Translations under genes and position numbers: made by a program
NCBI GenBank assembly: GCA_000092065.1
Contig: CP000591.1
Strand: one strand, 5' to 3'
Source of the DNA: Ostreococcus lucimarinus
Taxonomy: Eukaryota
Length of the DNA stretch: 64,000 nucleotides
The notes under the pieces: model-generated
The model's input: the letters and a program-made list of their open reading frames with translations, nothing else
What the model was told of the DNA's origin: nothing
The model's database searches: none
In this document: piece by piece, positions 1-64,000 of the stretch
Position numbering within the stretch: position 1 is the stretch's first letter
Layout of the letters: each line of letters begins with the position of its first letter

Positions 1-2173
1 TGACTGCGTCCTCGTGCGCGGCGATGATCGCCAAACAGTTTGCCTCCGCTTCTTGAAGAATCTGAACCATCTTGCGCTCGGCGTATTGATAGTGATCGGG
101 GACTACCTCTCTGATCGGACCTGCAATCGTCAACAGTTCGTCCAAGGGCATCAACTCTCCAGATTTAGACACCGCACCTTGCAAGCGCGCCACTCGTCTC
201 TCCGACTTGTTCAAATGCTTCGGGTCGTATGTGTACGTCGTCATCATGCCGGGCTGCCCCAAGCCAAAGTTTACGATCATATTTCGAAGCAAATCATTCG
301 CTTCGCAAACATCTTCCGAACCGCGAGTGCTCGCCTCTCCAAACAACACTTTTTCGCAGGAGCGGCCCGCGAGCAAAACTTGCACGCGCTCGCACATTCG
401 CGCGCGCGTAGGATATCGGTAATCCTCGTCACGCTTTCTCTGGATCAGCGTAATCGCTGGCTCGAAACCTCGCGGAATGATGGAAATCATCTCGATGTCT
501 TCGATGAGACCGTTGCTCTTATGGAGCAAGTTCTGGACCAGGGCGTGGCCGACTTCGTGCGCCGCGAGTTTGCGCGTCGTCACGCTTTCCTTGGGGTGTG
601 CTGTAAGACGAATGCCGCTCACGACGCGCTCAACGGCATCCAAGACGTCGTGCTCTTCGATCTGTTCACCCTGGCGTCGCACGCAGTGCACCGCGGCTTC
701 GTTGCAAATGTTTGCAATCTCGGCGCCCGACAAACCGGGAAGGTTCTGCGCCAATCGCTTGGTGTCAATTTCTGGGTTGCAGTTTCGCTTGGACAAGTGA
801 ATCTGCAAAATCTTAGCCCGTGCCTCGACGTTTGGAAGGCCGACGCGAACTTTACGATCGAATCGACCTGGCCGCAACAGCGCGGGATCGAGTAAATCGG
901 CTCGGTTTGTCGCGCCGATGAAGACGACGCCAGTGTCTGGCGTGAAACCATCCATCTCCGTGAGAAGCTGATTCAGCGTTTGTTCGTGCTCTTCCGTGCC
1001 ACGCGTGCCAGCAGCGGCGCGTTTCGTGCCTAACGCATCGATTTCGTCGACGAATATCAAGCACGGCGCGTTGATGCGCGCGCGTTTAAATAAATCTCTC
1101 ACTCGAGCCGCGCCGACGCCGACGATGATTTCAACAAACTCAGAGCCAGACATGGAGTAGAACGGCACTTTGGCTTCACCCGCGATCGCCTTCGCGATCA
1201 GCGTCTTACCAACGCCCGGGCCTCCTTCCATGAGCAAACCCTTGGGGGGCCTAGCGCCAACCTTGGCGAAACGCTCGGGTTCCTTTAAAAAGGCGACGAC
1301 TTCCTCCAAATCTTCTATGATGTTCTCCAACCCACCAACGTCTTCCAAAGTCACGTCCACCGTGCCGTCTCGCCTCGCACCCGCGCGGGACTGCGCAAAC
1401 TGCATCGCCTGGAACTGATCTTGCGGCACCGACGTCCTACGGACGATGCCCAAGTAAATCGAACCGATCATAAACGCCAAGCCGCCGACGGAGTACGCCA
1501 AAAACTCCATCCCACTGTACGACGACGGTCGCCATTTCTGATGATACGTGTACCACGTCCCGAGTCTATCGCATTTGTCCAACAGCGCGGCGTCCATCGT
1601 GTTGGTCAGCGTGTTGAGGTAGTACTGCTTCCCCTTCGACCCCTTCATGGTGACCAAGTAATACCTCGATCGCGGAATCTTTCGCAACCTCTCCGGTGGG
1701 AACCACCCAAACTGCGGCGCGTCCCACACCTGAAACGACTTCACCAGTCCTTTATCCACCGCCCGCACGAATTCTTGCATCGTCATCTCATCGTACGACT
1801 TCCAATTCGGCTCCTCGTCGATCGGCGCTCCCAAGCTCTGCGTGCTCACGTAGTCGCTCGTCCCCTTCACGTCCCCCTCCATCGGCCCTTTCTTCGCCAT
1901 TCTCCGCTTCGCCTTCTCACTGAACAGCTTATACTGCTCATCCTGCTCGCGCTGCATCTGCTGAAACTCCTCGTCCGTCATCCCTCGCGGTTTCACCAAC
2001 CCTCTCGCGCGCGTCCTCTCGCCTCGCCGTCCGCTCGCCTCCGCGTCCCGTCCTCGCCCTCTCGCGCGCACCACTCGCCTCGTCACCGTTCCCGCGCCCA
2101 CCGCGCGCGCGAACGCCCGTCCATCGTCGTCTTCACCGCGCGCGTCCCCGCCGCCGTCCCGCGTCGTCGCCAT
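1..2173 (-). CDS. FTSH: FtsH-family AAA+ zinc metalloprotease (C-terminus runs off the left edge of the window)
   Basis: Absent from the ORF track because there is no stop inside the window. My reverse-strand translation from the ATG (CAT at 2171-2173) stays open to position 2: MATTRDGGGDARGEDDDGRAF... It has one TM (MEFLAYSVGGLAFMIGSIYLGIV), Walker A GGPGVGKT (about 1203-1226), Walker B LIFVDEID, LLRPGRFD, and the zinc site HEVGHA (about 545-565). Confidence 0.9.
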   Translation of the reverse strand, partial: MATTRDGGGDARGEDDDGRAFARAVGAGTVTRRVVRARGRGRDAEASGRRGERTRARGLVKPRGMTDEEFQQMQREQDEQYKLFSEKAKRRMAKKGPMEGDVKGTSDYVSTQSLGAPIDEEPNWKSYDEMTMQEFVRAVDKGLVKSFQVWDAPQFGWFPPERLRKIPRSRYYLVTMKGSKGKQYYLNTLTNTMDAALLDKCDRLGTWYTYHQKWRPSSYSGMEFLAYSVGGLAFMIGSIYLGIVRRTSVPQDQFQAMQFAQSRAGARRDGTVDVTLEDVGGLENIIEDLEEVVAFLKEPERFAKVGARPPKGLLMEGGPGVGKTLIAKAIAGEAKVPFYSMSGSEFVEIIVGVGAARVRDLFKRARINAPCLIFVDEIDALGTKRAAAGTRGTEEHEQTLNQLLTEMDGFTPDTGVVFIGATNRADLLDPALLRPGRFDRKVRVGLPNVEARAKILQIHLSKRNCNPEIDTKRLAQNLPGLSGAEIANICNEAAVHCVRRQGEQIEEHDVLDAVERVVSGIRLTAHPKESVTTRKLAAHEVGHALVQNLLHKSNGLIEDIEMISIIPRGFEPAITLIQRKRDEDYRYPTRARMCERVQVLLAGRSCEKVLFGEASTRGSEDVCEANDLLRNMIVNFGLGQPGMMTTYTYDPKHLNKSERRVARLQGAVSKSGELMPLDELLTIAGPIREVVPDHYQYAERKMVQILQEAEANCLAIIAAHEDAV

Positions 2174-2395
2174 CGCGCCCACCGTCCGTCGCCGCCCTTC
2201 GCGCCCTGACCTACGTCCCGCGCCTTCGTTCGCGCGTCGCGCTCGATCGCATCGCGTCGCCGCCGCGCGCGGTCGCGCAGTCGCGCGCGCGCTCGACATC
2301 GCGCGCGTCGGATCGCTCGGCGCCGCGCGTCGCGCGTCGCGCCGCGGTGCGCGCGCGTCGATCGAATCCGCGCGAGGTTTTCGACGGCGCGATGT

Positions 2396-2461
2396 GGTCC
2401 GTGTGTTTCATTAATGAGTCTCGCCGTGCTGGTCCGTGTGTTTCATTAATGAGTCTCGCCG
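2396..2461. repeat. 31-bp perfect direct repeat x2 (ggtccgtgtgtttcattaatgagtctcgccg), period 35 bp, in the FTSH/UBP divergent intergenic region
   Basis: Copies at 2396-2426 and 2431-2461 are identical by eye and separated by tgct. The AT-rich core tttcattaatgag stands out from the CGCG-rich surroundings. Confidence 0.9.
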
Positions 2462-2696
2462 CGCGCGTCGTCGCGCGGCGTCGCCGACGCGCGCGGCGGA
2501 CGGCGGCGCGTCGAGACGACGGGCGCGATCGCGCGCGTGCGAACGTCGAGCGCGCGACGCGCGCGACGGCGCGGACGAACGATCGGATCGGAAAGGATTC
2601 GAATAGGACGTCGCGGACTTTGATTCGACGTGATTTGATTTGATTTCGAAACGGGACGGCGAGACAGACGACGCGCGCGACGAGGGCGCGGCGAGG

Positions 2697-4412
2697 ATGG
2701 ATTCGGTGACGTCGGTGTTTGGAAATTGGTTCTCGAGCGCGCGGGACGACGGGAGCGAGAGCGACGACGGGAGCGATGCGGCGGCGCGGGAGGCGGGATC
2801 AGAGAAGAGCGACGACGCGCGGGACGAGGACGGGGCGACGAGGGCGGACGAGGACGCGGAGGCGAGGGCGTTGCTGCCGCCGGCGACGACGCTGCATCCG
2901 TACGAGGACGTCAGACGATCGGTGGAGGGATTAGGGACGAGGAGACACGATCACGATTATCCGTCGGGGCTGACGAACGGGGGGAACACGTGCTTCGCGG
3001 CGTCGGCGTTGCAGTGCTTGCGACGGGCGACGCCGCTCACGGCGTGGTTCGACGGCGTGGAAAAGTTTCACGACGTCGCGCGGTGCGCGGAGACGAGGAA
3101 GTTTTGCGTGGTGTGCGAGTATTCGCAACATTTGGAACGCGCGATGGCGTCGAGGGACGCGCACAGCATAGGGAGGTTGACGAAGGACATTAGCAAGGTG
3201 GCGAGACAGTTTAGACGCGGGCGGCAGGAGGATTCGCACGAGTTCATCAACGCGCTGTTGGACGCGATGCACGTGATTTTTTTGAAGGATCTCGGAGGAG
3301 AGAAGAAGTACGATTTGCGCACGCGAGAGACGACGGTCATTTATCACGTCTTCGGTGGGTATACCCTGGGCACGGTGAAGTGCTTGGAGTGCGGGTACGT
3401 GAGCAAGAATTTTCAAAGCACGCTCGACATTCCGCTCGAGGTGACGGGAAAGATTGGCTCCGTCGAGGAGGCGCTTCGAGAAAACTTTTGCACGGAGGAA
3501 GTCCTCAGTGGTTCGAACAAGTACAAGTGCTCGAAGTGCAAGGCGTTGGTACGGGCGAAGAAGGGATCGAAAATCCACGTGTCGCCGAATATTTTAACCA
3601 TTCCTCTAAAACGGTACTCCACTGGACGGTTCAGCAAGATTACAAAGTACATCAAGTATCCGTCCAACTTTTCGCTGGCTGAGTTCATGAGCGATGATGC
3701 CCCGTATGAAGTCACGGCTCCAGAGTATGAGCTTTTCGGTGTATTGGTTCATCAAGACTTTTACGCCAGCGCGCACTCTGGACATTACGTGGCGTACGTA
3801 AAGTTGCGAGACGATTCCTGGGTGCTGTGCAACGATAGTCGCGTGTCGCCGTCTTCCGAAAAGGATGCGATGAAGCAAAAGGCGTACATATTGTTCTACG
3901 AGCGCGTGCACGCGAGAGGTGCACCACCATTGCGCCCGGCGGGATACTTGGACGAGCTCCGAGCGGCGCGCGACGCCGAACGTGCGGCGACGGCGATGAA
4001 GTGCGAAGACGCGGGGGAGGAACAGTTGACTTCTCGGTTCGATTCGATGAGTGTGAGCGCCACCGCGGTAGATACGGTGAGCGCTTCGTCGACGCGTCCT
4101 ACGAGATCTCCCGTCGTTGTCGCCGAGGAGGTCTCCGAGGAACCGTCAGTGCACATGGAAACGGTGAACGTCGAAAACGGTCGAGAGTTGCGCGTATCGG
4201 TCACTTTGCCTGGTTGTCGCAGCGCTCGCGATATCGAAGTCGAGCTCAGCATGGGGCAGCACGATGTGCCGTCATCGCTTATTATCAAGGCCCCAATGTT
4301 GTACGCGACGCCGGTGAAGGTTCACCTGCCGCCGAACGTGGAAGATCCCGTGAAGAGCTCGTTCGTGCGCAAGACGTCAGAGTATCGCGTGCGGTTTCCG
4401 GTTCGCGAGTGA
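2697..4412 (+). CDS. UBP: Ubiquitin carboxyl-terminal hydrolase (USP/UBP, peptidase C19)
   Basis: Track ORF 2640-4412 starts at TTG; the first ATG is at 2697 (MDSVTSVFGNWF). Cys box GLTNGGNTCFAASALQCL, His box SGHYVAYVKL..WVLCNDSRV, and an acidic low-complexity N-terminus. Confidence 0.9.
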   Translation: MDSVTSVFGNWFSSARDDGSESDDGSDAAAREAGSEKSDDARDEDGATRADEDAEARALLPPATTLHPYEDVRRSVEGLGTRRHDHDYPSGLTNGGNTCFAASALQCLRRATPLTAWFDGVEKFHDVARCAETRKFCVVCEYSQHLERAMASRDAHSIGRLTKDISKVARQFRRGRQEDSHEFINALLDAMHVIFLKDLGGEKKYDLRTRETTVIYHVFGGYTLGTVKCLECGYVSKNFQSTLDIPLEVTGKIGSVEEALRENFCTEEVLSGSNKYKCSKCKALVRAKKGSKIHVSPNILTIPLKRYSTGRFSKITKYIKYPSNFSLAEFMSDDAPYEVTAPEYELFGVLVHQDFYASAHSGHYVAYVKLRDDSWVLCNDSRVSPSSEKDAMKQKAYILFYERVHARGAPPLRPAGYLDELRAARDAERAATAMKCEDAGEEQLTSRFDSMSVSATAVDTVSASSTRPTRSPVVVAEEVSEEPSVHMETVNVENGRELRVSVTLPGCRSARDIEVELSMGQHDVPSSLIIKAPMLYATPVKVHLPPNVEDPVKSSFVRKTSEYRVRFPVRE

Positions 4413-4506
4413 CGCTGAGTAAAATATTTAGACTGTAACAACAAAGTACTGTATTGCAGTAACATTAAATGCAGCAAAACGTGGATAAAACGTGGATAAG
4501 ATGAAC

Positions 4507-5312
4507 CTACTTTTTCAAGAGCGCCAAAAACGCGTCGACGCACGCCTTGGACGATGCGGGATTTTGACCGGTGACGAGCTTGCCGTCGGTGACGGCGTTG
4601 GGCGTCCAGTCGGCGGCGCCGTTGAATTGCGCGCCCAATTTCTTGAACTCGGTCTCGAGCAAGACGGGCACCTTCTCCGCCAACCCAACCGCGGTTTCCT
4701 CGGCGTCCGTGAAGCACGTCGCGTTCGTCCCCTTCAGAATCGAGTCGCCGTTGGGCTTTTTACACGCCAACAGCGCCACCGGGCCGTGGCAATCCGCCGC
4801 CACCGGCTTATCCGCGGCCAGCGTCTCTTCGATCACGCGCGTCAACGTCGCGTTATTCAAGAAATCGACGCACGTCCCGTGACCACCGGCGAGATAAATC
4901 CCAGCGTAATGCCCGGATTTCACGCCCTTCAAAGCCTTGGCGTTCGCCAACGCCTTCTTCGCGTCCTCGTCGTCGTAAAACTTTTGACAATCCGCGGTAA
5001 AGAAATCCCCCGACTCGCTCGCGGAATCGATCGGCACCTTCCCGCCCTTCACGGACACGACGTCCACCGCGAATCCGGCGTCGAGCAGCGCGTAATACGG
5101 CGTCGCGATCTCCTCGAGCCACGCCCCCGTCGCGTGTCCATCCACTGTTCGATTCGCGCGCGCCGTCAGTCGTCGTCGTCGTCGCGTCGCGTCGCGTCGC
5201 ACGCACTGGAATCCGCGGACGTGCACACGATGGCGATCGTCCGCTCGCGTCGTTTCGATTGCTTCCCGCCCATGGCGCGCGCGACGAGTTTTGCGGGCGT
5301 CGGCATTCGCAT
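4507..5312 (-). CDS. DJ-1/PfpI superfamily protein, Hsp31-like (putative glyoxalase III/amidase); two exons, join(5312..5207, 5144..4507)
   Basis: Exon 2 lies in track ORF 4507-5334: TGAWLEEIATPYYALLDAGFAVDVVSVKGG, GIYLAGGHGTCVDF, nucleophile elbow AADCHGPVALL, LVTGQNPASS. The conserved N-terminal strand RTIAIVCTSADS lies in a different frame (track ORF 5166-5519). Removing 5145-5206 joins them as ...IAIVCTSADS-MDGHATGAWLEE... The start ATG (5312, 5306 or 5273) is uncertain. Confidence 0.8.
5145..5206 (-). other. 62-nt spliceosomal intron of the DJ-1/PfpI gene
   Basis: Minus-strand sequence is gtgcgtgcgacg...gactgacggcgcgcgcgaatcgaacag. It has a GTGCGT donor, a CTGAC branch-like site 21 nt before the CAG acceptor, and a length that is not a multiple of 3, which accounts for the frame shift between the two track ORFs. 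Confidence 0.75.
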
Positions 5313-5563
5313 CGCGATCGATCGCGAATCGCATCGAATTCCGACGTCGACGAGGTCGCGACGCGCGCGCCCGTCGGTCGCGCGACGTCGCGCGCGGGCG
5401 CGCGGGCGGGCGATTTTTTTAGGTTGAAACCTAACGCAAACTAGGTTTTCCACTCGTAGGATATTTTTCTCGGCGCGTCGTTCGAGGCGACGCGGTGTCG
5501 ACGGGACGCGAAACGACACAACGACCGCCCGTCACCTCGCGACGCGCGAAACGCTCGCGCGCG

Positions 5564-6091
5564 ATGACGCTCGCGGACGCGCGCGACGGGGACGCGGCGT
5601 TCGAAGCGAACAGAGTCGCCGGGAACGCGGCGTACGACCGCGAGGCGTTCGTCGAGGCGACGGCGCGCTACACGGAGTGCGTCGAAGCGCTGGAGAAACG
5701 CCTCGGTTCGGCGGAGGGCGAAGGCACGGCGCGGCGCGCGTGCGCGATTCGCGCGAACCGCGCGGCGTGTTTCGTGAAGCGCGGTAAGCACGCGCTCGCG
5801 ATGGAGGACGCGTCGTGGGTGATCGCGCGACCGCTCGAGGCGGGGGCGGGGATTCTCGCCAAGGCGCTGTACAGGCGCGCGCGCGCGCGCGAAGGCGTCG
5901 GCGACGTCGAGGCGGCGTTGGCCGATTTGCGGGCGGCGGAAAAGATCGATCCACACGATGCGTTGATTCAAAGCGCATTGAATAATTTCACGTCGGTGTT
6001 CCACATCGCCGTCGTTCTCGATAGAGCGTCGCCGGAGGTGCTCGCGAGACAGCCCGCGTGGCGAAATTTCAAGCCAGAGACGAGGCCGTAG
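5564..6091 (+). CDS. TPR-repeat protein (co-chaperone-like, about 3 TPR units)
   Basis: Track ORF 5495-6091 starts at GTG; the first ATG is at 5564 (MTLADARDGDAAF). TPR-like units: ANRVAGNAAYDREAFVEATARYTECVEAL, ANRAACFVKRGKHALAMEDASWVI, KALYRRARAREGVGDVEAALADLRAAEKIDP. Confidence 0.75.
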   Translation: MTLADARDGDAAFEANRVAGNAAYDREAFVEATARYTECVEALEKRLGSAEGEGTARRACAIRANRAACFVKRGKHALAMEDASWVIARPLEAGAGILAKALYRRARAREGVGDVEAALADLRAAEKIDPHDALIQSALNNFTSVFHIAVVLDRASPEVLARQPAWRNFKPETRP

Positions 6092-6124
6092 ATGAGCCGC
6101 GCTCGCAACTGCAGTTCGCTTAAA

Positions 6125-8581
6125 TTACAATCCCTCGCGATTCTTCGCTTGGTCATCCTCTTCTAGCGCCACGAGCGTGGCGTCCACGAGTCTCTCGAGG
6201 ACTTGGGATAGACGCGCGATGCGCCCGCCTTGCTCCGCGTTCTCCTTGACGGCGCTCGGCAACGTCTCCACCGTTTCCGCGATTTTCGTCGCCAGCGAGC
6301 TGATTTTCGATTCTATGATGGTTCGAATCGCTTTGCGTTCGCGCTCGAACGACGCGCACTTGGCCTCGAGCTGTTCGCATCTCGCGCTGGCGTCGTTTCG
6401 GCGTTGGGCGGTGAGCGCTTCCAATCGCAAGCGCACGTTATCGGCTTCAATCTCTTGTAAGGAATCTCGCTGCTCGTTGTTTTGCGTCTCAAGATACGCG
6501 ACTTTCGCACGCAGAAGTTTCAACTCCGACATCGCGTCGTCGCTTTTCCCGTTACCCGATTCCGATTCGCTTTCGCTCCCGACCCATCCGCCGAGCGCGG
6601 CGCGAAGACCGCCGCTCAACTGCGCGTGGAGTTGCGTCTCCTTCACCGCCGCGCGCTTGATACCGAATAGCTCCGCCGTTTTCGCATCTAGAGCATCCTC
6701 GAGTAGAGCTTTCTGCTCTTCGCACGCGCGAACTTGATCTTGCAATGCGTCGATGCGTTCGTCGCGTTCGCGCAGTCGAGCCGTGAGGCCGAGCATGATG
6801 TCGCGCTGCTTCAACAACACTCCCTTGTACCGTTCGACCTCGCGCGTGGAGTCACCAGCCTCGGCGCGCTCGGCTTCGATGCTTTTAAGCTTTCGCTCGT
6901 ATTCCGCGCGTATCGCAGCCACGCTCGAGGGGTCGTCGCCGCCGAGCAATTGACTCTGCATCTCGGAGATGCGCTTTTCTAAATTTCTCTTCTCTTGCTT
7001 TTCGATGAGAAATTCTTGCGATCGCATTTCGAGTTCGGTGATCGCGCGCAGCTTATCCGCCTCTGCGCGGCGTCGTTGCTCGTCCACCTCGAGTAATCGA
7101 CGTTTATCCACTAAATCTTTCGTACGTGTGTCCAACTCGGTGCGCAACTGCCTGAGCTCGCGCTCGTACTTGCGCAACAGCGACTTTTGATCTAAATCCT
7201 CATTCAGCGTCGCCGTATTCTTAATCTCCTTCGCACGACTGGCGAATTTCAACGTCGACAGCGACTCCGCGAAAGCTTCGAGCGCGGGCGAAACCATGGC
7301 GATGACGGTGGTTATGCAGTTACCGCCGAGTGAATCTTCCAAAATGCGCGTCAATTTGGAATCACGATACGGAATGTGCGATCGACCTTTGCTATCCGTC
7401 AAGGCGCTGATGACGTTGCCGAGCGCGCTCAGGCTTTGATTAATCTTTTTACTCTCGTCCAGCCGTTTTCCCGTGGCCCCGGTTAACGACACGCGCTCAG
7501 ATCCCGCCAAATCAACCAAGTTAAGTTTACCGACGGTGATGCTCTGTCGCTGCGCCGGAGCGCCCTCACCCACGTCCACACCGTCCACAGGTTCGTCATC
7601 CTCGGTCGTGCTGTGTTCTATGATGATGGTGAATACGGCGTGCGATCGCGACGAGAGCTCGTTCATCTTCGTCGACCCCGTCGCTCGAAGTTGCGCCCCG
7701 CGCTCGAGCAAACCGTAAATTTCACTCGGCGTCCGCACGACCCATTCCGATTGACCTTCCACGAACACGCCGCGCTTCTTGTCCTCGCGAATGTTCAAAT
7801 TCGTTCTCTCGGGTTTCAACAAATCGCTCACCGTCTCGTTGTAAATCTGCAAGTAACTCACGCGCACGAGATACTTTGACCGCGCGTGCGAGTCCTTGGC
7901 GATGTAATCGAAGATGTCCTCAATCGCGCGCGGAATGATCCCCCTTTCGCGCCCATCCGTCACCGGCGCGTTCCCCGGCAACCCAAACCGCTGTTGTCCA
8001 TACGCCAACATCGTTCCTCGATCACCCTCCATCGTGTACGTCTTCCCCGTCCCCGTCTGTCCGTACGCCAACACCGTGGCGTTGTATCCTCGCAGCGCGT
8101 TCAGCGTCGCCGGCTTCGCGCTTCTCGCGTACACCTCCTCCTGCGTCGCCCTCTCGTCGTACACCGCGTCGAATCCAAACTCATACGTCCTCTGTCGTTC
8201 GTGCGCGCCGTCATCCGCGAACGTCCCTCCCTCCCCGTTCCCCGCGAGCGCTCGCTCGCCGCCCGCGCTCGCCGCGCACGCCTTCCCGCCGCGCGTCGCC
8301 GCCACCGCGCGTTGATACGCCCCTCGCCCCTCGCGCGTCTCTCGCCGCAGCGCGGGTCGCACGCGTATCATCACCTCCACGTTCGACGTCGACGTCGACG
8401 TCCCTCGCGCCGCGTCGTCGTCCCCCGTCGCGCGTCGGTTCGAACGCGCGGCGTCGGCATCCGCATCCGCATCCGCATCCGCATCCGCATCGTCGTCGTC
8501 GTCGTCGTCGCGCGCGTCGTCGTCGCGATTCCGATCTCGCGCGTCGTCGAGCGCGCGACGCTCGACGTCGAGGGCGTCCAT
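6125..8581 (-). CDS. Kinesin motor protein (N-terminal motor, long coiled-coil tail)
   Basis: P-loop GQTGTGKTYTM, switch I SSRSHAVFTI, switch II LVDLAGSE, neck and heptad-rich tail. The track ORF extends to 8947. I start at the ATG at 8581 (MDALDVERRALDD) because upstream of it lies a non-coding-looking tandem repeat. The (GCATCC)5 tract near 8458-8490 encodes DADADADA. Confidence 0.85.
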   Translation of the reverse strand: MDALDVERRALDDARDRNRDDDARDDDDDDDADADADADADADAARSNRRATGDDDAARGTSTSTSNVEVMIRVRPALRRETREGRGAYQRAVAATRGGKACAASAGGERALAGNGEGGTFADDGAHERQRTYEFGFDAVYDERATQEEVYARSAKPATLNALRGYNATVLAYGQTGTGKTYTMEGDRGTMLAYGQQRFGLPGNAPVTDGRERGIIPRAIEDIFDYIAKDSHARSKYLVRVSYLQIYNETVSDLLKPERTNLNIREDKKRGVFVEGQSEWVVRTPSEIYGLLERGAQLRATGSTKMNELSSRSHAVFTIIIEHSTTEDDEPVDGVDVGEGAPAQRQSITVGKLNLVDLAGSERVSLTGATGKRLDESKKINQSLSALGNVISALTDSKGRSHIPYRDSKLTRILEDSLGGNCITTVIAMVSPALEAFAESLSTLKFASRAKEIKNTATLNEDLDQKSLLRKYERELRQLRTELDTRTKDLVDKRRLLEVDEQRRRAEADKLRAITELEMRSQEFLIEKQEKRNLEKRISEMQSQLLGGDDPSSVAAIRAEYERKLKSIEAERAEAGDSTREVERYKGVLLKQRDIMLGLTARLRERDERIDALQDQVRACEEQKALLEDALDAKTAELFGIKRAAVKETQLHAQLSGGLRAALGGWVGSESESESGNGKSDDAMSELKLLRAKVAYLETQNNEQRDSLQEIEADNVRLRLEALTAQRRNDASARCEQLEAKCASFERERKAIRTIIESKISSLATKIAETVETLPSAVKENAEQGGRIARLSQVLERLVDATLVALEEDDQAKNREGL

Positions 8582-8626
8582 CGCGCGCGCGCCGCGCGGC
8601 GCCGTGCCGCTGTGCCGCGCGCGACG

Positions 8627-8908
8627 GCCGACCGACCGACCGACCGACCGACCGACTGGTGTACAAACAGTGACACGCGAAATAACCATCGCCGCGACGC
8701 CACTGATGGGAATCTTCACGTATCGAAGAGCCGACCGACCGACTGGTGTACAAACAGTGACACGCGAAATACCCATCGCCGCGACGCCACTGATGGGAAT
8801 CTTCACGTATCGAAGAGCCGACCGACCGACTGGTGTACAAACAGTGACACGCGAAATAACCATCGCCGCGACGCCACTGATGGGAATCTTCACGTAATGA
8901 AGAGCCGC
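8627..8908. repeat. (CCGA)6 followed by an 87-bp tandem repeat x3 in the kinesin/AsnRS divergent intergenic region
   Basis: Units begin at 8654, 8741 and 8828 (gactggtgtacaaacagtgacacgcgaaataaccatcgccgcgacgccactgatgggaatcttcacgtatcgaagagccgaccgacc). The differences I noticed are aataacc/aataccc and, in the last unit, gtatcg/gtaatg. Confidence 0.9.
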
Positions 8909-8945
8909 CGCCGGCACACCCCGACGCCGCGCGCGCGCGAGCGCC

Positions 8946-10637
8946 ATGGCGGACGCCCTTGCCTCGACGCTCGACGGCCTGACGCTCGACGGCGCGAGGC
9001 ACAGGTACTCGAAGATCTACGACCGCGTCCCGATCGAAAGCGTGCTCGCGACGGCGGAAAAAGACGCGATCGGACGGACGATCGTCGTCGGTGGCTGGGT
9101 GAAGACGGGACGCGAGGCGGAGCGAGGCGCGCTGCTGTTTCTCGCGGTGAACGACGGGAGCGGACCGGGAAACCTGCAGGTGGTGGTGAAATCCGAGACG
9201 TACGCCGAGCTGGGGGAGCTGAAGACGACGGGGACGAGCGTGGTGATCGAGGGCGAGCTGCGGGCGCCGCCGGAGAGCGCGAAGGGGCAGGCGATCGAGA
9301 TGCACGCGACGAGGGTGCTGATGGTCGGAAAGTGCGACGGCGCGACGTATCCGATCGCGAAGAAGAAGCAGACGCTGGAGTTCCTGCGGGAGAAGATTCA
9401 TCTGCGACCGAGGACGAACACGATCGCGAGCGTGGCGCGGGTGCGGAGCGCGCTCGCGTACGCGACGCATACGTTTTTTAACCAAAATGGGTTCTTGTAC
9501 GTGCACACGCCGTGCGTGACGCAGAGCGATTGCGAGGGAGCGGGAGAGATGTTTCAAGTGACGACGTTGCTGAGCGAGGCGGAGAAGCCGGAGGCGTTAG
9601 AGGCGACGGTGAAGCCGGAGGAGATTGAGGCAAAGCGCGCCGAGGTTTCCGCGTGCGGCGGAGAGATCAAGTCGATGAAGGAGAGTGGGGCGGATTCCAA
9701 GGAGGTGAAGAAGGCGGTGAAGACGTTAGATAAACTCAAGCAAGAGCTGTCGCAGATGGAATCGGCGGCGCGCAAGATTGGCGGGATTCAACGCGCCGAA
9801 GACGGTTCCATCGATTACTCCCGCGATTTCTTTGGCGGCAAGTCGTACTTGACCGTTTCCGGGCAGTTACAGGTGGAAACGTACGCGTGTGCGCTCTCTA
9901 ACGTGTACACTTTCGGTCCGACGTTCCGTGCGGAGAACTCGAACACCACCAGACACTTGGCTGAGTTCTGGATGATTGAACCCGAGCTCGCGTTTGCCGA
10001 CTTGAACGACGACATGCAGTGCGCGGAGGATTACGTCAGGTTCTGCTGCAACTACCTCCTCGAGAACTGCTACGGCGACTTGGAATTCTTTGCCAAGATG
10101 TACGACAGCACGTGCATCGATCGCGTGAAGGAAATTGCGACAACGCCGTTTGGTCGCGTCTCGTACACCGAAGCCATCGATCTCTTGGAAAAAGCCGTCG
10201 CCGACGGCAAGGAGTTCGTCTACCCAGTCTCTTGGGGTATCGACTTGGCCACCGAACACGAGCGCTGGCTCGCCGAGGAACACTTCAAGAAACCCGTGAT
10301 CGTTTACAACTACCCGAAGGACATCAAGGCTTTCTACATGCGCTTGAACGACGACAACAAAACCGTCGCCGCGATGGACGTCTTGGTGCCAAAGGTTGGC
10401 GAACTCATCGGCGGTAGTCAACGCGAGGAGCGATTGGACGTGTTGGAACGCCGAATGGTGGAATGTGACCTCGTGCCGGAAGAATATTCTTGGTACTTGG
10501 ACCTGCGTCGTTACGGCACCGTCACCCACGCCGGTTTCGGCCTCGGCTTTGAACGCCTGATTCTTTTGTGCACCGGGATGGAGAATATTCGCGACGTCAT
10601 TCCGTACCCGCGCTGGCCGAACAACTGCATTAGTTGA
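8946..10637 (+). CDS. NARS: Asparaginyl-tRNA synthetase (class IIb)
   Basis: ATG at 8946. OB-fold N-terminus, SDCEGAGEMFQVTTL, FFGGKSYLTVSGQL, motif 2 FRAENSNTTRHLAEFWMIEPE, motif 3 GFGLGFERLIL. An extra insertion of about 85 aa lies at about 9570-9830. Confidence 0.92.
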   Translation: MADALASTLDGLTLDGARHRYSKIYDRVPIESVLATAEKDAIGRTIVVGGWVKTGREAERGALLFLAVNDGSGPGNLQVVVKSETYAELGELKTTGTSVVIEGELRAPPESAKGQAIEMHATRVLMVGKCDGATYPIAKKKQTLEFLREKIHLRPRTNTIASVARVRSALAYATHTFFNQNGFLYVHTPCVTQSDCEGAGEMFQVTTLLSEAEKPEALEATVKPEEIEAKRAEVSACGGEIKSMKESGADSKEVKKAVKTLDKLKQELSQMESAARKIGGIQRAEDGSIDYSRDFFGGKSYLTVSGQLQVETYACALSNVYTFGPTFRAENSNTTRHLAEFWMIEPELAFADLNDDMQCAEDYVRFCCNYLLENCYGDLEFFAKMYDSTCIDRVKEIATTPFGRVSYTEAIDLLEKAVADGKEFVYPVSWGIDLATEHERWLAEEHFKKPVIVYNYPKDIKAFYMRLNDDNKTVAAMDVLVPKVGELIGGSQREERLDVLERRMVECDLVPEEYSWYLDLRRYGTVTHAGFGLGFERLILLCTGMENIRDVIPYPRWPNNCIS

Positions 10638-10730
10638 TTCGCCCAGTCCGCAATTTTCGCCGCTACGATCAAACAAGCGCAACATATTAATACTACATAC
10701 GACACCAACATCACACCTCGCTACTTACTG

Positions 10731-11417
10731 CTACCCGCGTCGTCGAAACGCCGCGATGTTGGATTTCAGCGGCGGAAACTGAAAAATCACCACACCAGCG
10801 CGCTCATCGTAAAACAACACCGGAAACGTCGCGATTGCATCGACGAAGCCAAGCTTCCCCACCGCGTTGATCGCCTTATCCACCACACCAGAGCCGGGAC
10901 CCGCTCTCGGCTCATCCGCCGACGCTCCGGCGCCGACCCAAAATGTGTCGAACCCGATGCGACACGCCGGTCGAACCATCCCCTCGCAAACTCGCGACTC
11001 CGCCGCCTGTACCGTTCCGCTCGCGCTCAACCACCCATCCGGGACGAACCGCCCTCGATGTCGCACGTCCGAAGAAATCGTCCCGTCGCGTATCACGTAT
11101 CGCAGCGGGTGAAACAGAACCCCCAGCGGCGTCGCCAATCGAACGATGTGCGGCGCGGCAAACACCCTCCAGTCCCCATCCCCTCGCACCGCGTTATCGA
11201 TCCCACCGTCCACGCGCGCGCTCGCGATCAGAGCGTCGATATCGCGCTGGATTTCGCTCGGGACGCCGCGATGAAGTTCCCAACTCGACTCGTCTTCGGC
11301 GTACTCAACGACGCGTTGGAGCGGCGCGGCGACGTCAGGGCGCGGGGTCGATCGACAGCGACTTTTACGAGCGCGACGGGGCGCCGCGACGACGCGCGAG
11401 GGCGCGAGGGCGCGCAT
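10731..11417 (-). CDS. Hypothetical protein with a basic, transit-peptide-like N-terminus
   Basis: Track ORF 10731-11450 starts at TTG; the first ATG is at 11417 (MRALAPSRVVAAPRRARK). The sequence is non-repetitive with ordinary coding composition (FPVLFYDERAGVVIFQFPPLK). No family recognised. Confidence 0.55.
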   Translation of the reverse strand: MRALAPSRVVAAPRRARKSRCRSTPRPDVAAPLQRVVEYAEDESSWELHRGVPSEIQRDIDALIASARVDGGIDNAVRGDGDWRVFAAPHIVRLATPLGVLFHPLRYVIRDGTISSDVRHRGRFVPDGWLSASGTVQAAESRVCEGMVRPACRIGFDTFWVGAGASADEPRAGPGSGVVDKAINAVGKLGFVDAIATFPVLFYDERAGVVIFQFPPLKSNIAAFRRRG

Positions 11418-11460
11418 GACGCGACGAGTAATGATGGCTGGCACTCGCAAAGGCTAACTA

Positions 11461-14400
11461 TTATTGCAGTCTGAGGTCGGTGAAATCATCGGCGACGACG
11501 TCGACGGATGGAGCGGCGGAAGCGCTCGTGTGATGAATCACTGGGAGTGGTGCTGACGTCGCGAACGACGGGGCGAGGAGGGCGGGGTCGATGGTGGGCG
11601 GGCGAGGGATTGCGCCGGCGGGCGGCGGATGCGACGATTCGGATGCCGAGGCTTCGTAACCGTAAAATCCATCTTGCGAGGCGGTTCGTTCGTGTGCGGC
11701 GTACGACGCCGACGATTGACTCTCGCTGGATTCATTCCGGGAGTGCGCGGAATGGGCCGGCGCGACGGCGGACGGCATGAAGAATTGCGCAGGAGCTTGC
11801 GCGCACGCGCCGGCGTTAGGCGCGACGGGGACGAAGCCTTGAGGGGCGACAGTCGGCGTCGAAGTCGTGCTGAACGTCGACACATAACGCGTGTGTACGC
11901 CACCTTGCTGTTTTGCGTGCGTGCTTGGCGCCATGACTGGAGGCGGACCTGCAATTTCACTCGCCGCGCTTTGTTCTGATCGAAGCGGCGGAGCACCCAC
12001 GGGTGGGGCCTCTTTCGGTGGTGCTCGTCCTCTCTCGAGCCACATCTTGCGCTCGTCGTCGTAATAGAAGACATTCTCTTGGCTCATTGTCGGCTCGTTC
12101 GCGGGCTGAGGCTTTGGCGCAACGCCGCCGAAGAGGGACGACATCGATCGTAACAAGTTGCCCGAGGGCGTGCGCTCGTGGCGCGCCACGTGCGCCGGCG
12201 GCGGTTGCACGACCGGTGCAGCTTGTGAGTGCGCCGACGAAAGTGTGTGGTGCATTTGCACGGGCTGCTGCTGATACGCATCCGGTGGCGTGTGCGGTCG
12301 CGGCTCGTGCGGTGGACCCAGCGGCGAGGCTTGAAATTCACCGCCGTCGCCGAATAGGGAGCTGACGCTTCGATCGAGCAAGCCTTTGACGCCGCTCACC
12401 AACACCTTGGCAGCGCCAGCTGCGGCGTCAGCTAATCTGCCAGTTTTTCCGCGTAAACTATTGTGTAACCGATCTTCCATCTGCGCCGCCAACATTCCCA
12501 CGAGGGCGCCGTTCACTTCGGGAGAATTTCTATCCAGAGAACGAACGCTCTTCAACACAGACTCTACGTACGCCAGCGCTGGTTTCAATTTACCAACCTC
12601 AGCTAAAGCTCCGGCGTATAAGAGCTTGTAAGGCAACAGAGATGGAAGTTGCGCTTGTGGATTCGAACCTAACACCGCGAGTTCGAAAATCTCGGTGAGG
12701 TGCACGGCACGAGGCGTGACGTACGTCCTCGGGAACTTGCGATGATCCGCGCCGATGAGACACAACCGCGAATTGAATGAATACGGCGTCGGACGTTGCT
12801 TTGACAGTGCGTAGGCAACATGCGCGGCCGTGATGTCATTCTGACACCAGAGCTCGTCGCCGAGCGCTTTGAGCACGAAATCACTCCCTTTTGCTGGGTT
12901 TGAACAAAGAATAGCGATGTGCTCGCGCCATCTCGGGAGAAGTTCTCGAATTTGGGAAACTTCCGGCACTTGCATCCCGTGCACGTTCGGTGCAGCCTCG
13001 ACACCGCTTGTCGTGAGCTCTTGGGGTATCCCAGCCATGACTACTTCGAGCGTGTGGAGCGGCGAACCGACTCGGCACACGCTCTTTGCCATGATGGAGA
13101 CCGTTTCGTGATAGTGACGACCGCCCATGTGGCTGGCGAGAAGAAGCGCGTGTGGCCATAATTTCGCCGCTACAGCGGCCTGCAGCGCCTCACCGCGCCG
13201 ACCGGCGATGAGGAGATTCTCTATTTGCACGATTTGTTGCGCGTCGCCTTCGCCCGACGGATTCAGCGGCGACGCCGCGACGTTTGCCGACACCCAACCA
13301 CCGTCCGAGGCTGCCTGAGCGTCACCGGCGAGCACGGATGCAAGCTCGGCGACAGCGCCTTTTCTATTTTCGCCTAACAAATCACCAGGGGTTGAAATCT
13401 CACCCTTATGTCGTAACATCGTCTGTAACACGCGATATAATGTCACTTCGCTCTGTTGCCGTTCTCCCCCGGACGAGAGCGCCGAGTCCATCATCTTTGT
13501 CACGTCGGCTTGTCGTCGATTTCCCAACGGCCCGTCGAACGCCTCCATCGATCGTACGTAAGACATACCGAGTGTGTTACCATCCTTTAACATGGATCCA
13601 ACCGAATGCACGCGCAAGCTACAAGGTGGTATGCTCGTTCCGTGACTGATTCTACCGCCAGGATACCCAGGCCCGCTCAGTATGAGCGAGCCGCCAAAAC
13701 CGAAACTCATCGCCACGTGCTGCGGGCGGCCGTGCGGAGAACGATCAGTGTCGTCATAATTTGCGGGTTTGAGCGTCTCTGTTTCACTATATGCTGCATA
13801 CTCGAGCTGTTGCGTGGAGTGCGCCTCGTAAGACGGCGCATAGCCGCCATGATTCGCGCTCGGCGCAGGCACAGGCGGATACTCTGGCTGTGCCACGCGA
13901 GCGGGCTCGTACGTGTCGTAGCCCGCGCTCGCGCGAGGTGGTGGCGTAAATGGTACGGGCGACGCTGAAGCCAATGCATGCGGCACGGCATGCACGTACG
14001 CCATCGGGGAGTCTTCAATCGGCGTCGGCACCATGAACGTCGGCTTCGGCGGCGTCTGCGGCGGCGCCTGCATATCGGAGACGGAATTCGACGAGGACAC
14101 ACGGCTGTGCAAATTCTCGGAAGAATACGCCGGCACTATCGGTGGTGCGCTCAGGTCCGCGGTGACGTCGTTTTCTCGATAGTCTGCGTACGCTGATCTA
14201 GGCGGCTCTCGCAGTTCAAGCGCGCGATTCGGCTGGTCTTCGTGCGAAGCGCTCGCGAGCGGTTGGGAAAATCCCTGTCGCGCGTACTGTTCCGGAGCAT
14301 GTTGCTCGTACGCAGTGGCGTGAGCGTGTGACGTCATCCCCATCCCGAAGTCATCGCTCGTTTCGCGCTCGCCGACGAACTCTGCTTGCGGATACTCAGC

Positions 14401-15201
14401 CGCCGGCGCGTGCGTTTCCTCGTAAAACGCACGATCCGGCGCCGAATCCGTCGGCGCGAAGCTCGTCGCCTCGATAACTGGCGCGCGCGCCTCGGCCGCG
14501 ACGCTCGCGATCTCGTTCGCCTCCGCCACGTTCTCGCTCGCCGCGTACGTTTCGCGCGCCGGCGCCTCCGCCGCCCCGCTCGCCCGCGCCTCGAACGGAA
14601 TCACCGCCGGCGCGCTCACCGTCTCCTCCGCCGCGTCTAAATCGTCAAAGAATCCCATCCCATCGTCCCGCGACGCCGCGGGCGACGCGAACGGCGCGTT
14701 CGTCGCGTACGTCGCCGCCGCCGTCGCCGTCGCCGCCGCGCGAACCGCCCCCGCCGACGCCTCCGCCCCCGCCGACGCCGACGCCGACGCGCCGACCTCC
14801 CCCCCCCCCCCCGTCGGCGTCAACCAATCGTCGTCGCCCTCGCACCCCCCGAACAGCGCCCCCAAGTCGCCGTTCGCGACTTCCACGAACCCCGTCGGCG
14901 CGTCCTCGCGCGCGCGCGGCGTCGTCGGCGTCGTCGCGAACGCCGCCTCCTCCCGTCGCGTCGGCGTCGTCGCGCGCTCGCCCATCGTCGGCGTCGCGAC
15001 GCCGAACGGTCCGCGCGTCGTCGTCGTCGTCGCGTCGTCGCGCGCCGCGCCGTCGTCGCGCCGCGCGTCGTCGCCGCACGTCGTCGTCGCGACCGCGCGC
15101 TCGCCCGTCGTCGTCGCCTCGCGCGACGCCTCCGCGTCCGCGCGGCGCGGCGCCGGCGCGACGTCGTCGAGCCACGCGTCGTCGCTGTCCGACGACGCCA
15201 T
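11461..15201 (-). CDS. SEC16: SEC16-like COPII assembly protein
   Basis: The central conserved domain is recognisable: HVAMSFGFGGSLILSGPG, KLWPHALLLASHMGGRHYHETV, LCLIGADH, EIFELAV, LLPYKLLYAGALAEVGKLKPALAYVESV, flanked by P/A/S-rich disorder. The track ORF runs on to 15795, but that part overlaps the RS domain of the opposite-strand gene. I start at ATG 15201 (MASSDSDDAWLDD). Confidence 0.75.
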   Translation of the reverse strand: MASSDSDDAWLDDVAPAPRRADAEASREATTTGERAVATTTCGDDARRDDGAARDDATTTTTRGPFGVATPTMGERATTPTRREEAAFATTPTTPRAREDAPTGFVEVANGDLGALFGGCEGDDDWLTPTGGGGEVGASASASAGAEASAGAVRAAATATAAATYATNAPFASPAASRDDGMGFFDDLDAAEETVSAPAVIPFEARASGAAEAPARETYAASENVAEANEIASVAAEARAPVIEATSFAPTDSAPDRAFYEETHAPAAEYPQAEFVGERETSDDFGMGMTSHAHATAYEQHAPEQYARQGFSQPLASASHEDQPNRALELREPPRSAYADYRENDVTADLSAPPIVPAYSSENLHSRVSSSNSVSDMQAPPQTPPKPTFMVPTPIEDSPMAYVHAVPHALASASPVPFTPPPRASAGYDTYEPARVAQPEYPPVPAPSANHGGYAPSYEAHSTQQLEYAAYSETETLKPANYDDTDRSPHGRPQHVAMSFGFGGSLILSGPGYPGGRISHGTSIPPCSLRVHSVGSMLKDGNTLGMSYVRSMEAFDGPLGNRRQADVTKMMDSALSSGGERQQSEVTLYRVLQTMLRHKGEISTPGDLLGENRKGAVAELASVLAGDAQAASDGGWVSANVAASPLNPSGEGDAQQIVQIENLLIAGRRGEALQAAVAAKLWPHALLLASHMGGRHYHETVSIMAKSVCRVGSPLHTLEVVMAGIPQELTTSGVEAAPNVHGMQVPEVSQIRELLPRWREHIAILCSNPAKGSDFVLKALGDELWCQNDITAAHVAYALSKQRPTPYSFNSRLCLIGADHRKFPRTYVTPRAVHLTEIFELAVLGSNPQAQLPSLLPYKLLYAGALAEVGKLKPALAYVESVLKSVRSLDRNSPEVNGALVGMLAAQMEDRLHNSLRGKTGRLADAAAGAAKVLVSGVKGLLDRSVSSLFGDGGEFQASPLGPPHEPRPHTPPDAYQQQPVQMHHTLSSAHSQAAPVVQPPPAHVARHERTPSGNLLRSMSSLFGGVAPKPQPANEPTMSQENVFYYDDERKMWLERGRAPPKEAPPVGAPPLRSEQSAASEIAGPPPVMAPSTHAKQQGGVHTRYVSTFSTTSTPTVAPQGFVPVAPNAGACAQAPAQFFMPSAVAPAHSAHSRNESSESQSSASYAAHERTASQDGFYGYEASASESSHPPPAGAIPRPPTIDPALLAPSFATSAPLPVIHHTSASAAPSVDVVADDFTDLRLQ

Positions 15202-15274
15202 GACGACGCGCGACGACGCGCGCGTCGCCGTCTGCCGCGTCGATCGTCGTCGAGCGATCACACCGACGCGCGCG

Positions 15275-16612
15275 ATGTCGCGCGAGCGCTCGAGCGCGCG
15301 CGCGCGCGAGCGACGGTCGAGATCGCGATCGCGATCGCCCGCGCGACGGTGCGCGCGACGCGACGACGCGCGGTGGCGACGCGACGACGATCGGGACGCC
15401 GGGCGATCGCGAGGCGACGACGCGCGACGACGGTTCGACGACGACCGCGAGCGACGAGAGCGACGGGACGGGAGCGAACGGGAGTGGACGCGCGATCGCG
15501 GCGACGCGCGGTGGGACGCGCGGCGACGCGAGGACGGGCGAGGGTGGACGGGACGGGACGAGGACGCGCGCGCGAGCGCGGGACCGGGCGCGGGACCGGG
15601 ACCGAGGCGAGACGGATGGGGAAGGGATGGATGGGAACGCGAGCGAGGAAGGTTCGGAAACGATGGCGCGAGGCGGGAGGATCGAGGCGGGGAGCGGTTC
15701 GGGGGACACGCGCGAAGACCGGATCCGAGGGAAACGGCGACGCGGGAGGCGCTCGCGTCGCGGTGGTTGGAGAAGAACGCGAACGGGACGGCCAAGGTGA
15801 GCGATTATAACGCGGAGAAGTTGAGGCGGGAGATATACGTGGGGAATTTGGTGTCGGGACAGATCGGGGCGACGATGCTGTGCGAATTGTTGAACGATGT
15901 GTTGAAGAAGATCGTGCCCGAGGCGTGTCACGCGGTGGGGAAGTTGCCGCCGGTGCTGAGCATCGTGATGGATAGCGCGCAAAAGTACGCGTCTTTGGAG
16001 ATGCGAAGCTCGGCGTTGGCGACGGCGGCGCTTGGTTTGGATCAGATGCACGTGCTAGGGCGACCGCTGCACATCACTCGGCCGGCGGGATACTTTGACG
16101 ACCCGGACGCGAAGAGACAAGTTTTAAACGTCGAGCACGTGCTTCCCGCGCCGGAGAAACTGCAGCAAGTGTACGATTATTTGGACGCCCGCAAGATCGA
16201 AGAATCGAAATCGAAGGATGAAGCGATCGAACGCGCGAAGAAGATGGCGGTGAGTGTGTCTGAGAGTGTGGCTCACGCCGCCGCGCCGACGACGGCAGAG
16301 GCCACGGAGTATTTGTGCCTCGAAAACATGGTCGACGTCAAGACGTTGCTCAGCGCTCGCGAGCGCAAGGAATTGCGATACGATATCGAGGATGAGTGCG
16401 GAAAGTGTGGTAAAGTGGTTCGTGTGGTCGTTCCAACGCCGAGCGACGAAGAGGTCGAACGCAAGGCGGCGAGTCGTGCGTACGTTTACTTTGCGCGCGT
16501 CGGCAGCGCTGAGAGCGCGCACAAGGTGATGCACGGTCGAAAATTCGGTGGTCGCATAGTCCAGGCGCGATACATAGAGGCTAGTGAGTTCGAAGCCTTC
16601 GATAAGAAGTAG
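15275..16612 (+). CDS. RS-domain splicing factor with RRM and a C-terminal UHM-type RRM (U2AF large subunit/PUF60-like)
   Basis: RS/RD-rich N-terminus (RERRSRSRSRSPARR), RRM REIYVGNLVSG...LHITRPAGY, and C-terminal UHM LCLENMV...CGKCGKVVRVVVP...AYVYFARVGSAESAHKVMHGRKFGGRIVQARY. Start is either 15275 (MSRERSS) or 15200. Confidence 0.7.
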   Translation: MSRERSSARARERRSRSRSRSPARRCARRDDARWRRDDDRDAGRSRGDDARRRFDDDRERRERRDGSEREWTRDRGDARWDARRREDGRGWTGRDEDARASAGPGAGPGPRRDGWGRDGWERERGRFGNDGARREDRGGERFGGHARRPDPRETATREALASRWLEKNANGTAKVSDYNAEKLRREIYVGNLVSGQIGATMLCELLNDVLKKIVPEACHAVGKLPPVLSIVMDSAQKYASLEMRSSALATAALGLDQMHVLGRPLHITRPAGYFDDPDAKRQVLNVEHVLPAPEKLQQVYDYLDARKIEESKSKDEAIERAKKMAVSVSESVAHAAAPTTAEATEYLCLENMVDVKTLLSARERKELRYDIEDECGKCGKVVRVVVPTPSDEEVERKAASRAYVYFARVGSAESAHKVMHGRKFGGRIVQARYIEASEFEAFDKK

Positions 16613-16699
16613 TATAGTGCAATGAAATCGTGAGCCAGTGGAGTCTACAGAACAAATTTGTTTATCAGTTTACAAAGAGCTTTATCGGCGCGCAAATGA

Positions 16700-17719
16700 T
16701 CACTTTGACCAGTGCTTCTTATCGATCTCATCGCGCGTGTTGTCGCGGAGTAAAAATAATCTCGCAGCCCGCTCGCGCAATGTGCCTCCGCACTTTAATT
16801 TTTGCGCGGTGAGTTCAGCTTTCAGGCGCTCTAAACCGACCGCCTCGAGCGCCTCCGCGCTATCAAATCGCGTCAAATCTAATGGCCCTTCTTCCTTCTG
16901 CTCCATCACAGGCGGCGCCATCGTCGGCGCCAACGTCGGTGACTGCGAAGTGGACGCCTCCGGCTCGTTCGCGCGCGCGAGCGCGGGCGCGGGCGCCGCC
17001 GGAACGACTCTCGCCTTCTTCGCCGCCGGAAACAACAACGCAGAATCATCGAAATCTTCGTCACTCTCACTCTCACTCTCACTCTCGTCATCGTTCCCCA
17101 CCACCGCTTTTCCCTTTTTCGCCTTCTTGCGTTTCGCCGCTTCGATGGCCGCCGCATTCTTAAACCCACTCGCCACCGCGTCGTTCACGCTCTCGCTCAC
17201 CTTTGCGCTCTCCGCGTGATACGCCTCTCGCTCCTTCTCCTCTAACTCCCTCAGTCTCGCCGCTCCGCTTCCTCCGGCTTGCGATTTCAAGTATTTCTCC
17301 GCCTTCGCCTCGGCATCTCGCTCCGCTTTCTCCGCCTCCCACGCCGCGATCTTCTTCTCTCCGTTCACCGCCCGCAAGCGCCGACCGCTCAGGTCGCGAC
17401 AGGCGTCGAAATTCGTCGTCTGCGTCCCTCGTCGCGCCGACGCGCGCAGCTGCGTGCCGAAGCCGCCCTTGCCGCCGAGTAAGCCACACGTGACGTGCGC
17501 GATCAAGGCATCGCTCGCGCGAACCGTCGCGTCGCCGCGCGCGCGCGCGGAACGCGAAAATGCGACGCGCGCGCCGTAGGGCACGAGCGCGGCGTCGCGC
17601 GCGCGCAGGGCGTCGACGACGCGCGCGAGGTCGCGCGAGCGGTCGCGATCGTCGAGATCGCACTCGACGCATCGCGTGCGGCCGTCCAGGGCGCGCACGA
17701 GAACGTTGACGCGAGGCAT
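16700..17719 (-). CDS. SDE2: SDE2-like protein (ubiquitin-fold N-terminus with a GGKGGFG cleavage motif, C-terminal SAP domain)
   Basis: [17 protein letters not shown] diglycine motif, a coiled K/E region, and the SAP-like [30 protein letters not shown]. Confidence 0.8.
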
Positions 17720-17867
17720 GACGACGCGCGCGTCGGATTCTGAGGCGCGCGCGCGCGCGGCGCGGACGCGACGCGCGAGATGGCGCCCGTGACGGTCGCG
17801 CGCTACGTTCTAACGATTTGAATGACTAATGCTACGATGTGCGCCTGCGAGCGACCCGAGTTCGGGA

Positions 17868-18908
17868 TCAGAGCGAGTACTCGCCGCGTCTTCCCGCGCG
17901 CACGCGATGGAAAAACGCTCGGATGTGGAGCGAACTCTCGGCCAAGACGCTGAGGAGGAAGAAGAACAAACCGTAGACGAAAAATCCAGCGAAAGGCTTG
18001 TCTTTGGGGAATAGGATGAAGGATGAGATCACCGTCAGGGCTTTGCGGACGGTGGTGACGGCGGTGGCGGAGGTGGCGCCGAAGTGCCTGGTGAGCGTCG
18101 AGAAGAAGTAGGCGCCGAAATAAAACGTCACCGAGCGAGCGAAGAGCAGGACGAACGCGCCCTTGACCGTGCGAAGGTACGTGATCGACCCCGAGCCTTC
18201 GAATATGACGACAAATAAGAACGCGAACACGGTACCGATGGCGTTCGTGTACAGGATATTTTCTCGCACGCCCGCTCCGTAGTTCCGCATCGCGTGCTCG
18301 GACACGTTCGTCTGCAGCGATCCCAAAAAGATCGCCACCACGGACAACCCGAATCCCAGAGCCAACTTCACGTCTTCCGACAACCCCAAAACCGCTTCCC
18401 CGTCGTTCGTCGTCGCCGTCGCCGGCGTGGGCATCGTCGCCTCGTTCGATCCCAACTCGCGCTCGGCGATTCCGAAGAACGCCACGGCGACGACGAGCAG
18501 CGACGCCGCCACCACCTGATGCGGCTTGTACGTCCGCCGCAACCAAACCGCGCTGATCGCCATCGTAAACACTAATTTAGACGATCGCAACACCGTCCCC
18601 GTGGCGTAATTAATCCATTTATAACACAGCTTCCCCACCGCGCTGTACGCCGCCAACAGCAACGCCTGCAGCGCGTACAGCTCTAAAGGCGCCTTCCGCT
18701 TCGCAAACAGCGTCCCGTCCGCGATCGAACTCGCGGACGATATCAGCGCGAACACCATCAACTCCGCCAGCGCCACCGTCCAGTAATAGTCAAAATTCGG
18801 CAGCGACTTGTACACGTATTCCTCAAAGTAGCACGACGCGCCGATGAAGACAATCGCGCACGTCCCCGCCACCGCGAACGCCGCGTTTTCCGACATCTCC
18901 GCCCCCAT
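17868..18908 (-). CDS. UAA/SLC35-type nucleotide-sugar (or PAPS) transporter, about 10 TM
   Basis: The track ORF runs to 19778, but its upstream 290 aa are Arg-rich junk overlapping the opposite gene. The hydrophobic core starts at MGAEMSENAAFAVAGTCAIVFIG (ATG 18908 or 18896). SLC35B-like features: LRSSKLVFTMAISAVWLRRTY, TVRKALTVISSFILF. Confidence 0.75.
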   Translation of the reverse strand: MGAEMSENAAFAVAGTCAIVFIGASCYFEEYVYKSLPNFDYYWTVALAELMVFALISSASSIADGTLFAKRKAPLELYALQALLLAAYSAVGKLCYKWINYATGTVLRSSKLVFTMAISAVWLRRTYKPHQVVAASLLVVAVAFFGIAERELGSNEATMPTPATATTNDGEAVLGLSEDVKLALGFGLSVVAIFLGSLQTNVSEHAMRNYGAGVRENILYTNAIGTVFAFLFVVIFEGSGSITYLRTVKGAFVLLFARSVTFYFGAYFFSTLTRHFGATSATAVTTVRKALTVISSFILFPKDKPFAGFFVYGLFFFLLSVLAESSLHIRAFFHRVRAGRRGEYSL

Positions 18909-19247
18909 GAGCGCGCCTCCGTACGCGCGTCCGCCGTCCGCGGCGCGCTCGACGCCCGGCGCGTCCCAGTCCGCCGTCGCCGTCGCGGGCGCGTCCCTCC
19001 GAACACCATCGTGGCCCGTCTGCGATCGCGCGAAACCGCGGCGCGCGTCAGTCGGCGAACGCGCTCGCGGTTCGCGCGATCGGCGCGTTTTCGCGCGTTT
19101 TCGCGCGCGTCCTCGCGCGCGCGCACCCCGAGCAGCAGCGTCTCGCGCTCGCTGCGGTCGCTCGACGACATCGCGCGACGCGCGCGACACAGAGTGACGC
19201 CGCGCGCGCGGCGTCGAGATCCGCTCGGCGCGGCGACGACGGCGTCG

Positions 19248-19491
19248 ATGACGTCCGCGTCGATGGTATCGACGCTCGCGGCGCGCGCGAGAGCGAACGT
19301 CGCGCTCGCGGTCGTCGCGATCGCGATCGCACTCGCGTTGTTCCCGCTGCTCGCGCCGCTCGCGCTGGGCGGTTTCGTCGTCGCGCGCGCGGTGCGCAGG
19401 GACGCGCGCGAGGAAGAGGACGTTTCGGTGAAGCCCGTCGCGGGGACGGGCGGGGACGTCGCGGTGCGAGAGAGGGCGCGGGTGGAGGTTG

Positions 19492-19551
<60 letters not shown>

Positions 19552-22133
19552 CGGTGGCGCTCACGGGCTCGGCGGCGATGCTGGCGAAGATGCGGAAGAG
19601 CAGCGCGTTGACTGGAGAAAAACGCGCGACCGCGGCGCAGGGTGCGAGCACGAGCGCGAAGGATGGTGTGGATGAGACGGCGACGAACGCGAAAGCGACC
19701 CGAACGTTTATATTGCACGGCGGCGAAGCGGCGTCGCAAATCGCGAAGGATTTGGCCGCGCAGGCGGAGAAAGAGCACGGAATTGCGTTGAATGTGATGA
19801 CAATGGATGATTTCAGAGACGTAGAGTTCGATAAAGAACCCTGCGCGGTGGTTTTCGTGGTCGAGACGGTAGAGAACGCGCAGCCGGCGGAAGCTGCGGG
19901 ATCTTGCGTGCGCTTCTTCAATCGGAAACGTAAGGAAGGGACGAATCAGGCTATGCTGGCGGGGAAGATGTCATACGCGGTTTTAGGACTCGGTGATACA
20001 AACTTGTTACTCGATCGCCAGACGACGACGGCGAAAGATTGTAACCAGGCTGCGCAGACGTTGGATTCGGCGCTCGCCGCTCTCGGCGGCGCTCGAATCG
20101 TCCCCCGCGGCGAGGCAAACGACGCCGTGGGTTTGGACGAAGACGTTGTACCGTGGGCCAAGTTGCTTTTCCCAAAATTGTCTGAAGTTCACAAAGGGAT
20201 TGAGGCGAAAAAAAACGCAAAGCTATGCTTCTTGTACGGCTCGCAGACCGGTAACGCGACGGAAATTTGCAAAAATCTCGCCGCCGAGGCGAGCGAGAAG
20301 GGGTACCCCGTGGAGGTGTGCGCGATGAATGAGGTCGAGCCAGAAGATGTCATCAAACCTGGCGCTGTGATTACGTTCGTCGTATCCAGCACCGGCGACG
20401 GTGACGCTCCGGATAACTGCGACACATTCTTCACTCGCCTCAAGCGCAAGGCAAAGAAGGAAAAAGGCGAGGGCGCCATCGGCGTCCAGTACGCCGTCCT
20501 AGGACTGGGTGATCAAAACTACAGCGCGTTCATGGCTGTGCCGCGTCAGTTCTCGCAAACGATGGAGAACTTGGGCGCGAAGTGTTTCGCTAAGCGCGGT
20601 GAATGCGACGACACACTTGGTTTGTACGAACAAGTTGACGCATGGACGAGCACGTTTTGGTCTCATCTCGAAGTCGCTCGAGGAAACTCACACAAGTTGC
20701 GCGAGGGTGAGACAATCGTGGAAGACGCTAATGCCGCCACTGAAGCTCCAAAAGGCGATTCGAAGCCACCGCAAGCGGCTGCGCCGGCGAAGAAAGTCGA
20801 AGGCGTGCCACCACTACCAATCTGCCGATCTGAAGTGCAGTGGCTGCCGAAAACGACAGAAGTGGTTGCTAATCGCGTCGCGCCCGGTCCAGATTCCGAA
20901 GGTGCATACACCGTCTCCTCGCCGTACATGGCGACTATTCACAAGCGTGAGGTACTCACAAACTTGAAATCCGATCGGCGAGTGTTGCACATGGAGTTTG
21001 ATCTCGGATCAAGTGGGATCTCTTACAAGCCGGGAGATTCCATTGGCATCGTACCGCAGAACGACGCCGAGCTGGTTCGAGCCATCGTCGATCGGCTGGG
21101 TCTCGATCAAGCCGCCATTTTCACGCTGAATTGGAAGAAAGGTGACACGAATGAACACGCGACTCATCCGTTGCCGCATATTCACACCCCGTGCACGGTA
21201 AAGAGTGTGTTCACGAATTATATCGACATCACGGGATGTCCGCGTAAGTCGCTCCTTCGCGTTCTCGCCGAACACTGCGGCAACGCGGAGGAAAAAGACG
21301 CCCTCTTGCACCTTTCATCGCGTGGTGGTCGAGCAGAATACGAAACACAGATTCGCGCGCAGTCACCGACGCTATTGACGCTCTTGAACAATTATCCGAG
21401 TTGTTGTCCTCCGTTAGCCGAGCTTTTAGATGCCCTCTCTCCGCTCGCGCCGAGACTGTATTCGATCACATGCGCGCCCGAGGTGGCACCAACAACGCCG
21501 TCGGTTGCCTTCAGTGTCGTGCGGTTCCAGGTACCCAGCGGTGAACATCGCCTCGGCGTCGCCACGAACTGGCTCGACGAGATATCGGTCGACGACAAGT
21601 GCGAGCACAAAGTCCCGGTGTACATCAAGCCAAGCTTGAAGTTCGGCCTGCCCGAAGACTCGAGCGCGCCGCTAGTGATGATTGGTCCGGGTACCGGCGT
21701 CGCACCATTCCGCGGTTTCCTCCAGTCCAGACGCGCTAAAGCACAAAAAGGCGGTCGATTATCTGAAGCTATGTTGTTCTTCGGCTGTCGCAAGGCAGAT
21801 GAGGACTTCCTGTACGAAGCCGACTGGAAGAGTTTCACCGCCGATGGCTCGCTGACAAAGCTCGTCTGCGCCTTTAGCCGCGAGACCGCAGAAAAGGTAT
21901 ACGTGCAGCACAAAATTGAAGAGCACGCCACCGAAGTCGCGCGCTTAATCTCTGAGGGCGCTTACGTCATGGTATGCGGCGACGGCGCGCACATGGCCAA
22001 GGATGTCCACGCCGCCCTCGTCCGCGTCGTCGCTCAAGCCGGCGTCTGCGGCGTCTCTGACGTCAAAGCCGCCGAGGCTCTCCTCGCCGACTTCACTAAA
22101 TCCGGTCGTTACGTCCGTGATATTTGGAGCTAA
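19248..22133 (+). CDS. Membrane-anchored diflavin reductase (NADPH-cytochrome P450 reductase / methionine synthase reductase family) with two tandem flavodoxin-like modules
   Basis: Track ORF 19011 starts at GTG; the first ATG is at 19248 (MTSASMVSTLAAR). TM VALAVVAIAIALALFPLLAPLALGGFVV, poly-Thr16, a degenerate flavodoxin-like module (TFILHGGEAASQIA...YAVLGLGDTN), a canonical FMN module (LCFLYGSQTGNATE...YAVLGLGDQNY), FAD/NADPH domains (RLYSITC, GPGTGVAPFRGF, VMVCGDGAHMAKDV), and the C-terminus GRYVRDIWS. Confidence 0.88.
19503..19550 (+). repeat. (ACG)16 microsatellite encoding poly-Thr inside the reductase CDS
   Basis: An uninterrupted acg run, in frame with the CDS, translated as T16. 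Confidence 0.95.
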
Positions 22134-22356
22134 CGCACGCGCGTTCGTATTGTTTAGATTTTAATTTCTCATTTCATTTCATTTCATTCCACTCCACTCT
22201 CGTTCCGTTTCACCAAACTCCTGCGGGCGAGTTGGGTGTTACGCGTACACGCGCGCCCCTCAGACCCGCGCGCGCTTCGCCGCGGGCTAAAATGCGCCGT
22301 CGTGATCGAGGAAACGACCCTCCGATGGTGTCGTCGACGTTCGTCGTCGTCCTCGT
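20619..22356 (+). repeat. Segmental duplication, copy 1 (1,738 bp)
   Basis: Matches 27064-28801 at a constant offset of +6445 with no indel that I could find. It covers the last 1,515 bp of the reductase CDS, the 158-bp spacer and the first 22 codons of the GH1 gene. Confidence 0.95.
22292..22356 (+). pseudogene. 5' ghost of the GH1 beta-glucosidase gene (first 22 codons only)
   Basis: MRRRDRGNDPPMVSSTFVVVLV is identical to 28737-28801. After 22356 the sequence diverges (ASKFRAC, then stop). Confidence 0.85.
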
Positions 22357-22381
22357 AGCAAGCAAGTTTAGAGCTTGCTAA

Positions 22382-22498
22382 CTTTTGACTGTAGAGGAAC
22401 ACGCCAAGTTCGTCGATGGACTTACGAAGCTGGGCAAAGGCAACTGGCGTGGGATCATTCAACACTTCGTTCAGTCTCGAACGCCGACGCAGGTCTAA
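22382..22498 (+). pseudogene. Isolated fragment of a SHAQKYF-class (DIV/RAD-like) MYB/SANT domain
   Basis: My translation in a frame the track does not report: [38 protein letters not shown]-stop. This corresponds to the WTxEEHxxFLxGLxKxGKGxWRxIxxxFVxxRTPTQVASHAQKYF pattern truncated before SHAQKYF. There is no ATG, and a stop lies immediately upstream (22379-81). Confidence 0.6.
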
Positions 22499-22522
22499 TC
22501 ACACGCGATAGATCGGTCGAAC

Positions 22523-23386
22523 TTAAGTCTGGGGCATTTCAATCTCTCGGTCCAAAGCTTCCGCGCCCAACGCCGAATATCTACATCGTGAGCGTCGTGC
22601 ACGTGTTGAAACTGCCCACACTGACACCATGGTAGTCGCCAACAAGCCCAGCGTTACGTAGACAAGTGTCAAACAACTGAAGTAACTGTTTTGAGGCGAA
22701 CGCTCTGAGGCGAAACATAGAGCGCCGTGCAAATCTTCATCAGGTTCGAGCGTGATGTTACGTTGAAGAACGAATACGTATCGCTTGAAGGGCATTGATG
22801 CGCCACCTGAAGCTGTGATATGAAATTCCACCGTCTCAATCGAAGCAGATTTCTCAGGTGCGCACCAAATTAAGTTGTGGACGGTGGCTTTGCGCGTCGT
22901 GTACATGCGTCGACCAGAGCAGGCGGTGGCCGGCCTGTTCACGTTCCCATTCAAAAGCACGCCTTGATCGTGAAAGGATCCCGCAGAAGCGGTGATCAGC
23001 ATCATCGAATTCGGGTCTTCGTGCGATGCCGCGAGACCCAAGCGGCAGCCATCGCAATATTCTCGTTTACCGGGAGGGAACGTCCACGCAGCGGGGATCT
23101 GCCTCGTGGGTTCATTTTCGTCGTACTGCGCATCCTCAACATCAGTGTGGTTTGCCCAACTCAGCAGCACACTCGTGTTTGTGGCATCTATCGGTGCTCC
23201 GTGACCAGCAGCACGACGTGTGGGGTGTACGCGAGCCATCCCACCTTCGCAACGCGCGTCGAGGCGCAGTTCGGTCGGATACGACTCCACCAAAACCAGT
23301 CGCCAATCGAAGATTGCCACGGCGACGGCGGCGCATAGGCGCGCCGGATGCCGCAGACACATGTCGCCGCGTCGACATCGGTTCAT
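22523..23386 (-). CDS. Type I membrane protein with a possible Reeler/DOMON-like beta-sandwich ectodomain
   Basis: ATG at 23386, signal-like ARLCAAVAVAIF, and C-terminal TM CLTLVYVTLGLLATTMVSVWAV. The ectodomain pattern C-x2-M-x-V-H...HG...ITASAGSF...C...VHNLIWCAPEKS..VEFHITASGG resembles my memory of the Reeler-domain pattern. The family call is low confidence. Confidence 0.6.
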   Translation of the reverse strand: MNRCRRGDMCLRHPARLCAAVAVAIFDWRLVLVESYPTELRLDARCEGGMARVHPTRRAAGHGAPIDATNTSVLLSWANHTDVEDAQYDENEPTRQIPAAWTFPPGKREYCDGCRLGLAASHEDPNSMMLITASAGSFHDQGVLLNGNVNRPATACSGRRMYTTRKATVHNLIWCAPEKSASIETVEFHITASGGASMPFKRYVFVLQRNITLEPDEDLHGALCFASERSPQNSYFSCLTLVYVTLGLLATTMVSVWAVSTRARRSRCRYSALGAEALDREIEMPQT

Positions 23387-23455
23387 AGGGTTGTAGCGCC
23401 CGTCCTGGTCCTAGCCCGTCATGTAGCGTTGACGCGCGTGTTCTGCCCCACCCAA

Positions 23456-23483
23456 GTCGTCTGTCGTCTGTCGTCTGTCGTCT
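23456..23483. repeat. (GTCGTCT)4 heptanucleotide repeat in the divergent promoter of the insert genes
   Basis: gtcgtct x4, then the degenerate unit gttgtcg. Confidence 0.9.
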
Positions 23484-24042
23484 GTTGTCGGGGGGTGTCC
23501 GTTCGCGACGGACAACATACCAGCAAAGCTATGACTCAAAGGCTTTGTTCGGTCACGCGCGCGCACGCTCGCACGACTGAGCGCCGTCGACTCCTGATTC
23601 CACACGTTCAGCGTCGTCGGAATCATACGGGAAACCCGGCAGAGAAGCGCGGGGAAGTACGCATCGCGTTCGCGCGACACTGTCCGACGTAAAACGCGTA
23701 TAATGAGACATTTTCCAATCAAGTTTTGTAAGAAGGTTGAAATATACTTAGTAAATAATTATGCGAGGCCCAATAGTTCTTTTAAATTATCTAATACGAC
23801 GTGCGACCGACCAAATCCGACTAATGCACGCGGCAAGTATGGAGGAGATATTTACATGGAGGATTATCCACTAGATATTTTTTGGATATTTACTCCGCAT
23901 CGAACGAGTTACGACTCAACAATAGAGGGACCGTTGCGCGTGGCCGGCACGTGCCGGCCACGCGCCGCCACGTGCGCGAGGTCCCTACGCCCGTCTCTCC
24001 GCAAGCATCACACGACGACGCGAGGAATTCTACGCGAAGAAG

Positions 24043-25713
24043 ATGCAAATCGAACGAAGGAAACGAAATGCGCGAGCGCTCTGCGCACTTGTTGTTTCTG
24101 CGACGCTTGCGAACACCGCGAGCGCGCAATTAACATACATCGCAGGATACGAGCCACGCTCCAACGTCGTCCAACATTCCCAAGTCGACTTGGACATAAG
24201 GGATATCATTAGTTCTTTCCCGAAGTGGAAGGGTGGAGACAGCATTTACAATGGCGGACTTCTGAACGACTGCACCACAGTGGCAGGCGCGTGCAACTGG
24301 AATGGGACCAGTAGTCTATACCCAACATTGTGGGACGGCACTTGTACGCACACCTGCCCTGCTGCTGACTCGGCAAATCCGGGCCAAAAGTGCACTTTAA
24401 GCGCGGCGGATGCATGTTTGTCCACTTACGGTATTTATAAGTATGGTAAGGGATCGTTCAAGGGGAACAACAAGGATGACGCGGCGTCGATGCGGACGCT
24501 TCGCGGGTTTGCAACGAAACTTGGTGATAAGGGTGCCTCAGCGCGTGTTGCCGCGAAAAACAACCCGTTTATCAACAAAATGAATAAATACTGGGCGAAA
24601 CAGGGGCTGAATGAATTGACTTGGGGTCAAGATATCATCGAAGCTGCTTTCAAAGGTACTTGTGTCAAGAACGGTAACTCGTGTGTAAAATCAGGGGGAG
24701 TAAATCTTCTCGATTTTGGCACGGTCGGAAACGACTTCAGGGTGGAAGTGATAAAGAAAGGTATTATTTACTTGAACATCTTTCCTTACGTCATTTGGGA
24801 ATTTCAAGACGCTATCAACGACTGCCATGGTGGTGACTTGGGCGCGAACGATGAAATTCCCGGAGGAGGTTCAGTACACGCTTGGGATGAAGCCGTAGCC
24901 TTTTACACTGGTTCGCTCGAGGGCATCTTAAAAGGCGGTAACAATGGCCTCGCCTCATGCGATGACGGTAATTGTGAGTTGCAATTTCAACTGTCAGATT
25001 ATCGCTGCACGAACTTCGGTACCTGCACCGCCGATGCTGATGGTGACCCGTGGAGTGGATACTCAAAAAATAATGAAGAGATCTTCAAACTCTTTCAACA
25101 AGGTGAAGGTGAAATTACTGAAGCCGCTGCAAGCTCCAATACTGCGGCGACGAAATGTGACTTGCCGGATCGCACCCACGAAAAGGCTGTTACGAAAATG
25201 CTTGTTCCTTTCGTGCAAGGATGCATGAGGTACTTGTGGAAGACAAAAGATTCGCAGAAAGCTAAGGAAGCAGGCGAGCTCTTTGCGTTTGCATCCGCTG
25301 CACTTCCTTTTATCGATGCGGTAGACCCTGTCGCCGCTACTAAGTTGTTCACACGTGCGTGGAAACTAGATTTCACTACTTACACGTATGAAGAAACTAA
25401 GCAGGGCATCGAAGGCACCCTTTCGAGACTCGGTGCTGGTGAGGGCATTGGTACAATATCTTGCGCTGACATTGGCGACCTCGTTGACAGCAGTGATCAA
25501 CTGCTCGCTGCTGGCTGCACGGATCCCTCATCTCCCTCATCTTCCAATAATGACACCACTCTCGGGCTGGGTATTGGGATTCCACTGGGTGCCATCGCAA
25601 TCACCGCGTTGGTATTTGTCGTGCTTTTGTGGCGAAAGAGCTCAGCAAACAGCAAGCGAGTCGAAGAGTTAACCATGCAGCTGAGAGGTCCTGGTAAGGA
25701 CTTCTATCCGTGA
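24043..25713 (+). CDS. Secreted, C-terminally anchored Cys-rich protein; candidate FEA1/ISIP2a (phytotransferrin)-family iron-uptake protein
   Basis: ATG at 24043, signal peptide ALCALVVSATLANTASAQ, a Cys-rich ectodomain of about 480 aa containing GGSVHAWDEAVAFYTGSLEG, a Ser/Pro linker, TM LGIGIPLGAIAITALVFVVLLW and a short basic tail. The architecture matches phytotransferrin-type proteins. The family call is from memory and needs an HMM search. Confidence 0.6.
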   Translation: MQIERRKRNARALCALVVSATLANTASAQLTYIAGYEPRSNVVQHSQVDLDIRDIISSFPKWKGGDSIYNGGLLNDCTTVAGACNWNGTSSLYPTLWDGTCTHTCPAADSANPGQKCTLSAADACLSTYGIYKYGKGSFKGNNKDDAASMRTLRGFATKLGDKGASARVAAKNNPFINKMNKYWAKQGLNELTWGQDIIEAAFKGTCVKNGNSCVKSGGVNLLDFGTVGNDFRVEVIKKGIIYLNIFPYVIWEFQDAINDCHGGDLGANDEIPGGGSVHAWDEAVAFYTGSLEGILKGGNNGLASCDDGNCELQFQLSDYRCTNFGTCTADADGDPWSGYSKNNEEIFKLFQQGEGEITEAAASSNTAATKCDLPDRTHEKAVTKMLVPFVQGCMRYLWKTKDSQKAKEAGELFAFASAALPFIDAVDPVAATKLFTRAWKLDFTTYTYEETKQGIEGTLSRLGAGEGIGTISCADIGDLVDSSDQLLAAGCTDPSSPSSSNNDTTLGLGIGIPLGAIAITALVFVVLLWRKSSANSKRVEELTMQLRGPGKDFYP

Positions 25714-26896
25714 GAGGTCCTGGTAAGGACTTGAGTCTTCTCTATGAGGTGCTGCTCCGATAGGCTACTACATTGAGCCCAGCACATTGAGCCCAAGAGC
25801 GAAGAGCTCGTTTAATTTAATGCACATACTACTTGAAATACCGTCTCACCATTTGCCGCCGTTTGCCGCCGCCGCGTTGATCGAGCATGACTTGGACGTG
25901 TTACCGAACGAAACGTAACGAGCCAGGTGGCGTTCGTAGGGTATTGAAATGCAGAAATTTGTATCCGTGAGTCGCAGCTAACTTTGAGCGCGACACGACG
26001 CGAGGTGCGCGCGAAGGCAAAAAGTTACATATTTTACCGTTTTTTTTCGAAATCACGTGTAGTGCATTATGGTACCACCTAAAACATGGTGGCTAATACA
26101 CACAGCACCACACTATAGATAAACACGACATATAATATGTACAGAACTACATTGAGCGGCTTGCCAAGCGTGGCCCACAGAAAGTTCTGGTTCGAGTCGC
26201 GCGTTTGTTGCGCGCAGCAGCTTTCCTTGCACTGCGAGCTCGAGTTTTCGCACGCTGGCTCAGTACTCTCTGTTCGTAAGGCGCGCGTGAAGGCTCTAAT
26301 CGAACGGAACTCCAGACGCGCGGCGTGTGGCATCGTTCGTCGCGCGCCGTAGGGCCACACACGTGCACTCCTCGCAGCAGAGACTACGCGTCTCCGCTCA
26401 CGTTCAGAGAACGAAGGGCGTGCGACGCAGTCTCGTCGGCACTGGAGCATTCTGAGGGCGCGCGCGAGGGTGACACTTGCTTACGCTGATGTTCTCGGCG
26501 GAGGTCCCGCGTACAGAGCGTCGCCGCGACGGCAAGTGACATGCAGCCACTCGAAGTCGTGCGACGAGCGGCGACGACGCGGTTGTAACGCACACGCGCC
26601 GGCCCCGGGCACGAGACGAAACCGAAAAGACGGTTCGTAGAAAAACGCGCGTGTTTGGCACGCGCCCGGTGAAACGTGAGCGAAAAACCGAAAAGTATAC
26701 CTATAGGGTGTAGCGCTTCGATGTATGATGCAAATGGAATTACGGTACTTTATACGAATGCCCCTAACGACGAGACGATACCGATTGGGTAAAGTTCTGG
26801 CGACCCGCCGCTACGCCCAACACAAATTGGTCCCACAGATGCATTCCCCAAAGTGAGGGACTGGAATCAAAGGCGGGCAAGAAAACCGCCGCATGG

Positions 26897-27065
26897 CTCG
26901 CACCCCGTGCACTGCCAGCGTCGCCCGAGGCCACGCTCCGCGTGAAAGTCGGCGCATCGCGTGCGAGCGCTGCCGCATAACTCACACCCCGTGTGCCGCC
27001 ATTATCGTCGCCTGAGGCCACGCCCCGCGAGAAAGTCGGCGGATCGCGTGCGAGTGCCGTCGCGG
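26897..27065. repeat. Imperfect 84-bp tandem repeat x2 abutting the right breakpoint of the insert
   Basis: 26897-26980 and 26981-27065 are about 80% similar by eye (ctcRcaccccgtg...gtcgccYgaggccacgcYccgcgWgaaagtcggcgSatcgcgtgcgag...). Confidence 0.75.
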
Positions 27066-28578
27066 TTTGTACGAACAAGTTGACGCATGGACGAGCACGT
27101 TTTGGTCTCATCTCGAAGTCGCTCGAGGAAACTCACACAAGTTGCGCGAGGGTGAGACAATTGTGGAAGACGCTAATGCCGCCACTGAAGCTCCAAAAGG
27201 CGATTCGAAGCCACCGCAAGCGGCTGCGCCGGCGAAGAAAGTCGAAGGCGTGCCACCACTACCAATCTGCCGATCTGAAGTGCAGTGGCTGCCGAAAACG
27301 ACAGAAGTGGTTGCTAATCGCGTCGCGCCCGGTCCAGATTCCGAAGGTGCATACACCGTCTCCTCGCCGTACATGGCGACTATTCACAAGCGTGAGGTAC
27401 TCACAAACTTGAAATCCGATCGGCGAGTGTTGCACATGGAGTTTGATCTCGGATCAAGTGGGATCTCTTACAAGCCGGGAGATTCCATTGGCATCGTACC
27501 GCAGAACGACGCCGAGCTGGTTCGAGCCATCGTCGATCGGCTGGGTCTCGATCAAGCCGCCATTTTCACGCTGAATTGGAAGAAAGGTGACACGAATGAA
27601 CACGCGACTCATCCGTTGCCGCATATTCACACCCCGTGCACGGTAAAGAGTGTGTTCACGAATTATATCGACATCACGGGATGTCCGCGTAAGTCGCTCC
27701 TTCGCGTTCTCGCCGAACACTGCGGCAACGCGGAGGAAAAAGACGCCCTCTTGCACCTTTCATCGCGTGGTGGTCGAGCAGAATACGAAACACAGATTCG
27801 CGCGCAGTCACCGACGCTATTGACGCTCTTGAACAATTATCCGAGTTGTTGTCCTCCGTTAGCCGAGCTTTTAGATGCCCTCTCTCCGCTCGCGCCGAGA
27901 CTGTATTCGATCACATGCGCGCCCGAGGTGGCACCAACAACGCCGTCGGTTGCCTTCAGTGTCGTGCGGTTCCAGGTACCCAGCGGTGAACATCGCCTCG
28001 GCGTCGCCACGAACTGGCTCGACGAGATATCGGTCGACGACAAGTGCGAGCACAAAGTCCCGGTGTACATCAAGCCAAGCTTGAAGTTCGGCCTGCCCGA
28101 AGACTCGAGCGCGCCGCTAGTGATGATTGGTCCGGGTACCGGCGTCGCACCATGCCGCGGTTTCCTCCAGTCCAGACGCGCTAAAGCACAAAAAGGCGGT
28201 CGATTATCTGAAGCTATGTTGTTCTTCGGCTGTCGCAAGGCAGATGAGGACTTCCTGTACGAAGCCGACTGGAAGAGTTTCACCGCCGATGGCTCGCTGA
28301 CAAAGCTCGTCTGCGCCTTTAGCCGCGAGACCGCAGAAAAGGTATACGTGCAGCACAAAATTGAAGAGCACGCCACCGAAGTCGCGCGCTTAATCTCTGA
28401 GGGCGCTTACGTCATGGTATGCGGCGACGGCGCGCACATGGCCAAGGATGTCCACGCCGCCCTCGTCCGCGTCGTCGCTCAAGCCGGCGTCTGCGGCGTC
28501 TCTGACGTCAAAGCCGCCGAGGCTCTCCTCGCCGACTTCACTAAATCCGGTCGTTACGTCCGTGATATTTGGAGCTAA
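27064..28578 (+). pseudogene. 3' ghost of the diflavin reductase gene (FAD/NADPH half only, no flavodoxin module, no in-frame ATG at its 5' end)
   Basis: Track ORF 27067-28578 starts at TTG. An in-frame stop lies at 27013-15 and the first ATG codon is only at PYMATIHK. It carries GVAPCRGF where the full gene has the conserved GVAPFRGF. Confidence 0.7.
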
Positions 28579-28801
28579 CGCACGCGCGTTCGTATTGTTT
28601 AGATTTTAATTTCTCATTTCATTTCATTTCATTCCACTCCACTCTCGTTCCGTTTCACCAAACTCCTGCGGGCGAGTTGGGTGTTACGCGTACACGCGCG
28701 CCCCTCAGACCCGCGCGCGCTTCGCCGCGGGCTAAAATGCGCCGTCGTGATCGAGGAAACGACCCTCCGATGGTGTCGTCGACGTTCGTCGTCGTCCTCG
28801 T
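27064..28801 (+). repeat. Segmental duplication, copy 2 (1,738 bp)
   Basis: See copy 1. The differences I found are T27162 versus C20717 (synonymous Ile) and G28154 versus T21709 (Phe to Cys). Confidence 0.95.
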
Positions 28802-30515
28802 CGGCGTCGTCGCCCGCGCGAGCGCGCAGACCCACGCGCACCAACACCATCGAGGCGAAACGAGCCACGGCGACGGAAACTTTGTCACCTTCCCACCGTC
28901 GTTCGCGTTCGGCGTCGGAACGTCGGCGTGGCAGATCGAAGGAAACGGTGGTGATCGCCCGCGATCGGTGTGGGACGCGTTCGTGAGCGAACTAGGAGAG
29001 GAGAAGAGAGTGGAGGCGGAGCGCGGGATCGGCTTTCACGAGCGATACGCGGCGGATGCGCAAATGATGGCGGATGCGGGAGTGAAACATTTCAAAATGT
29101 CCCTGAGCTGGCCGAGGTTGATGCGCGCCGACGGGAGCGCGATCGATGAAGGGTTCGAGTATTATCAGAACGTTTTCGGGGCGCTACGCGAGCGAGGCGT
29201 GGAACCGCACGTGACGCTGTTTCACTGGGACACGCCGATGTGGTGCTGCGCCAACGAAACGATCGCGAGCGGGCGTGGGAGCGTGTGCGAAGGAGCTTGG
29301 GTGAAGGATGAAATCTTGAAAGATTTTGAGAAGTACGCGGATGCGGTGTTTAGTAGACTCGGGAAGGGGATAAAATATTGGACCACAATTAGTGAGCCAA
29401 AAACCGTCGCAGAGATGGGCTACGGTGCGGGCCTTCACGCGCCTGGGCGTCGGAGCGTGGAAGAACAACTTAAAGTGGGGCATAATATGTTGCGTGCACA
29501 CGCTTTGGCGGTGGCGCTCTATAGGGAGAAATATTCCCAGTTTGGAGGGAAACTTTCAATCAATTTGAATAGCGCTTGGGTCGAGCCGGCGTCGGATTCG
29601 CCGGACGACGTGCGTGCGGCGGCAAACGCGATGGATGAAGAGCTTGGATGGTTTGCCGATCCTATTTATAAAGGTGACTATCCGGCGAGCATGCGGGCGA
29701 GATTGGGGAGCTTTCTTCCGGAGTTCACCGAGGAGGAGCGCGTGCTCGTGAAAGGGAGCGTCGATTACTTTGCGCTCAATCACTACACGTCCTACTTCGC
29801 CAAGCATGTGACCGACGCGCAAGCTTCGTCGCAGCTTGGTTTGAGCGGCAGACCTCAGCCGTGGGAGATCACACTAGAGTCAGAAAAGAGCAAGAAACCA
29901 ATCGGCAAGGAGGCGCAAAGCGACTGGTTGCACATCGTGCCGTGGGGATTAGAAAAGGTTTTGCTGCACATCAAGGACAGATACGACGATCCAGCGATCA
30001 TGATCTCGGAGAATGGCGTCGATATCGCCGAGAGGGGCGATATCGCGGAAACTCTGGACGACACAACGAGAGTCAAGTTTATCGATGCCTATCTCGGAGC
30101 CGCTCGCGAGGCGATGCGTAAAGGCGCAAACGTTGTGGGGTACTTTTATTGGTCGATGTTCGACAACGTCGAGTGGGTGGATGGGCGATCGAAACGATTT
30201 GGTTTGGTTTATGTCGATTACGACGGCAAGTACGGCGAAAAGATGAAGCGCTATCCAAAGAAATCTCTCGAGCACTTCTCCTCCTACATGCGAGGAGAGC
30301 ACGCCGAAGAACCAACCCTCGGTGCCGCGCGCGTGCGACACTCGCTCGAAGACTCTTTCGTTCAAGTCGATCCGAGGCGTCAGGGCGAAATCTTCGCATT
30401 GCAAGGCATGGCGTTGACCATCGCCTGCGTCTACGCCGCGGCAGCGGCGTTCGCCGGCGGCGTCAAAATCGTCGAGCAAGACGTCGAGCAAGACGAACGC
30501 TCGTCCCTCGTCTGA
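28737..30515 (+). CDS. BGLU: GH1 beta-glucosidase with signal peptide and C-terminal TM anchor
   Basis: Track ORF 28569 starts at TTG inside the reductase 3' end; the first ATG is at 28737 (MRRRDRGNDPPMVSSTFVVVLVGVVARASA). FPPSFAFGVGTSAWQIEGN, LFHWDTPMW, acid/base TISEPK, nucleophile ISENG, YFYWSMFDNVEW, and TM LTIACVYAAAAAFAGGV. Confidence 0.9.
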   Translation: MRRRDRGNDPPMVSSTFVVVLVGVVARASAQTHAHQHHRGETSHGDGNFVTFPPSFAFGVGTSAWQIEGNGGDRPRSVWDAFVSELGEEKRVEAERGIGFHERYAADAQMMADAGVKHFKMSLSWPRLMRADGSAIDEGFEYYQNVFGALRERGVEPHVTLFHWDTPMWCCANETIASGRGSVCEGAWVKDEILKDFEKYADAVFSRLGKGIKYWTTISEPKTVAEMGYGAGLHAPGRRSVEEQLKVGHNMLRAHALAVALYREKYSQFGGKLSINLNSAWVEPASDSPDDVRAAANAMDEELGWFADPIYKGDYPASMRARLGSFLPEFTEEERVLVKGSVDYFALNHYTSYFAKHVTDAQASSQLGLSGRPQPWEITLESEKSKKPIGKEAQSDWLHIVPWGLEKVLLHIKDRYDDPAIMISENGVDIAERGDIAETLDDTTRVKFIDAYLGAAREAMRKGANVVGYFYWSMFDNVEWVDGRSKRFGLVYVDYDGKYGEKMKRYPKKSLEHFSSYMRGEHAEEPTLGAARVRHSLEDSFVQVDPRRQGEIFALQGMALTIACVYAAAAAFAGGVKIVEQDVEQDERSSLV

Positions 30516-30951
30516 CGCCATCGCCCACGATCGACACATAGCAAACAAATTCGCTTAAACGAGTAAACAGTTGAGACTTAGCGCGCGTTGAAACAATCAC
30601 ATGCACGGTATTGAACCATGGCGTGTACACGAGTCTCCGAAGACTCGCGTGCTTCGGGCGCTCCGCGCCATCGCGTCCACGTCGACGCGATGTGACCTTC
30701 GCCACGATCTCGCCCTCCTCGAGCGAGGTTTCGCGAACGCGCTTGCTCGCGACGAGCTCCGGCGCCGCGCAAAGCTTCGCGAGACGACTCGCAGCCGCGC
30801 GCGCACATATCGCTCGGTCGCCCGCGTCTTGACCGGGCGCGAGCGCGATTTGCGCGAGCCGCGCGAAATTTCGGTCCCCCGCGACGCGCGCGTTCTCCGC
30901 CACGCGTCGGTGGCGTCGCAGAAACTTTTTCACGTGCGTCTTCTTCGTCAT
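30463..30951 (-). CDS. Doubtful hypothetical ORF (MTKKTHVKKFLRRHRR...)
   Basis: This is the only ATG-initiated stretch with GC3-rich coding-like codons in the 1.1-kb gap between the GH1 and DUF829 genes. Its last 50 or so codons lose the codon bias and overlap the GH1 3' end by 53 bp, so the end, and even the reality of the gene, are uncertain. Confidence 0.25.
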   Translation of the reverse strand: MTKKTHVKKFLRRHRRVAENARVAGDRNFARLAQIALAPGQDAGDRAICARAAASRLAKLCAAPELVASKRVRETSLEEGEIVAKVTSRRRGRDGAERPKHASLRRLVYTPWFNTVHVIVSTRAKSQLFTRLSEFVCYVSIVGDGVRRGTSVRLARRLARRF

Positions 30952-31445
30952 GCCTCCATGTGACGTTTCGTCTCGGCGTCTCGACCTTGTGACGCGGCCT
31001 CGGACGCGCGCGAGGGCACCTCGGCACTCTGCGACGCGCGCGCGACTCGGCGCGGTCGTCGCGGACGCGTCGCGAAAGAAGAAAAAAAGTCGAGCATCGA
31101 ACCGCGCGTCGTTCGAGCGCCGCGCCGCGGCGCGCGCGACGCGCGGACGCGCGAGATGGGGCGCGTTGAAGCGGCGTTTCTCGGCGCCGGATCCCGCCTC
31201 GGGCGGCGCCTCGGGCGTCGCGCGCGCGACTAGCAAGACACGAAAACGAAGGAAAGAAAGCGCGTACGAATTCTTTTGAATCGATGTGCGCGGCGATGGA
31301 CGCGCGCGCGCGCGTTCGCGCGCCGACTCGCGCGATCGTCGTCTCCGAGACGGGCCGCGCAGACTGACCCTCGCGCAGAGGCCGACGCCAGAAGACACGC
31401 GAAACAAGGCGGCGATAGCGTCCAAACTATCGCTCGCCTGCGGCA

Positions 31446-31478
31446 GGTTAACCCAGGGTTGACCCAAGGTTGACCCAG
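31446..31478 (+). promoter_or_regulatory. 11-bp motif GGTTRACCCAR x3 in tandem, 130 bp upstream of the DUF829 gene ATG
   Basis: ggttaacccag ggttgacccaa ggttgacccag. GGTTGACCC also occurs at 40701-40709, in the loop of a hairpin. Confidence 0.5.
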
Positions 31479-31607
31479 CCGCAGTACTACACCCTCGCGG
31501 CGCGAGGACGCGAAGGAGGGACAGCTCGCTCGCGCGATCTCGTCGAACGACCTAGAGCCCTCGAAAGTAGCGATTGTAGTACGTCGCGTCACTCGCAGCC
31601 TCGCGCG

Positions 31608-32543
31608 ATGCTTCGAGTCGCCGCCGCGCGCGCGGTCGCGCGCACCCTCGCCCCCGCGAGCGTCCGCGCCGCCCGCCCGCGCGCGCGCGACGCGCGCCGG
31701 GCGCCGTCTCGTCGCGCGGCCGCCTCGTTCGCCGCGAACGACGACGTGCGCGCGATAAAACTCGCGCCGTACTGCGAACTCCTCACGCGGTCGAACGACG
31801 CCGAACGACCGCTCGCGATATGCGTCGGATGGTTTGGAGCGTCGTTGAAACACGTGAAGAAGTATGCGGCGATGTACGTCGACGCGAATTGCGACGCGGT
31901 GGCGATCGCGCCGCCGAGCGCGGCGATGCTCGTGCCGGCGGCGGTCGATGCGTACGCCGACGTAATCCTGCGAGCGCTCGCGCGGCACGTTCGCGGAAAG
32001 TGCGTCGTGCACGTGGCGTCGAACGGAGGGTTCATTTTCGCTGGAAATTTAATGCTCAAGGCGGCGAACGGCGACGCGACGGCGCGCACGATTTTTGAGC
32101 GGACGAAGGGCGTCGTGTTCGATTGCGCCCCTGGAAATTTGCGGCCCGATATCGTGGCGCGGGCGTTCGCGGCTGTCGTTGGAGGCGCGAGCGCGACGAG
32201 TGAGCCATCGCCGTATTTCGAGGTGTTTGCGTCGTGGTTGTTAGGGAGAAGGGTTCTCAGCGAACGTTTGCTGAGGATCGATGAGTTGTGGGGCAAGGCG
32301 GGAGCGCCAGAGTCAATCTTGTTGCGTTGCCCGTCGATGTTCATGTACAGCGAAGCCGACGTACTGATTTCCCCACGCGAGATCGAGGCTTTCGCGACGC
32401 TCAGACAAGACCAAACCGGTCACAGGAGCACTCTTCACAAGTACGACGACGCTGGGCACTGCGAAATTGGCCGCGACGACTACGAAGATTACAAGAGCAA
32501 GGTGACCGATTTCTTAGAGCGCGTCGTGCATTCGGCGGCGTAG
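31608..32543 (+). CDS. DUF829/TMEM53-like alpha/beta-hydrolase-fold protein with an organellar presequence
   Basis: Track ORF starts at TTG 31470; the first ATG is at 31608 (MLRVAAARAVARTLAPASV). PLAICVGWFGASLKHVKKYAAMY, VHVASNGG, VFDCAPG, MFMYSEADVLISPREIEAFA, KYDDAGHCEI. Confidence 0.7.
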   Translation: MLRVAAARAVARTLAPASVRAARPRARDARRAPSRRAAASFAANDDVRAIKLAPYCELLTRSNDAERPLAICVGWFGASLKHVKKYAAMYVDANCDAVAIAPPSAAMLVPAAVDAYADVILRALARHVRGKCVVHVASNGGFIFAGNLMLKAANGDATARTIFERTKGVVFDCAPGNLRPDIVARAFAAVVGGASATSEPSPYFEVFASWLLGRRVLSERLLRIDELWGKAGAPESILLRCPSMFMYSEADVLISPREIEAFATLRQDQTGHRSTLHKYDDAGHCEIGRDDYEDYKSKVTDFLERVVHSAA

Positions 32544-32585
32544 CATTTGTTGTATTATTTTCTAGATTTCTAGTCATCGCGGCGT

Positions 32586-35555
32586 CTAAGTTGATGTTGT
32601 TTGCGAGCGCACGCGCACGAGGTCTTTGATTTCTTTCACGAATGATGCGTTTGCGAGTAATTCTTCACACGCAACATGGATTCTGAACCGCCAGTAATGT
32701 TTGGGATTCGTTGGGTCGTTGATTGTTTCTTCCAGCGCTGGTCGCTTGGCGTATCGTTCGTCGAGCGCAAGAACGTCTTGAATCGGGAAAATAGCCAGCA
32801 CGCTCGGACTTTCGATGTGCTGGGTGAGAATTCGGCGCATCACACTCGGCGTGCACGCGTCGTCATTTCCGCACTGAAACATCTCGTCGTATCGCGCACG
32901 GCGTTCGGCGTCTTCTTCCCACCACGCTCGCGTGGTCATGGTGTCGTGACAAGAAGGCGAGCAAACCGTTAAGTATGAATACGTGTGCGGGCGACCGAAT
33001 TCTGAACTTTCGCCCACGGGAGGCATGCGCTGAATGCGTAAACCTAGAATACCAAGTTCATCCATCACAGGCGGCACGCACATCGGTGTGAAGCCGAGGT
33101 CTTCTCCACACACGAGCATTTCCGTCGATTTCAACAGCGCGGGTAACACTTTTCGTGCTTGCTTACGCCATGTGTTCGTTTGACGGCCGAAATAGTAATC
33201 GTTCGACAAATCTCTGAGCGCGTCTCGCATCCAGCCTTCGAGCGCTTGGAAAGACGTCGTCTCTTCGAGCCCGAACCGAGGATAGAAATGGTCGATATTC
33301 TCCACGTCTGTCAAGAGGCATCGGTTTTGAAACAGTTGCATCAATCCAGCGCGAACCAAGAGTTGTTCGTCGTTGAGATGCATCGGGAAATCTCCGCGAG
33401 GTTTCGTTGCGGCAAAAATAGCCTGTTCAGTGTCAAACTCACGTCTGAACTGCCATAATCCGCGCTGATCATCGACCTCGATCATGTATCGATACGCGAT
33501 TTCGTGCACGTTTTCTCCGAAAAGCACCTCTAACTCGTGCCATTGGATATAAGGCTGCGTCAGACGATTGAGATCCCACAACCCACGCGCCGCGAGCTCG
33601 TCGCGCGTGAGCGGTAGCGACGGCCTGAACCGACCCATGCGCCCAGTTGTAGCGCTCGCGGGAAGTTCCCATATTCGGAAGAATCCTAAGATATGATCGA
33701 TACGAATCGCGCTGAAGTACTGCTCCAAGTGTTGCATGCGAGCTCGCCACCAGGCGTAGTCGTCCTCAGCCATAGTTTCCCAGTTGTACGTCGGGAATCC
33801 CCAGTTCTGTCCGTTTGCATCAAAAGCATCGGGCGGCGCGCCCGTGGAAGTATCCATGCGGAACAAACGTGGGTGCATCCACGTATCGACGCTGCGTTTG
33901 TCCACGCCGACCGGAAGATCGCCTTTCAAAATGACACCCTTTGACTTGGCGTATTGCGCCGTCGTAACCAGTTGGGTGTGCAAATTGTACTGGAGGTAAA
34001 AAAAGAATCGTGTCGACTCGTACAAATCGCCTCCCGGGCAATCAATCTTGTCCAAAATTTCTTTCGAGAACGTGGCGAACACACCCCAACGCCAATGTTC
34101 AGCCGTACCGAACAAATCTCGAAGTACGCAAAAGACGCCGTACGGTCGCAGCCACGATTCATTGGCTTTATAAAACGTTTGAAAATCATCAGACGCGAGA
34201 ACCTTTTCGCCGTCGGTATAATAGGCTCGACGCGCGAACGAAAGTTTCTCCTTTACCGTTGCCTCGTAGTCGATCTCTTTCAAGTCCAACGCCACGCGCG
34301 CGGCTTCGATTTCCTCCGCGAGTTCCGCCGTGACGCCGGATAGCTCTTGCACGCGCAGATACATGACGTGAAGCGCGTGCACGGAGAGCGACGAGTACGG
34401 ATAAGAGTCCCAAAAAGTGCCGTACACGCACGTGTCATTTACCGGCAACACCTGCACCACGGACATCCCAGTCGTCGACGCAAAGTCCACCATTTGACGC
34501 AAATCCACAAAGTCGCCGCACCCGACGCTCTGCGCCGTGCGCACGGAGAAGACGGGAAGCGCCATTCCCGAACCTTTCCAAACCCCGCCGTGGGTGAAGA
34601 CGCCATCGCGATGAATCAATCGTCTTTCTACCGCGTTTGCGACGTCCCCGTCGTCGCTCAGCGAACACTCTCGCGCGCCTCGAGCGTCCTCCACGACGTC
34701 GTCGCCGTCCCGAAGGGCGTACGAGTACTCAAACGGCAACTCGGACGCGTCTACTTGGAACTCGATCGTCCACACGTCCGTTCCCGCGCGTTTGCCGAGC
34801 GAGCGCTCACTTTTCAAAGCCGCGCACGACCCACGCACGACGACGCGCTGGGATTTCGTCGCACGAGGCGCCTTAATCTCCAACCGCACGTCTACTCCGG
34901 CGCGCCCGCGCTTCGCCGGCGTCGTCTCCCCATTCGTCTCGCACCGATCTCCCACGACTTCGTGCGCCAAATCCCCGCGTCCCACGTACTCCGGCGTCAC
35001 CACGCTCGCGAACGCCTTGCGTTCGAACACGTGCTCCGCCGTGGCGCGCGAATTCCACTCGTCCGCGCACTCCACGCCTCGCTCGCCGCGCGTCCCGCGC
35101 CCGTCCTCCAACTCCAACGTCCGCACCTCCCCGTCCCACGCGATCACGTGTTCGCGCTCGTCGATCACCGCGTACCTATACTCGATCGTCCTCCTCCCGT
35201 TCGCGCTTTTCCCGCTCCCGAGCCCTCCGTCCTCCGCGCGCGTCTCCGCTCGCCACTCGAGCTCGCGTTCGCCGCGTCCCGCCCGACACCGCATCCGCAG
35301 CCCTCTCGCCGGGTTCCATCGTCCCAGCGCCGCGTCCGCGCCGCACACCACGAGATTCTCCCCCCAATTCGTCCAGTACGACGTTCGAAACGCGATCGTC
35401 GTCCCATCGCGCGCGCGCGTCGCCGTCGCGCCCGACGCCGTTAATCCGTCCGCGTCCTCGTCGGCGTCTTCGCGCCGTCGTTCCGTCGTCACCGTCGCGA
35501 GCGTCGCGTCGAGCGCGCGCGCGAGCGATGCGACGTCGTTCGGCGCGTCTCTCAT
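32586..35555 (-). CDS. DPE2: 4-alpha-glucanotransferase DPE2 (GH77) with two N-terminal CBM20 modules
   Basis: The track ORF extends to 36350 through Arg-rich junk overlapping the Der gene. I start at ATG 35555 (MRDAPNDVASLARAL). CBM20-like IAFRTSYWTNWGENLVVCG..RWNP and VVVRGSCAAL...FEYSYAL; GH77 motifs ALPVFSVRT..VGCGDF, VLPVNDT, RIDHILGFFRIWELP, VCGEDLGFTP. Confidence 0.9.
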   Translation of the reverse strand: MRDAPNDVASLARALDATLATVTTERRREDADEDADGLTASGATATRARDGTTIAFRTSYWTNWGENLVVCGADAALGRWNPARGLRMRCRAGRGERELEWRAETRAEDGGLGSGKSANGRRTIEYRYAVIDEREHVIAWDGEVRTLELEDGRGTRGERGVECADEWNSRATAEHVFERKAFASVVTPEYVGRGDLAHEVVGDRCETNGETTPAKRGRAGVDVRLEIKAPRATKSQRVVVRGSCAALKSERSLGKRAGTDVWTIEFQVDASELPFEYSYALRDGDDVVEDARGARECSLSDDGDVANAVERRLIHRDGVFTHGGVWKGSGMALPVFSVRTAQSVGCGDFVDLRQMVDFASTTGMSVVQVLPVNDTCVYGTFWDSYPYSSLSVHALHVMYLRVQELSGVTAELAEEIEAARVALDLKEIDYEATVKEKLSFARRAYYTDGEKVLASDDFQTFYKANESWLRPYGVFCVLRDLFGTAEHWRWGVFATFSKEILDKIDCPGGDLYESTRFFFYLQYNLHTQLVTTAQYAKSKGVILKGDLPVGVDKRSVDTWMHPRLFRMDTSTGAPPDAFDANGQNWGFPTYNWETMAEDDYAWWRARMQHLEQYFSAIRIDHILGFFRIWELPASATTGRMGRFRPSLPLTRDELAARGLWDLNRLTQPYIQWHELEVLFGENVHEIAYRYMIEVDDQRGLWQFRREFDTEQAIFAATKPRGDFPMHLNDEQLLVRAGLMQLFQNRCLLTDVENIDHFYPRFGLEETTSFQALEGWMRDALRDLSNDYYFGRQTNTWRKQARKVLPALLKSTEMLVCGEDLGFTPMCVPPVMDELGILGLRIQRMPPVGESSEFGRPHTYSYLTVCSPSCHDTMTTRAWWEEDAERRARYDEMFQCGNDDACTPSVMRRILTQHIESPSVLAIFPIQDVLALDERYAKRPALEETINDPTNPKHYWRFRIHVACEELLANASFVKEIKDLVRVRSQTTST

Positions 35556-35732
35556 CTCGCGCGCGCGCGCGATCGACGCCGCGGCGGCGAGTGACGGACG
35601 CGATTCGCGCGCGCGCGATTCGCGATCGGTCGCGCGCGGTCGGTCGTCGTATGTGCAAACAGTGAGGAGTTGGTGTTTCGGTGCCGCCGCGCCCGCGCGC
35701 GACGGCACACGTCGACGCCTCGCGCGCGAGCG

Positions 35733-37616
35733 ATGCGCGCGACGACGGCGACGTGCGCGCGCGCGATGCGGTGCGGACTGTCCAGAGCGCTCGACGCGCG
35801 AGGGCCGGGCGCGACGCGCGCGGCGGGCGCGACGCGACGACGCGCGACGACGACGCGGCGCGCCGCCGGCGGCGGGACGACGACGGACGACGACGACGAC
35901 GACGCGCGCGCGCGGGCGAGCGGGACGTCGGCGATCGAGATGGAGCGCATGGACCGCGAGGCGCGGACGTACGCCACGGCGTGGGCGAACGAACTGGCGA
36001 GCACGCTGTCGGAGGACGCGAGGGCGCTGGAGCGAAGGCTGTTCGGCGACGAAGGCGGCGCGAGCGAGCGCGGCGAGGACGAAGACGAAGACGCGAGCGA
36101 GGAAGAGACGGTCGGGACGAGCGGGAGGAAGGGGAAGGCGCGCGCGGACGCGAGAGTGCGAAGGAAGACGCGACGAGATTGGAGTAAAGTGCCGGACGAG
36201 GCGCTGCCAAGAGTCGCCGTCGTGGGACGGCCAAACGTGGGGAAGAGCGCGTTGTTTAATAGACTCACTGGAACGAAACGGGCGATCGTGTACGACGAGC
36301 CGGGGGTGACGCGAGATCGGATGTATGTGCGCGCGTATTGGGGCGAACACGAGTTCATGATGGTGGACACGGGCGGGTTGGAAAATTTACCGGCCAATCC
36401 CGAGGGTGGGCCGAAGACGGACACCGTCGGCGGCGTCGAAATCTTACCTGGGATGATCGAGGCGCAGGCCGCGGAGGCTGTGCGAGAAGCGTCTGTGCTC
36501 ATTTTTGTCGTCGACGGTCAAGTTGGGCTGACGGCGGCGGATATGGATATTTTCGCCTGGTTGCGTCGCACGCACTCGAAAATACCGCTCCATCTGGCGG
36601 TGAACAAGTGCGAGAGCACGACGAAGGGGGAGGACCAAATCCTCGAGTTTTGGTCTTTAGGCGACGTTACCCCACTCGCTGTTTCCGCCATCAGCGGCAC
36701 CGGGACCGGGGAGCTTTTGGATAACATGTGCGCGACTTTGCCGCCGCCTCCGCAAGTCTCCGAGGATGAAAACGCAGAGGAGGAAGATATTCCCGTCACA
36801 GTCGCCATCATCGGCCGACCGAACGTGGGGAAGAGTTCGTTGTTGAATGGTTTGGCCGGTGAAGCGCGATCGATCGTGAGCGACTTTTCTGGTACCACAC
36901 GAGACAGCATCGATACCTTGGTCGAGGACAAGTACACGGGGCGAAAGTTTACACTCATCGATACGGCGGGCATTCGGCGACGAACTCAAGTGAAATCCGG
37001 CACGGATGGAGCCGAAAAACTCAGCGTCGGTCGCGCTTTGCAAGCGATGAAGCGTGCAGACGTAGTGGTGCTAGTTATAGATGGTACTGAAGGACCGAGC
37101 CAACAGGATTTTGTACTCGCCGAGCGCGCCACGCAAGAGGGCTGCGCCATCGTGTTGTGCATCAACAAGTGGGATTTGGTGGACAAGGATACGCACACGA
37201 TGAACAAGTATACGGACGATATGCGATTAAAGTTGCGTGTGTTTGAATATGCCGAAATTGTGTACACGTCTGCGCTCACTGGACAGAGAATCCAAAAGAT
37301 TTTAGACGCCGCGCAGGTGGCGAGCGAGAATCACCGCAAACGTCTCACCACGGCGACGCTCAACTCTGTCGTACAAGAGGCGACTTTGTGGAAGCTCCCG
37401 CCGTCGAGAAACAGCAGAAAGGGTAAGATTTATTACATCACGCAAGCGTCGATACGTCCACCGACGTTCGTCTTTTTCGTGAACGACCCCAAGCTGTTTC
37501 CGGACACGTACCGTCGGTACATGGAGCGCCAACTGAGAGAGAACATCGGCTTCCCGGGAACTCCGATTCGCTTGCTGTGGAGAGGAAAGGGCGTCGAAAA
37601 AGGGCCGAGGAAATAA
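35733..37616 (+). CDS. ENGA: Der/EngA double-GTPase (organellar ribosome biogenesis) with presequence
   Basis: Track ORF starts at TTG 35670; the first ATG is at 35733. Two G domains (GRPNVGKSALFNRL...DTGG...NKCE; GRPNVGKSSLLNGL...DTAG...NKWD) and a KH-like C-terminus (PPTFVFFVNDP). Confidence 0.9.
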   Translation: MRATTATCARAMRCGLSRALDARGPGATRAAGATRRRATTTRRAAGGGTTTDDDDDDARARASGTSAIEMERMDREARTYATAWANELASTLSEDARALERRLFGDEGGASERGEDEDEDASEEETVGTSGRKGKARADARVRRKTRRDWSKVPDEALPRVAVVGRPNVGKSALFNRLTGTKRAIVYDEPGVTRDRMYVRAYWGEHEFMMVDTGGLENLPANPEGGPKTDTVGGVEILPGMIEAQAAEAVREASVLIFVVDGQVGLTAADMDIFAWLRRTHSKIPLHLAVNKCESTTKGEDQILEFWSLGDVTPLAVSAISGTGTGELLDNMCATLPPPPQVSEDENAEEEDIPVTVAIIGRPNVGKSSLLNGLAGEARSIVSDFSGTTRDSIDTLVEDKYTGRKFTLIDTAGIRRRTQVKSGTDGAEKLSVGRALQAMKRADVVVLVIDGTEGPSQQDFVLAERATQEGCAIVLCINKWDLVDKDTHTMNKYTDDMRLKLRVFEYAEIVYTSALTGQRIQKILDAAQVASENHRKRLTTATLNSVVQEATLWKLPPSRNSRKGKIYYITQASIRPPTFVFFVNDPKLFPDTYRRYMERQLRENIGFPGTPIRLLWRGKGVEKGPRK

Positions 37617-37770
37617 ATAGAAGCGATTGCGTAAATGTATTAAGATGAGAAGCTATGATAATTTTGAATAACCTGACGCGCGCGGCGGTGTTGAGCGCTT
37701 TGCGTTGTACAACAAGAATTGAATCGAAGTCGCCGTCTCGTCGCGCGACGACGCGACGAATCTTCCCTCC

Positions 37771-38403
37771 TCAGATGACCAGTAAGCACACGATCACCAG
37801 GGTTCCGATGGCGAGCAGATATCGCGATAGCAGCAACTGACTCGCCTGTTCCGTGCTCAATTCGTCGCTGCTCCTCAAACCCAGCAACGTCGCCAGTCCC
37901 GCCGCCGATTCCAGCGGCGGCGCGCCGCCTCCCTCGCGCTTCGCCCCCCCCCTCGCGGTGTTCGCCCCGAACCCGTACAGCGGGATCAACATATCCTTCG
38001 TCATCTCTCCCTTGCACACCGGGCACGCCACGTTATCGCCGACGCTCAGCCACGTGTTGATGCATCGCCAGCAGTACAAGTGCCCGCACGGCGTCACCAC
38101 CGGCTCCCGCGCGACTTCGAAGCACACGTTGCACTCAAATTTTTCCTTCGTTCCTCCCTCCCCATCGCCTCGCGCGACGTCCGAATCGAACGACGCGCGC
38201 GACGTTCGCCTCACCGCGCCCGCGCTACGTCTCCGCGCGCCCTCGTCCTCGCCCGCGTCTCGCGTCGTCGTCGCCCCGTCGCCGCGCCCTCGTCCCCGCG
38301 CCGACGTCGTCGCTCGCCCCGACGTCGTCGCGCTCGCGTCCGCGTCCATCGTCCCCGTCGACGCGCTCCGTCGCGACGTTTTTCTCGCCGTCGCGCGCGC
38401 CAT
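37771..38403 (-). CDS. RNF5: RING-HC E3 ubiquitin ligase, RNF5/RMA1-like, C-terminal TM anchor
   Basis: FECNVCFEVAREPVVTPCGHLYCWRCINTWL...CPVCKGEM and TM LLLSRYLLAIGTLVIVCLLVI. The track ORF extends to 39330 through junk. Start is ATG 38403 (MARATARK) or 38349. Confidence 0.85.
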   Translation of the reverse strand: MARATARKTSRRSASTGTMDADASATTSGRATTSARGRGRGDGATTTRDAGEDEGARRRSAGAVRRTSRASFDSDVARGDGEGGTKEKFECNVCFEVAREPVVTPCGHLYCWRCINTWLSVGDNVACPVCKGEMTKDMLIPLYGFGANTARGGAKREGGGAPPLESAAGLATLLGLRSSDELSTEQASQLLLSRYLLAIGTLVIVCLLVI

Positions 38404-38671
38404 GTCGTCGGCGTCGTCGCCGCGCGGCGCGTTCGCGACGCTTCGGATCGCGACGCTTCGGCGCGCGCCGATCGACGCGCCTCGGCGATCCGTCGCGTCG
38501 CGCGTCGCGCGCGCCGATCGAGGTCGACGCGCGGCGATCGCGCGTCGTCGCGCGCGCGCTCGTCGCGCGCGCGCGTGTGTGGACGCGCGCGACGGATTCG
38601 ATTCGCCGCGTCGGACGAGCGTCGCGGCGCGGCGACGCGACAAGGCGACGCGCGACGCGCGCGCATCCTCG

Positions 38672-40255
38672 ATGACGCCGACGACGGCGACGCGCGTCGC
38701 GACGCCGGCGACGCGCGCGACGGACGCGACGCGCGCGCGAGCGACGACGAGGCGCAGAGGCGAGACGGCGCGACGACGCGCGAGCGACGCGCGCGCGCGA
38801 ACGACGACGGCGCGCGGCGCGAGACGCGAGAGCTCGGACGCGCGCGCGACGACGGGGACGGCGGCGAACGACGCGCGCGAAACGGCGGCGCGGCGAGGGA
38901 CGACGCGCGCGAGGGCGAACGCGAGGGCGAACGCGGCGACGACGCGCGAGGACGAGACGACGACGACGAGGTATCGAATGGTGGTGGTGTCGCTCGTGGC
39001 GTTCGCGCTGATGCTGTGCAACGCGGATCGGGTGATCATGGCGGTGGCGGGGGTGCCGCTGGCGGCGGCGAACGGGTGGGGCGAACGCGCCGTCGGGTTG
39101 GTGCAGAGCTCGTTCCTGTGGGGGTACGCGCTGACGCCGCTCGTCGGCGGGATGTTGGCGGATAGATACGGTGGGAAGGTGGTGCTCGGGGCGGGTATCG
39201 CGGTTTGGTCGCTGGCGACCGTGGCGACGCCGTTCGCGGCGACGAGCGGAGGCTTGGCGCCGCTGCTCGTCGCGCGCGCGGTCATGGGGCTGGGGGAGGG
39301 CGTGGCGTTGCCGTGCATGAATAACGTCATCTCCCGGTGGGTGCCGAGGACCGAGCGTTCGCGCGCGGTGGCGATTTCTATGGGAGGATTTCAAAGCGGT
39401 TCGATGATTGGCTTGCTCGCGGCGCCCGCGCTCCTGGCGAGAGGCGGCGTTCCCGGACCGTTCATCCTCTTCGGCGCGCTCGGTTTGGCGTGGGCGGCGA
39501 TTTGGCACTTCGCCGCGACGACGTATCCCAAAGATTGCAAAATGGTGGGCGCCCGCGAGTTGAATTACATCGTCGACTCTCCCGGAGGCGCGCTCACGTC
39601 GTCGTCGTCGACGCTCAAGGACGCGGCGCCTCCGCCCTTTAAATTATTGCTGTCCAAAGCCCCGACCTGGGCGTGCATCATCGCCAACTTTGTCAATAAC
39701 TGGGGTTTTTTCATCCTTCTGGCGTGGATGCCGCTCTATTTCAAGCAAGTCGTCGGTCTTAACCTCAGAGAAGCCGCGTGGTTTAGCGCGCTTCCGTGGG
39801 CCACCATGGCGGCGAGCGGCGTCGTCGCGGGAACATTGGCGGATAACTTGATCAACTCTCGCGGTTGGTCGGTGACTGCGACGCGCAAATTCATTCAAGG
39901 CGTCGGTTTCATCGGTCCTGCGATTTGTTTGATCATTCTGGCCGCGTATGGAGCGCAGATGACGGCGGCGCGCGCGGTGACGACGCTCACCGTCGCGTGC
40001 GGGTGCACGGCGTTTACGCAAGCGGGATTTTTGGTCAACTTTCAAGAGATCGGCCCGAAATACGCAGGCGTGCTGCACGGCATGGCGAACACCGCGGGGA
40101 GTATCGCGGGAATGGTTGGAACGTACGCCACCGGCGCCGTGTTGGAGGCCACGGGTGGGAACTGGAGCGCCGTACTCTACATAACCGCCGTCGTCTACGC
40201 CTTGGGCGCGGCGACGTGGTTGACGATGAGCACGGGCGAGCGCGTATTTGATTGA
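38672..40255 (+). CDS. PHT4: MFS anion/phosphate transporter, PHT4/ANTR (SLC17-like), plastid-type presequence
   Basis: MFS core RYRMVVVSLVAFALMLCNADRVIMAVA..., LADRYGGKVVLG, ARAVMGLGEGVALP, 12 TM. The start is uncertain: ATG 38672 (MTPTTATRV) or the in-frame ATG 38402 (MSSASSPRG). The track start 37853 is not an ATG. Confidence 0.85.
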   Translation: MTPTTATRVATPATRATDATRARATTRRRGETARRRASDARARTTTARGARRESSDARATTGTAANDARETAARRGTTRARANARANAATTREDETTTTRYRMVVVSLVAFALMLCNADRVIMAVAGVPLAAANGWGERAVGLVQSSFLWGYALTPLVGGMLADRYGGKVVLGAGIAVWSLATVATPFAATSGGLAPLLVARAVMGLGEGVALPCMNNVISRWVPRTERSRAVAISMGGFQSGSMIGLLAAPALLARGGVPGPFILFGALGLAWAAIWHFAATTYPKDCKMVGARELNYIVDSPGGALTSSSSTLKDAAPPPFKLLLSKAPTWACIIANFVNNWGFFILLAWMPLYFKQVVGLNLREAAWFSALPWATMAASGVVAGTLADNLINSRGWSVTATRKFIQGVGFIGPAICLIILAAYGAQMTAARAVTTLTVACGCTAFTQAGFLVNFQEIGPKYAGVLHGMANTAGSIAGMVGTYATGAVLEATGGNWSAVLYITAVVYALGAATWLTMSTGERVFD

Positions 40256-40687
40256 TTTAGTAATAATGCAAACAATGTGATAATATTATCATAAAGTACA
40301 ACATTTGCCGAAGACCGCAAAAATCGCGCGCTGAGCCAACCGTTTACGAGCGCGCCGCGTCGTCGCGCGCGCCATCGTCGATTCCCATCGGCCGAGTTGA
40401 TGAAGCGATAGATCGTGTCACGATCGCACTCGTCCGAGGCGTTCGCGCCGGATCGTCGCGCGTCGAGACGTGACGATTGCAGCGCGTCGCTTTGATCGGC
40501 GGCGCCACGTCAGACACATGGGTTATGGGCGCCTATTTAGCCTATTTACGTGCCGGTGCGCGCGTTTGACGATCGGTTGGTTGACGATTGATGGCGAGCG
40601 CGCGTTCGATTGATTCGAAGTAGTGATGCTCGTTATTTTCGTTCGAAGGGACATGGATCTTTCGCTGGGAGGTGGTGTTGAATGAAC

Positions 40688-40720
40688 ACCAATTTTGCGC
40701 GGTTGACCCGCACAATTGGT
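40688..40720 (-). other. Interrupted hairpin about 100 nt downstream of the H3 stop (possible 3'-end element)
   Basis: accaatt(40688-94)/aattggt(40714-20) plus inner gcgg(40699-702)/ccgc(40708-11), with loop ttgac. The function is unproven. Confidence 0.3.
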
Positions 40721-40820
40721 TTAAAGACAACCGAGTTTAAAGCTCAGCGGTCTATACTTTTTCTTTTTTGATTGTTTGTTTGAGAGTGAAACACCTTAGA
40801 AAGGATACGTCACCGGGCGC

Positions 40821-41426
<606 letters not shown>

Positions 41427-41655
41427 TCACAAAGACTCGTCACGGGTCATCACTCGTCGATGCACGACGCGATCGCGCTTTTACGAAATCGTTTTTTGTT
41501 AAACGCCGCGTTCGCGGAAAAAGGGGCGATTCGTGTGCGCAAACAGTTCGGCGATCGACTCGAGAGGCGTGAGAAATCGCCTCACGCCGCGCGCGCGCGA
41601 TGGAGGCCGCGCGCGTCGTCGCGGGCGCCACAAATCGACTCGTCGTATTTCGTAA

Positions 41656-41973
<318 letters not shown>

Positions 41974-41990
41974 GCGTTTTTTTAAAACGC
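41974..41990 (+). terminator. Perfect 7-bp stem / 3-nt loop hairpin immediately after the H4 stop codon (candidate histone mRNA 3'-end stem-loop)
   Basis: gcgtttt-ttt-aaaacgc starts 1 nt after the TAA. Confidence 0.4.
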
Positions 41991-42209
41991 CGACCGACGT
42001 CTACGTACGCGCAAGCGAAACAAACTCAAGACGCGTCTCTCGACGCGTCTCGAAAACACTGGTGTTCAAAAAATTAACACCACCAATTCTAAAAGGTTCC
42101 TTCGTCTCGGCTAAAATCGCGCGTCTCGTTCGTCGCTCGCGTTCTGTCGTTCGCGCTTGAAATTTGAAAATTTGAAATCACCCGACAGCCGGTCGCGTGG
42201 ACGCGCTCC

Positions 42210-42860
42210 ATGGCGCCGCGCGCGTCCGCCGCGGTCGCGACCGTCGCGGTCGTCGCGGCCGCGACGACGATTTGGTATTACCGTCGCCATCGCCGACGCG
42301 AGCGAAGCGACGACGGGCGCGCGTTCGAGCGCGAGCAAATTCGTCTCAAGAGTGCGTTGGCGAAACTCGCGCGCGATGGCAACCTCGCGCGCGCGTCCGA
42401 CACCGGTGCGATGGTGTCGTTGACGAAAGAACAATGCGGTGGAACGACCGCGAGGTACGCTTGGACGCAGAGCGAAGATGAGATCGTCGTGAGCTTCGCC
42501 GCGCCCGCGGACGCGACGTCCCGCGAGTGCGAGGTGACGCTGACGTCCACCGCGGCGACGGTTCGCGTGCGAGGACAGACGCTGCTGGACGGGGAGTTGA
42601 CTCGGGCAATAGTGAAGGATGATTCGTATTGGGAGCTGGAAAGCGACGGTTCGCAGAAGGTGCTGCGACTTTCGCTGACCAAGCTTCGGCGGACGTGCGC
42701 CAAGTTTCACTGGCCGAGCGTGTGCGTCGGGGAACCGGAGATCGACGTCGCCGCGTTCGGCGATCCCGTGATGGGGGTGACGGGAAATTTGAACGGCGAT
42801 GCGATGAAGACGATGATGGAGGACGTGGCGGCGATGCGACGCGACGCCGAGAAAAATTAG
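42210..42860 (+). CDS. CS (p23/NudC-like) domain protein with an N-terminal TM anchor
   Basis: ATG at 42210, TM AAVATVAVVAAATTIWYY, and the CS domain YAWTQSEDEIVVSFAAP...CEVTLTSTAATVRVRGQTLLDGELTRAIVKDDSYWELE..KVLRLSLTK. Confidence 0.75.
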   Translation: MAPRASAAVATVAVVAAATTIWYYRRHRRRERSDDGRAFEREQIRLKSALAKLARDGNLARASDTGAMVSLTKEQCGGTTARYAWTQSEDEIVVSFAAPADATSRECEVTLTSTAATVRVRGQTLLDGELTRAIVKDDSYWELESDGSQKVLRLSLTKLRRTCAKFHWPSVCVGEPEIDVAAFGDPVMGVTGNLNGDAMKTMMEDVAAMRRDAEKN

Positions 42861-42905
42861 CGTTAGACGACTCAATAGAAATTTTTTAATACATAGGCGG
42901 ATCGA

Positions 42906-43712
42906 TCAATCGTCGCTCGTTATCGTAGTCACGGGCACCGGAACCGTCTCGCGAAGCGAAACGTTCATCGCGTCATCGAGCCCATCCGCCGCCGACGCGT
43001 GCGCGGCGGCGTATTGTCGTTTCCGCGCGTCTAGCGCGTCGCACGCGCGCCAGACGACGTCGTCGCCCACGAATCTCGCTCCCGCGATCGCGAGCGCCAC
43101 GAACGCGACGCAGACGCAAATCATCCCCAGTGACTGTCTCGGAATCTCCCCAAACTTCCCCGCCGCGAAGAGCGGCTGCACCTCGACGTCGTACGTCACG
43201 TACTCTGGCGCCGTCGCGCCCGCCCAATACACCCCCTCCCGCTCCGCTCGCACCACGACGCGCGCGCGCGTCATCCCCTCCCCGAGCGTCCGTCTGCTCA
43301 ACACTAACTTTTCCACGTTCAGCAGCCTCCTCCGTAGCTCCGTGCGTCCATCCGACGTCGTCCCGCCGACCCAACCGCCGCCGCCGCCGAACCACCCGCC
43401 GCCGCCGAGCCATCCCGAGTCCAACTCCACCGCGATCGCCGCCGCGCTCGTCGCTCGGTACGACACCTTCACCTCGTACGCCGTGTTTGCTTTCAGATCT
43501 CGCACGTCGTACGCGTGCGCGCGTCCGAACGCCAGCTCGACGTCCCGCGCGCGCGTCCCCGGCGTGAGCGTCGTCGGTCGTCGCGCCGTCGCGCGCGCCT
43601 CGGCGCGCGTCACCGCGCGCGCGACGACCGCCGCGAGCAGCGCGAGCAGGCGCGTCGCGCGCGCGCGACGCCGCGCGCGACGCCGCGCCGTCGGCGTCGG
43701 CGGCGTCGACAT
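42906..43712 (-). CDS. Hypothetical type I membrane protein (signal peptide, Gly/Trp-rich insert, one C-terminal TM)
   Basis: The track ORF extends to 43958. I start at ATG 43712 ([34 protein letters not shown]). TM LGMICVCVAFVALAIAGARFV. No family recognised. Confidence 0.55.
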   Translation of the reverse strand: MSTPPTPTARRRARRRARATRLLALLAAVVARAVTRAEARATARRPTTLTPGTRARDVELAFGRAHAYDVRDLKANTAYEVKVSYRATSAAAIAVELDSGWLGGGGWFGGGGGWVGGTTSDGRTELRRRLLNVEKLVLSRRTLGEGMTRARVVVRAEREGVYWAGATAPEYVTYDVEVQPLFAAGKFGEIPRQSLGMICVCVAFVALAIAGARFVGDDVVWRACDALDARKRQYAAAHASAADGLDDAMNVSLRETVPVPVTTITSDD

Positions 43713-43916
43713 CGCCGCGACGCGCTCGACAGTGACGCAGACGCAGACGCAGACCGACGCGACGCGACGCGACGCCGGACGCGACGCGACGTCGGACGCG
43801 CGCGACGCTTCGCGCGTCGCATGCTCGCGCGCGCGCGCGTCGCGGCGTCGTCGAGCGCGAGCGCGCGTCGTCGCGGTGCGTCGACGAAGGCGGAGCGACG
43901 ACGCGACGCGTGCGTC

Positions 43917-45389
43917 ATGCGCGCCGAAAGCGCGCGCGCGACGTTCGAACGTGGACAAGACACCCTGCGCGTGTCGTATGAATTACATCGCGAGAACCGC
44001 GCGCGCGCGGTGGAGGCGATGCGGGCGCGCGGCGACGGCGACGGCGTCGTCGCGATGACGGGCGGCCGGCAGACGCGACGATACTCGACGGATAACGAAC
44101 CGTTGTTTCGACAGGAGTCGTACTTTCACTGGATGTTCGGAGTGCTGGAGGGCGATTGTCACGGCGCGTTGGACGCGAGGACGGGGAAGTCGACGCTGTT
44201 CGTGCCGAGACTACCACAGGAGTACGCGATTTGGATGGGCGCCATCGAGACGCGCGAATCGTTCGCGGAACGGTATCTCGTGGACGAGGTGATGTACGCG
44301 GACGAGTTCGAGGGGTACTTGAAGGCGTTAGACACCAAGATATACGTGTTAAAAGGGGTGAACTCGGACAGTGGGGACGTGACGGACGGTTTGGGGGCGG
44401 AATTGGAAGCCGCGCTGGGGGCGACGAAGATCGACGCCACAGACGCTTTGTTCAACGTCATCACCGAGCTTCGCACGGTGAAGACGGCGCGCGAGCAAGA
44501 GGTTTTGAAATACGCGAGCAAGATTAGTTCCATGGCGCACGTGGAGGTGATTCGCTCGTTAAAGCCGGGAATGATGGAGTATCAACTCGAATCGTTGTTC
44601 AAGCACACGTGTTACAGTCGAGGCGGGATGCGGAACGAATCGTACACGTCGATTTGCGCCGCGGGTAAAAACGGGGCAACGTTGCATTACGGTCACGCTG
44701 GCGCCCCGAACTCGGCGCAAATCAAAGAAGGCGATTTAGTGTTGATGGACATGGGCGCGGAGTACCACTGCTACGCCGCCGACATCACGACGACGGTTCC
44801 GGCTGGTGGAAAGTTCACCCCGGACGCGAAGATCATCTACGAGGGCGTTTTGGCCGCGCATCAAGCGGTGTTGAAAGCGTTGAAGCCTGGATGCGCGTGG
44901 CTCGACTTGCAGCGTCTCGCGGAAACGCATATTCTGCGCGCGTTGGTCGATGGCGGCTTTCTCGTCGGCGACATCGACGAGATGATGGCGAAACGAGTGA
45001 GCGCCACGTTCATGCCGCACGGTCTCGGCCATCACCTCGGCGTGGACACGCACGATGTTGGTGGTTACGGGCTCCCGGGAACACCCGCGCGGAGCACCGA
45101 GCCTGGATTGAAGAATTGCAGAACAGCATCCTTGATGAAGGAAGGCAACGTCATGACGATCGAGCCGGGATGCTATTTCATCGACGTTTTGCTCGACAGG
45201 GCTCTCGCCGACGGATCCGACATCAAGCAATATTTTGTTGCCGATCGCGTGAACGCGTGTCGATCGATGGGTGGCGTACGATTAGAAGATAACGTCGTCG
45301 TCACCGCCGACGGTTGCCAGTCTTGGACGAGCGTTCCTCGCACCGTCGCCGAAGTCGAAGCCGTCATGGCTGGCGCGTCTTGGCCGTGA
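43917..45389 (+). CDS. PEPD: Xaa-Pro dipeptidase (prolidase, peptidase M24B)
   Basis: Track start 43515 lies in junk; ATG 43917 (MRAESARATFERGQDTLRVS). LFRQESYFHWMFGV, HYGHAGAPN, DLVLMDMGAEYHCYAADITTT, HGLGHHLGVDTHD, MTIEPGCYF, GGVRLEDNVVV. Confidence 0.9.
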   Translation: MRAESARATFERGQDTLRVSYELHRENRARAVEAMRARGDGDGVVAMTGGRQTRRYSTDNEPLFRQESYFHWMFGVLEGDCHGALDARTGKSTLFVPRLPQEYAIWMGAIETRESFAERYLVDEVMYADEFEGYLKALDTKIYVLKGVNSDSGDVTDGLGAELEAALGATKIDATDALFNVITELRTVKTAREQEVLKYASKISSMAHVEVIRSLKPGMMEYQLESLFKHTCYSRGGMRNESYTSICAAGKNGATLHYGHAGAPNSAQIKEGDLVLMDMGAEYHCYAADITTTVPAGGKFTPDAKIIYEGVLAAHQAVLKALKPGCAWLDLQRLAETHILRALVDGGFLVGDIDEMMAKRVSATFMPHGLGHHLGVDTHDVGGYGLPGTPARSTEPGLKNCRTASLMKEGNVMTIEPGCYFIDVLLDRALADGSDIKQYFVADRVNACRSMGGVRLEDNVVVTADGCQSWTSVPRTVAEVEAVMAGASWP

Positions 45390-45482
45390 GCTCATCTCTC
45401 GCGCGCATCGTCGCCATCAAATCACAAAAATTTCTACTAGTTTTACACGTCATCGTTATTGCTAATCACCATCGTACACAGT

Positions 45483-45715
45483 TCACTTTGTCTCCTTTGT
45501 CTCCTTTGTCTCCTTCGTCGACGTCGGCGCCAATCGATCCTCTCGAAAGTTCGGCGCCGGCGTCGTCCTCGGCAGATGTCTGTAATCGTACAGCAAACTA
45601 TCCGCCACGTGTTCCTCCTCCTCATCGTTCTTCCGTTCGCTGTACGTGCGCCACCACGTCTTCAAACTCTCGTCGTACCGCGCCGCTTTCGTCGCCGTCT
45701 CAACCACCGTCGTCT

Positions 45716-45756
<41 letters not shown>

Positions 45757-45896
45757 CCGTAGATGGCCTCCAACACGTGCGCCGGCACCGCGGTTCCGCC
45801 TCGCGCCGTCGCGGGCGCGCGCGTCTCGGCGTCGCGCGCCGACATCGTCGCGAAGTGTCGCGGCGTCCCCGCCGGGACACCGCGCCGCGACGCCAT
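45483..45896 (-). CDS. Small hypothetical protein with poly-Thr13 and a C-terminal (KET)3
   Basis: The C-terminal half looks like genuine coding sequence (DESLKTWWRTYSERKNDEEEEHVADSLLYDYRHLPR). It includes (GTC)13 at about 45717-45755 and the 9-bp repeat tttgtctcc x3 at 45487-45513. Start is 45896 or 45845. Confidence 0.4.
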
Positions 45897-47022
45897 GACG
45901 CGCGCGCAGGCGTCGATCGGCGTCGATCGCGCCGTCGCGCGCGCGCGCGCGACGACGCGAACGCCGCGGTGCGCGCGCGCGGCGTTCGCGTCGCGCTCGG
46001 ACGACGCGCCGTGCGTCGTCGACGACGAAGACGCCGAGGCGAAGCGAATAAAACAGCGCGCGCACCGAAAACGGAACCGCGCGCGGTGCAGGACCCGCGC
46101 GAACGAGCGCGTGGACGCGTTGCTCGAGAAGTTTCGCGCGCTGCGACCGCTCGAACGCGCGAACGACGATGGATCGTGGGAGACGGTGTACGCGGAGGAG
46201 GAGGAAGACCGGGACGACGGCGTCGACTGGGACGGGCTGCCGCCGGGCGCGGACCCGTTCGGGACGAATAAGAAGGGTGGACGAGAGCGAGGGATGCGGA
46301 AGCGGAATCAAGTGATGACGTTCGTGAAACACTTGCGAGCGCTACTTTCGCTGCGAGGGCGAAGGGAGATAAAGAGGTGCGTCGATTTTGGATGCGGTAC
46401 GGGGAACGTTTTGATGACGTGCGCGGCGACGTTTCCGGAAATCGACTTCGTCGGCGTCGATTTGAACGCGACGAGCATTGAGATTTTAAACTCGAGGATT
46501 CGGAAATCGGGGTTGACAAACGTCAGCGCGGTGGTCGGATTGATCGAAGACGGCGATACGTTCGGGGCGGACTGCGCGTTGGCGCTGCACGTGTGCGGGA
46601 GCGCAACGGATCGAGTGTTAAACAGCGCGGTGCGAGCGAGAATCCCGTTCGTCATCGCGCCTTGTTGCGTGGGCAAAGTTCAAGAGGGTGGGATGCGAAG
46701 CTTGAATCGCATGCGTAACGATTTGATTTCGCTCGATAAAATAGAAGACATCGAGCGGCCGAGGTCGAGGCTGATGCGAGCCGCGGGTTTCGATTTCGAA
46801 GCGTACATGTCTGCCGCGACTTTGGCCGATTGGAGCGGGCACCAGGGCGTGGATCCGAGCGATCCGAACGAGCCTCTCGCCGCGCTTCCGAGACGCGCGA
46901 AGAGCGCCATCGAGGCGGATCGTGGGGAGTTTGCACGAGAGCACGCTTACGACGTGACGTTGCACAAGATGCCCGCGCAAAGCGGCATTCGCGATGACGT
47001 CTTGGTCGGGATCCCACTTTGA
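45895..47022 (+). CDS. Class I SAM-dependent methyltransferase (Methyltransf_32/METTL25-like)
   Basis: VDFGCGTGNVLMTCA (SAM motif I), GVDLN, ALHVCGSATD...IPFVIAPCCVGK. Start is ATG 45895 (MTRAQASIG) or 45763. Confidence 0.7.
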   Translation: MTRAQASIGVDRAVARARATTRTPRCARAAFASRSDDAPCVVDDEDAEAKRIKQRAHRKRNRARCRTRANERVDALLEKFRALRPLERANDDGSWETVYAEEEEDRDDGVDWDGLPPGADPFGTNKKGGRERGMRKRNQVMTFVKHLRALLSLRGRREIKRCVDFGCGTGNVLMTCAATFPEIDFVGVDLNATSIEILNSRIRKSGLTNVSAVVGLIEDGDTFGADCALALHVCGSATDRVLNSAVRARIPFVIAPCCVGKVQEGGMRSLNRMRNDLISLDKIEDIERPRSRLMRAAGFDFEAYMSAATLADWSGHQGVDPSDPNEPLAALPRRAKSAIEADRGEFAREHAYDVTLHKMPAQSGIRDDVLVGIPL

Positions 47023-47181
47023 GCGCTCGCGTGTATTCTTTGTCTAATTGTTTGTCTATTGTTTCTATAGCTAGTCTACGTTGTCATGATTCTTGGTCGG
47101 GATCCCACTTTGAGCGCTCGCGTGTATTCTTTGTCTAATTGTTTGTCTATTGTTTCTATAGCTAGTCTACGTTGTCATGAT
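47000..47181. repeat. Perfect 91-bp tandem duplication spanning the convergent 3' ends of the methyltransferase and pseudouridine synthase genes
   Basis: 47000-47090 and 47091-47181 are identical by eye. Each copy contains the last 23 nt of the methyltransferase CDS including TGA, an AT-rich spacer (ttgtctaattgtttgtctattgtttctatag), and the tcatgat that supplies the pseudouridine synthase stop. Confidence 0.95.
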
Positions 47182-48079
47182 GACTCATCAGTCATCGCCT
47201 CGAGCGTCGACCGCAGCAGCGGTTGATCGTCAAACCAGGCGCCCGAATCTTTCGCCAACGCGCTCGGAAAGTGCCGCTCGAACGCCTCGAGATCCCACGC
47301 CTCGCCCTCATCTGGGCTACATATTATCTGAATCGCCGGTCCCAGGCCTAAAGATTCGGGAATGCGTATCGCGCACGCGTGCAAGTAGCATCGTTCCGCG
47401 ACGGCCCCCGAATACACGTCGTCGCCCAACAGCGGCGCGCCGAGCGATTTCGCGCACACTCGCAACTGATGCGTCTTCCCAGTCAGCGGTCGAAATATGA
47501 ACATTCGTCGCCCTTTCGCTCCGAAGCTCACGAATTTCGTCACCGCCGGATTATCTTTCGTGTTCGTCAGTTTGTACGCCTTTCGCCGCGCTCGCGCCAT
47601 GTCCCCCGTCACCGTCCCCATCTTCTTCTTCGGCTTTTTCCCCGAAATCCCGACGTAATACTTGACGATCGCCCGCGTCGCGAACCCATCGCTCAGTTTC
47701 TTCGCCGCGTCCGCCGTCTTCGCGAACACTAGCGTCCCGCTCGTGCCCTTGTCCAACCTGTGCACGGCGCGAAGGCGCTCTTCGCGCGCGTCGCGACTCG
47801 CGCGCAGCCGCGCCAGCGCCCCAGGTTCGAATTCGCTGTGAAACGACACCCCCGGCGGTTTATTCACGATCACCACCGCGTCGTTTTCGTACAGCACGCG
47901 CGGCGTCTTCGCGTTTTCGCGCGTTGTCCCGCTCGAGGTCGTTACCTCGTCGTCGTCGTCGTCGTCGTCGCGCGCGAGCGCGCGCGCGCGCCGCGGCGCG
48001 CCGACCGCGCGCGACGGTCCAACGAACCCTCGACGATGGACCCGCGCGGCGCGCGCGGCGCGGCGCGGCCCCGCGACGG

Positions 48080-48118
<39 letters not shown>

Positions 48119-48119
48119 T
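47175..48119 (-). CDS. RluA-family pseudouridine synthase
   Basis: VIVNKPPGVSFHS, catalytic VHRLDKGTSGTLVFAKT, KYYVGISG, HQLRVCAKSLGAPLLGDDVY. Poly-Thr and poly-Asp N-terminus. Start is ATG 48119 (MATTTTT) or 48230, which would overlap the SNM1 start. Confidence 0.85.
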
Positions 48120-48189
48120 CGCAACGCGCGCGTCTGACGCCAGTTCGCGCCGCGTCGTCGAGTCGTCTCGACGCGCGGCGCGCGCGCCG

Positions 48190-49977
48190 ATGGCGTCGCA
48201 AACGGGCGCGATCAAGCGACTCGCGAGCAAGGCGTTTCGAGGCGTGAACGTGGACGGATTCGCGTTCCAATCGCCCGACGTGCGATGCTACGTGCTGACG
48301 CACTTTCACGCGGATCATTACTGCGGCCTGAGCGGCTCGTTCGGTAAGGACGGCGATGAGGCGAAGATATACTGCTCTGAAATAACCGCGCGATTGGTGG
48401 TGGAATTCCTGGGCGTGAAGCGCGAGCGCGTGGTCGGGTGCGAGCTGGGACGGGGGACGACGCTGCGAGGCGCCGGGACGCGCGGGGACGACGTGGAGGC
48501 GACGTTCGTGGACGCGAATCATTGCCCGGGCGCGTGTTTGGTGTTTTTTAGAAATAAAATAACGGGGGAGACGCTGTTGCATACCGGAGATTTTCGAGCG
48601 GCGGCGCGCGTGCGGAACGATGGGACGCTGAGAGAGTTGTTGACGACGTGTCGGGACGGATCGGTGGATGAGGTGATGCTGGATACGACGTATTGCGAAA
48701 AGAAGTGGACGTTTCCCGATCAAGACGTGGTGCTGAATAAGATGAGACAGATCGCGCGGGATGAACTCGCGCGAGAACCGCGGACGCTGTTCTTGTGTGG
48801 GTCGTATTCGATCGGGAAGGAGCGGGCGATTCAAGCCGTGTGTCAGGGGGCGCAGAGTCGAGCGAGCGTCACGGCGAGACGAAAGAAATCGCTCGAATTG
48901 AGCGGGTGGTGGCGCGATGATGCGTTTGTGTGCGAAGACGATGACGCCGAAGAAGCCGCACGATGCCAAGTGCGCGTGTGTGGCCTCGGAAAAGGCTCAA
49001 ATCATCGCGCGATGATGGAAATTATGGCAAAGGAGGCACCGCGATGGCGCGCCGCCGTCGCGTTTTCGCCCACCGGCTGGAGTTATACGAAGAAAATGGA
49101 CGAAGACGGGTTTAACGTGAACCCCTGGATAGAAAACGAAGGACGCACGCGCACGTATGCGATTCCGTACAGCGAGCATTCGAGCTACACCGAGTTGCGG
49201 GAATTTATAAAATTCTTAAAGCCGAAGAAAATCACCCCGACGGTGAACGCGATCACGCCCAAGGATAGAGAAAAGTTGGTGAACAAACACTTTTTGGACT
49301 TGGTGGATTTGAAGCAGGACGTCAATAGGTTGGACTATTACTTCAAAAACAGCGCGTCGTCGATGTTGCGGGCGAAGAAGCAGAAAAAGACGGAGAATGT
49401 CGTCGTAATCATTGATAGCGAAGACGAACGAGACGACGACGTTAAAGTGGAGGCGGAAATCATCTCTGCTCTCGACGGGGACGTCGAAACCGTTCGAAGA
49501 CAGCGCGAGATGTGGAATCAAATAGGTCGCGTGGAGACAAAAAAGCCGCCGAAACCGCTGGAACCTTTCCCTCTCGAGTGCATCGCCGTCGTGCGAAACG
49601 GCGAGTACGACCAGTTTCGTTCTCGAGCGCACGTCGAACAACGACTCAAAGAGCTCGGCGCGACGATCATGTCCCGCGTGACGCCCAACGTCACGCACAT
49701 AATCGTTCCGAACCGAGGTGAGCTCGCGAACGAGGCCAATCGCCTGAGCGCGCTTCGCGAAATGGACGAGTACAAGAACCATCCCACTGCGCTTCGCGTC
49801 ACCGAGGCTTGGTTGATGCGCCACGTGCGCGCGCGCGCCAATGACGTCGCCCCCTCACACAGCGAGGCCGCCGTCGCCGCGTTCGAGGCGAAGAAGCGCG
49901 AAGAAAAACTCGCTCGCCTCGCCGACGCCAAGCGAAAGCGCGACGAGAAGAAGACATTAGCATTAGAAACGCGTTAG
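48190..49977 (+). CDS. SNM1: SNM1/PSO2-family DNA cross-link repair nuclease (metallo-beta-lactamase + DRMBL) with a C-terminal BRCT-like domain
   Basis: ATG at 48190. VLTHFHADHYCGL, VDANHCPGA, TGDFR, YSEHSSYTEL. BRCT-like tail: CIAVVRNGEYDQF...ELGATIMSRVTPNVTHIIVPN. Confidence 0.85.
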   Translation: MASQTGAIKRLASKAFRGVNVDGFAFQSPDVRCYVLTHFHADHYCGLSGSFGKDGDEAKIYCSEITARLVVEFLGVKRERVVGCELGRGTTLRGAGTRGDDVEATFVDANHCPGACLVFFRNKITGETLLHTGDFRAAARVRNDGTLRELLTTCRDGSVDEVMLDTTYCEKKWTFPDQDVVLNKMRQIARDELAREPRTLFLCGSYSIGKERAIQAVCQGAQSRASVTARRKKSLELSGWWRDDAFVCEDDDAEEAARCQVRVCGLGKGSNHRAMMEIMAKEAPRWRAAVAFSPTGWSYTKKMDEDGFNVNPWIENEGRTRTYAIPYSEHSSYTELREFIKFLKPKKITPTVNAITPKDREKLVNKHFLDLVDLKQDVNRLDYYFKNSASSMLRAKKQKKTENVVVIIDSEDERDDDVKVEAEIISALDGDVETVRRQREMWNQIGRVETKKPPKPLEPFPLECIAVVRNGEYDQFRSRAHVEQRLKELGATIMSRVTPNVTHIIVPNRGELANEANRLSALREMDEYKNHPTALRVTEAWLMRHVRARANDVAPSHSEAAVAAFEAKKREEKLARLADAKRKRDEKKTLALETR

Positions 49978-50058
49978 GACTGTTAAAACGTAGAGACATT
50001 CAACATTCGCTCGCTTGATTCATTTCCTTTTCCTTCACACCGCGGCGCGTCGCCCGAG

Positions 50059-51102
50059 ATGTCCGACGCCGAGCGCGCGGACGACGTGTCGAGCGATGCG
50101 TCGAGCGAGCTCGCGCGCCTTCGCGACGTTGCCGCGCGCGATGATTGGCTCGTCGAGGTCCCATCGTCGAGCTGTGCGTTGGAACGCTCGCTCGGCTGCG
50201 GATCGTCCGGTGAAGCGTTTCTGGCGTCCTGGCGCGGCGCGCGCGTGGTGGTGAAGACCATGAAACTATTACACGACGATGACGCCGCGAGAAGGGCGCT
50301 GGCGCGAAGAGCGTTCGTGAGAGAGTGCGAAATCATGGCGAGGCTGAGACACCCAAACGTGTTGGCGTTTTACGGGGCGAACGCGAACGGGAGAGACGCG
50401 AGCGTGGTGTGCGAGTACGCCCCGGGCGGGACGCTGAAGCAGTGGTTGCACGAAAATAAAGGGAAGAAACGGTCGCTAAGCGCGCGGTTGGGGATGGCGT
50501 TGGATATCGCGAGAGCGTTCGCGTATTTGGAGTCGCGAACGCCTCGCGTGATGCATCGAGATTTGAAACCGAGCAACGTGTTCGTGAGCGTCGATGGACG
50601 AGCGCTCGTGGCGGATTTCGGGTTGGCACGATTTGTTGCGCCAAGAGGAGAAGATCTCACAGGAGAGACCGGGACGTACATATACATGGCGCCGGAGGTG
50701 ATTAAGAGTCAACATTACGACGAACGCGCTGACGTGTTCTCGTATGGGATTTTACTTTACGAGCTGGTCACGGGAATAGAACCGTACCAACCGCATCATT
50801 TCACGGGGATTCAAATCGCAACGGCCGTCGCAGATCGCGCGTTTCGGCCGAAGATTCCGGATTCCACGCACGCCGGATTAACAGCCATCATTGAGATGTG
50901 TTGGCAACAAGACGCAAGCAATCGGCCGTCATTCGAACGTGTTCGTGAATCGATGGAAACCATGGTTCCGGACATTCTCAAAGAGGAAGAGACAAAACTC
51001 GCAGAACAACGTGAGAATCCAAGTTTTCAAGCGAAGACGCTCCAAAATTTATCGAGTACGCTCGCCGATTGGTCGAAAAAGATGTCCGATTTAGCTTCGT
51101 AG
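50059..51102 (+). CDS. Ser/Thr protein kinase (TKL/MAP3K-Raf-like)
   Basis: GCGSSGEAF...VVVKTM, HRDLKPSNVFV, DFGLARF, GTYIYMAPEV, DVFSYGILLYEL. Confidence 0.9.
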   Translation: MSDAERADDVSSDASSELARLRDVAARDDWLVEVPSSSCALERSLGCGSSGEAFLASWRGARVVVKTMKLLHDDDAARRALARRAFVRECEIMARLRHPNVLAFYGANANGRDASVVCEYAPGGTLKQWLHENKGKKRSLSARLGMALDIARAFAYLESRTPRVMHRDLKPSNVFVSVDGRALVADFGLARFVAPRGEDLTGETGTYIYMAPEVIKSQHYDERADVFSYGILLYELVTGIEPYQPHHFTGIQIATAVADRAFRPKIPDSTHAGLTAIIEMCWQQDASNRPSFERVRESMETMVPDILKEEETKLAEQRENPSFQAKTLQNLSSTLADWSKKMSDLAS

Positions 51103-51167
51103 CGCGATTAACAAAGTTTGGTTTCCACACAAAACCACTTCCCTGCGCGCGTCAAACAGCGACGGAC

Positions 51168-52148
51168 ATGCGTCGTCGACACAAACGTATAATATCCCAT
51201 GTGATTGCGACACTCATGCTTAATTGTAGGGGAACGGTGCTCGCCGCGGACGTTCGACCTCGAGACGAAACCGACGCCATCGTCGGTGCGCGAGGCGCAA
51301 TGTCGAGCCGCATCATAGGTGGAGTCATACCTGACTCTCCGTTATCAAAATACGCGCATGTTGTGGCTATTTTTGTTCAATCTGGGATGAGCGAGTACTT
51401 TCGTTGCGGTGGAACGCTCATCTCCAACGTGCACGTCATGTCTGCCGCGCACTGTTTCTTTGACCGCGCCGGCGTGTCGAACGTTGGAGCGTATTCATCG
51501 GTGGTCGTCAGATTCGGCGCACACGCCGACGTGAATGCGGGTGCGATGACGGCGAGCGTTGTCCGCATAGATGGACATCCTGAGTTCAGTGATATTACCT
51601 GGGACAACGACGTTTCAGTCCTCACGCTTTCGTCTCCCGTCGACGTCGCATCGTACCCGCCCGTTGTACTAGCTTGGAATCCGGCCGACATCAACGTCGG
51701 CCAGATCGCACACGTCGTCGGTTGGGGCACTCGAGACGATAACATGTTAAGCAAAGTGATGATGGAAGGTACGGTGCCCATTGTGTCACACGCGCAGTGC
51801 ACCGCCGCCGGCAGTTACGCCCCGAGTGAAATTCTGCCTTCGATGGTCTGCGCCGGTTACGCCCAAGGCGGCGTCGACGCGTGCCAGGGAGATTCCGGCG
51901 GTCCGTTGATTCAGAATTCAAAGCAAATCGGGATCGTCAGTTGGGGCGAAGGATGCGCGCTCCCACAAAAGTACGGCGTGTACTTCGCCGTGCGCGCCGC
52001 GCAAGGCTTTCTGGCTCTCGCCACGGATTCGTCGGTGTATCAATTTTCGCCTTCCGACGACCAAGCATCGCCGCCGCCATCGCCGACGCCGACGCCGACC
52101 CCGCAATTTCCCATTTTCAGTGGACTCTTCGCCTGGCTCTCGGCGTGA
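51168..52148 (+). CDS. Secreted trypsin-like serine protease (chymotrypsin fold, S1A)
   Basis: Track ORF starts at TTG 51069; the first ATG is at 51168 (MRRRHKRIISHVIATLMLNCRG). Activation-site-like SR-IIGG, His MSAAHCF, Asp DNDVSVLTL, Ser CQGDSGGPL, GIVSWGEGCA, and a Pro/Ser/Thr tail. Confidence 0.88.
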   Translation: MRRRHKRIISHVIATLMLNCRGTVLAADVRPRDETDAIVGARGAMSSRIIGGVIPDSPLSKYAHVVAIFVQSGMSEYFRCGGTLISNVHVMSAAHCFFDRAGVSNVGAYSSVVVRFGAHADVNAGAMTASVVRIDGHPEFSDITWDNDVSVLTLSSPVDVASYPPVVLAWNPADINVGQIAHVVGWGTRDDNMLSKVMMEGTVPIVSHAQCTAAGSYAPSEILPSMVCAGYAQGGVDACQGDSGGPLIQNSKQIGIVSWGEGCALPQKYGVYFAVRAAQGFLALATDSSVYQFSPSDDQASPPPSPTPTPTPQFPIFSGLFAWLSA

Positions 52149-52444
52149 ATAACTAAACTAGAGAAATAATTTTGTCGTCGCGTCGCCACCGCTGGGCGGC
52201 GCACCGCGCCACCGCTGGGCGCTGGTCCGCCCGCGCGTCACCGCACACCCCGACGCTCGCGTCGACCGCCCGTCCACGGATCGCCGGTCGGTACATGCGC
52301 GTCGCCCGCGCCGTCGCTCGCATCAGCGTCGTCGTACGCCCCCCCGCGCGACAAACAGCGCGACGACACGCGGTGCCCGCGACTCGTCCACGCGCGACGA
52401 ATTTCTTCTTCAACGCCTCGCGAGGCGTCGCCGCGAGCGCCGCG

Positions 52445-52802
52445 ATGGGGAACGACGACGTCACGGTGACGTTTAGTCACAACTGAGGTGCGTCGGCGCG
52501 TCACGACGGACGAAGGCTCGAGACGAGGGGAAAGATGGGCGACGCGTGGGTTTTGAGACTGACTGAACGACGCTCGACGCGCAGACGGAGGGATGCAAGA
52601 ATTCGAAGCCGCGAAGTCGGCGATTCTTAAGGTGAAACCCAGCGCGAATGTGATCGCGAATCGCGTGGACGCGTATCCGATCACCGTCAGGGTAAGCGTG
52701 GGCGAACGCGAAGTGTGGAGCGGGAGACAACAGCTGTTGTTCCGGAAAAATGGAAGACCGGCGATGAAGGATATCGAGGAAGCGATGCGAAAGCTCGGTT
52801 GA
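52445..52802 (+). CDS. SELH: Selenoprotein H-like (Rdx family) selenoprotein; join(52445..52487, 52585..52802); TGA at 52484-52486 read as Sec
   Basis: Exon 1 is MGNDDVTVTFSHN-U-(g). Exon 2 joins in frame to DGGMQEFEAAKSAILKVKPSANVIANRVDAYPITVRVSVGEREVWSGRQQLLFRKNGRPAMKDIEEAMRKLG. The track sees only the 69-aa tail. A SECIS lies about 60 nt after the stop. See findings. Confidence 0.7.
52488..52584 (+). other. 97-nt spliceosomal intron of the SelH-like gene
   Basis: gtgcgtcggcg...gagactgactgaacgacgctcgacgcgcag. GTGCGT donor and CTGAC (52559-63) 22 nt before the CAG acceptor, the same grammar as the DJ-1 intron. Confidence 0.65.
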
Positions 52803-52851
52803 TGCCGGGATGAGATTCCGCGAGATAGGTGTGAAGGCGGCGCGCGACGGG

Positions 52852-52929
52852 GCGAAGGTGATGACGAAGGATTCAACAAACTTGCTCTACGAGCGGGGAG
52901 AATTCTTTTGATGATGCTCGTTTCTTCGC
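52852..52929 (+). promoter_or_regulatory. SECIS element (type 2) in the 3'UTR of the SelH-like gene
   Basis: Lower helix gcgaag 52852-57 / cttcgc 52924-29. Core ATGA 52861-64 opposite tGAt 52909-12. Nine-bp helix II 52866-74 / 52900-08 (2 G.U pairs). Unpaired AA 52875-76. Apical mini-helix ttgctc 52882-87 / gagcgg 52891-96 with loop tac. Confidence 0.7.
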
Positions 52930-53151
52930 GCGATACCGCGCTTTGCGTCTGGTTATGATTTTTACTGTACCGGTACTATTGTAAGAGTACTCCGTTAGAC
53001 CATATTTATTACTCAACGATGAAGCGTTATACCGAGACGCTCGCGCGGTGCCTTCTCGAACGAAAACACGCGCATCGCGGCTACGAAGAATGTGAATAAT
53101 GCCAAATGTACGACATCGGTATTAAAAAATCGCTCTAACGCGCGCTCGCAC

Positions 53152-54389
53152 TTACACTCCCGTTACCTTGCCCTGAATGGAGTCTTCATCGGGCAAATCC
53201 TCGAACAGCTTCATCCAGTTCGGAATCCCAGCTCCAGACTTCCAAATCGTACCGTTCTTCGCCACGCCGAAGAAGACGTCGCGAACCGTTGGATCAAAAC
53301 CGGACGATTCGATTTGATTGATGATCCAGCGCTTCCAAGCTCCATTGTCCACAGGCATGAGCTTCAGCTTCTTGTCACCGCCGAGCAGCGCAGCCGCCGC
53401 ACTAGCGGTGAGCTCGGTGGTCTTTGAAGTCTTCGCTTTGCGTCTTCGCTGACCAAACGGCAACTCGTCTCCGGATTCTTCGCCGCTCTCGTCCATGGCC
53501 ACCGGTAAGATGACAATCTTATTCTTCGTCAACTTTTCCTTGAACCTCTCCAAACTTTCGAGGGTTTTTGTGATATGCTCTTCGCTCCCCGCGACGATGA
53601 AGACGCGATACGATCCGCGCAAGCGCGAAAACAACACATTCTTATCGCCGTCGCCGAGCGTCACGCCCAAGCGCCCCAACTCTTCCTCGCGCTCAACTTT
53701 CTGAATGATTTTCTCGCGCCCTTGAAGTTCACCGCGCAATAACACCGAGAACGCGAGGAGCCCGACGGTATTGATTCCTAAATTCGTCACCGTCTCGGTC
53801 AAATCGGGCGCGCCCTCGCCCCCCTGCACCGCCTTGATCAGACGCGTGCCGATGATGAACAAACCCAAACCCGCCCCCGCGGCTAATCCTCCGAATAAAT
53901 AAAGCTTGAAGAATCGAAACGGTTCTTGCGCCTCCGCGCGCAAATTCACCATCGTCGACGCGCCTCGACCTCCCTTCACCGCCGCCGCGACTTCTCCGTA
54001 CTGCGTCGACGCTCGAAACGCGTCCAAATCCGGGTCGCTCGTCAGCACCTTGAACTTCAAATTATGCACGTTCACCGCCGCGATGAGATCGTCCTTCGCC
54101 TCGTCGTACATGTTCATCTTGACGTATCCACACGCTCGATTATAACTCGCCGCCCTGGCCTCGTCTTCGTTCGGTTTCATCTCCAGCGCTCGCGTGAACG
54201 CCCGCGTCGCCGCCTCGTGTTCGCCCCTCTCGAACAATCGCAGTCCCTCGTTCACCGCCGTCGCCGCGTCCGCGTACGACGCGCGCGTCGTCGTCGACGA
54301 CGATTCGTCCGACGCGCGCGTTCGAGTCGCCGTTCGCACGCTCCCCGCGCGTCGTCGTCGCCTCGCGCCCGCGTCGTCCATCGTCGTCG

Positions 54390-54422
<33 letters not shown>

Positions 54423-54531
54423 CGCGCGTCGCGCCGGCGCGTCCCGCGTCGCGCGACGTCGCGCGCGCGCGTCGCCCCGCGCGCGTCGCGACGACCCGCG
54501 GCGCGCTCGCGCGGACGCGCGCCGTCGACAT
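53152..54531 (-). CDS. LPA1: LPA1/REP27-like chloroplast TPR membrane protein (PSII D1 assembly factor)
   Basis: Track start 54600 is TTG; the first ATG is at 54531 (MSTARVRASAPRVV). Transit-like N-terminus with poly-Thr, TPRs (AVNEGLRLFERGEHEAATRAFTRALEMKPNEDEARAASYNRACGYVKMNMYDEAKDDL), two TMs (FFKLYLFGGLAAGAGLGLFII; LGINTVGLLAFSVLL) and a conserved C-terminal domain. The family name is from memory. Confidence 0.6.
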
Positions 54532-54717
54532 CGCGCGATGGGCGACGCGATAAGGCGCGGTGTGACGCCGAGGACGGCGATTTCGTCTTCGTATGGGCAA
54601 ACAGTGTGATTCCTAAACCCCAGGACGGACGCGACGTCCGGACGCGCCGTCGCCGACCGCGCGCGACGCGCCGCAGGTGGCGACGCGCGCGAACGCGTCG
54701 GCGCGAGAAAGCGCGCG

Positions 54718-55692
54718 ATGGCGGCGCGAGCGACGCGCGCGCGACCGGGACGCGCGGTCGAGCGCGCGAGACGCGACGACGCGCGGAAAGGATGGCGAGG
54801 CAGAGGACGCGCGCGGGGCGCGACGAGGACGAAGACGACGACGACGACGACGACGACGGAGACGAGCGAGGAAGAGGAAGCGACGTGGACGCGAGCGAAA
54901 ATCGCGGTGCGACGACGGATCGAGGGCGGGGACGAAGACGTGTACGCGAACGCGCTGGCGAGCGAGGAGGCGACGACGCGGGACGACGACGAGACGCGAG
55001 CGACGACGTCGACGTCGAGCGCGACGCACGCGATGGATGTGTTGGCGTTCAGACGTCTGAGCGCGATGATGAATACGTTTGAGAAGAATGTGGAGACGCA
55101 CGGGATCGCGAGACAGGTGGTGGTGATCACGGCTGGGGCGGATACGCGGGCGTTTCGATTGCCGTTTCCGAGCGGAACGGCGATTTTCGAGTGCGCGGAC
55201 GGGACGGTGCACACGAAAGCGGCAGCCGTGATGAAGAAAGTTGGGGCGAAACCTTCGAAGGGGTGCTCGCACAGGCGCGTGCCGGTGGATGCGACCGCGA
55301 CAGACGCGGCTTATGGTGATTTAGAGGAACGTTTGGAACGCGCGGGATACCGCCCAGACGTGCGCTCGTTGTGGTTGGTGCAAGACGTACACGCGTGGGA
55401 TCACTCGCGGTTGTCGAATTTCATCACCGAAAGTGCGGATTTGATGACAACCGGGAGCGAACTCATCATAGACGCCAGCGCGTTGACGTCGACGGACGAC
55501 ATCATTCGTCGAGAATTTGCGTCAAACGGCGTCATGCCCGAAGTCGTGCGCATCCCCGCCGACGAAGGTCGAGAGCCCATTCGTTTAGTCTTAGGATGCG
55601 CCCAGCGAGTGTCGCTGAAGGAGTCGGAGTATTATCGTGAGCAATTGCGCGCCGCCGAGGACGAGGCTGACGAAGACGGCTTTGAGGACTGA
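54718..55692 (+). CDS. SAM-dependent O-methyltransferase, leucine carboxyl methyltransferase (LCM) superfamily
   Basis: ATG at 54718. QVVVITAGADTRAFRLPFPSGTAIFECADGTVH..K and WLVQDV. Low-complexity T/E/R-rich N-terminus. Confidence 0.65.
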   Translation: MAARATRARPGRAVERARRDDARKGWRGRGRARGATRTKTTTTTTTTETSEEEEATWTRAKIAVRRRIEGGDEDVYANALASEEATTRDDDETRATTSTSSATHAMDVLAFRRLSAMMNTFEKNVETHGIARQVVVITAGADTRAFRLPFPSGTAIFECADGTVHTKAAAVMKKVGAKPSKGCSHRRVPVDATATDAAYGDLEERLERAGYRPDVRSLWLVQDVHAWDHSRLSNFITESADLMTTGSELIIDASALTSTDDIIRREFASNGVMPEVVRIPADEGREPIRLVLGCAQRVSLKESEYYREQLRAAEDEADEDGFED

Positions 55693-55735
55693 TCAGCTTT
55701 TCACGAGCTTCATTAATGTACAACACGAAATTTGA

Positions 55736-58700
55736 TTACAACTTTGACTTCTTCCCGTCCTTTTCCTTCTTCTCCTTCTTCTCTTTCTTCTCTTTCTTCG
55801 CCTTCTTCGCCTTCTTCTCTTTCTTAAATTCATGCGTTTTACGCTTTTTGTCTTTCACCTCAGCCTCTGGCGCGTCTTCGTCCGCTTCGGAATCCTCGAA
55901 GACCACTTTTTTGCCTTGCGAGTCGCCGCCGCCTTGCTCCATCCAATCGATCGCCGTGTGATCGCTCGTGGAGTCGAGTGGTGAACTTATAGCTTCAGTT
56001 TCGATCAAATCATCTAGCCCTCTCGGATCAGATGCATTTTGAGCGCCGATACCCTTCTCCCGAAGCACTCGAAGCGTCTTTTGCATGTCAAATTCAGCTT
56101 CTCGTTGCGCTTTGCGCGCGGGCTGCAGCGCGAGCGGACTGTGCATCTCTTTCGCCTTTTCGCGCGATCCAACCACCATTCGTGATGAACGACTGAGCAT
56201 TTTTTGCTCAAATATCGGTAGAGCAAAGTCAAATCCAGAGTTTGGGCCGTGCTTTCGTACTCCATCAACCAAGGTGTCGGCAAGAAGGACGGCGTCACTC
56301 ATGGCTTGATTCGCACCTTGCGCCTTGAATGGAGTCATCGGGTGAGCGGCGTCACCAATCAACGTGACGCGACGCTTTGATTCATCAGTAGGGCGGAGTA
56401 ATACCGGATCGAGCAATTCCCTGTCGTACACTGGGTAGCCCGACATACAATCCAGCGGCGTGTTGCGAAGCAAATCTGGAACAGGGTCATGCCACTGCGC
56501 ACAACGCCGAACTATTTCCTCCTTTAGCGTCGTCGCATCTTTCGTGTATTGACGCGCTGTTTCTTCAGAGCATGGAAAAGATAGCTGCCACATAGTCGAA
56601 GTAGTCGTGAAGGGCATGGCATACAACCGTGTGGCGCCGTCGACCGTCTCAAAAATACGTCGATGCGCGAGCGGTACGTTCATTATCTTCTCATCCACGA
56701 TTCCTAGCACGACACACAATCCAACATAGTTCAGACGATCTCCTGGGAGGTCTAAATGACGTCGCACGGTTGAGAATATCCCGTCCGACCCCACGAGTAG
56801 AGCTCCATCGAGCTCGGTACCATCCGTGGACGCGACGGAGACTCCATTTTCGCGAGCCACAAAGCTCTTGAGCTTGCTATTCCAGCGAATAGTTCCCGGT
56901 TGCACAGCTTCGATGATGCGAGATCGAAGCACTTGACGGGGTATATGAATGAATCGTCCAGAATTTTGCACCTCGCGACGTTCACGCGACTTTGCTCCAA
57001 AAGCCTCTCCGAAAAATCCAATAATGTGCCCCTCTGCGTCAAAGGTGTAATGTGACGTCGAAGGAGCATCGTCTTGAGATATGTCAACGCCCATGGCTTG
57101 TATAGCGTCTTGGGCTTGCACAGTGAGCCCATATCCTTGAGCGCGCGCGTCAAAGCTTTCATCTGACTCCAACACGATGACATCGAATCCTTTGCTCTGC
57201 AATGCCACGGCTGCCGCCGCGCCTCCTATGCCCCCACCAGCGATTATAACTCGTCCACATTTCGAAACGTCGACGGGAGGACCGTATTTTTCATTGTTCG
57301 CGCCGTGTCGTTGCTGCTTGAGATGCTTCACCACACTATGCTGTCCAGCCGTCGTAAACGCCCACTCCAAATTGTTCAACTCTTCATCACTGAACTCATC
57401 CATGAGTCTCTTCACTGATCGAGCCAGCGCGGTAAACAACGCATCGTTTACTTGTCCGGAGTTTGCAAACGTCCAAGCGACGTTAACCAGATCTTGAGCG
57501 TTGAAATTATCCGCTTGGTGCTCGGCCGCGGATGCCAATGCGACAAAGAGAGCCTCGCTGAGTTGGCTTGCTTGGTCAAACGTCCAAACTATGTTGGCGA
57601 TATTCGGCGCATCTAAATCGTTCAGTCGATGATCCAATATCGATTTTCGCGCTGCAACAAAAAGTTTGGCATCATATCGACCGAGTTTTGCAAACGCCCA
57701 CGTGGTATTCACGAGGTCTTGGGTGTTGAAATCAGCCAAGCACCGTTCTGACAGGCTCGCCAACGAAGTGAATAACTTTTCGTCGTGATGACACGCCTTC
57801 CCGAAAGCCCAGGCGGTATTGGCAATATCCTGAGAATTAAACTCACTCGCATTCGCGGTCATTCTGCGCTCGATAGAACGACCGAACTTGGAAAAAAGTT
57901 CGGCGTCCAGATGCCCACATTTGGAAAAAGACCAAACCGTGTTCGTCAAGCCTTGCGCGTTCAAGGCGCTCAGGTGCCGCTCTGCGTGCTTGGCGAGCGT
58001 CGTAAACAATTTTGCGTCGTATTGTCCCGCCTTAGCGAACGCGTAGATGAGATTTGAAAAGTCTTGCGCGTTGAAATCATCCAAGCGTTCTTGCGCCTTC
58101 TGCGACATTGCGCGAAACAAACCAACGTCGACAAAGCCCGACTTTGCGAACCCCCAAGCCGTGTTCGACAAACCTTGCGTGTTGAACTCCCCCAAACGTC
58201 TCTCCACACACCGCGCCAGAGCTTTAAACAGCCTCGCGTCGGCGTGTCCCACCGAGGCGAACGCCCAGCAAGTATTCGTGAGCTCTTGCGAATTAAATCG
58301 CTCCGCGTGTCGCTCCGCCATCCTCGCCAACGCGCTAAACAATCGTTCACACTTGTAATCCGCCTTGGCGAACGCCCACGCAATGTTCGCCAACTCTTGC
58401 CCTCGATCGATCCCTCCCAAGTGTCGCTCTATCGCCTTCGCGAGCGCGGCGAACAACTCCTCGCTCCCTCCTCCCTTGGCCGCGCCGTGCGCCACGTTCG
58501 CCAGCTCCCGTCCCCCCATCTTCGATCGCTCATCCCTCACGAATTCGATCGTGTGCGCGATCAATCGTTCGTGCGCATCATTCATCCCGTCCCCATCGCT
58601 CGAGCTCGCCCGTTCACCGTCGCATCGCATCCGTCCGACGCTCGTCCACACCGCCGACAGGTGAATGTGATTCATCCGTCCCGCGCTCTCGTCTCGCAGC

Positions 58701-59008
58701 GCGTACACCTCGCGCAACGATCGCGCGTTCTTCACGTTCGCCGTCAGCAACGCCGGCGAGGGCGCGTTCCCGCGTCTCGCTCCTCCGCTCCCCCCCGTCG
58801 TCGTTCCCATCGTCGTCATCGCGTTCGTTTTCCTCGCCGCCGGCGCCGGCGTCGCGCCCAGTCCGCACGCCGCCCGCGCGTCCGCGCGCGACATCCCTCC
58901 GACCTCGAGCGCGCGCGCGCGCGCCTTCGCGCGCTCCTTCTTCCCCATCTTCTTTTTCTTCGCCGTCGCCGTCGTCGTCGCGTCGCCGTCGCCGTCGCCG
59001 TCGCCCAT
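55736..59008 (-). CDS. Fusion protein: about 11 tandem 37-aa helical repeats (OPR/HPR/FAST-like, putative RNA-binding) + class-A FAD-dependent monooxygenase + Lys/Glu-rich tail
   Basis: Track start 59017 is GTG; the first ATG is at 59008 (MGDGDGDGD). Repeats at about 57277-58519, e.g. FNSQELTNTCWAFASVGHADARLFKALARCVERRLGE and FNAQDLVNVAWTFANSGQVNDALFTALARSVKRLMDE. FAD domain at about 55990-57255: VIIAGGGIGGAAAAVALQSKGFDVIVLES, GSDGIFSTVRRHL, LIGDAAHPMTPFKAQGANQAMSDA. Tail KKEKKAKKAKKEKKEKKEKKEK. One uninterrupted ORF. Confidence 0.8.
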   Translation of the reverse strand: MGDGDGDGDATTTATAKKKKMGKKERAKARARALEVGGMSRADARAACGLGATPAPAARKTNAMTTMGTTTGGSGGARRGNAPSPALLTANVKNARSLREVYALRDESAGRMNHIHLSAVWTSVGRMRCDGERASSSDGDGMNDAHERLIAHTIEFVRDERSKMGGRELANVAHGAAKGGGSEELFAALAKAIERHLGGIDRGQELANIAWAFAKADYKCERLFSALARMAERHAERFNSQELTNTCWAFASVGHADARLFKALARCVERRLGEFNTQGLSNTAWGFAKSGFVDVGLFRAMSQKAQERLDDFNAQDFSNLIYAFAKAGQYDAKLFTTLAKHAERHLSALNAQGLTNTVWSFSKCGHLDAELFSKFGRSIERRMTANASEFNSQDIANTAWAFGKACHHDEKLFTSLASLSERCLADFNTQDLVNTTWAFAKLGRYDAKLFVAARKSILDHRLNDLDAPNIANIVWTFDQASQLSEALFVALASAAEHQADNFNAQDLVNVAWTFANSGQVNDALFTALARSVKRLMDEFSDEELNNLEWAFTTAGQHSVVKHLKQQRHGANNEKYGPPVDVSKCGRVIIAGGGIGGAAAAVALQSKGFDVIVLESDESFDARAQGYGLTVQAQDAIQAMGVDISQDDAPSTSHYTFDAEGHIIGFFGEAFGAKSRERREVQNSGRFIHIPRQVLRSRIIEAVQPGTIRWNSKLKSFVARENGVSVASTDGTELDGALLVGSDGIFSTVRRHLDLPGDRLNYVGLCVVLGIVDEKIMNVPLAHRRIFETVDGATRLYAMPFTTTSTMWQLSFPCSEETARQYTKDATTLKEEIVRRCAQWHDPVPDLLRNTPLDCMSGYPVYDRELLDPVLLRPTDESKRRVTLIGDAAHPMTPFKAQGANQAMSDAVLLADTLVDGVRKHGPNSGFDFALPIFEQKMLSRSSRMVVGSREKAKEMHSPLALQPARKAQREAEFDMQKTLRVLREKGIGAQNASDPRGLDDLIETEAISSPLDSTSDHTAIDWMEQGGGDSQGKKVVFEDSEADEDAPEAEVKDKKRKTHEFKKEKKAKKAKKEKKEKKEKKEKDGKKSKL

Positions 59009-59046
59009 CGTCGCCACTGCGCGTCGCGCACTGCGCGTTCGGCGTC

Positions 59047-59763
59047 ATGGCGCCGGGCGTCGAGATGGTGCGCGTCGAGCGCGCCGAGCGCGCGTACGAT
59101 CGAGAGAAAGCGCTCGGTCGAGACGCCGCGAGCGTGTTCCCGTCGCTCGCGCGCGACGGCGACGGCGCCGCCGACGGAGACGCGCGAAAAGACGACGACG
59201 ACGCGACGCGCAAAAAGTTTGTCACCGAGAGCGAGCTCGAACGACTTCGCGCGCTCGGCGGGAGCGACGGCGGGGACGCGAGCGGCGCGAGCGACGCGCG
59301 AAACGACGACGCGAACGCGGGTAAACCGCTGTATCAAATCCTGGCCGAGCGCCGGGAAGAGAAAGATCGCGAGTTTCAAGAGCAGTGGGCGTCGATGAAG
59401 GTTGGGAAGAATAAACCGCTGGACGAGGAGGAGGTGGAATTTTTAGATGAAATCGAGAGCGAACGACGGGCGGCGGAGACGAAGAGGAAGCGCGAGGAAG
59501 ACGGTGAGTTAGAGGCGTTTAAACGGGCGCAGCGAGGGGACGATCAGGGAGGGATGACGACGACGAAGGGCGACGGAGAGACGGCGACGACGAGCGCGCC
59601 GGCGGCGGTGGTGGCGAGGAAGCGACCGTCCGCGGGCGTGCGAGCGAAACCGAAGACGGCGATCGCGAGCGAGACGAAGGAGACGGACGATGCGAGCGAG
59701 GGGCTCGGCGGTCTTTTGGGCGATTACGGCTCCGATTCGGACGACGACATCGCGGACTCGTAG
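59047..59763 (+). CDS. FAM192A/PIP30 (NIP30 domain) protein
   Basis: ATG at 59047. KKFVTESELERLR...KPLYQILAERREEKDREFQEQWASMKVGKNKPLDEEEVEFLDEIE, and an acidic C-terminus GDYGSDSDDD. Confidence 0.65.
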   Translation: MAPGVEMVRVERAERAYDREKALGRDAASVFPSLARDGDGAADGDARKDDDDATRKKFVTESELERLRALGGSDGGDASGASDARNDDANAGKPLYQILAERREEKDREFQEQWASMKVGKNKPLDEEEVEFLDEIESERRAAETKRKREEDGELEAFKRAQRGDDQGGMTTTKGDGETATTSAPAAVVARKRPSAGVRAKPKTAIASETKETDDASEGLGGLLGDYGSDSDDDIADS

Positions 59764-59874
59764 TTCGGCGGCGCAAAGGCGGCGCGTCGAATTCGCTTCA
59801 TGTTATTTTGATGAACCAATCAAGCCTCATTCGCGCGCGCGCGTCGTCGTCAGCGTCGTCGACGTCGCGAAGAC

Positions 59875-62874
59875 ATGATCGCATCCTCGCTTGGCGTCGC
59901 CCGAACGTCGTTCGAGCCGCGTCAGAGCGCCGCGGAACGACGAATACGACGCGTTTCTGCGCACCAGTCCACAACCCCCGAAGGCGTTCGCGGATGCGTC
60001 GTCGTGCGACGCCACCGCGGGCGTTCGAGCTCGCGTTGCGTCGCGCGCGCGGTGCATTACGCATGTGATGACGCCACGCCGTCGTGCGTCGCGCGCGATG
60101 CGCACGCGTGCGGACGAAATGGTGCGAGATACGATCCACTCAGGTTGTTGCTTCGGGACGGGACGTCCACGCGCGAGACGACGCGGCGACTGGTGCGATG
60201 TGTGCGATGCGGCGCCGCGGGCGAGAGTCGCGAAAAGAATGAGATGGTAGCGTCGAGCTGTGGGAAAGCGGACGAACGCGTGCGAGGGAAGGTGCGGCGA
60301 GCGTTGCTCGCGAGCGCGGCGAGCGCGGGCGGGTTCGCGGGACGCGCGGGAGCGTTATCGGGAGACGGCGGTTCTGGAGGCGCGGTGGGCGATGGTGGTG
60401 GGGGCGACGACGGTGGTTCGTTCGGTTCAAGTGGAGATAAACCCATATTTGCGTCCAGTGGTCGAAGTGGAGATGGAATTTTGGAGGAAGTGGTGATGCT
60501 TGACGTGCACGGCATGCACTGCGGCGGATGCGCGGCGAGCGTGCGGAAAATCTTGGAGGGCGATGACGCCGTGCGAAGCGCGTCGGTGAATTTGGCCAAT
60601 GAGTCCGCCATGGTACGCATTAATTTAGCGATGGGCAAGCTTGAGGGAGGTGAATTTGAAAATGCCGTGAAGGAGGCGGCAAAGAGTGTCGGCACCAAGT
60701 TGGCTGAGCTCGTCACTGCCGCAGGGTTCCCGACGTCTCTGCGCGACGCTGGTGGAGTCGCTGTTGCGGGAGTTACGGGTGCCGAGGCGACGAAACTAAA
60801 GAGAGACGAACGTTTGCGACGGATTAAAGAAAGCACGCAGCGCGTGATCGTGGCTTGGGCTCTCGCGAGCGCGTGCTTGTTGGGACACGTTTCACATTTT
60901 TTCCACGCGAGCGCGCCGTGGCTCAGAGTCTTGCACAGTAATCCCGTTCACATCACGCTCTCGCTCTTTGCCATGGCAGGACCAGGGCGTCAGATTTTGA
61001 TTGATGGCTGGCAAAGTTTGCGACGAGGAGGTCCGAATATGAACACGTTGGTATCCCTCGGAGCCATGGCATCTTTTTCGATGAGCACGGCGGCCATGAT
61101 GCTCCCAGGCTTAGGTTGGCCCACGTTCTTCGAGGAGCCCGTCATGTTACTAGCATTCGTACTTCTTGGGAGAGCAGTCGAGGAACGTGCCAAGCTTCAA
61201 GCAACGAGTGATATGTCTGCGCTACTGAATCTAGTGCCAGAGACCGCTCGCTTGGTGTCATCGACTTCCACGGCAAACGGAGATGAGCCATACTATCGTA
61301 CAGTTCCGACGTCTGTCATCGAAGTAAAGGATAAAATCATCGTTTTACCTGGAGATAGAATTCCCATCGATGGCACGGTAGTGAGTGGATGCAGTACGGT
61401 GGATGAAGCCGCCATCACTGGCGAGCCAATCCCTCGGCCGAAAAAAGCCGGCGACACGGTAGCGGCGGGAACAGTGAACTGTGATGGCGTTTTGACGATT
61501 GAAGTCGTGTCTTCAGGAGAAGAAACGCAAGTAGCTGGTATCGTTCGCATGGTGGAGTCAGCGCAACAACGCGAAGCGCCAGTGCAGCGACTTGCAGATC
61601 AAGTCTCTGGCAAGTTTGTGTACGGTGTGATGGCAGCGAGCGCGGCGACGTTCACGTTTTGGAGCACCGTCGGCACGAAAGTCTTCCCCGGTGTTCTTGC
61701 GACAGCTGCTTCGGCAACTAATGCACCAATTTTGATTGCACTTCAAATGACGGCGTCAGTCTTAGTCGTTGCGTGCCCGTGTGCTCTTGGTTTGGCGACG
61801 CCGACGGCGGTACTCGTCGGCACGGCGCTCGGCGCCCGCCATGGCCTTCTCATTCGCGGTGGAGACATCTTAGAAAAAGCCAACAATTTAGACACCGTTA
61901 TTTTCGACAAAACTGGAACGTTGACTATTGGTAAACCAGTATTGACGGAAACGCGCACAAGCGGGGGCTTTAGCGACGCTGAAATCATCGCTCTTGCGGG
62001 AGCGGTCGAGCGAAACTGTCGCCACCCGTTGGCGTTAGCCATCACCGAAGCGGCTGATAAGCAAGGAATTCCCCGGCATTCAGTTGATGAAGGAACGTTC
62101 AAGCAGGAGCCCGGCGCTGGAGCGAGTGCTGTGGTGAATAAGAAGCTGGTTTCCGTCGGCACAACCTTCTACATTCAAGGCAACAATACCGTGCCGATGG
62201 AGCTGATCAATGCCGTGGACAACCCAGGTCGCACGCCGGTGTACGTCGGAATCGATGGCAAAATCGTGGGTGTTTTAGAGATGCAAGACGAAATTCGTAA
62301 GGACGCGGCCGAAACCATCAAGCGACTTCATGCGAAGAATATACAAACTATCATGATTTCGGGCGACAGGCTTGAAACGGCCCAAGCAGTAGGCAAACTC
62401 GTGGGCATCGATGAAAAGTACGTATACGGGGATGTACGACCCGAGGGAAAAGCTGAACTCGTACAAGACTTTCAGTCGAAGGGCAAATGCGTCGCAATGG
62501 TCGGTGATGGTATCAACGACGCCGCAGCTTTGGCACAGGCAGACATCGGCATCGCCATGGCGGGCGGCGTCGGCGCCGCAAGCGAAGTCGCTTCCATCGT
62601 CTTGCTCGGCGATAGATTACCGCAAGTCGGCGATGCGATCGACTTGAGCAGAGCAACGTTTAACAAAATTAAGCAGAATCTGTGTTGGGCTTTTGGGTAC
62701 AACCTGATCGGTATTCCGATAGCCGCTGGCGCTTTATTGCCAGCATATGGATTGTCGCTCACGCCATCCGTGGCGGGCGCCATCATGGGATTTTCATCCC
62801 TTGGTGTCATGGGGAACTCTTTACTTTTGAAACTAAAAGGTCGAGAGCTTTCGAAGGCCGAGGAAGATGATTAA
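59875..62874 (+). CDS. PAA1: Copper-transporting P1B-type ATPase, chloroplast PAA1/HMA6-like
   Basis: HMA domain LDVHGMHCGGCAASVRKILE, TGEPIP, CPC motif VVACPCALGLATP, DKTGTLT, HPLA, GDGINDAAALA. Long basic presequence; the start (59875 or a later ATG) is uncertain. Confidence 0.9.
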   Translation: MIASSLGVARTSFEPRQSAAERRIRRVSAHQSTTPEGVRGCVVVRRHRGRSSSRCVARAVHYACDDATPSCVARDAHACGRNGARYDPLRLLLRDGTSTRETTRRLVRCVRCGAAGESREKNEMVASSCGKADERVRGKVRRALLASAASAGGFAGRAGALSGDGGSGGAVGDGGGGDDGGSFGSSGDKPIFASSGRSGDGILEEVVMLDVHGMHCGGCAASVRKILEGDDAVRSASVNLANESAMVRINLAMGKLEGGEFENAVKEAAKSVGTKLAELVTAAGFPTSLRDAGGVAVAGVTGAEATKLKRDERLRRIKESTQRVIVAWALASACLLGHVSHFFHASAPWLRVLHSNPVHITLSLFAMAGPGRQILIDGWQSLRRGGPNMNTLVSLGAMASFSMSTAAMMLPGLGWPTFFEEPVMLLAFVLLGRAVEERAKLQATSDMSALLNLVPETARLVSSTSTANGDEPYYRTVPTSVIEVKDKIIVLPGDRIPIDGTVVSGCSTVDEAAITGEPIPRPKKAGDTVAAGTVNCDGVLTIEVVSSGEETQVAGIVRMVESAQQREAPVQRLADQVSGKFVYGVMAASAATFTFWSTVGTKVFPGVLATAASATNAPILIALQMTASVLVVACPCALGLATPTAVLVGTALGARHGLLIRGGDILEKANNLDTVIFDKTGTLTIGKPVLTETRTSGGFSDAEIIALAGAVERNCRHPLALAITEAADKQGIPRHSVDEGTFKQEPGAGASAVVNKKLVSVGTTFYIQGNNTVPMELINAVDNPGRTPVYVGIDGKIVGVLEMQDEIRKDAAETIKRLHAKNIQTIMISGDRLETAQAVGKLVGIDEKYVYGDVRPEGKAELVQDFQSKGKCVAMVGDGINDAAALAQADIGIAMAGGVGAASEVASIVLLGDRLPQVGDAIDLSRATFNKIKQNLCWAFGYNLIGIPIAAGALLPAYGLSLTPSVAGAIMGFSSLGVMGNSLLLKLKGRELSKAEEDD

Positions 62875-62949
62875 GACAAGTAGAACTCTTAGGATACTGT
62901 TGTAGCAGCAATCAATTGAAATTATTTCTAAGTTGGTGAGCAAACTCCA

Positions 62950-63816
62950 CTACTTTTGCGCTTGAGCGAAGAACTCCTTTCCGCGATCTTCGATCTCCTT
63001 CAAGTATTCCGCCTGCACGCGCTGCGCGTACGATCCGTTCGGAAGATTCAGCACCACACCCTCCATGCGTCGCTGCAGATCCTTCGCGAACGCCGTCTCG
63101 TTGTAGCCTTCATTGGAAATTTCGGCAAAGCTTGTCGGCCACGCCTCGGCATTGGAGCGAATCACCTTGTCGAGCGCGGAAGACTTCTCATCCAGCTCGC
63201 GCGCGGCGTACAATTGCAACAATCTTTGCAAAATATGCACCATACCATCGAGTCCGTTCTCGTCAGACTTACGAATCCACGCGTAGAGCGTGTTCAACGT
63301 GCGCTCATCCACCGTCACCGCTTGGAGCTCATTGCGCATGCGCTCCAACGCGTCGGCTCGCAGAGGCACGTCGAATTCCCCCGAAGACGGGTCCGCGGCC
63401 GCCCCGACGACTCTTTGCAAGCTCTCGCTCGCCTCCTCCATCGTGCTCTCGGTCTTCTCAACCATAGCCTCGATGAGTTTCATGCACTTGGTCGCCGTGT
63501 CCATGATTTTCGTCTTCGTCGCGCTCTCCGTCGCCGTGTCGCTCCTCGACGCGAATCGCATCCACATCTTTTGATCAAACATCAGCACGTTCTCGACGAC
63601 AATCTTCCCTAACTCCTCTTCGCTCGCGCTCGCGAGCATGAGATCGATCACGGCGTCCATCGCCGCGAGTTCGCTCACCGCGTTGTCCTTCCCGGCGGCG
63701 TGCGCGACGACGAACCGTTTCGTCGTCTTCGTTCGCATCGCGCGCGCCGCGCCCCGTCTCGCGCGCGTCGCCGTCGCCGTCGGCGTCTTCACCGCGCGCG
63801 TCGCCATCGTCGTCAT
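62950..63816 (-). CDS. Hypothetical helical protein with a plastid-type presequence
   Basis: Track start 63999 is TTG; ATG 63816 (MTTMATRAVKTPTATATRARR). Non-repetitive helical sequence (LNTLYAWIRKSDENGLDGMVHILQRLLQLYAARELDEKS). No family recognised. Confidence 0.55.
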   Translation of the reverse strand: MTTMATRAVKTPTATATRARRGAARAMRTKTTKRFVVAHAAGKDNAVSELAAMDAVIDLMLASASEEELGKIVVENVLMFDQKMWMRFASRSDTATESATKTKIMDTATKCMKLIEAMVEKTESTMEEASESLQRVVGAAADPSSGEFDVPLRADALERMRNELQAVTVDERTLNTLYAWIRKSDENGLDGMVHILQRLLQLYAARELDEKSSALDKVIRSNAEAWPTSFAEISNEGYNETAFAKDLQRRMEGVVLNLPNGSYAQRVQAEYLKEIEDRGKEFFAQAQK

Positions 63817-64000
63817 CGCGCGTCGCGTCGCGCGGCGCCTTCTGACGTCCGGCGGCGTCGCTTTATCCGCAGCGACGTCGACGCGCGAGGCGCGGCGCGG
63901 CGAGCGCACAGCGCGACGCGACGCGACGCGGGCGAGCGAGCGCACAGCGCGCGCGACGGACGGACCCGACGCGCGGCCGTCGACGACGAAGGAAGGCAAG

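Follow-up and report, generated by a model that had tools for sequence, protein, structure and literature searches.

A probable young minisatellite of variable copy number in the spacer shared by the kinesin and AsnRS genes of Ostreococcus lucimarinus

The divergent genes for a kinesin and for the asparaginyl-tRNA synthetase (AsnRS) of the green picoalga Ostreococcus lucimarinus are separated by a short spacer that carries, in the reference genome, three head-to-tail copies of an 87-bp unit. The array was examined within a stretch of 64,000 nucleotides of contig CP000591.1 (assembly GCA_000092065.1; hereafter referred to as the window) and in the corresponding regions of related genomes and metagenome contigs. 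It is best understood, at a probability of roughly 0.8, as a young, non-coding, locus-specific minisatellite (VNTR), the copy number of which varies within the species. The coordinates of the array, its sequence elements and the flanking genes are given in Table 1.

The array scores 507 in TRF, more than any other tandem repeat in the window, with a period of 87, 3.0 copies at positions 8644-8907, a match rate of 97% and no indels; together with the matching of the individual units, this bears out the near-perfect threefold repeat described in the first-pass annotation. The unique part of the unit, 75 nt in length, occurs at 8656-8730, 8743-8817 and 8830-8904 with 0, 1 and 2 mismatches, respectively, and no further copy of it was found in the window (0 matches in 100 shuffles); the substitutions that distinguish the units are listed in Table 1. 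The first 12 nt of each 87-bp unit are identical to the last three CCGA repeats of the adjoining microsatellite, which had earlier been recorded as (CCGA)6 and is indeed present, but with a higher repeat number (x7.2 in TRF). Head-to-tail copies of a unit within the range of 10-100 bp are characteristic of minisatellites, and the array is placed between the transcription units, inside a spacer for which the length of 364 bp and the two bordering start codons (8946 for AsnRS and 8581 for kinesin) had been correctly reported. The unit, as also remarked earlier, is less GC-rich than its neighbours: the GC content of its unique 75 nt is 0.52 and that of all 87 nt 0.55, as against about 0.60 for the kinesin and AsnRS genes.

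Table 1. Features of the kinesin/AsnRS spacer and of the flanking genes (positions in the window)
Feature	Position	Strand	Basis or remark
Kinesin (kinesin-2/KIF3-like) CDS, MDALDVERR...	6125..8581	-	Conserved ATG 8581; Pfam
GC-rich stretch beside kinesin ATG, probably kinesin 5' leader	8582..8627	.	Near-identical in sister lineage
(CCGA)7 microsatellite	8628..8655	.	TRF x7.2, 8628-8656
Unit 1 of 87-bp array	8644..8730	.	TRF, unit matching
Unit 2, A>C at 8772	8731..8817	.	Unit matching
Unit 3, TC (T>A, C>T) to AT at 8897-8898, creating ATG at 8897	8818..8904	.	Unit matching
AAATAACCA, sole AT-rich patch of unit, candidate TATA-like element	8680..8688, 8767-8775, 8854-8862	.	Conserved in sister lineage
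CCACTGATGGGA block, bears plus-strand ATG of unit	8700..8711, 8787-8798, 8874-8885	.	Identical in sister lineage
Quasi-palindrome CTTCACGTATCGAAG, ACGT core (variant CTTCACGTAATGAAG at 8888-8902)	8714..8728, 8801-8815	.	Haplotype comparison
GC-rich stretch beside AsnRS ATG, probably AsnRS 5' leader	8905..8945	+	Tara sequence header
AsnRS CDS	8946..10637	+	Exact match to XP_001420326.1 (O. lucimarinus CCE9901); Pfam tRNA-synt_2, tRNA_anti-codon

Natural variation in copy number provides the most direct evidence on the nature of the array. Hundreds of contigs from metagenomes and cultures encode a near-identical AsnRS, and 25 of them were taken with their upstream regions; four more contigs were added by a DNA scan, and removal of the five that represent a sister lineage (L033-L037, including GCA_014466335.1) from these 29 left 24 independent contigs of the O. 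lucimarinus type. A single unit is present in 12 of the 24 (L002, L003, L006, L008, L015, L016, L017, L024-L027 and L031), with spacers of 190-198 bp, and two intact units are present in ten (L001, L004, L005, L007, L009, L010, L023 and L028-L030), with spacers of 275-281 bp. The other two contigs are incomplete, L032 being interrupted by a scaffold gap and L014, which has at least two units, by the contig end. Three units were observed in the reference only, as compared with these 24 contigs. Three of the two-unit contigs (L005, L009 and L010) are of chromosome scale (550-608 kb), and the haplotype differs from one to the next; 12 distinct spacer haplotypes were distinguished overall, among which n in (CCGA)n ranges from 7 to 9. 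The comparison of copy number proposed in the first-pass annotation has therefore yielded haplotypes with one, two and three copies at a single syntenic locus, which is the defining property of a VNTR. The one- and the two-copy alleles are both common across the samples, a pattern that is also compatible with balancing or local selection.

Assemblies of short reads may collapse tandem repeats. Since the k values used (119-141) exceed the unit length and the tails of the units differ, such collapse is unlikely to lie behind the low copy counts, though it is possible for individual contigs. Logan contigs encoding the exact reference AsnRS protein break off within unit 3, 79 nt before the ATG, because an assembler working at k=31 stops at near-identical tandem copies.

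The sister lineage, the AsnRS of which diverges from the reference by 8% at fourfold sites, has a single diverged orthologous copy at the same position of the spacer, reading (CCGA)4-CCGGTGCTCGCGAACAGTCGGACGTAAAATAACCACCGCCGACATCCCACTGATGGGACTCGCGCGCGTATCGAAGAG-CCGCCGCCG. From this it follows that the unit belongs to the original spacer and that a single copy is the ancestral state. The earlier proposal that the near-identity of the copies reflects recent expansion, or else concerted evolution, is borne out in so far as the copies are young. About a quarter of the positions differ between the unit and the sister copy, as read off the alignment with no formal count, and since this divergence exceeds that at synonymous sites, the unit as a whole is not under strong constraint. 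The blocks AAATAACCA, CCACTGATGGGA and CGTATCGAAGAGCCGCCGCCG are retained in the sister lineage, from which it appears that part of the unit may be constrained. Tracts of CCGACCGA are also present in the spacers of the sister lineage and of some more distant clades. The distant clades, including that of O. mediterraneus, keep the gene order Sec16 – small ORF – AsnRS <> kinesin – TPR, and their spacers (about 215-450 bp) could not be aligned with the unit; in the comparison with L018-L022 and L038-L047 a short (CCGA)n-CYGGTG-like trace was the only match, with no deep footprint.

An unrelated repeat of 119 bp x2.1, with 86-87% identity between the copies, was observed in the orthologous kinesin/AsnRS spacer of L022 (3672-3917) and L047, which belong to a clade with a kinesin 78% identical. 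Within the genus, at least two tandem duplications have therefore taken place in the kinesin/AsnRS spacer.

The junctions of the duplicated alleles indicate how the array probably arose. With breakpoints marked by a slash, the single-copy allele is bounded as ...(CCGA)n/CTGG...GAAGAG/CCGCCGCCGG, the junction in duplicated alleles reads GAAGAG-CCG-ACCGACCGA-CTGG, and the flanks with microhomology are GAAGAG/CCG-ACCGACCGA and GAAGAG/CCG-CCGCCGG. The breakpoints thus share CCG within the microsatellite, a configuration that slippage or unequal exchange at microhomology would produce. In the O. lucimarinus lineage, an ancestral single-copy segment of ~75 bp would have been duplicated head-to-tail along with 12 nt of the (CCGA)n beside it; in this first duplication, the flanking CCG/CCGA microhomology probably gave rise to replication slippage or to unequal exchange. 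Later gains and losses would be due to unequal exchange between the 87-bp units, and the copy number would since have drifted among one, two and three. Judged by the junction sequence, the array does not differ in kind from other short tandem duplications mediated by microhomology, with which it has in common the shared CCG in (CCGA)n and perfect or near-perfect copies.

Other duplications were identified in the window. A perfect duplication of 91 bp x2 (100% identity) lies at 47000-47181 between the convergent ORFs 45763..47022 (+) and 47175..48230 (-), its first copy apparently including the stop codon of the plus-strand ORF, and a perfect duplication of 35 bp x1.9 (TGGTCCGTGTGTTTCATTAATGAGTCTCGCCGTGC) lies at 2395-2461, in the gap between the ORFs 1421..2209 and 2640..4412. 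These two further duplications of complex intergenic sequence, of which the 91-bp one lies outside promoters, speak for a general mutational process rather than for a function tied to promoters. The window also contains a direct repeat of 1,738 bp that is 99.9% identical (20619-22356 and 27064-28801, the copies being 6,445 bp apart). The repeated sequence comprises the FAD_binding_1 and NAD_binding_1 half of a diflavin reductase ORF of 1040 aa (19011..22133); the ORF of the second copy (27067..28578) is without the flavodoxin domain. The repeat has originated very recently, through duplication of part of the gene or through gene conversion.

The most variable part of the unit is the quasi-palindrome near its 3' end. 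The CACGTA core and the CTTC-ACGTATC-GAAG arrangement pointed out in the first-pass annotation are both present (8714-8728), and mutations of the unit are concentrated in this element, with six tail variants among the haplotypes: TTCACGTATCG, TTCACGTAATG (reference unit 3), TTCACGTATTG, CAATACGTATTG, CATACGTATTG and a 6-bp deletion (L010). The commonest terminal tail, CAATACGTATTG, is a perfect 12-bp palindrome; in the last unit of L001-L031 (equivalent of 8888-8902) it is found in most wild haplotypes, the others having TTCACGTATTG or TTCACGTATCG. The sister lineage reads GCGCGTAT at the ACGT element. Template switching causes 'correction' mutations of quasi-palindromes (Ripley-type), and the pattern of the tails suggests that in this element a CpG transition is followed by correction through template switching. 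The step from TTCACGTATTG to CAATACGTATTG resembles Ripley-type correction in that it would perfect the palindrome by several simultaneous changes in one arm; it differs in being read from a comparison of alleles, its direction being an assumption.

Two functional suggestions made earlier for this part of the unit were not sustained. With regard to the G-box-like core, CACGTA is only half of a G-box and belongs to the most variable part of the unit; the canonical CACGTG is absent, the reference units having CACGTA and the common wild allele TACGTA. The likeness to plant-type ACGT-core bZIP elements (G-box CACGTG, A-box TACGTA) thus consists of CACGTA in the reference unit and of a TACGTA core in the common wild CAATACGTATTG; one haplotype has lost the putative ACGT site altogether. 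The small stem-loops fare no better, since the units with their leaders, folded on both strands and as single-stranded DNA, gave z values of -0.3 to -1.35 against dinucleotide shuffles, and neither the folding energy nor Rfam points to a structured RNA or hairpin. Some other candidate elements were compared with consensus sequences and set aside: an E2F-like site (TTTCGCGT, minus strand) is imperfect by eye and is not conserved in the sister lineage, the MSA element (AACGG) is absent, and the resemblances to the plant snRNA USE (TCCCACATCG vs TCCCATCAG) and to C/D-box snoRNA motifs are imperfect by eye.

The position of the array raises the question of a role in transcription. The spacer of the one-unit haplotypes is only ~190 bp and the unit must therefore overlap the shared promoter, of which it would hold the core, including the sole AT-rich, TATA-like patch AAATAA/TTATTT. 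Each unit has one ATG per strand, and as the 8880 ATG of the last unit is out of the AsnRS frame, the AsnRS transcript probably begins downstream of 8880, the likely start being at the 3' end of the last unit. For a near-identical AsnRS sequence from Tara, the ORF is placed at nt 49 by the source header, which weakly indicates a leader of at least 48 nt from the equivalent of 8898. On this reading the unit would be the ancestral segment of core promoter and leader, of which the additional copies would be spares. Each extra copy would set the two genes 87 bp further apart and add spare promoter sequence. In the sequences compared, one copy is common in nature and the unit evolves faster than synonymous sites, and for these reasons the extra copies are not needed for promoter function. 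Their effect on expression is most likely small or none, which is taken as the default assumption, and a neutral or mildly modulatory promoter VNTR is the best reading.

It is conceivable, though unlikely, that the unit is instead a selected and multiplied cis-regulatory module, in which an ACGT-core bZIP-type site and the TATA-like patch are combined and the copy number tunes AsnRS and/or kinesin; to the same low degree, the polymorphism of one, two and three copies would be an expression polymorphism kept by selection. The location of the unit within a very short bidirectional spacer, of which it provides the sole AT-rich patch, the conservation of some of its blocks in the sister lineage, the high frequency of both the one- and the two-copy alleles, and the 119-bp duplication that arose independently in the orthologous spacer of L022 and L047 are all in keeping with such a module. 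Tandem repeats in yeast promoters, moreover, can alter expression, according to the summary given in PMC3887541 (Vinces et al. 2009, cited therein). Against this, one copy is evidently sufficient, the unit differs from the sister copy at about a quarter of its positions as against 8% at the fourfold sites of AsnRS, and the putative ACGT site is its least conserved part among the haplotypes. Young duplications of a like kind are present in a non-promoter spacer, and the unit has no sub-motif in common with other promoters of the window: among its 9- to 12-mers, only GC-rich low-complexity words recur in the rest of the window, and there is therefore no promoter motif common to the other spacers.

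Regulatory VNTRs are known from the promoters of human INS and MAOA. The array resembles these and the yeast examples in being a head-to-tail promoter repeat with polymorphic copy number and near-identical units. It differs from them in that the unit is long (87 bp) and complex, is present in one to three copies only and lies in a 190-bp bidirectional spacer; the Ostreococcus unit probably includes the core promoter rather than an upstream low-complexity tract. A search of the literature on Ostreococcus promoters, transcription starts and tandem repeats found nothing specific to the kinesin/AsnRS locus.

A bolder version, which is less likely still, takes the 75-bp unit as a complete compact bidirectional core promoter and the reference array as three stacked bidirectional promoters. 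The AAATAA/TTATTT patch would then be shared by both directions, with the kinesin and AsnRS starts ~25-30 nt to its left and right, respectively. Firing of the distal copies would give long-leader AsnRS mRNAs with upstream ATGs, and, in the frame of the reference, kinesin mRNAs in which the in-frame ATGs 8689, 8776 and 8863 add one to three 29-aa repeats. The copy number would in that case be a natural, possibly selected, polymorphism of expression and isoform, and the 119-bp duplication would be convergent.

That the array is part of the kinesin protein is highly improbable. The first-pass annotation had noted that the ORF track fuses the repeat to the kinesin; this reading was reproduced, the ORF 6125..8947(-) running through the array as a 29-aa x3 peptide (SALRYVKIPISGVAAMVISRVTVCTPVGR). 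Translation of the kinesin from ATG 8947, or from an ATG within a unit, would accordingly give it a threefold 29-aa repeat at the N-terminus. The frame is open in the reference from 8947 to 8581, 87 is divisible by three, and gene callers applied to metagenomes often extend the kinesin into the unit (for example P0016). As had been stated earlier, the spacer is open in several frames, three of the six being stop-free across it, because the unit is stop-free, its length is a multiple of three and the DNA is GC-rich. Among the haplotypes, spacer lengths modulo 3 are 0, 1 and 2, such that the frame of the upstream 'extension' of the kinesin changes from one to another, and it is gone in L015, which has no upstream in-frame ATG. 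In the sister lineage the in-unit ATG is GTG, and the gene begins at the equivalent of 8581, as do several gene calls. An ATG at 8947 would moreover share nucleotides with the opposite-strand start codon of AsnRS and place the kinesin promoter and leader within the AsnRS gene.

The composition of the array also argues against a coding repeat. Its GC1/2/3 values in the kinesin frame are 0.59/0.56/0.52, whereas those of the kinesin and AsnRS are 0.64/0.45/0.72 and 0.57/0.41/0.81, respectively; the array thus has no GC3 periodicity, unlike either gene. The 29-aa repeat was found at none of the kinesin orthologue N-termini compared; these have 25-100 low-complexity residues ahead of the motor motif, and the starts of the orthologues and of the sister lineage coincide with ATG 8581, from which the Pfam Kinesin motor is numbered at aa 73-453. 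The reference kinesin model XP_001420495.1 is a partial one of 416 aa, and the reference annotation is therefore uninformative on the start codon; the exact 818-aa and 940-aa kinesin models had no match in the protein collection. Frame, peptide and composition thus fail alike to show the signature of a coding tandem repeat. By these marks in its sequence the array is non-coding, and the earlier suggestion that it is intergenic, with the kinesin fusion an artefact of open frames, is upheld.

Variable repeats are also present in the undisputed N-terminus of the kinesin, where (GCATCC)5.8 and (TCG)13 at 8451-8525 encode an acidic poly-Asp/Ala tract; their copy numbers vary among the metagenome haplotypes, with kinesin lengths of 815-818 aa. 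According to the source annotations of its homologues, this kinesin is closest to kinesin-2 (KIF3/17, the intraflagellar-transport type), although Ostreococcus is not known to have a flagellum.

A dispersed or mobile repeat (MITE-like or of a satellite family) that landed in the spacer, raised as an alternative in the first-pass annotation, is as improbable as a coding repeat. The breaking of short-read Logan contigs within the array might suggest a dispersed sequence, but is accounted for by tandem copies at k=31. The unit was found at one locus in the window, and a 20-mer from its core matched four metagenome contigs, all at the kinesin/AsnRS locus, and no viral contigs. The orthologous single copy of the sister lineage indicates vertical descent, and the ends of the duplicated segment have the 3-nt CCG microhomology only, with no terminal inverted repeats or target-site duplication in the sequences read.

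Least probable of all is an array of small non-coding RNA genes (snoRNA-, miRNA- or tRNA-like): tandem arrays of such genes exist in plants and algae, but here the folding is like that of shuffles, many haplotypes are single-copy, ARAGORN found no tRNA, and Rfam, run at a permissive threshold over 8300-9100, gave in the array only mir-341 (15 bits, gathering score 90) and BTH_s19 (10.7 bits, gathering score 153), neither of them close to its gathering score.

The kinesin/AsnRS array is thus a promoter VNTR in a picoeukaryote, real, well supported and of an ordinary kind, and is neither a protein repeat nor a mobile element. For annotation, the kinesin begins at ATG 8581 and its extended ORF across the array is artefactual, and the breaks of short-read assemblies at this spacer are explained by the array. 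One, two or three copies of 87 bp, together with (CCGA)7-9 and the hypervariable palindrome, provide a marker of a size suited to PCR for distinguishing O. lucimarinus haplotypes in cultures and metagenomes. If copy number were to affect the expression of the essential tRNA synthetase or of the kinesin, which is hypothetical, the locus would offer a tractable case of regulatory variation in a minimal eukaryotic genome.

Follow-up and report, generated by a model that had tools for sequence, protein, structure and literature searches.

Direct repeats of host sequence around a gene-bearing insert at the reductase-GH1 locus of Ostreococcus lucimarinus

In Ostreococcus lucimarinus CCE9901, a block of unrelated genes lies between a diflavin reductase gene and a gene of the GH1 (beta-glucosidase) family, and the same stretch of host sequence brackets it on both sides. 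This arrangement, A-B-A, raises the question of whether the chromosome truly carries part of itself twice and, if so, by what event a foreign-looking segment came to rest between the two copies. The window analysed here is a stretch of 64,000 nucleotides from contig CP000591.1 (assembly GCA_000092065.1), and all positions refer to it (Table 1).

The repeats and the host genes

Copies A1 and A2 are direct repeats of 1,738 bp at an offset of 6,445. An earlier note, made from the letters alone, had described two near-identical copies at this spacing with the same boundaries and no indel, and both a base-by-base comparison at +6445 and a self-blastn of the window (99.885% identity over 1,738 bp, gap-free) agree with it exactly. 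Identity ends sharply at either edge, and the self-blastn that was expected to return one off-diagonal at +6445 found this pair as the sole long repeat in the 64-kb window. The two substitutions that had been given as a minimum, C20717/T27162 (synonymous) and T21709/G28154 (Phe to Cys), are all the mismatches there are.

The repeat unit comprises the last 1,515 bp of the reductase ORF, a 158-bp spacer and the first 65 nt of GH1 (21 codons plus 2 nt), which matches the content reported earlier. Both host genes are whole, as had also been claimed, and each has a truncated "ghost" facing the insert. The first ATG of the reductase ORF, at 19248, gives a protein of 961 aa; the GenBank model (XP_001420328.1 / A4S4U8) is partial and is named "methionine synthase reductase" by UniProt, and homologues carry that name or NADPH-ferrihemoprotein reductase. 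The GH1 start codon is duplicated with the spacer, at 28737 and 22292. In CCE9901, the substitution at 28154 changes Phe to Cys in the GVAPFRGF motif of the reductase ghost, where outgroup sequences retain Phe. The Phe form of the 471-aa ghost product occurs on 62 contigs, and the Cys form was not found in the same contig collection.

Table 1. Features of the A-B-A locus in window coordinates; donor-type loci are homologues of B in another genomic context
Feature	Position	Strand	Remarks
Diflavin reductase ORF, intact	19011..22133	+	Flavodoxin_1, FAD_binding_1, NAD_binding_1 (Pfam); stop codon ends at 22133
Repeat copy A1 (left)	20619..22356	+	Runs on from reductase 5' half; derived C at 20717, synonymous
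GH1 ghost	22292..22381	+	Duplicated spacer and 65 nt of CDS reading into insert; stop after 29 codons (MRRRDRGNDPPMVSSTFVVVLVASKFRAC, then stop)
Insert B, 4,707 bp	22357..27063		Sister-lineage homologue at another locus, between AP-3 delta and MYB-like gene
J1 patch AGCAAGCAAG	22357..22366	+	About 10 nt; all eight donor-type loci have AGCAAAAATCGAGT at same place
MYB (SHAQKYF-type) DNA-binding exon fragment	22394..22495	+	Pfam Myb_DNA-binding, 29.3 bits (cutoff 24.4)
287-aa orphan protein gene	22523..23386	-	Exact match to annotated XP_001420500.1 / A4S4U9
Perfect 30-bp palindrome, CACGTG core	23936..23965		About 80 bp upstream of Fea1-like ATG
Fea1-family (phytotransferrin/ISIP2a-related) gene, 556 aa	24043..25713	+	Pfam Fea1 PF07692, E = 7.6e-11, 42.1 bits (cutoff 25)
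Right part of B	25891..27063		99% identity also with donor-type loci whose match to the rest of B is 77-96%
Tandem repeat of about 84-88 bp, two units	26888..27063		Array goes on in donor-type loci
Reductase ghost	27067..28578	+	Open frame, FAD/NADPH half only; first ATG 27373 would give 401 aa
Repeat copy A2 (right)	27064..28801	+	Runs on into rest of GH1; derived G at 28154
GH1 (beta-glucosidase family) gene, intact	28737..30515	+	Pfam Glyco_hydro_1, E = 1.5e-114

Occurrence of the structure and its ancestral state

A-B-A is a real rearrangement rather than an assembly error, and it is seen in wild populations too. A 607,933-bp JGI contig from a different strain (L012) is 99.4% colinear with positions 12517-33386 of the window and spans the whole structure. 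All four junctions are present on two simplest-path short-read scaffolds (L025 and L027), and one or two of the four on L014-L016, L024, L026, L028 and L030-L032. Logan contig L001 matches the window at 100% identity over the whole insert and 30 nt of A (k-1) beyond either end of it, and supports both the left (J1, 22356/22357) and the right (J2, 27063/27064) insert junction. J1 and/or J2 lie on 18 independent contigs, environmental contigs with at least one of the two number about 20, and 79 sample blocks of the index contain the J2-dependent ghost-ORF product. The sequenced strain does not have these junctions to itself: a second strain carries them, and so do many ocean metagenomes. The earlier view that no assembly artefact is involved is borne out by these novel junctions in independent read sets and by the full span of L012.

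The A copies bear on the age of the structure. With the polarity of the changes at 20717 and 28154 set by the outgroups L002 and L003, both substitutions are found in CCE9901 alone, and each copy carries one derived change. The 16 A copies read in other assemblies form one consensus, save for one base in one L023 copy, and those inside L012 are identical to each other. This near-absence of divergence suggests that the A-B-A structure is young.

Relatives with the reductase directly followed by GH1, the empty site that the earlier note had proposed to seek by synteny, were found. One is L002, where the flank to the right of A is 98.8-99.7% identical; it belongs to a related lineage, not the same haplotype, and its A sequence differs at 36 positions. 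The others, L003-L006, are about 73% identical. A homologue of B (B') lies elsewhere, at donor-type loci with the order AP-3 delta, B', MYB and a 447-aa gene (L009-L011, L017-L022 and L033). In the left part of B, the nearest of these loci reach 96% identity. Sister lineages thus keep both the reductase-GH1 adjacency and a B homologue at another locus, which indicates that A-B-A is the derived state. Together with the non-homologous junctions, the empty site and donor-type locus favour the earlier proposal of a recent insertion or template switch that duplicated about 1.7 kb of target. In a CCE9901-like read set, the right end of B has no donor-type junction, the L001 unitig being unbranched through J2, and no O. 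lucimarinus-named protein is among 40 members read of the donor-type Fea1 cluster. B therefore seems to have moved, or its donor copy to have been lost later.

The insert and its breakpoints

Insert B differs in composition from its surroundings. Its GC content is 53.5% versus 60.2% for the window, and the GC3 of its two genes is 0.52-0.57 versus 0.685 for the reductase and GH1. The earlier remark that it is poor in CGCGCG and has AT-rich stretches is confirmed (2.8 versus 9.1 CGCGCG per kb; 35.5% GC in 23690-23900). The same low GC is found at the donor-type locus.

The main gene of the insert is assigned by the Pfam threshold to the Fea1 / phytotransferrin (ISIP2a) family, and its product is 100% identical to a predicted protein of O. 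lucimarinus CCE9901. By eye, it has a signal-peptide-like hydrophobic N-terminus and a C-terminal hydrophobic anchor, and an allele comparison shows its ectodomain to be strikingly hypervariable among haplotypes. Ot-Fea1 of O. tauri (ostta18g01980) has a duplicated domain, and both iron binding and induction under iron limitation were shown for it (Lelandais et al., 2016; PMC4855317). The insert gene appears to share with Ot-Fea1 the Fea1 domain, the N-terminal signal and the anchor, whereas its 556 aa hold a single Fea1 region; the double-domain form may be represented by homologues of 938-963 aa, whose identity to the insert gene product is about 42-50%. Upstream of the gene, the 22-nt core of the palindrome occurs once in the window, with 0 expected by chance, and the palindrome is kept in every A-B-A-type locus covering that position. 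The 287-aa orphan ends in a hydrophobic stretch that by eye resembles a membrane anchor; a Pfam scan found no domain in it, and its homologues fall into only nine clusters, all 82-95% identical. The insert genes are a relocated local block that includes the Fea1-family gene, not a random foreign load.

Both breakpoints of B are arbitrary. Ahead of the MYB exon fragment stand a branch-point-like ctaac and a tag acceptor, which place the left breakpoint in an intron of the MYB gene; the same exon is present at donor-type loci, there with donor sequence upstream. The right breakpoint lies inside the tandem array of about 84-bp units, since this array continues in donor-type loci. Neither junction has extended homology. 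At J1, one nucleotide (T) is possible microhomology with the end of A, and the patch that follows may be slipped or templated filler; it could also be ordinary lineage variation, because identity to the left part of B is 96% even at the nearest donor-type loci. At J2, one nucleotide (G) is shared, and the preceding 105 nt are identical to the donor type. A single shared nucleotide at each junction is within chance expectation and does not tell end joining from MMBIR.

Origin of the structure

A-B-A is a naturally occurring structural variant within the O. lucimarinus lineage and most likely arose in one event of non-homologous repair or replication template switching. On an ancestral reductase-GH1 chromosome, a strand or broken end that had copied or kept sequence as far as GH1 codon 22 would have been joined to a 4.7-kb piece of another locus, spanning the MYB-gene intron to the array of about 84-bp repeats. 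The far end of this piece would then have been joined back to the host chromosome, 1,738 bp upstream of where the path had left it, so that these 1,738 bp would be present twice. The origin was probably a single step, by either a replicative (copy) or a break-and-capture (move) route; two steps are less likely. A purely replicative insertion predicts that the donor copy persists, yet CCE9901-like reads lack the donor-type right junction.

In the terms of cancer genomics the product is a single-template "cycle of templated insertion"; put another way, it is a tandem duplication whose novel junction holds a captured fragment of kilobase scale. In such cycles, a class described in cancer and defined by copy-number gain of the templates, the path leaves the host, crosses a template elsewhere and re-enters upstream, so that part of the host is copied twice (Li et al., 2020, Nature; PMC7025897). 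The locus resembles them in junctions without long homology and in the juxtaposition of whole genes and fragments. Unlike them, it has one template only and segregates in wild populations through the germ line of a haploid alga, not in a tumour. As to the template, a homologous segment sits at the conserved locus of sister lineages, and the unbranched L001 hints that the donor copy is absent from CCE9901.

FoSTeS/MMBIR complex CNVs and filler tandem duplications offer a second parallel. Their filler is usually tens to hundreds of bases long. Duplication plus insertion at a novel joint, 0-1 nt of microhomology and possibly a slipped short patch are common to both, whereas here the filler is 4.7 kb with two complete genes, and the microhomology is too short to be diagnostic.

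An unlikely alternative is Campbell-type integration, in which a 6.4-kb circle of B and one A recombined with chromosomal A by a single homologous crossover. Such a crossover produces precisely the observed topology, perfect repeats included, just as an integrative plasmid does at a homologous target; in ends-in integration of this kind, perfect direct repeats of the target bracket the insert and pop-out reverses the event. The topology of the product is identical here, although there is no vector or replicon and the A/B joints are non-homologous. Under this reading, both joints would have been made on the circle and not on the chromosome. The circle needs the same two non-homologous joints beforehand, however, which adds a step and saves none, and the unit sits between chromosomal flanks in L012, in the finished reference and in L025 and L027.

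Two contigs could speak for a circle, given that De Bruijn graphs cannot separate a loop from one. L023, a single long-read-style contig whose record name ends in "_c" and suggests 2x coverage, reads B-A-B-A-B-A without chromosomal flank (three J2 and two J1, period 6,460-6,462), and L013 is a B-A-B path. A SNP (position 834 of A) and an indel of 2 nt tell the L023 units apart, which is easier to reconcile with an array than with a monomeric or dimeric circle, and L013 could come from an A-B-A genome in which low coverage has lost the flank edges. Unit number ranges from zero in L002 and one in the window, L012, L025 and L027 to at least three in L023 (one contig, about 2x), which suggests that the 6.4-kb unit may expand through recombination between the repeats. 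Amplicons flanked by repeats expand in this way by unequal crossing-over in bacterial tandem amplifications and yeast CUP1 arrays. Like those, the present unit lies between kilobase-long direct repeats, has a contig with at least three units and has an empty-site allele in a related lineage, with the 36 differences in A noted above; unlike them, its expansion rests on one contig at 2x, and any link to a selective agent is conjectural.

It is highly improbable that A-B-A is old in the clade, with the empty sites of relatives produced by pop-out and the copies held identical by gene conversion. Recombination between 1.7-kb direct repeats would remake a perfect empty site, and identity across samples could reflect concerted evolution. 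Against this, the reductase lies beside GH1 even in relatives at about 73% identity, and in lineages with 84-96% identity to B the homologue occupies a single conserved syntenic context. In that context, moreover, the MYB exon runs into its intron and the array runs past the end of B, both of which are cut in the window.

Still harder to credit is a mobile origin, in which B was itself a mobile element, or travelled in one or in a virus, and gave rise to an unusually long target-site duplication. The flanking direct duplication and the GC below that of the surroundings are what it would predict, but the low GC is common to the donor-type locus, and both ends of B fall within features of a conserved locus, an intron and a tandem array. 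Only two contexts occur among the fetched loci that extend to a boundary of B, with identical junctions in the derived one. No transposase, integrase, reverse transcriptase or Rep-helicase was found by Pfam scan of the main insert ORFs (8 of 30 ORFs of at least 60 aa), whose matches were Fea1 and later the Myb fragment. There are no inverted repeats of at least 40 nt in 18000-32000 and no terminal inverted or long terminal repeats at the ends of B, and the duplication is 1,738 bp. On these grounds a transposon identity for B was rejected, in line with the earlier note. Viral origin was rejected as well, with no confirmed match for either insert gene among the 2.9 million viral contigs of IMG/VR.

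Least probable of all is an error in the 2007 Sanger reference that collapsed or duplicated a repeat. The two distinguishing substitutions, which the earlier note took to speak against a duplicate, are private and unconfirmed in independent data and therefore weaker evidence against an artefact than the independent assemblies, but the novel junctions in independent read sets and assemblies from many samples, including the 608-kb contig of another strain, uphold the conclusion itself and led to rejection of an artefact at J1 and J2.

The insert puts two complete genes in a new place, the 287-aa orphan and a Fea1-family surface-protein gene. The 1.7-kb direct repeats would now permit homologous unequal exchange or pop-out, changing the number of 6.4-kb units.

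Structure of the repeat-insert-repeat allele

The repeat-insert-repeat allele of Ostreococcus lucimarinus CCE9901 (A-B-A) consists of two direct copies of a 1,738-bp unit (A) that flank a 4,707-bp insert (B). Base-by-base comparison bore out the near-identical, ungapped repeats described in the earlier note: 20619-22356 and 27064-28801 match at a constant offset of +6445, identity collapses just beyond both bounds, and exactly the two substitutions claimed, at 20717 (C/T) and 21709 (T/G), separate the copies. Self-blastn, for which a single off-diagonal had been expected, returned one ungapped 1,738-bp match at 99.885%, the sole long repeat of the 64-kb window. Both host genes are intact, as had been proposed, the diflavin reductase through the left copy and the GH1 gene through the right, and each has one truncated duplicate, or ghost, facing B (see table). 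When read from its first ATG (27373-28578), the reductase ghost is predicted to specify a full FAD/NADPH-binding module of 401 aa that lacks the FMN domains.

Features of the A-B-A locus and positions of Fea1-family alleles (window coordinates unless a contig is named)
Feature	Position	Description	Identifiers or domains
Repeat unit, part 1		Final 1,515 bp of the diflavin reductase ORF	Flavodoxin_1 (x2), FAD_binding_1, NAD_binding_1
Repeat unit, parts 2 and 3		158-bp spacer, then first 65 nt of the GH1 gene	
Reductase ORF	19011-22133	Intact, continued by left A copy	Partial model XP_001420328.1 / A4S4U8
GH1 ghost	ends 22381	ORF of 29 codons	
B left end		~38 nt, intron-like; ctaac branch-point-like motif and tag acceptor	
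Myb DNA-binding domain fragment	22394-22495	34 codons	PF00249, 29.3 bits vs cutoff 24.4
Orphan gene		287 aa, minus strand	XP_001420500.1 / A4S4U9; no Pfam domain
Perfect 30-bp palindrome	23936-23965	GCGCGTGGCCGGCACGTGCCGGCCACGCGC, CACGTG core; in AT-rich divergent intergenic region, ~80 bp upstream of the Fea1-like start codon	
Fea1-family gene	24043-25713	556 aa	PF07692
B right end		1.35 kb downstream of the Fea1-family gene; closes with two units of ~84-88-bp tandem repeat (26888-27063)	
Reductase ghost	27067-28578	Open frame, FAD/NADPH half	
GH1 gene	28737-30515	Full, entered from right A copy	
Other Fea1-family alleles	L023:5373-7067; L028:462-1976; L032:234-1760; L009:709-2451(-); L029:3622-5376		

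The insert is poorer in GC than its surroundings, as had been judged by eye (53.5% versus 60.2% for the window), and the GC3 of its two genes is 0.52-0.57 versus 0.685 for the reductase and GH1. The 287-aa orphan protein has homologues at 82-95% identity only, and the Fea1-family ORF matches an O. lucimarinus CCE9901 predicted protein (593,542-bp record) at 100% identity. The palindrome occurs only once in the window and is kept by every A-B-A-type locus that spans the position; it has no exact match in the donor-type loci described below and may be a regulatory site.

Other structural features occur elsewhere in the window. About three tandem units of 87-90 bp (97.7% identity) lie at 8644-8907, and a perfect 91-bp tandem pair lies at 47000-47181. 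Between GH1 and a DUF829 gene, a 964-bp GC-rich segment (30617-31580; 67.5% GC) with no Pfam match and no terminal repeats is missing from the ENA contig L002 (clean joint TTGAAC/GTCGCG) and from relatives at 73% identity. Contigs L024 and L032 depart from the window sequence at about 31580 and L030 at 31643; because L024 and L030 go on into other genes, the segment either has further copies in the genome or marks a hotspot of rearrangement.

Reality and polarity of the allele

Independent assemblies carrying the A-B-A junctions rule out an assembly artefact. The Logan contig L001 (run SRR23274481, 4,767 bp) is 100% identical to window 22327-27093 and comprises B plus exactly 30 nt of A at each end (k-1, k = 31), as expected where the graph branches only inside A. 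The JGI contig L012 (607,933 bp) carries the same A-B-A. It aligns colinearly to window 12517-33386 with 99.4% identity, 93 mismatches and 12 gap openings, and therefore represents another strain. A 471-aa product called from the reductase ghost occurs only where the end of B precedes A (10/10 places read); a look-up of this product returned 79 sample blocks and 62 environmental contigs, on which the ghost frame is intact and identical.

A census of six 40-mers was run over all 42 fetched loci, covering the left flank/A joint, the novel A/B joint J1 (22356/22357), the novel B/A joint J2 (27063/27064), the A/right flank joint and two donor junctions. All four chromosomal and novel junctions were found in L012, L025 and L027; J1, J2 and A/GH1 in L031; J2 and A/GH1 in L024, L026, L028, L030 and L032; and J1 alone in L014-L016. 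L025 and L027 were rejected as proof of exactly one unit, given that short-read scaffolds may just pass the loop once. The CCE9901 reference is thus correct at this locus, at which short-read metagenome assemblies break or turn chimeric. The earlier note had also taken the two substitutions to argue against an assembly duplicate. Both bases do differ in the reference, but they could be reference errors, and the reality of the structure is independent of them.

The empty site predicted for relatives, in which the reductase is followed directly by GH1 with a single A, is present in L002 (42 kb) and L003-L006. The flank right of A in L002 is 98.8-99.7% identical to the window, and L003-L006 are ~73% identical. 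A-B-A is the derived structure. The divergence between the window and L002, about 7% left of A, switches inside A itself (20619-22356 versus L002:11180-12911), with 23 differences in the first ~490 nt and 3 in the next ~1,080 nt. Either two diverged haplotypes recombined at this point, or the metagenome contig is chimeric.

A homologue of B (B') resides at another locus of one conserved context in sister lineages (L009, the 208-kb contig L010, L011, L017-L022 and L033). The order at these donor-type loci is AP-3 delta, repeat array, B', MYB intron and exon, 447-aa gene and alpha/beta hydrolase, and their flanks are mutually homologous past both ends of B. In them, further intronic and upstream sequence stands before the Myb exon, and the ~84-bp repeat array runs past B's end. 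Because the Myb intron and the repeat array continue there, B is an arbitrary slice of the donor-type locus without ends of its own, in keeping with the earlier view that this is not an ordinary transposon. A transposon origin is further rejected by the Pfam search of the main insert ORFs, which found no transposase, integrase or reverse-transcriptase domain, and by an inverted-repeat search that found no terminal inverted repeat. A viral origin is rejected as well, neither gene having a relative among IMG/VR viral contigs in two scans. Scans of the insert for tRNAs and Rfam families gave no match, and a tandem-repeat scan gave nothing in support of either origin. Low GC is already found in the donor-type locus.

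The non-coding-looking right 1.17 kb of B (25891-27063), for which an Rfam search gave no match, is 99% identical between A-B-A-type and donor-type loci, whereas the neighbouring genes are only 60-96% identical. This near-identity in both locus types accounts for chimeric contigs such as L029 (donor left flank, B', A, GH1), which was rejected as a true intermediate since a short-read graph can cross over in this stretch. The donor side is itself structurally polymorphic: for ~1.7 kb upstream of AP-3 delta, L034:1-2706 and L035:1-1611 match L033 at 99% identity, beyond which divergence is complete, and L034 keeps just 184 nt with 80% similarity to window 25881-26064.

Junctions, mechanism and age

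The two novel joints differ in detail. At J2, the preceding 105 nt, the last of B, are 100% identical between A-B-A-type and donor-type loci, and this holds for every donor-type locus reaching that end (L010 and L011 by alignment, L021 and L033 by junction 40-mer). The donor runs on as G/TAGC and the host as G/GTTT, leaving 1 nt of microhomology. At J1, A ends in CCTCGT and B starts with AGCAAGCAAG-TTTAGAGC, and the counterpart in 8/8 donor-type loci reads CCCT-AGCAA-AAATCGAGT-TTTAGAGC. The joint thus holds 1 nt of possible microhomology (T) and a patch of ~10 nt in which GCAA is seemingly duplicated. Filler DNA from slippage or templated synthesis could account for the patch, as could mere lineage variation, the nearest donor-type loci being 96% identical in left B.

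The earlier proposal of an insertion or template-switch type of event that duplicated ~1.7 kb of target is favoured as a general class: A-B-A probably arose as a duplication with a captured insert, by templated insertion or by capture. In the replicative route, the path would leave the host, take one foreign segment and rejoin upstream, so that the host segment is re-replicated. Exactly this topology, shared by A-B-A, has been described as a 'cycle' of templated insertions (Li et al. 2020, PMC7025897). In the non-replicative route, sister chromatids or staggered breaks would be rejoined at a 1.7-kb offset, trapping a free fragment in between. The balance between copying and capture is roughly even.

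The fate of the donor copy bears on this choice. Since every donor-type locus that reaches this end shares B's final 105 nt, a branch at 27064 would be expected if CCE9901 had kept a donor-type copy; L001 passes 27064 and extends to 27093. None of the 40 members read from the donor-type Fea1 cluster is an O. lucimarinus-named protein. These observations point, indirectly, to B having been relocated, or to later loss of the donor copy. A lost donor is better fitted by capture, which needs no replication or template copying. A B-less donor locus of the A-B-A lineage was sought via AP-3 delta; the search yielded donor-type L033 and the differing upstream regions of L034 and L035, none assignable to that lineage. 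A MYB-exon 32-mer scan of metagenomes recovered donor-type loci only, the pattern being blind to the L012 strain, which has a SNP within it. The alternatives considered were Campbell-type integration of a circle, an old A-B-A structure with pop-outs, a mobile element and an artefact.

Both variable sites carry T in the outgroups L002 and L003, so the derived states are C20717 in the left copy, a synonymous change, and G28154 in the ghost of the right copy, a Phe-to-Cys replacement within the reductase motif GVAPFRGF. The Cys form of the ghost ORF was absent from the protein collection looked up. The A copies of L012 are identical to each other, and 16 A copies (L012, L013, L023-L032) share one consensus, save one base in one L023 copy. 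If gene conversion played no part, two changes across 2 x 1,738 nt would represent roughly 0.6-1.5 million generations in the CCE9901 lineage, given published Mamiellophyceae mutation rates of 3.9e-10 to 9.8e-10 per site per generation (PMC5455958).

Copy number and the Fea1-family cargo

Unequal exchange and pop-out can both act on direct repeats of 1.7 kb. The ENA contig L023 (ctg73727_2x_c, 15,424 bp) reads B-A-B-A-B-A, with three J2 and two J1 junctions and no chromosomal flank; its period is 6,460-6,462 bp, and one SNP (A position 834) and one 2-nt indel tell the units apart. This contig suggests that the unit forms arrays, with at least three units, or circular multimers. Expansion of the A+B unit is on balance likely, judged from this single contig of apparently 2x coverage. 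A Tara contig (L013) reading B-A-B was rejected as proof of an array or circle, in that collapsed identical A copies and flank edges lost at low coverage give the same path.

The Fea1-family gene occurs in alleles of 556, 564, 504/508 and, in donor-type loci, 580/584 aa. Over its full length, one allele class is 50-62% identical to another; in the N-terminal half the figure is 38-51%, and the C-terminal ~50 residues (predicted membrane anchor and tail) are essentially identical. The sequence around these divergent alleles, in the right part of B and in repeat A, shows 99-100% identity. By these comparisons, the gene looks like a hypervariable ectodomain between conserved arms. Upstream of the 504-aa allele (L028:1-470), 127 nt are identical to window 26127-26253 in right B and are preceded by unrelated AT-rich sequence. 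Either some strains have a second Fea1-like gene in tandem within B, or the match is an artefact of k-mer overlap, its length being exactly 127 nt.

Ot-Fea1 of O. tauri, a member of the same family, is induced under iron limitation, and its knock-out was not obtainable (PMC4855317). A bolder and rather unlikely reading is that the 6.4-kb A+B unit is a naturally amplifying cassette (tandem array, possibly circles), with the 1.7-kb repeats left by the founding event letting wild Ostreococcus vary the dosage of a cell-surface Fea1/phytotransferrin-family protein and the ectodomain under strong diversifying or balancing selection. On this reading, allele exchange between cells' copies of the gene might also be made possible by its conserved arms, the invariant membrane anchor and the downstream region of 99% conservation. 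If this were true, the candidate selective agents would be a shortage of iron or a biotic antagonist, for instance a virus using the protein as receptor.

No new kind of mechanism or element is required, and A-B-A is a new, unusually well-documented natural case of a known rearrangement class. It offers a clean example of duplication plus captured insert in a very compact, haploid eukaryotic genome, with the ancestral empty site, the donor-type locus and both junctions readable. What lifts it above the routine is its population context and its Fea1-family cargo. With the derived allele detectable worldwide in ocean metagenomes, the origin of such rearrangements, the pace at which kilobase-long direct repeats expand, contract or homogenise, and the ecological consequences of relocation and dosage change of an iron-uptake-family gene are testable in a wild phytoplankton population.

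Follow-up and report, generated by a model that had tools for sequence, protein, structure and literature searches.

The 38-codon frame at the left edge of a 4.7-kb insertion in the genome of Ostreococcus lucimarinus is, most probably, the non-functional remnant of a SHAQKYF-class MYB gene that decayed long before the insertion event and was carried along as cargo when a two-gene cassette was placed at its present site. The window analyzed here is the whole 64,000-nucleotide stretch of contig CP000591.1 (GenBank assembly GCA_000092065.1) within which the insertion lies; its relevant features are collected in Table 1. In the following, copies of the cassette in the same genomic context as in the window are denoted W-type, and copies at a different locus, known from metagenome contigs, are denoted D-type.

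The insertion (4,707 bp) lies between two copies, R1 and R2, of a direct repeat, and the first base outside the duplication is 22357. R1 belongs to a complete gene for a diflavin reductase (CPR-like) and to the beginning of a GH1 gene, and R2 repeats the 3' half of the former in a promoterless form and opens the complete GH1 gene. For the 592-aa product of the latter, exact look-up gave no match, and in the homologue search the deposited model begins at Met12. The orphan GH1 start in R1, which has the duplicated GH1 promoter (22134-22291) ahead of it, forms a 29-codon ORF that crosses the left junction (MRRRDRGNDPPMVSSTFVVVLV up to the junction, ASKFRAC and a stop beyond it) and shares its frame with the MYB remnant, with one TAA between them. 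The cassette itself encodes an FEA1-like protein and a 287-aa protein; for the latter, no Pfam match was found at E <= 0.1, and its homologues come from metagenomes only. A scan of positions 20000-29500 against Rfam yielded only a chance match (E 0.85).

Table 1. Coordinates of the features in the window, with the content of each feature or the basis of its assignment.
Feature	Coordinates	Strand	Basis or content
Asparagine--tRNA ligase	8946-10637		residue-for-residue identical to XP_001420326.1 (Ostreococcus lucimarinus CCE9901)
Complete diflavin reductase (CPR-like) ORF	19011-22133	+	Pfam: flavodoxin, FAD-binding and NAD-binding domains
Repeat copy R1	20619-22356	+	1,738 nt; identity at offset 6445 with 2 mismatches (20717, 21709); 3' half of the complete diflavin reductase gene, intergenic spacer, first 65 nt of the GH1 CDS
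Orphan GH1 start	22292-22381	+	ATG at 22292; frame translation
Junction hairpin	22356-22380	.	8-bp stem, TAGCAAGC (22356-22363) and GCTTGCTA (22373-22380); 9-nt loop
Inserted cassette	22357-27063	.	comparison of the repeats; Logan unitig L001 matches window 22327-27093 exactly
Decayed SHAQKYF-class MYB remnant	22385-22507	+	about 41 codons; PF00249, TIGR01557, DNA alignment to contig L009
287-aa ORF (Reeler-like in the earlier note)	22523-23386	-	ORF list
FEA1-like gene, 556 aa	24043-25713	+	Pfam Fea1, E = 7.6e-11, 42.1 bits
Repeat copy R2	27064-28801	+	promoterless CPR 3' half (27067-28578), spacer, start of the complete GH1 gene
Complete GH1 gene	28737-30515	+	Pfam and homologue search

The left junction is identical in seven wild marine contigs; it is crossed by contigs L003, L004, L012, L019, L024 and L037, drawn from Logan, ENA, Tara and JGI, and every wild contig that spans this junction has the identical form. 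It is extremely unlikely that the R1-insert-R2 arrangement is an assembly artefact concealing a single R and a separate or circular molecule that consists of R and the insert. Such an error is conceivable in principle, given that R (1.7 kb) exceeds the length of short reads, that the short-read unitigs end 30 nt into R on both sides, and that a de Bruijn graph alone is unable to order the copies of R. However, the two copies differ at two positions of the window, the JGI contig L024 (19516-22920 at 99.7% identity) links, as a single contig, the unique 5' part of CPR with R1 and with the beginning of the insert, and the same junctions recur in at least seven independent contigs from different projects.

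The polarity of the rearrangement follows from comparison with O. tauri, represented by contig L011, which was assigned to this species through the clustering of its DUF829 protein with XP_003082030.1. In this contig, CPR ends at 1335 and GH1 starts at 1404, with 68 nt between them, and, just as in the window, GH1 is followed by the DUF829 and GH77 genes; the CPR-GH1 boundary contains neither repeat nor insert. Because the two genes are adjacent and the site is empty and unduplicated in O. tauri, the arrangement with the 1,738-nt repeat around the insert is derived. The copies of the repeat are much more alike (differences at 0.1% of the sites) than the cassette alleles are within the W class (2-6%), and either gene conversion of the repeats or an unusually polymorphic cassette can account for this difference.

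The cassette is also found, at another locus, in 11 metagenome contigs (L007, L008, L013, L014, L015, L017, L018, L027, L028, L038 and L039). These D-type contigs share the left flank, which reads CCGGAAACGCTAAACCC up to the boundary and TAGCAAAAATCGAG beyond it (the continuation past the same boundary, after CCGGAAACGCTAAACCC, is also given as TAGCAAAAATCGAGTTTTAGAGCTTGCTAA). The five contigs that were compared over their whole length (L007, L008, L015, L017 and L018) are mutually collinear outside the cassette on both sides, and therefore the D-type context represents one locus. Homology between the D-type contigs and the window ends at both junctions of the window, within 22357-22367 on the left and exactly at 27064 on the right; L007, in particular, matches the window over the last 365 nt before 27064, with one base differing, and then diverges. 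The earlier proposal that the insert was copied from another locus is supported in so far as the 4.7-kb segment is ectopic, it has a D-type counterpart in 11 contigs, and the corresponding site of O. tauri is empty. The D-type flank includes a 447-aa gene (L008, 5214-6557).

The D-type cassette, presumably ancestral and of about 4.6 kb, consists of the FEA1-like gene and the 287-aa gene and, in L007, is bounded by a 53-nt inverted repeat with 83% identity between the arms (6419-6471 and 10936-10988), a 20-nt core of which is also found at both ends of the cassette in L015. The insert in the window is only a part of this D-type block: its left end falls 18 nt into the left arm, and about 275 nt separate its right end from the right arm. 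This supports the direction from D-type to W-type and argues against transposition via the 53-nt repeats; we infer that the cassette moved in this direction. The similarity to the D-type contigs is a mosaic, with flanks that are 95-100% identical (99-100% for the right flank) and a central 1.8 kb, made up of the promoter and the greater part of the FEA1-like CDS, that is only 54-67% identical.

Bounded by inverted repeats, the D-type cassette resembles a DNA transposon with terminal inverted repeats (TIR) or a cargo-carrying element, but several observations speak against this origin. Unlike in a TIR element, the window copy does not end where the repeats end, the right arm is missing, the 1,738-nt target duplication is not a short one of fixed length, the inverted-repeat motif has no match in the rest of the window or in IMG/VR, and no transposase Pfam domain was detected in the four insert ORFs that were scanned. 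Furthermore, the five D-type copies compared at full length occupy one locus, not several, and the other six have the same left flank. A viral origin of the cassette was rejected, given that the 287-aa protein, the FEA1-like protein and the inverted-repeat motif all lack relatives in IMG/VR; the sole match to the DNA pattern (L026) is a phage lysozyme gene, a chance match. The genes that flank the D-type cassette match only metagenome proteins. In the three sequencing runs that contain the exact CCE9901 asparagine--tRNA ligase (SRR1179203, SRR23274481 and SRR847307), none of the D-type-contig sequences that were looked up is recorded; the W-type gene was recovered from SRR1179203 and SRR23274481. 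The unitig of SRR23274481 passes through the right junction unbranched and L007 is identical up to that point (but for the single base), which argues against an identical D-type copy in this sample.

The MYB remnant starts 28 nt inward of the junction; in the D-type locus, it adjoins one arm of the 53-nt inverted repeat on the inner side. Translation of the frame 22382-22498 reproduces the previously reported sequence (38 residues and a stop), and its MYB identity is confirmed by the match to PF00249 (31.9 bits against a cut-off of 24.4, E = 1.5e-7). When the stop codon is read through, the sequence also scores above the cut-off of TIGR01557 (myb_SHAQKYF; 32.4 bits against 29.3, profile positions 7-50 of 57), which supports its assignment to the SHAQKYF class. 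The remnant extends from the codon for the first conserved Trp, through TPTQV and an in-frame TAA (22496-22498), to S-H-A codons (22499-22507) that are collinear with the intact gene, so that it is not cut off before the SHAQKYF helix, as the earlier note had it, nor does it lie at the very edge of the insert, the homology beginning at 22385.

The lesions of this sequence are numerous. The first conserved Trp codon of the MYB repeat, TGG, is replaced by TTG (Leu) at 22385-22387 and by TTT in L007; the in-frame TAA stands where the intact relative has an Ala codon; QKYF and everything C-terminal of it are missing. The absence of an ATG, pointed out previously, is confirmed, and the frame is closed upstream by TAA at 22379-22381; the same applies to the D-type copies in L007 and L008, which were read in all frames. 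At the SHAQKYF motif, the window reads TPTQV-stop-SHAIDRS, compared with TPTQVASHAQKYF in the intact protein P0020, and the D-type copies are frameshifted at this point. Thus, the remnant resembles the SHAQKYF-class (DIV/RAD/CCA1-like, 1R) MYB domains in scoring above both curated cut-offs and differs from them in having no start, a stop upstream, Leu for Trp, TAA for Ala and no QKYF. Judging by these features, it is a pseudogene fragment and not a family member that would be able to bind DNA. The stop codon of the 287-aa gene, on the other strand, is only 15 nt away, and therefore the remnant lies antisense in the 3' flank of that gene.

An exhaustive HMMER search with the remnant detected 973 relatives, among which the best single-domain matches are P0014, which is the D-type remnant itself in the form of an 82-aa metagenome ORF, and P0020, an intact protein of 168 aa; a word-indexed protein search with the remnant padded with read-through residues returned no candidate. 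The remnant and P0020 share 83% identity at the protein level and are collinear over W...TPTQV-x-SHA. At the DNA level, the P0020 gene (contig L009) and window 22387-22507 align gaplessly over 121 nt with 84.3% identity, and the homology (L009/window where they differ) runs from TGG/TTG-ACC/ACT-GTG/GTA to CAG-GTC-GCA/TAA-TCG/TCA-CAC-GCG, where it ends. The expectation that an intact parental MYB gene would be accompanied by the FEA1-like and Reeler-like genes did not hold for P0020, the closest intact gene found, which has no FEA1-like or 287-aa-like neighbor on the 2.1-kb contig L009. The MYB genes from IMG/VR (five contigs) were also considered as the parent and discarded, being only 55-64% identical to the remnant.

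The same alignment bears on the suggestion that TPTQ followed by gtctaa could be a splice donor. The GTC TAA TCA CAC GCG of the window aligns codon-for-codon with GTC GCA TCG CAC GCG of the P0020 gene, which on L009 is a single uninterrupted ORF across the putative donor site. Given that the two sequences are collinear and gapless and that the ORF of P0020 is unbroken, there is no intron at this position, the GT at 22493 belongs to a Val codon, and the homology reaches into the SHAQKYF motif.

The MYB remnant is present in 7 W-type and 11 D-type contigs, and the two classes have its disabling features in common, namely, the upstream TAA (...FRAC-stop), the loss of the first Trp (replaced by Leu or Phe), the TAA in front of SHA and the missing QKYF. 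Since these lesions are common to both classes, the MYB gene was already dead at the source, and since the same orphan remnant is found in all D-type copies, the rearrangement broke no MYB gene. The D-type copies contain an additional 4-nt duplication, GTCT, that neither the W-type copies nor the intact L009 gene have, and therefore the window copy branched off before the GTCT duplication spread; a D-type allele without this duplication, or one carrying TAGCAAGCAAG, would bear on the date and polarity of the event.

The model put forward in the earlier note, in which the copying cut through an intact MYB gene and the palindrome arose through hairpin-mediated repair at the new junction, draws on the proximity of the remnant to the junction (28 nt), on the perfect 8-bp stem that begins at the junction, and on the clustering of the window-specific changes in the 13 junction-proximal nucleotides, where they strengthen the stem. 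In opposition to this model, 11 of the 11 D-type contigs contain the same truncated remnant, with the upstream TAA, GCTTGCTA and TAGCAA, the MYB homology starts at 22385 and not at 22357, and the disabling changes are common to the W and D classes. Taken together, the model is very unlikely, and its central claim, that the event broke a MYB gene, is largely refuted.

With the remnant regarded as an old pseudogene fragment, it can still be asked whether some function persists, in the form of an exon or a short ORF of an unannotated spliced gene, or through stop read-through from the duplicated GH1 start. Several features are compatible with this possibility: the MYB frame contains no internal stop in any of the aligned W-type and D-type sequences; the variable sites include 6 synonymous and 4 non-synonymous ones, compared with the expectation of 71-76% non-synonymous (binomial P of about 0.015-0.04, on small numbers); a 9-nt deletion in one lineage stays in frame; AG and GT dinucleotides are present at 22393-22394 and 22493-22494, respectively; the GH1 start codon (ATG at 22292) and the remnant share one frame. 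Nevertheless, the homology to a gene with an uninterrupted ORF passes straight through both putative splice sites; the W and D contexts have nothing in common upstream of the 28-nt hairpin region and, therefore, no common upstream exon; the first Trp is lost, and the SHAQKYF recognition helix is destroyed by TAA in the W class or by the 4-nt frameshift in the D class. A chimeric spliced ORF leading from the GH1 start into the remnant was rejected because the GT dinucleotides of the GH1 fragment are all in phase 0 whereas the AG at 22393-22394 requires phase 1, so that the product would be out of frame. Present function of the remnant is accordingly a highly improbable proposition; the remnant appears to have none, and we attribute the synonymous excess to chance or to constraint on another feature, for instance the 3' end of the 287-aa gene.

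The hairpin at the left junction, in contrast to the broken gene, withstood scrutiny as an observation: AGCAAGC (22357-22363) is fully complementary to GCTTGCT (22373-22379), the sequence 22357-22379 being AGCAAGC-AAGTTTAGA-GCTTGCT. The stem comprises 8 bp rather than 7, as A22380 provides a partner for T22356, the last base of the duplication, and therefore the hairpin overlaps that base. As single-stranded DNA, the window hairpin folds with -7.9 kcal/mol (z = -3.2), and 1 of 200 shuffled sequences folds equally well; for the D-type equivalent, the fold is weak (-3.3 kcal/mol, z = -0.5). Perfect 7-bp stems with loops of 3-12 nt start at 0.37% of the positions in the window (0.17% within the insert); when loops of 0-20 nt are admitted, the figure for the window is 0.8%. 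The chance of finding a stem at the exact base that had been named is below 1%; with a tolerance of +/-5 nt and loops of 0-20 nt, it is about 8% per breakpoint and, by our own arithmetic, about double that over both junctions. The coincidence of the hairpin with the junction is thus unlikely to be due to chance, though it is not extraordinary when a tolerance of a few bases and two junctions are taken into account.

Much of this structure predates the junction. At the site of the hairpin, the D-type sequences read TAGCAAAAATCGAGTTTTAGAGCTTGCTA, so that all D-type copies already possess, within the arm of the 53-nt repeat, GCTTGCTA as the right arm and TAGCAA, which accounts for 6 of the 8 left-arm bases. 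In the window-type sequence, a compact block beside the junction is replaced (AAATCGAGT by GCAAG), and the 8-bp stem results from this replacement. The window-specific changes are clustered in the 13 nt proximal to the junction; the next 150 nt contain only three difference events relative to the closest D-type allele, L013. As far as the compared sequences go, the hairpin is mostly inherited and the perfect palindrome only half inherited; a small complex change in the junction-proximal 13 nt would have lengthened the stem from 6 to 8 bp, probably in the course of junction formation. The clustering makes some junction-associated synthesis or editing plausible, and to this extent the earlier suggestion of hairpin-mediated or template-switch repair may hold in part, given that the changes that perfect the stem are found at the junction; the right arm and TAGCAA, however, pre-exist in the donor-type sequence.

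Two options fit these observations: either the break occurred between T and AGCAA and was followed by editing, or it occurred near 22367 and was followed by about 10 nt of inverted, locally templated filler. Under the second option, which is possible although rather unlikely, the left arm is a short templated filler (AGCAAGCAAG) copied by fold-back from GCTTGCT in a manner resembling polymerase-theta-type end joining, and its likeness to TAGCAA comes from both being complementary to the same right arm. In agreement with this scheme, blastn homology to every D-type contig ends at 22367 rather than at 22357, AGCAAGC repeats, in exact inverted form, a sequence that lies 9 nt away, no second copy of the 10-mer exists in the window or in any of the five D-type loci that were searched (L007, L014, L015, L017 and L018), and the right junction is clean. 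On the other hand, the donor-type sequence has TAGCAA at the corresponding site as well, and inheritance with a small indel therefore accounts for these bases, and, on our own reading of the sequence, the terminal bases offer no primer-template pairing for a clean snap-back. Polymerase-theta-mediated end joining leaves filler DNA and templated insertions. The junction analyzed here is similar in that its terminal stretch is an inverted copy of a sequence 9 nt away and in that the changes lie within 13 nt, but it differs in that 6 of the 8 left-arm bases are also donor-type and there is no clean primer-template register. A D-type allele carrying TAGCAAGCAAGTTTAGAGCTTGCTA would speak against a palindrome that was partly made at the junction.

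The scenario that we favor for the insertion itself includes three components. In the lineage of O. lucimarinus, a part of the cassette (4,707 bp) would have been placed at the boundary between the diflavin reductase and GH1 genes; a 1,738-bp tandem duplication of the target would have arisen with the insertion, giving the R1-insert-R2 structure; the MYB remnant would have been carried as passive cargo. Three routes can be envisaged: (i) template switching of the MMBIR/FoSTeS type, in which replication would abandon the chromosome at T22356, continue on the donor as template and return at G20619, 1.7 kb further back; (ii) end-joining of staggered breaks in sister chromatids, in the course of which a donor fragment would be captured; (iii) single-crossover integration of a circle carrying R and the insert. 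The structure alone fits all three alike, although template switching and end-joining capture would seem to need fewer steps than integration of a circle.

Three-way comparisons reveal 1 nt of microhomology at each junction, T22356 on the left, which is common to the recipient, donor-type and window sequences, and G27064 on the right, against a chance expectation of about one in four junctions. These junction features would be compatible with a tandem duplication with an inserted segment. Tandem duplication with templated insertion at the duplication junction has been described for replication-based template switching (FoSTeS/MMBIR). The arrangement in the window shares with such events the direct duplication of the target, the foreign sequence exactly between the copies and the existence of a donor-type locus elsewhere; it differs in the length of the insert (4.7 kb, with two whole genes) and in that the donor-type locus is known from metagenome contigs, and the microhomology, minimal at both junctions (1 nt), does not discriminate between FoSTeS/MMBIR and classical end joining.

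Altogether, this is an ordinary structural rearrangement that carries an old pseudogene fragment as cargo. Because the MYB fragment is dead and the palindrome is mostly inherited, neither reports on how the break was made, and the MYB finding by itself is of little importance. The locus is of interest because it shows clearly, in a natural setting in O. lucimarinus, the insertion of an iron-uptake-related cassette of two genes together with a 1.7-kb duplication of the target; more generally, it is a usable case of structural variation that relocates nutrient-acquisition genes in a very compact eukaryotic genome. For picoeukaryote genomics, the uniformity of the wild contigs at the junction, the empty site in O. 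tauri and the donor-type locus in relatives are modestly valuable.

In O. tauri, Ot-Fea1 is an iron-loaded, strongly expressed surface protein, and Myb-like factors react to iron limitation (PMC4855317). These reports give the cassette its biological relevance but say nothing on the MYB remnant. A broader reading, which we regard as doubtful, is that the FEA1-like and 287-aa genes form a discrete, inverted-repeat-bounded iron-uptake cassette that is exchanged or relocated between sites or lineages in wild Ostreococcus. The hypervariable core (54-67%) between near-identical flanks (95-100%) may belong to the same picture, as may the MYB remnant, in the capacity of a vestige of a regulator gene that was once part of the cassette, and the synonymous excess, which may point to a residual role, for example, at the 3' end of the 287-aa transcript. 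The G+C content, which is about 60% for the window, falls to 50-55% at 22-26 kb.

By sequence comparison, the cassette is a mosaic. The segment that includes the promoter and most of the coding sequence of the FEA1-like gene (window 23757-25556) is only 54–67% identical to L007 and L015, D-type contigs that carry the cassette at a different locus, and the cassette flanks are 95–100% identical to the D-type contigs. This pattern looks like a hypervariable core with conserved flanks on either side. Among the window-type contigs, in which the cassette lies at the same junction as in the window, the identity of the 287-aa protein ranges from 82% to 100%; the homologues of this protein come from marine metagenomes only, and it has no Pfam match at E<=0.1.

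The right part of the cassette, about 900 nt (window 26157-27063), is 98.5–100% identical to L007 and L015, which differ from each other by 5–10% beyond the cassette, and contains no recognizable gene and no Pfam or Rfam match. No match to this part was obtained in L017, a D-type contig of greater divergence. The inverted repeat on both sides of the D-type cassette (see table) includes one plant-type telomere-like unit, AAACCCTA; neither a target-site duplication nor other copies were seen.

Pieces of genes are duplicated at the junctions in the window. The copy of the diflavin reductase 3' half, which lacks a promoter, differs from the functional copy at two positions only; so close a match points to either gene conversion or recent origin. 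The copied start codon of GH1 and its 5' spacer are oriented into the cassette, with the start in frame with the MYB remnant and a single TAA between them (window 22292-22498); if the copied GH1 promoter were active, transcription would run antisense to the gene for the 287-aa protein. SHAQKYF-class MYB genes are present on the IMG/VR contigs L029–L033, which are classed as viral (one is labelled GVMAG); these genes share a TVEEHAKF-type start with the MYB remnant and are 55–64% identical to it. They may belong to giant viruses or stem from algal DNA that was misbinned.

Three tandem repeats were noticed in the window (see table).

Coordinates of the gene pieces and repeats
Feature	Sequence	Position	Strand	Remarks
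287-aa ORF	window	22523-23386	-	labelled 'Reeler-like' in the earlier note; label tentative
Diflavin reductase 3'-half copy	window	27067-28578		promoterless; 503 codons, open
Tandem repeat, 87-nt unit x3	window	8644-8907		98-99% identical
Tandem repeat, 7-nt unit GTCGTCT x4.9	window	23456-23489		a short way 5' of the 287-aa gene
Tandem repeat, 91-nt unit x2	window	47000-47181		100%
53-nt imperfect inverted repeat	L007	6419-6471 / 10936-10988		83%; one arm on either side of the D-type cassette
20-nt core of the 53-nt inverted repeat	L015	2127-2146 / 6971-6990

The divergent intergenic region upstream of the FEA1-like gene contains a perfect 30-nt palindrome, GCGCGTGGCCGGCACGTGCCGGCCACGCGC (window 23936-23965), centred on a CACGTG G-box/E-box, with a further CACGTG 5 nt 3' of it (window 23970-23975); the two elements lie 70–105 nt 5' of the ATG. 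Short-read unitigs are interrupted by the palindrome; L005 terminates there.

Follow-up and report, generated by a model that had tools for sequence, protein, structure and literature searches.

A 4.7-kb unit carrying a divergently transcribed gene pair has recently been copied into a new chromosomal site in Ostreococcus lucimarinus CCE9901; some wild strains carry it and others lack it. Within the window (the whole stretch of DNA analysed, 64,000 nucleotides of contig CP000591.1 from assembly GCA_000092065.1), the unit (U) lies between two copies of a direct repeat (R). One of its genes encodes a Fea1/ISIP2a-family protein, and the other a membrane protein with a predicted Reeler-type ectodomain, proposed here as its accessory partner. 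The explanation as a whole, which combines a conserved iron-related surface pair, an accessory Reeler-like member, a one-off relocation, and a hypervariable Fea1 core, is considered reasonably probable.

Organization and alleles of the relocated unit

The features of the region are as follows (strand given where assigned):

19011-22133, intact diflavin reductase gene (1040 aa)
20619-22356, + strand, repeat copy 1 (R): last 1515 bp of the diflavin reductase gene and 223 bp downstream
22357-27063, relocated unit U (4707 bp): both genes and a conserved 3' stretch of 1350 bp in which no gene is recognisable
22523-23386, - strand, gene for the 287-aa type I membrane protein (XP_001420500.1; ectodomain ~aa 36-215, one TM helix, short basic/acidic tail)
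23387-24042, divergent intergenic spacer (656 bp)
23387 to ~23653, left part of the spacer, conserved with other lineages
23456-23483, (GTCGTCT)4, in the left part of the spacer
23654-24042, right part of the spacer, specific to the Fea1 allele
23687-23900, AT-rich spacer core (26-34% GC, ~200 bp)
23936-23965, perfect 30-bp palindrome GCGCGTGGCCGGCACGTGCCGGCCACGCGC, ~80-105 bp upstream of the Fea1 ATG
24043-25713, + strand, gene for the 556-aa Fea1/ISIP2a-family type I membrane protein (XP_001420329.1)
25714-27063, right arm of U, no Pfam or Rfam match
26919-27063, 87-bp tandem repeats in the right arm of U
27064-28801, + strand, repeat copy 2 (R): 5'-truncated reductase fragment
27067-28578, truncated reductase ORF, FAD/NADPH-binding half only

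Both ORFs of the pair are already present in the CCE9901 annotation as "predicted protein". Their divergent arrangement around the 656-bp spacer is as an earlier note on this DNA described, and each gene is single copy within the window. Also in line with that note, the hydropathy profiles of both products contain an N-terminal signal-like hydrophobic segment and one C-terminal TM helix (~aa 505-530 in the 556-aa protein, ~aa 236-260 in the 287-aa protein), which is followed by basic residues.

R is a 1738-bp direct repeat of the 3' half of the diflavin reductase gene. Its copies show two mismatches in the reference and are identical in wild contigs, both differences being confined to the reference. 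The two junctions of the insert were seen independently in a Logan unitig (L003, run SRR23274481), which equals positions 22327-27093 at 100% (i.e., U with 30 nt on either side), as well as in the filled alleles, namely a 608-kb JGI contig (L049) and metagenome contigs L005-L007, L009, and L053. L049 is colinear with the window over the order A-R-U-R-B at 99.4%. Empty alleles (A-R-B), from which U is absent, are represented by L004 (99.4% identical) and L008 (~95%); both states occur among metagenome contigs at least 99.4% identical. In a lineage diverged by ~5% and found in at least eight ocean samples, the pair resides at a different locus. These alleles bear out the proposal that the cargo is carried by DNA that moved recently and that differs from strain to strain.

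At the donor-type loci (L001, L002, and L040-L047), homology to the window starts and stops at 22367 and 27064, and U does not adjoin R. From 26100 onward, the right arm of U is at least 99.5% identical to these loci. Cluster look-ups for the donor-type locus returned no members named O. lucimarinus, and an Rfam search over 22000-29000 yielded only a sub-threshold chance match. The insertion is recent and still polymorphic in wild populations, and in this abundant ocean alga strains differ in both the location and the sequence of their main gene for iron capture, which bears on the adaptation of ecotypes to iron supply. Fea1 proteins and segmental duplications are both of an already known kind.

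The Fea1 protein and its hypervariable core

The assignment of the 556-aa protein to the Fea1/phytotransferrin family, made in the earlier note, is upheld by a match to PF07692 (E 7.6e-11, 42.1 bits against a gathering cut-off of 25). The predicted architecture also corresponds to that of phytotransferrins: a signal peptide (~aa 1-28), a Cys-rich N-terminal region, the Fea1 domain, a Ser/Pro stalk (TDPSSPSSSNNDTT) before the TM helix, and a short tail of 26 aa. The segment HAWDEAVAFYTGSLEG occupies aa 279-294. PF07692 is found in nearly all of the 207 homologues, and the Fea1 allele of L040 exceeds the cut-off as well (30.7 bits). The AF2 model is helical (pLDDT 78.5); a Foldseek search of the PDB with this model returned nothing significant (best E 1.2, an imelysin at E 1.8). 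Queries of the PDB sequences with either protein or its profile brought no relevant match. Judged by its domain content, the 556-aa protein is a true single-domain member of the Fea1/ISIP2a family.

Diatom ISIP2a binds Fe(III) at the cell surface in a carbonate-dependent manner. It contains the same Pfam domain, PF07692 (PMC7966952). [quoted passage not shown] Besides belonging to the same genus, Ot-Fea1 (ostta18g01980) shares with the 556-aa protein the Pfam domain and the order of signal peptide, ectodomain, and C-terminal TM helix. The domain is duplicated in Ot-Fea1, whereas the 556-aa protein contains one; the latter is ~48-50% identical to metagenome proteins of ~950 aa with the double-domain architecture of Ot-Fea1. 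Iron binding and induction by iron limitation have been demonstrated for Ot-Fea1; for the 556-aa protein, the binding of Fe(III) at the cell surface is the most likely activity by homology, given its kinship with Ot-Fea1 and ISIP2a. Another difference from Ot-Fea1 is that the ectodomain of the 556-aa protein is hypervariable between strains, and this between near-identical flanks. Together with the proximal promoter, it behaves as a hypervariable core between conserved arms, independent of the move.

The (GTCGTCT)4 repeat of the spacer has no second occurrence anywhere in the window. The description of the spacer as AT-rich applies to its core of ~200 bp, but not to its full length, which has 54% GC compared with 60% in the window. 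The shared spacer of the earlier note is not supported as such: its Fea1-side half is swapped along with the ectodomain between lineages, whereas conservation is seen in the half on the side of the 287-aa gene, which suggests separate proximal promoters for the two genes. In the palindrome, for which the number expected by chance is 0, the centre CACGTGCC matches CACGTG[TC]C on both strands, and a second CACGTGC occurs at 23969. The consensus is that of a diatom iron-responsive motif (PMC11947080), and its function here is putative. No iron regulon is known in O. tauri (PMC4855317). The palindrome with its CACGTGCC centre is the only lead toward induction of the Fea1 gene by iron limitation, in which it might have a role.

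The Reeler-like protein

The classification of the 287-aa protein as a Reeler protein holds in part. Pfam Reeler (PF02014) gave no hit at E<=1 in this protein or in 17 homologues; the call is favoured by a predicted beta-sandwich and by the domain context of relatives fused to cytochrome b561. The best match of the predicted sandwich is the solved reeler domain of F-spondin (Reelin-N; PDB 2zot, 2zou, and 3coo), and the ectodomain accordingly appears, in the model, to have a Reeler-type beta-sandwich fold. Identity to the F-spondin domain is only 12-16%. When the family profile was compared with F-spondin by hhalign, the alignment was confined to the W-x-A-P region (22 columns, P 0.025, probability 1.9%). 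In animals, the domain occurs in heparin-binding and extracellular matrix proteins, whereas the algal family is distinguished by its own two invariant His residues, a Cys pair, and a mature N-terminus of the form A|[H/Y/F/W]-P. The invariant His54 and His62, together with the H/Y-P at the N-terminus, point to a predicted metal site. A profile built from the ectodomain alignment and run against a set of 5.8 billion proteins retrieved close Ostreococcus proteins alone; none of the hits was an annotated Reeler protein.

Twenty relatives of the 287-aa protein were found by phmmer among 1.84 billion representatives. They have in common an ectodomain of ~180 aa, in whose alignment C46, H54, P55, H62, C156, R160, and W174-x-A-P177 are invariant. 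In six remote homologues, which are proteins of eukaryotic plankton, this ectodomain is followed C-terminally by cytochrome b561 (PF03188, 30-41 bits against a cut-off of 23). The ferric-reductase type of electron carrier to which cytochrome b561 proteins belong spans the membrane and is driven by ascorbate. The arrangement resembles that of the CYBDOM proteins (SDR2, FRRS1, and Drosophila CG8399), in which Reeler, DOMON, and cytochrome b561 domains are combined and a Reeler-type sandwich likewise precedes b561. CYBDOM proteins contain DOMON, whereas Pfam DOMON is without a match in all 18 of the 18 family members; they also contain b561, while the 287-aa protein has neither PF03188 nor an ectodomain match to PF02014. 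Because the 287-aa protein possesses a single TM helix and lacks b561 or any other redox domain, it cannot act as a reductase on its own, and the proposed "capture and reduction module" does not hold in that form. Its dN/dS of 0.5-0.7 indicates that the constraint on the gene is weak.

A possible partnership in iron uptake

The region appears to hold two genes for cell-surface proteins that are transcribed away from each other and conserved as a pair in Ostreococcus. The two genes are adjacent in every Ostreococcus locus recovered, and in a contig from a distant relative (L037, 35-46% aa identity) Fea1 genes lie on both sides of the Reeler-like gene, i.e., the adjacency has been kept while gene orientation has changed. 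Three other distant homologues of the 287-aa gene have no Fea1 neighbour on their short contigs. Elsewhere, the Reeler-like ectodomain serves as the extracellular head of cytochrome b561 proteins; the Ostreococcus version either lost the b561 part or never had it. On account of this missing part, the 287-aa protein is proposed to be an accessory or docking subunit rather than a reductase, which may bring iron bound by Fea1 to a b561 with a gene of its own or pass it on by another route. In O. tauri, the Fe-induced b561 proteins ostta04g02840 and ostta16g00370 would be candidates for such an interaction. Little or no surface ferric reductase activity has been reported for O. tauri (PMC4855317, PMC7676907), which weakens the models that depend on reduction.

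The adjacency, seen in one genus and one distant contig, could also reflect inherited synteny and not functional coupling. According to this less likely but serious alternative, Fea1 alone captures iron, and the 287-aa protein is unrelated to it, an Ig-like adhesion or surface protein that has remained a mere neighbour in the compact genomes of Mamiellales. That homologues join this ectodomain to cytochrome b561, a module of the ferric-reductase type, argues against this, as do the adjacency maintained in L037 at such low identity despite the changed orientation and the movement of the pair as one unit.

In diatoms, proximity proteomics has left the reductase, the proteins acting after phytotransferrin, and the full set of phytotransferrin-pathway proteins still to be found, and a cluster of pathway genes has been described (PMC7972479). 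The Ostreococcus pair resembles this cluster in that genes of the pathway would be physically clustered in a eukaryotic alga. However, the diatom pTF gene lies outside the cluster, the proteins are unrelated, and the Ostreococcus pair includes the Fea1 gene itself. Since the Reeler-like gene is linked to Fea1 and has relatives fused to b561, it constitutes a concrete candidate for the missing step of reduction or release. Ostreococcus is transformable, so that the candidate partnership can be tested. In a far-reaching and rather improbable extension, the Reeler-like protein would be a dedicated phytotransferrin partner in picoeukaryotes, the former head of an ancestral b561 ferric reductase turned separate subunit, linking Fea1-captured Fe(III) to reductive release. 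The pair would then be a relocatable, strain-variable adaptive cassette, with the Fea1 ectodomain under diversifying selection, e.g., by the iron regime or by viruses using it as a receptor.

Mechanism and origin of the insertion

In CCE9901 and some wild relatives, U was recently placed just downstream of the diflavin reductase gene. The event left the reductase intact but doubled 1738 bp of the target, from which the order A-R-U-R-B and the truncated second copy resulted. Some properties are those of a mobile element, namely a different location in relatives and presence/absence polymorphism. Apart from the cargo genes, Pfam matches nothing in the ORFs of U or of the donor-type locus, neither a transposase nor an integrase or recombinase, and no terminal inverted repeat was found at the ends of U. 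The flanking duplication is 1738 bp rather than a short target duplication, with a junction microhomology of ~1 nt, and there is no sign of multiple copies, U being single copy in the window and flanked only by R on both sides in the unitig of run SRR23274481. A transposon was rejected for lack of an element gene, terminal inverted repeats, and a short target duplication, and with no element machinery the "mobile cassette" of the earlier note becomes a relocated segment.

The missing recombinase, terminal inverted repeats, and short target duplication, combined with the ~1-nt microhomology, make a one-off replication template switch (a duplication of the MMBIR/FoSTeS type with templated insertion) or break repair the most likely mechanism. 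FoSTeS/MMBIR is known from other eukaryotes as microhomology-mediated duplication with templated insertion. The likeness includes the tandem duplication of the target, a segment from elsewhere at the junction, the ~1-nt microhomology, and short imperfect filler, as one junction contains a 10-nt imperfect stretch. It differs in that the donor copy is apparently absent from the same genome, and in Ostreococcus the process is a putative one. After a template switch the donor copy would be expected to persist, yet the unitig indicates a single copy, flanked only by R. Once formed, the long direct repeats would allow the insert to be removed by homologous recombination, which may contribute to the presence/absence polymorphism.

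A true mobile element or episome is doubtful. It would be a 6445-bp circle of U and R, which enters and leaves by Campbell-type homologous recombination at R and can be gained, lost, or amplified repeatedly. The identical 1.7-kb direct repeats and the empty allele in a 99.4%-identical population agree with such a circle, as does a Tara contig (L050) that reads U-R-U, linking the right arm of U, R, and the left arm of U in the manner of a circle or tandem array. Efficient homologous recombination in Ostreococcus, including the removal of foreign DNA, was reportedly described by Lozano et al. in 2014 and would count in its favour. However, short-read assemblers can produce the L050 path by walking through the 1.7-kb repeat, the junctions have ~1 nt of microhomology and not homology, and no replication or recombination genes are present. 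The source of such a circle would also be unexplained, because U does not adjoin R at the donor-type locus.

Foreign DNA, acquired from a prasinovirus or another horizontal source, is a much weaker candidate. The GC content of U (53.5% compared with ~62% in the flanks) and its presence/absence polymorphism would fit such an origin, but the same pair is stable in a normal chromosomal context in the sister lineage and has a lower GC content there too. Its dS of 0.05 for the 287-aa gene equals the ~5% background divergence at the reductase locus, a pattern that agrees with vertical descent and a later move within the genome. A scan of 2.9 million IMG/VR viral contigs, reaching close relatives only, confirmed no relative of either protein, so the suggested prasinovirus origin gains no support.

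Finally, although repeats of this kind (1.7 kb, near-identical) are notorious for causing misassembly, the view that R-U-R arose as an artefact in assembling the reference is effectively refuted by the independent, colinear L049, by several metagenome contigs spanning A-R|U or U|R-B, and by the Logan unitig, whose two ends each lie exactly 30 nt inside R, in keeping with k=31.

A recent, strain-variable insert

The two genes lie within a 4707-bp unit (U) enclosed by two copies of a 1738-bp direct repeat (R) that differ by two mismatches. The features are:

20619-22356, left copy of R
22357-27063, U
22523-23386, minus strand, 287-aa ORF (XP_001420500.1 by exact look-up)
24043-25713, plus strand, 556-aa ORF (XP_001420329.1 by exact look-up)
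27064-28801, right copy of R
27067-28578, truncated reductase copy (open 503-codon frame, FAD/NADPH-binding half)

As each protein matches an accession exactly, both genes are annotated already, though without names; the 556-aa ORF is 100% identical to an Ostreococcus lucimarinus CCE9901 "predicted protein" on a 593,542-bp record. R spans the 3' half of a gene for a 1040-aa diflavin reductase (domains Flavodoxin, FAD_binding_1, and NAD_binding_1) as well as 223 bp downstream; the complete gene is therefore preserved upstream of the insert, and a truncated copy lies behind it. The GTGVAPF motif of this copy carries a Phe to Cys change in the reference only (G at 28154), the Phe codon being found in wild contigs.

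An assembly artefact is excluded by three kinds of sequence: Logan unitig L003, which corresponds exactly to 22327-27093 (U with 30 nt of R at either end, the pattern that k=31 gives when R is the sole neighbour), a 608-kb JGI contig colinear with 12517-33386 at 99.4%, and five metagenome contigs that cross the insert junctions (L005, L006, L007, L009, and L053). Empty alleles, in which a single R joins the outer flanks, are present in L004, a contig of 25 kb with 99.4% identity, and in L008, at about 95%. At the two reference-only differences between the R copies, both copies are identical in wild contigs, and the duplication is therefore very young. The recent move proposed in the earlier note is confirmed, and it varies between strains.

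Other polymorphisms occur nearby. A 166-bp stretch (18967-19132), starting a little 5' of the reductase ORF (19011-22133) and overlapping its first ~120 nt, is missing from L004 (99.4% identical), constituting a length polymorphism. A second presence/absence polymorphism near the insert is a 964-bp intergenic segment (30617-31580) flanked by a Glyco_hydro_1 gene and a DUF829-like gene, which is lacking in L004 and L008, at least partial in L007, and complete in L049. Elsewhere in the window, a direct repeat of ~185 bp with an 87-bp offset (96.8% identity) lies at 8644-8913.

Origin of the relocated segment

In a sister lineage, U occupies a different site, with an AP-3 delta gene on one side and a 447-aa gene on the other, and LPA2-like, Cornichon, kinase, and P21-Arc genes nearby; its 287-aa gene differs from that of the window by a dS of about 0.05. 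Ten contigs assembled from various ocean samples have this donor-type arrangement, and in all of them homology to the window ends at exactly 22367 and 27064. The GC content of U is lower (53.5%), and likewise low at the other location. Viral contig scans with both proteins (IMG/VR, close relatives only) gave no support for a viral origin. U has no transposase or integrase (Pfam) and no terminal inverted repeats, which argues against transposition. "Mobile cassette" overstates a one-off segmental move without element features.

The right junction shares a single G; the left contains 10 nt, AGCAAGCAAG, resembling the donor sequence AGCAAAAATCGAG in degraded form. At donor-type loci, the cassette lies between the arms of an inverted repeat of 33 nt, ACCGGAGGCGCTAAACCCTAGCAAAAATCGAGT (L040 3667-3699 and 8517-8549; also L002, L044, and L047), which contains the telo-box-like AAACCCTA; one arm has its inner edge at the left breakpoint of relocated U. 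We read the move as one event of repair or replication, in the form of a duplication with templated insertion perhaps set off at this inverted repeat. A caveat to the single-event reading is unitig L003, which indicates that this genome lacks the donor copy.

A second caveat is the Tara contig L050 (4804 bp), which reads from the right arm of U through R into the left arm of U, an order absent from the linear reference; it could represent R+U in circular or tandem form, or simply an assembler path through the 1.7-kb repeat. L055 joins the left flank, R, and U to 196 nt (L055 1-196) of donor-type right flank; this may be a real hybrid arrangement or a chimera produced by the assembler along the shared arm. 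The donor-type locus in L043, a contig of a metagenome-assembled genome (GCA_035092485.1), appears as a large inverted duplication, probably an assembly palindrome.

The 556-aa protein and its hypervariable core

The features from which the earlier note argued are all present as described: the divergent ORFs, the spacer with (GTCGTCT)4 (23456-23483, its sole occurrence in the window), in both proteins a signal-like hydrophobic segment at the N-terminus and one hydrophobic helix near the C-terminus with basic residues after it (hydropathy), and, in the 556-aa protein, the motif HAWDEAVAFYTGSLEG and a Ser/Pro stalk. The Fea1 assignment also stands: the protein matches PF07692 (E 7.6e-11, 42.1 bits; cut-off 25), as do nearly all of its 207 homologues, and its family membership is established. 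The homologues include ~950-aa proteins (48-50% identity), a size consistent with two copies of the domain, as described for Ot-Fea1 of O. tauri. That protein (ostta18g01980), with its signal peptide and C-terminal TM helix, binds iron, and no other gene is induced as consistently by iron limitation (PMC4855317); this domain is also present in the diatom phytotransferrin ISIP2a (PMC7966952). Iron binding and iron regulation of the window protein itself we infer. The AF2 model is confident and mostly helical (pLDDT 78.5, pTM 0.79), and sequence and structure searches of the PDB returned nothing similar.

A finding beyond the earlier note is the hypervariability of the Fea1 core. Relative to donor-type loci, the arm with the 287-aa gene is 93-100% identical and the right arm segment (26100-27063) 99-100%, whereas the proximal Fea1 promoter, signal peptide, and whole ectodomain (23700-25500) show 50-70% identity. 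The window and donor-type Fea1 proteins share 51% identity with saturated dS (3.7), yet do not differ in TM helix or tail. Where strains have 99-100% identical flanks and carry the same young insertion (L048, L053), Fea1 still differs by 9% at the amino acid level, which point mutation since insertion cannot explain. The differences cluster in residues 31-200 (dN/dS about 1.1-1.4). The divergence probably stems from recombination or conversion between alleles, the exposed ectodomain being under diversifying or relaxed selection. A hypervariable iron-capture gene is one of the two points of interest that remain.

A 29-bp tandem duplication (GAGAGGTCCTGGTAAGGACTT twice, 25683-25732) spans the Fea1 stop codon, contains a 5' splice site-like GGTAAG, and alters the last residues (...GPGKDFYP versus ...GPGKV in the L040 allele). 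The apparently non-coding ~1 kb at 26100-27063 ends in 87-bp tandem repeats and has no Rfam or Pfam match; it is at least 99.5% identical to loci whose neighbour gene has a dS of 0.05.

The 287-aa protein and a new ectodomain family

The 287-aa protein has no Pfam match at E<=1. A word-indexed search returned nine close relatives only (82-95% identity), and phmmer, run in full against 1.84 billion representatives, found 20 relatives, sharing an ectodomain of ~180 aa (residues about 35-213). Invariant positions are C46, H54-P55, H62, C156, R160, and W174-x-A-P177, and A|[H/Y/F/W]-P is conserved at the mature N-terminus. Short relatives have a single TM helix, as in the window protein, while longer ones (430-630 aa) run on into a multi-pass domain; six of these match PF03188 (cytochrome b561; 30-41 bits, cut-off 23), always C-terminal to the common ectodomain.

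The AF2 model is a beta-sandwich (core pLDDT about 88), for which the F-spondin reeler domain occupies Foldseek ranks 1-3 against the PDB (2zot_A, E 1.9e-4, probability 1.00, target-normalised TM-score 0.52; 2zou_B, 0.57). In hhalign, the family profile and the F-spondin reeler sequence (checked against PDB 2zot) aligned weakly in the W-x-A-P strand alone (P 0.025). The Reeler-like call thus holds for fold and b561 domain context, not for membership of the Pfam sequence family. The Reeler-like plus b561 layout of the relatives echoes SDR2/FRRS1/CG8399 (Reeler, DOMON, and b561), where the Reeler domain's own role is unknown (PMC10691727). Pfam finds no DOMON domain in the protein or its 17 aligned homologues. 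The Ostreococcus protein also has no b561 domain; lacking it, it cannot carry out reduction, and the proposed module of Fe capture plus reduction is not supported as stated, its partner protein having no redox domain. The second point of interest is the new ectodomain family, linking phytotransferrin genes to b561-type reductases.

Single-TM and b561-fused members keep a cytosolic C-terminal hydrophobic-x-E-[L/M] motif; VEEL in the Fea1 tail resembles it, and the two may represent a common sorting signal.

The pair and its spacer

For a functional unit speaks the adjacent, divergent arrangement in every Ostreococcus locus recovered (L001, L002, L040-L047, L049, L053, and L055), together with L037, a distant relative (35-46% amino acid identity, 50% GC) with Fea1 genes on both sides of the Reeler-like gene, in the same orientation. 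Against it count three other distant homologues, on short contigs, without a Fea1 neighbour, and the non-uniform spacer. The spacer (656 bp) is not one conserved regulatory block: its half on the 287-aa side is part of the conserved arm, and its Fea1 half is swapped along with the ectodomain. Described as AT-rich, it is strongly so only at 23687-23900 and has 54% GC overall.

A perfect 30-bp palindrome (23936-23965, none expected by chance) lies ~90 bp upstream of the Fea1 ATG. It offers a lead as a candidate regulatory element, not evidence of regulation. On both strands its centre, CACGTGCC, fits CACGTG[TC]C, a motif given as one of the iron-responsive elements of diatoms (PMC11947080); this motif occurs at only three loci within the 64-kb window.
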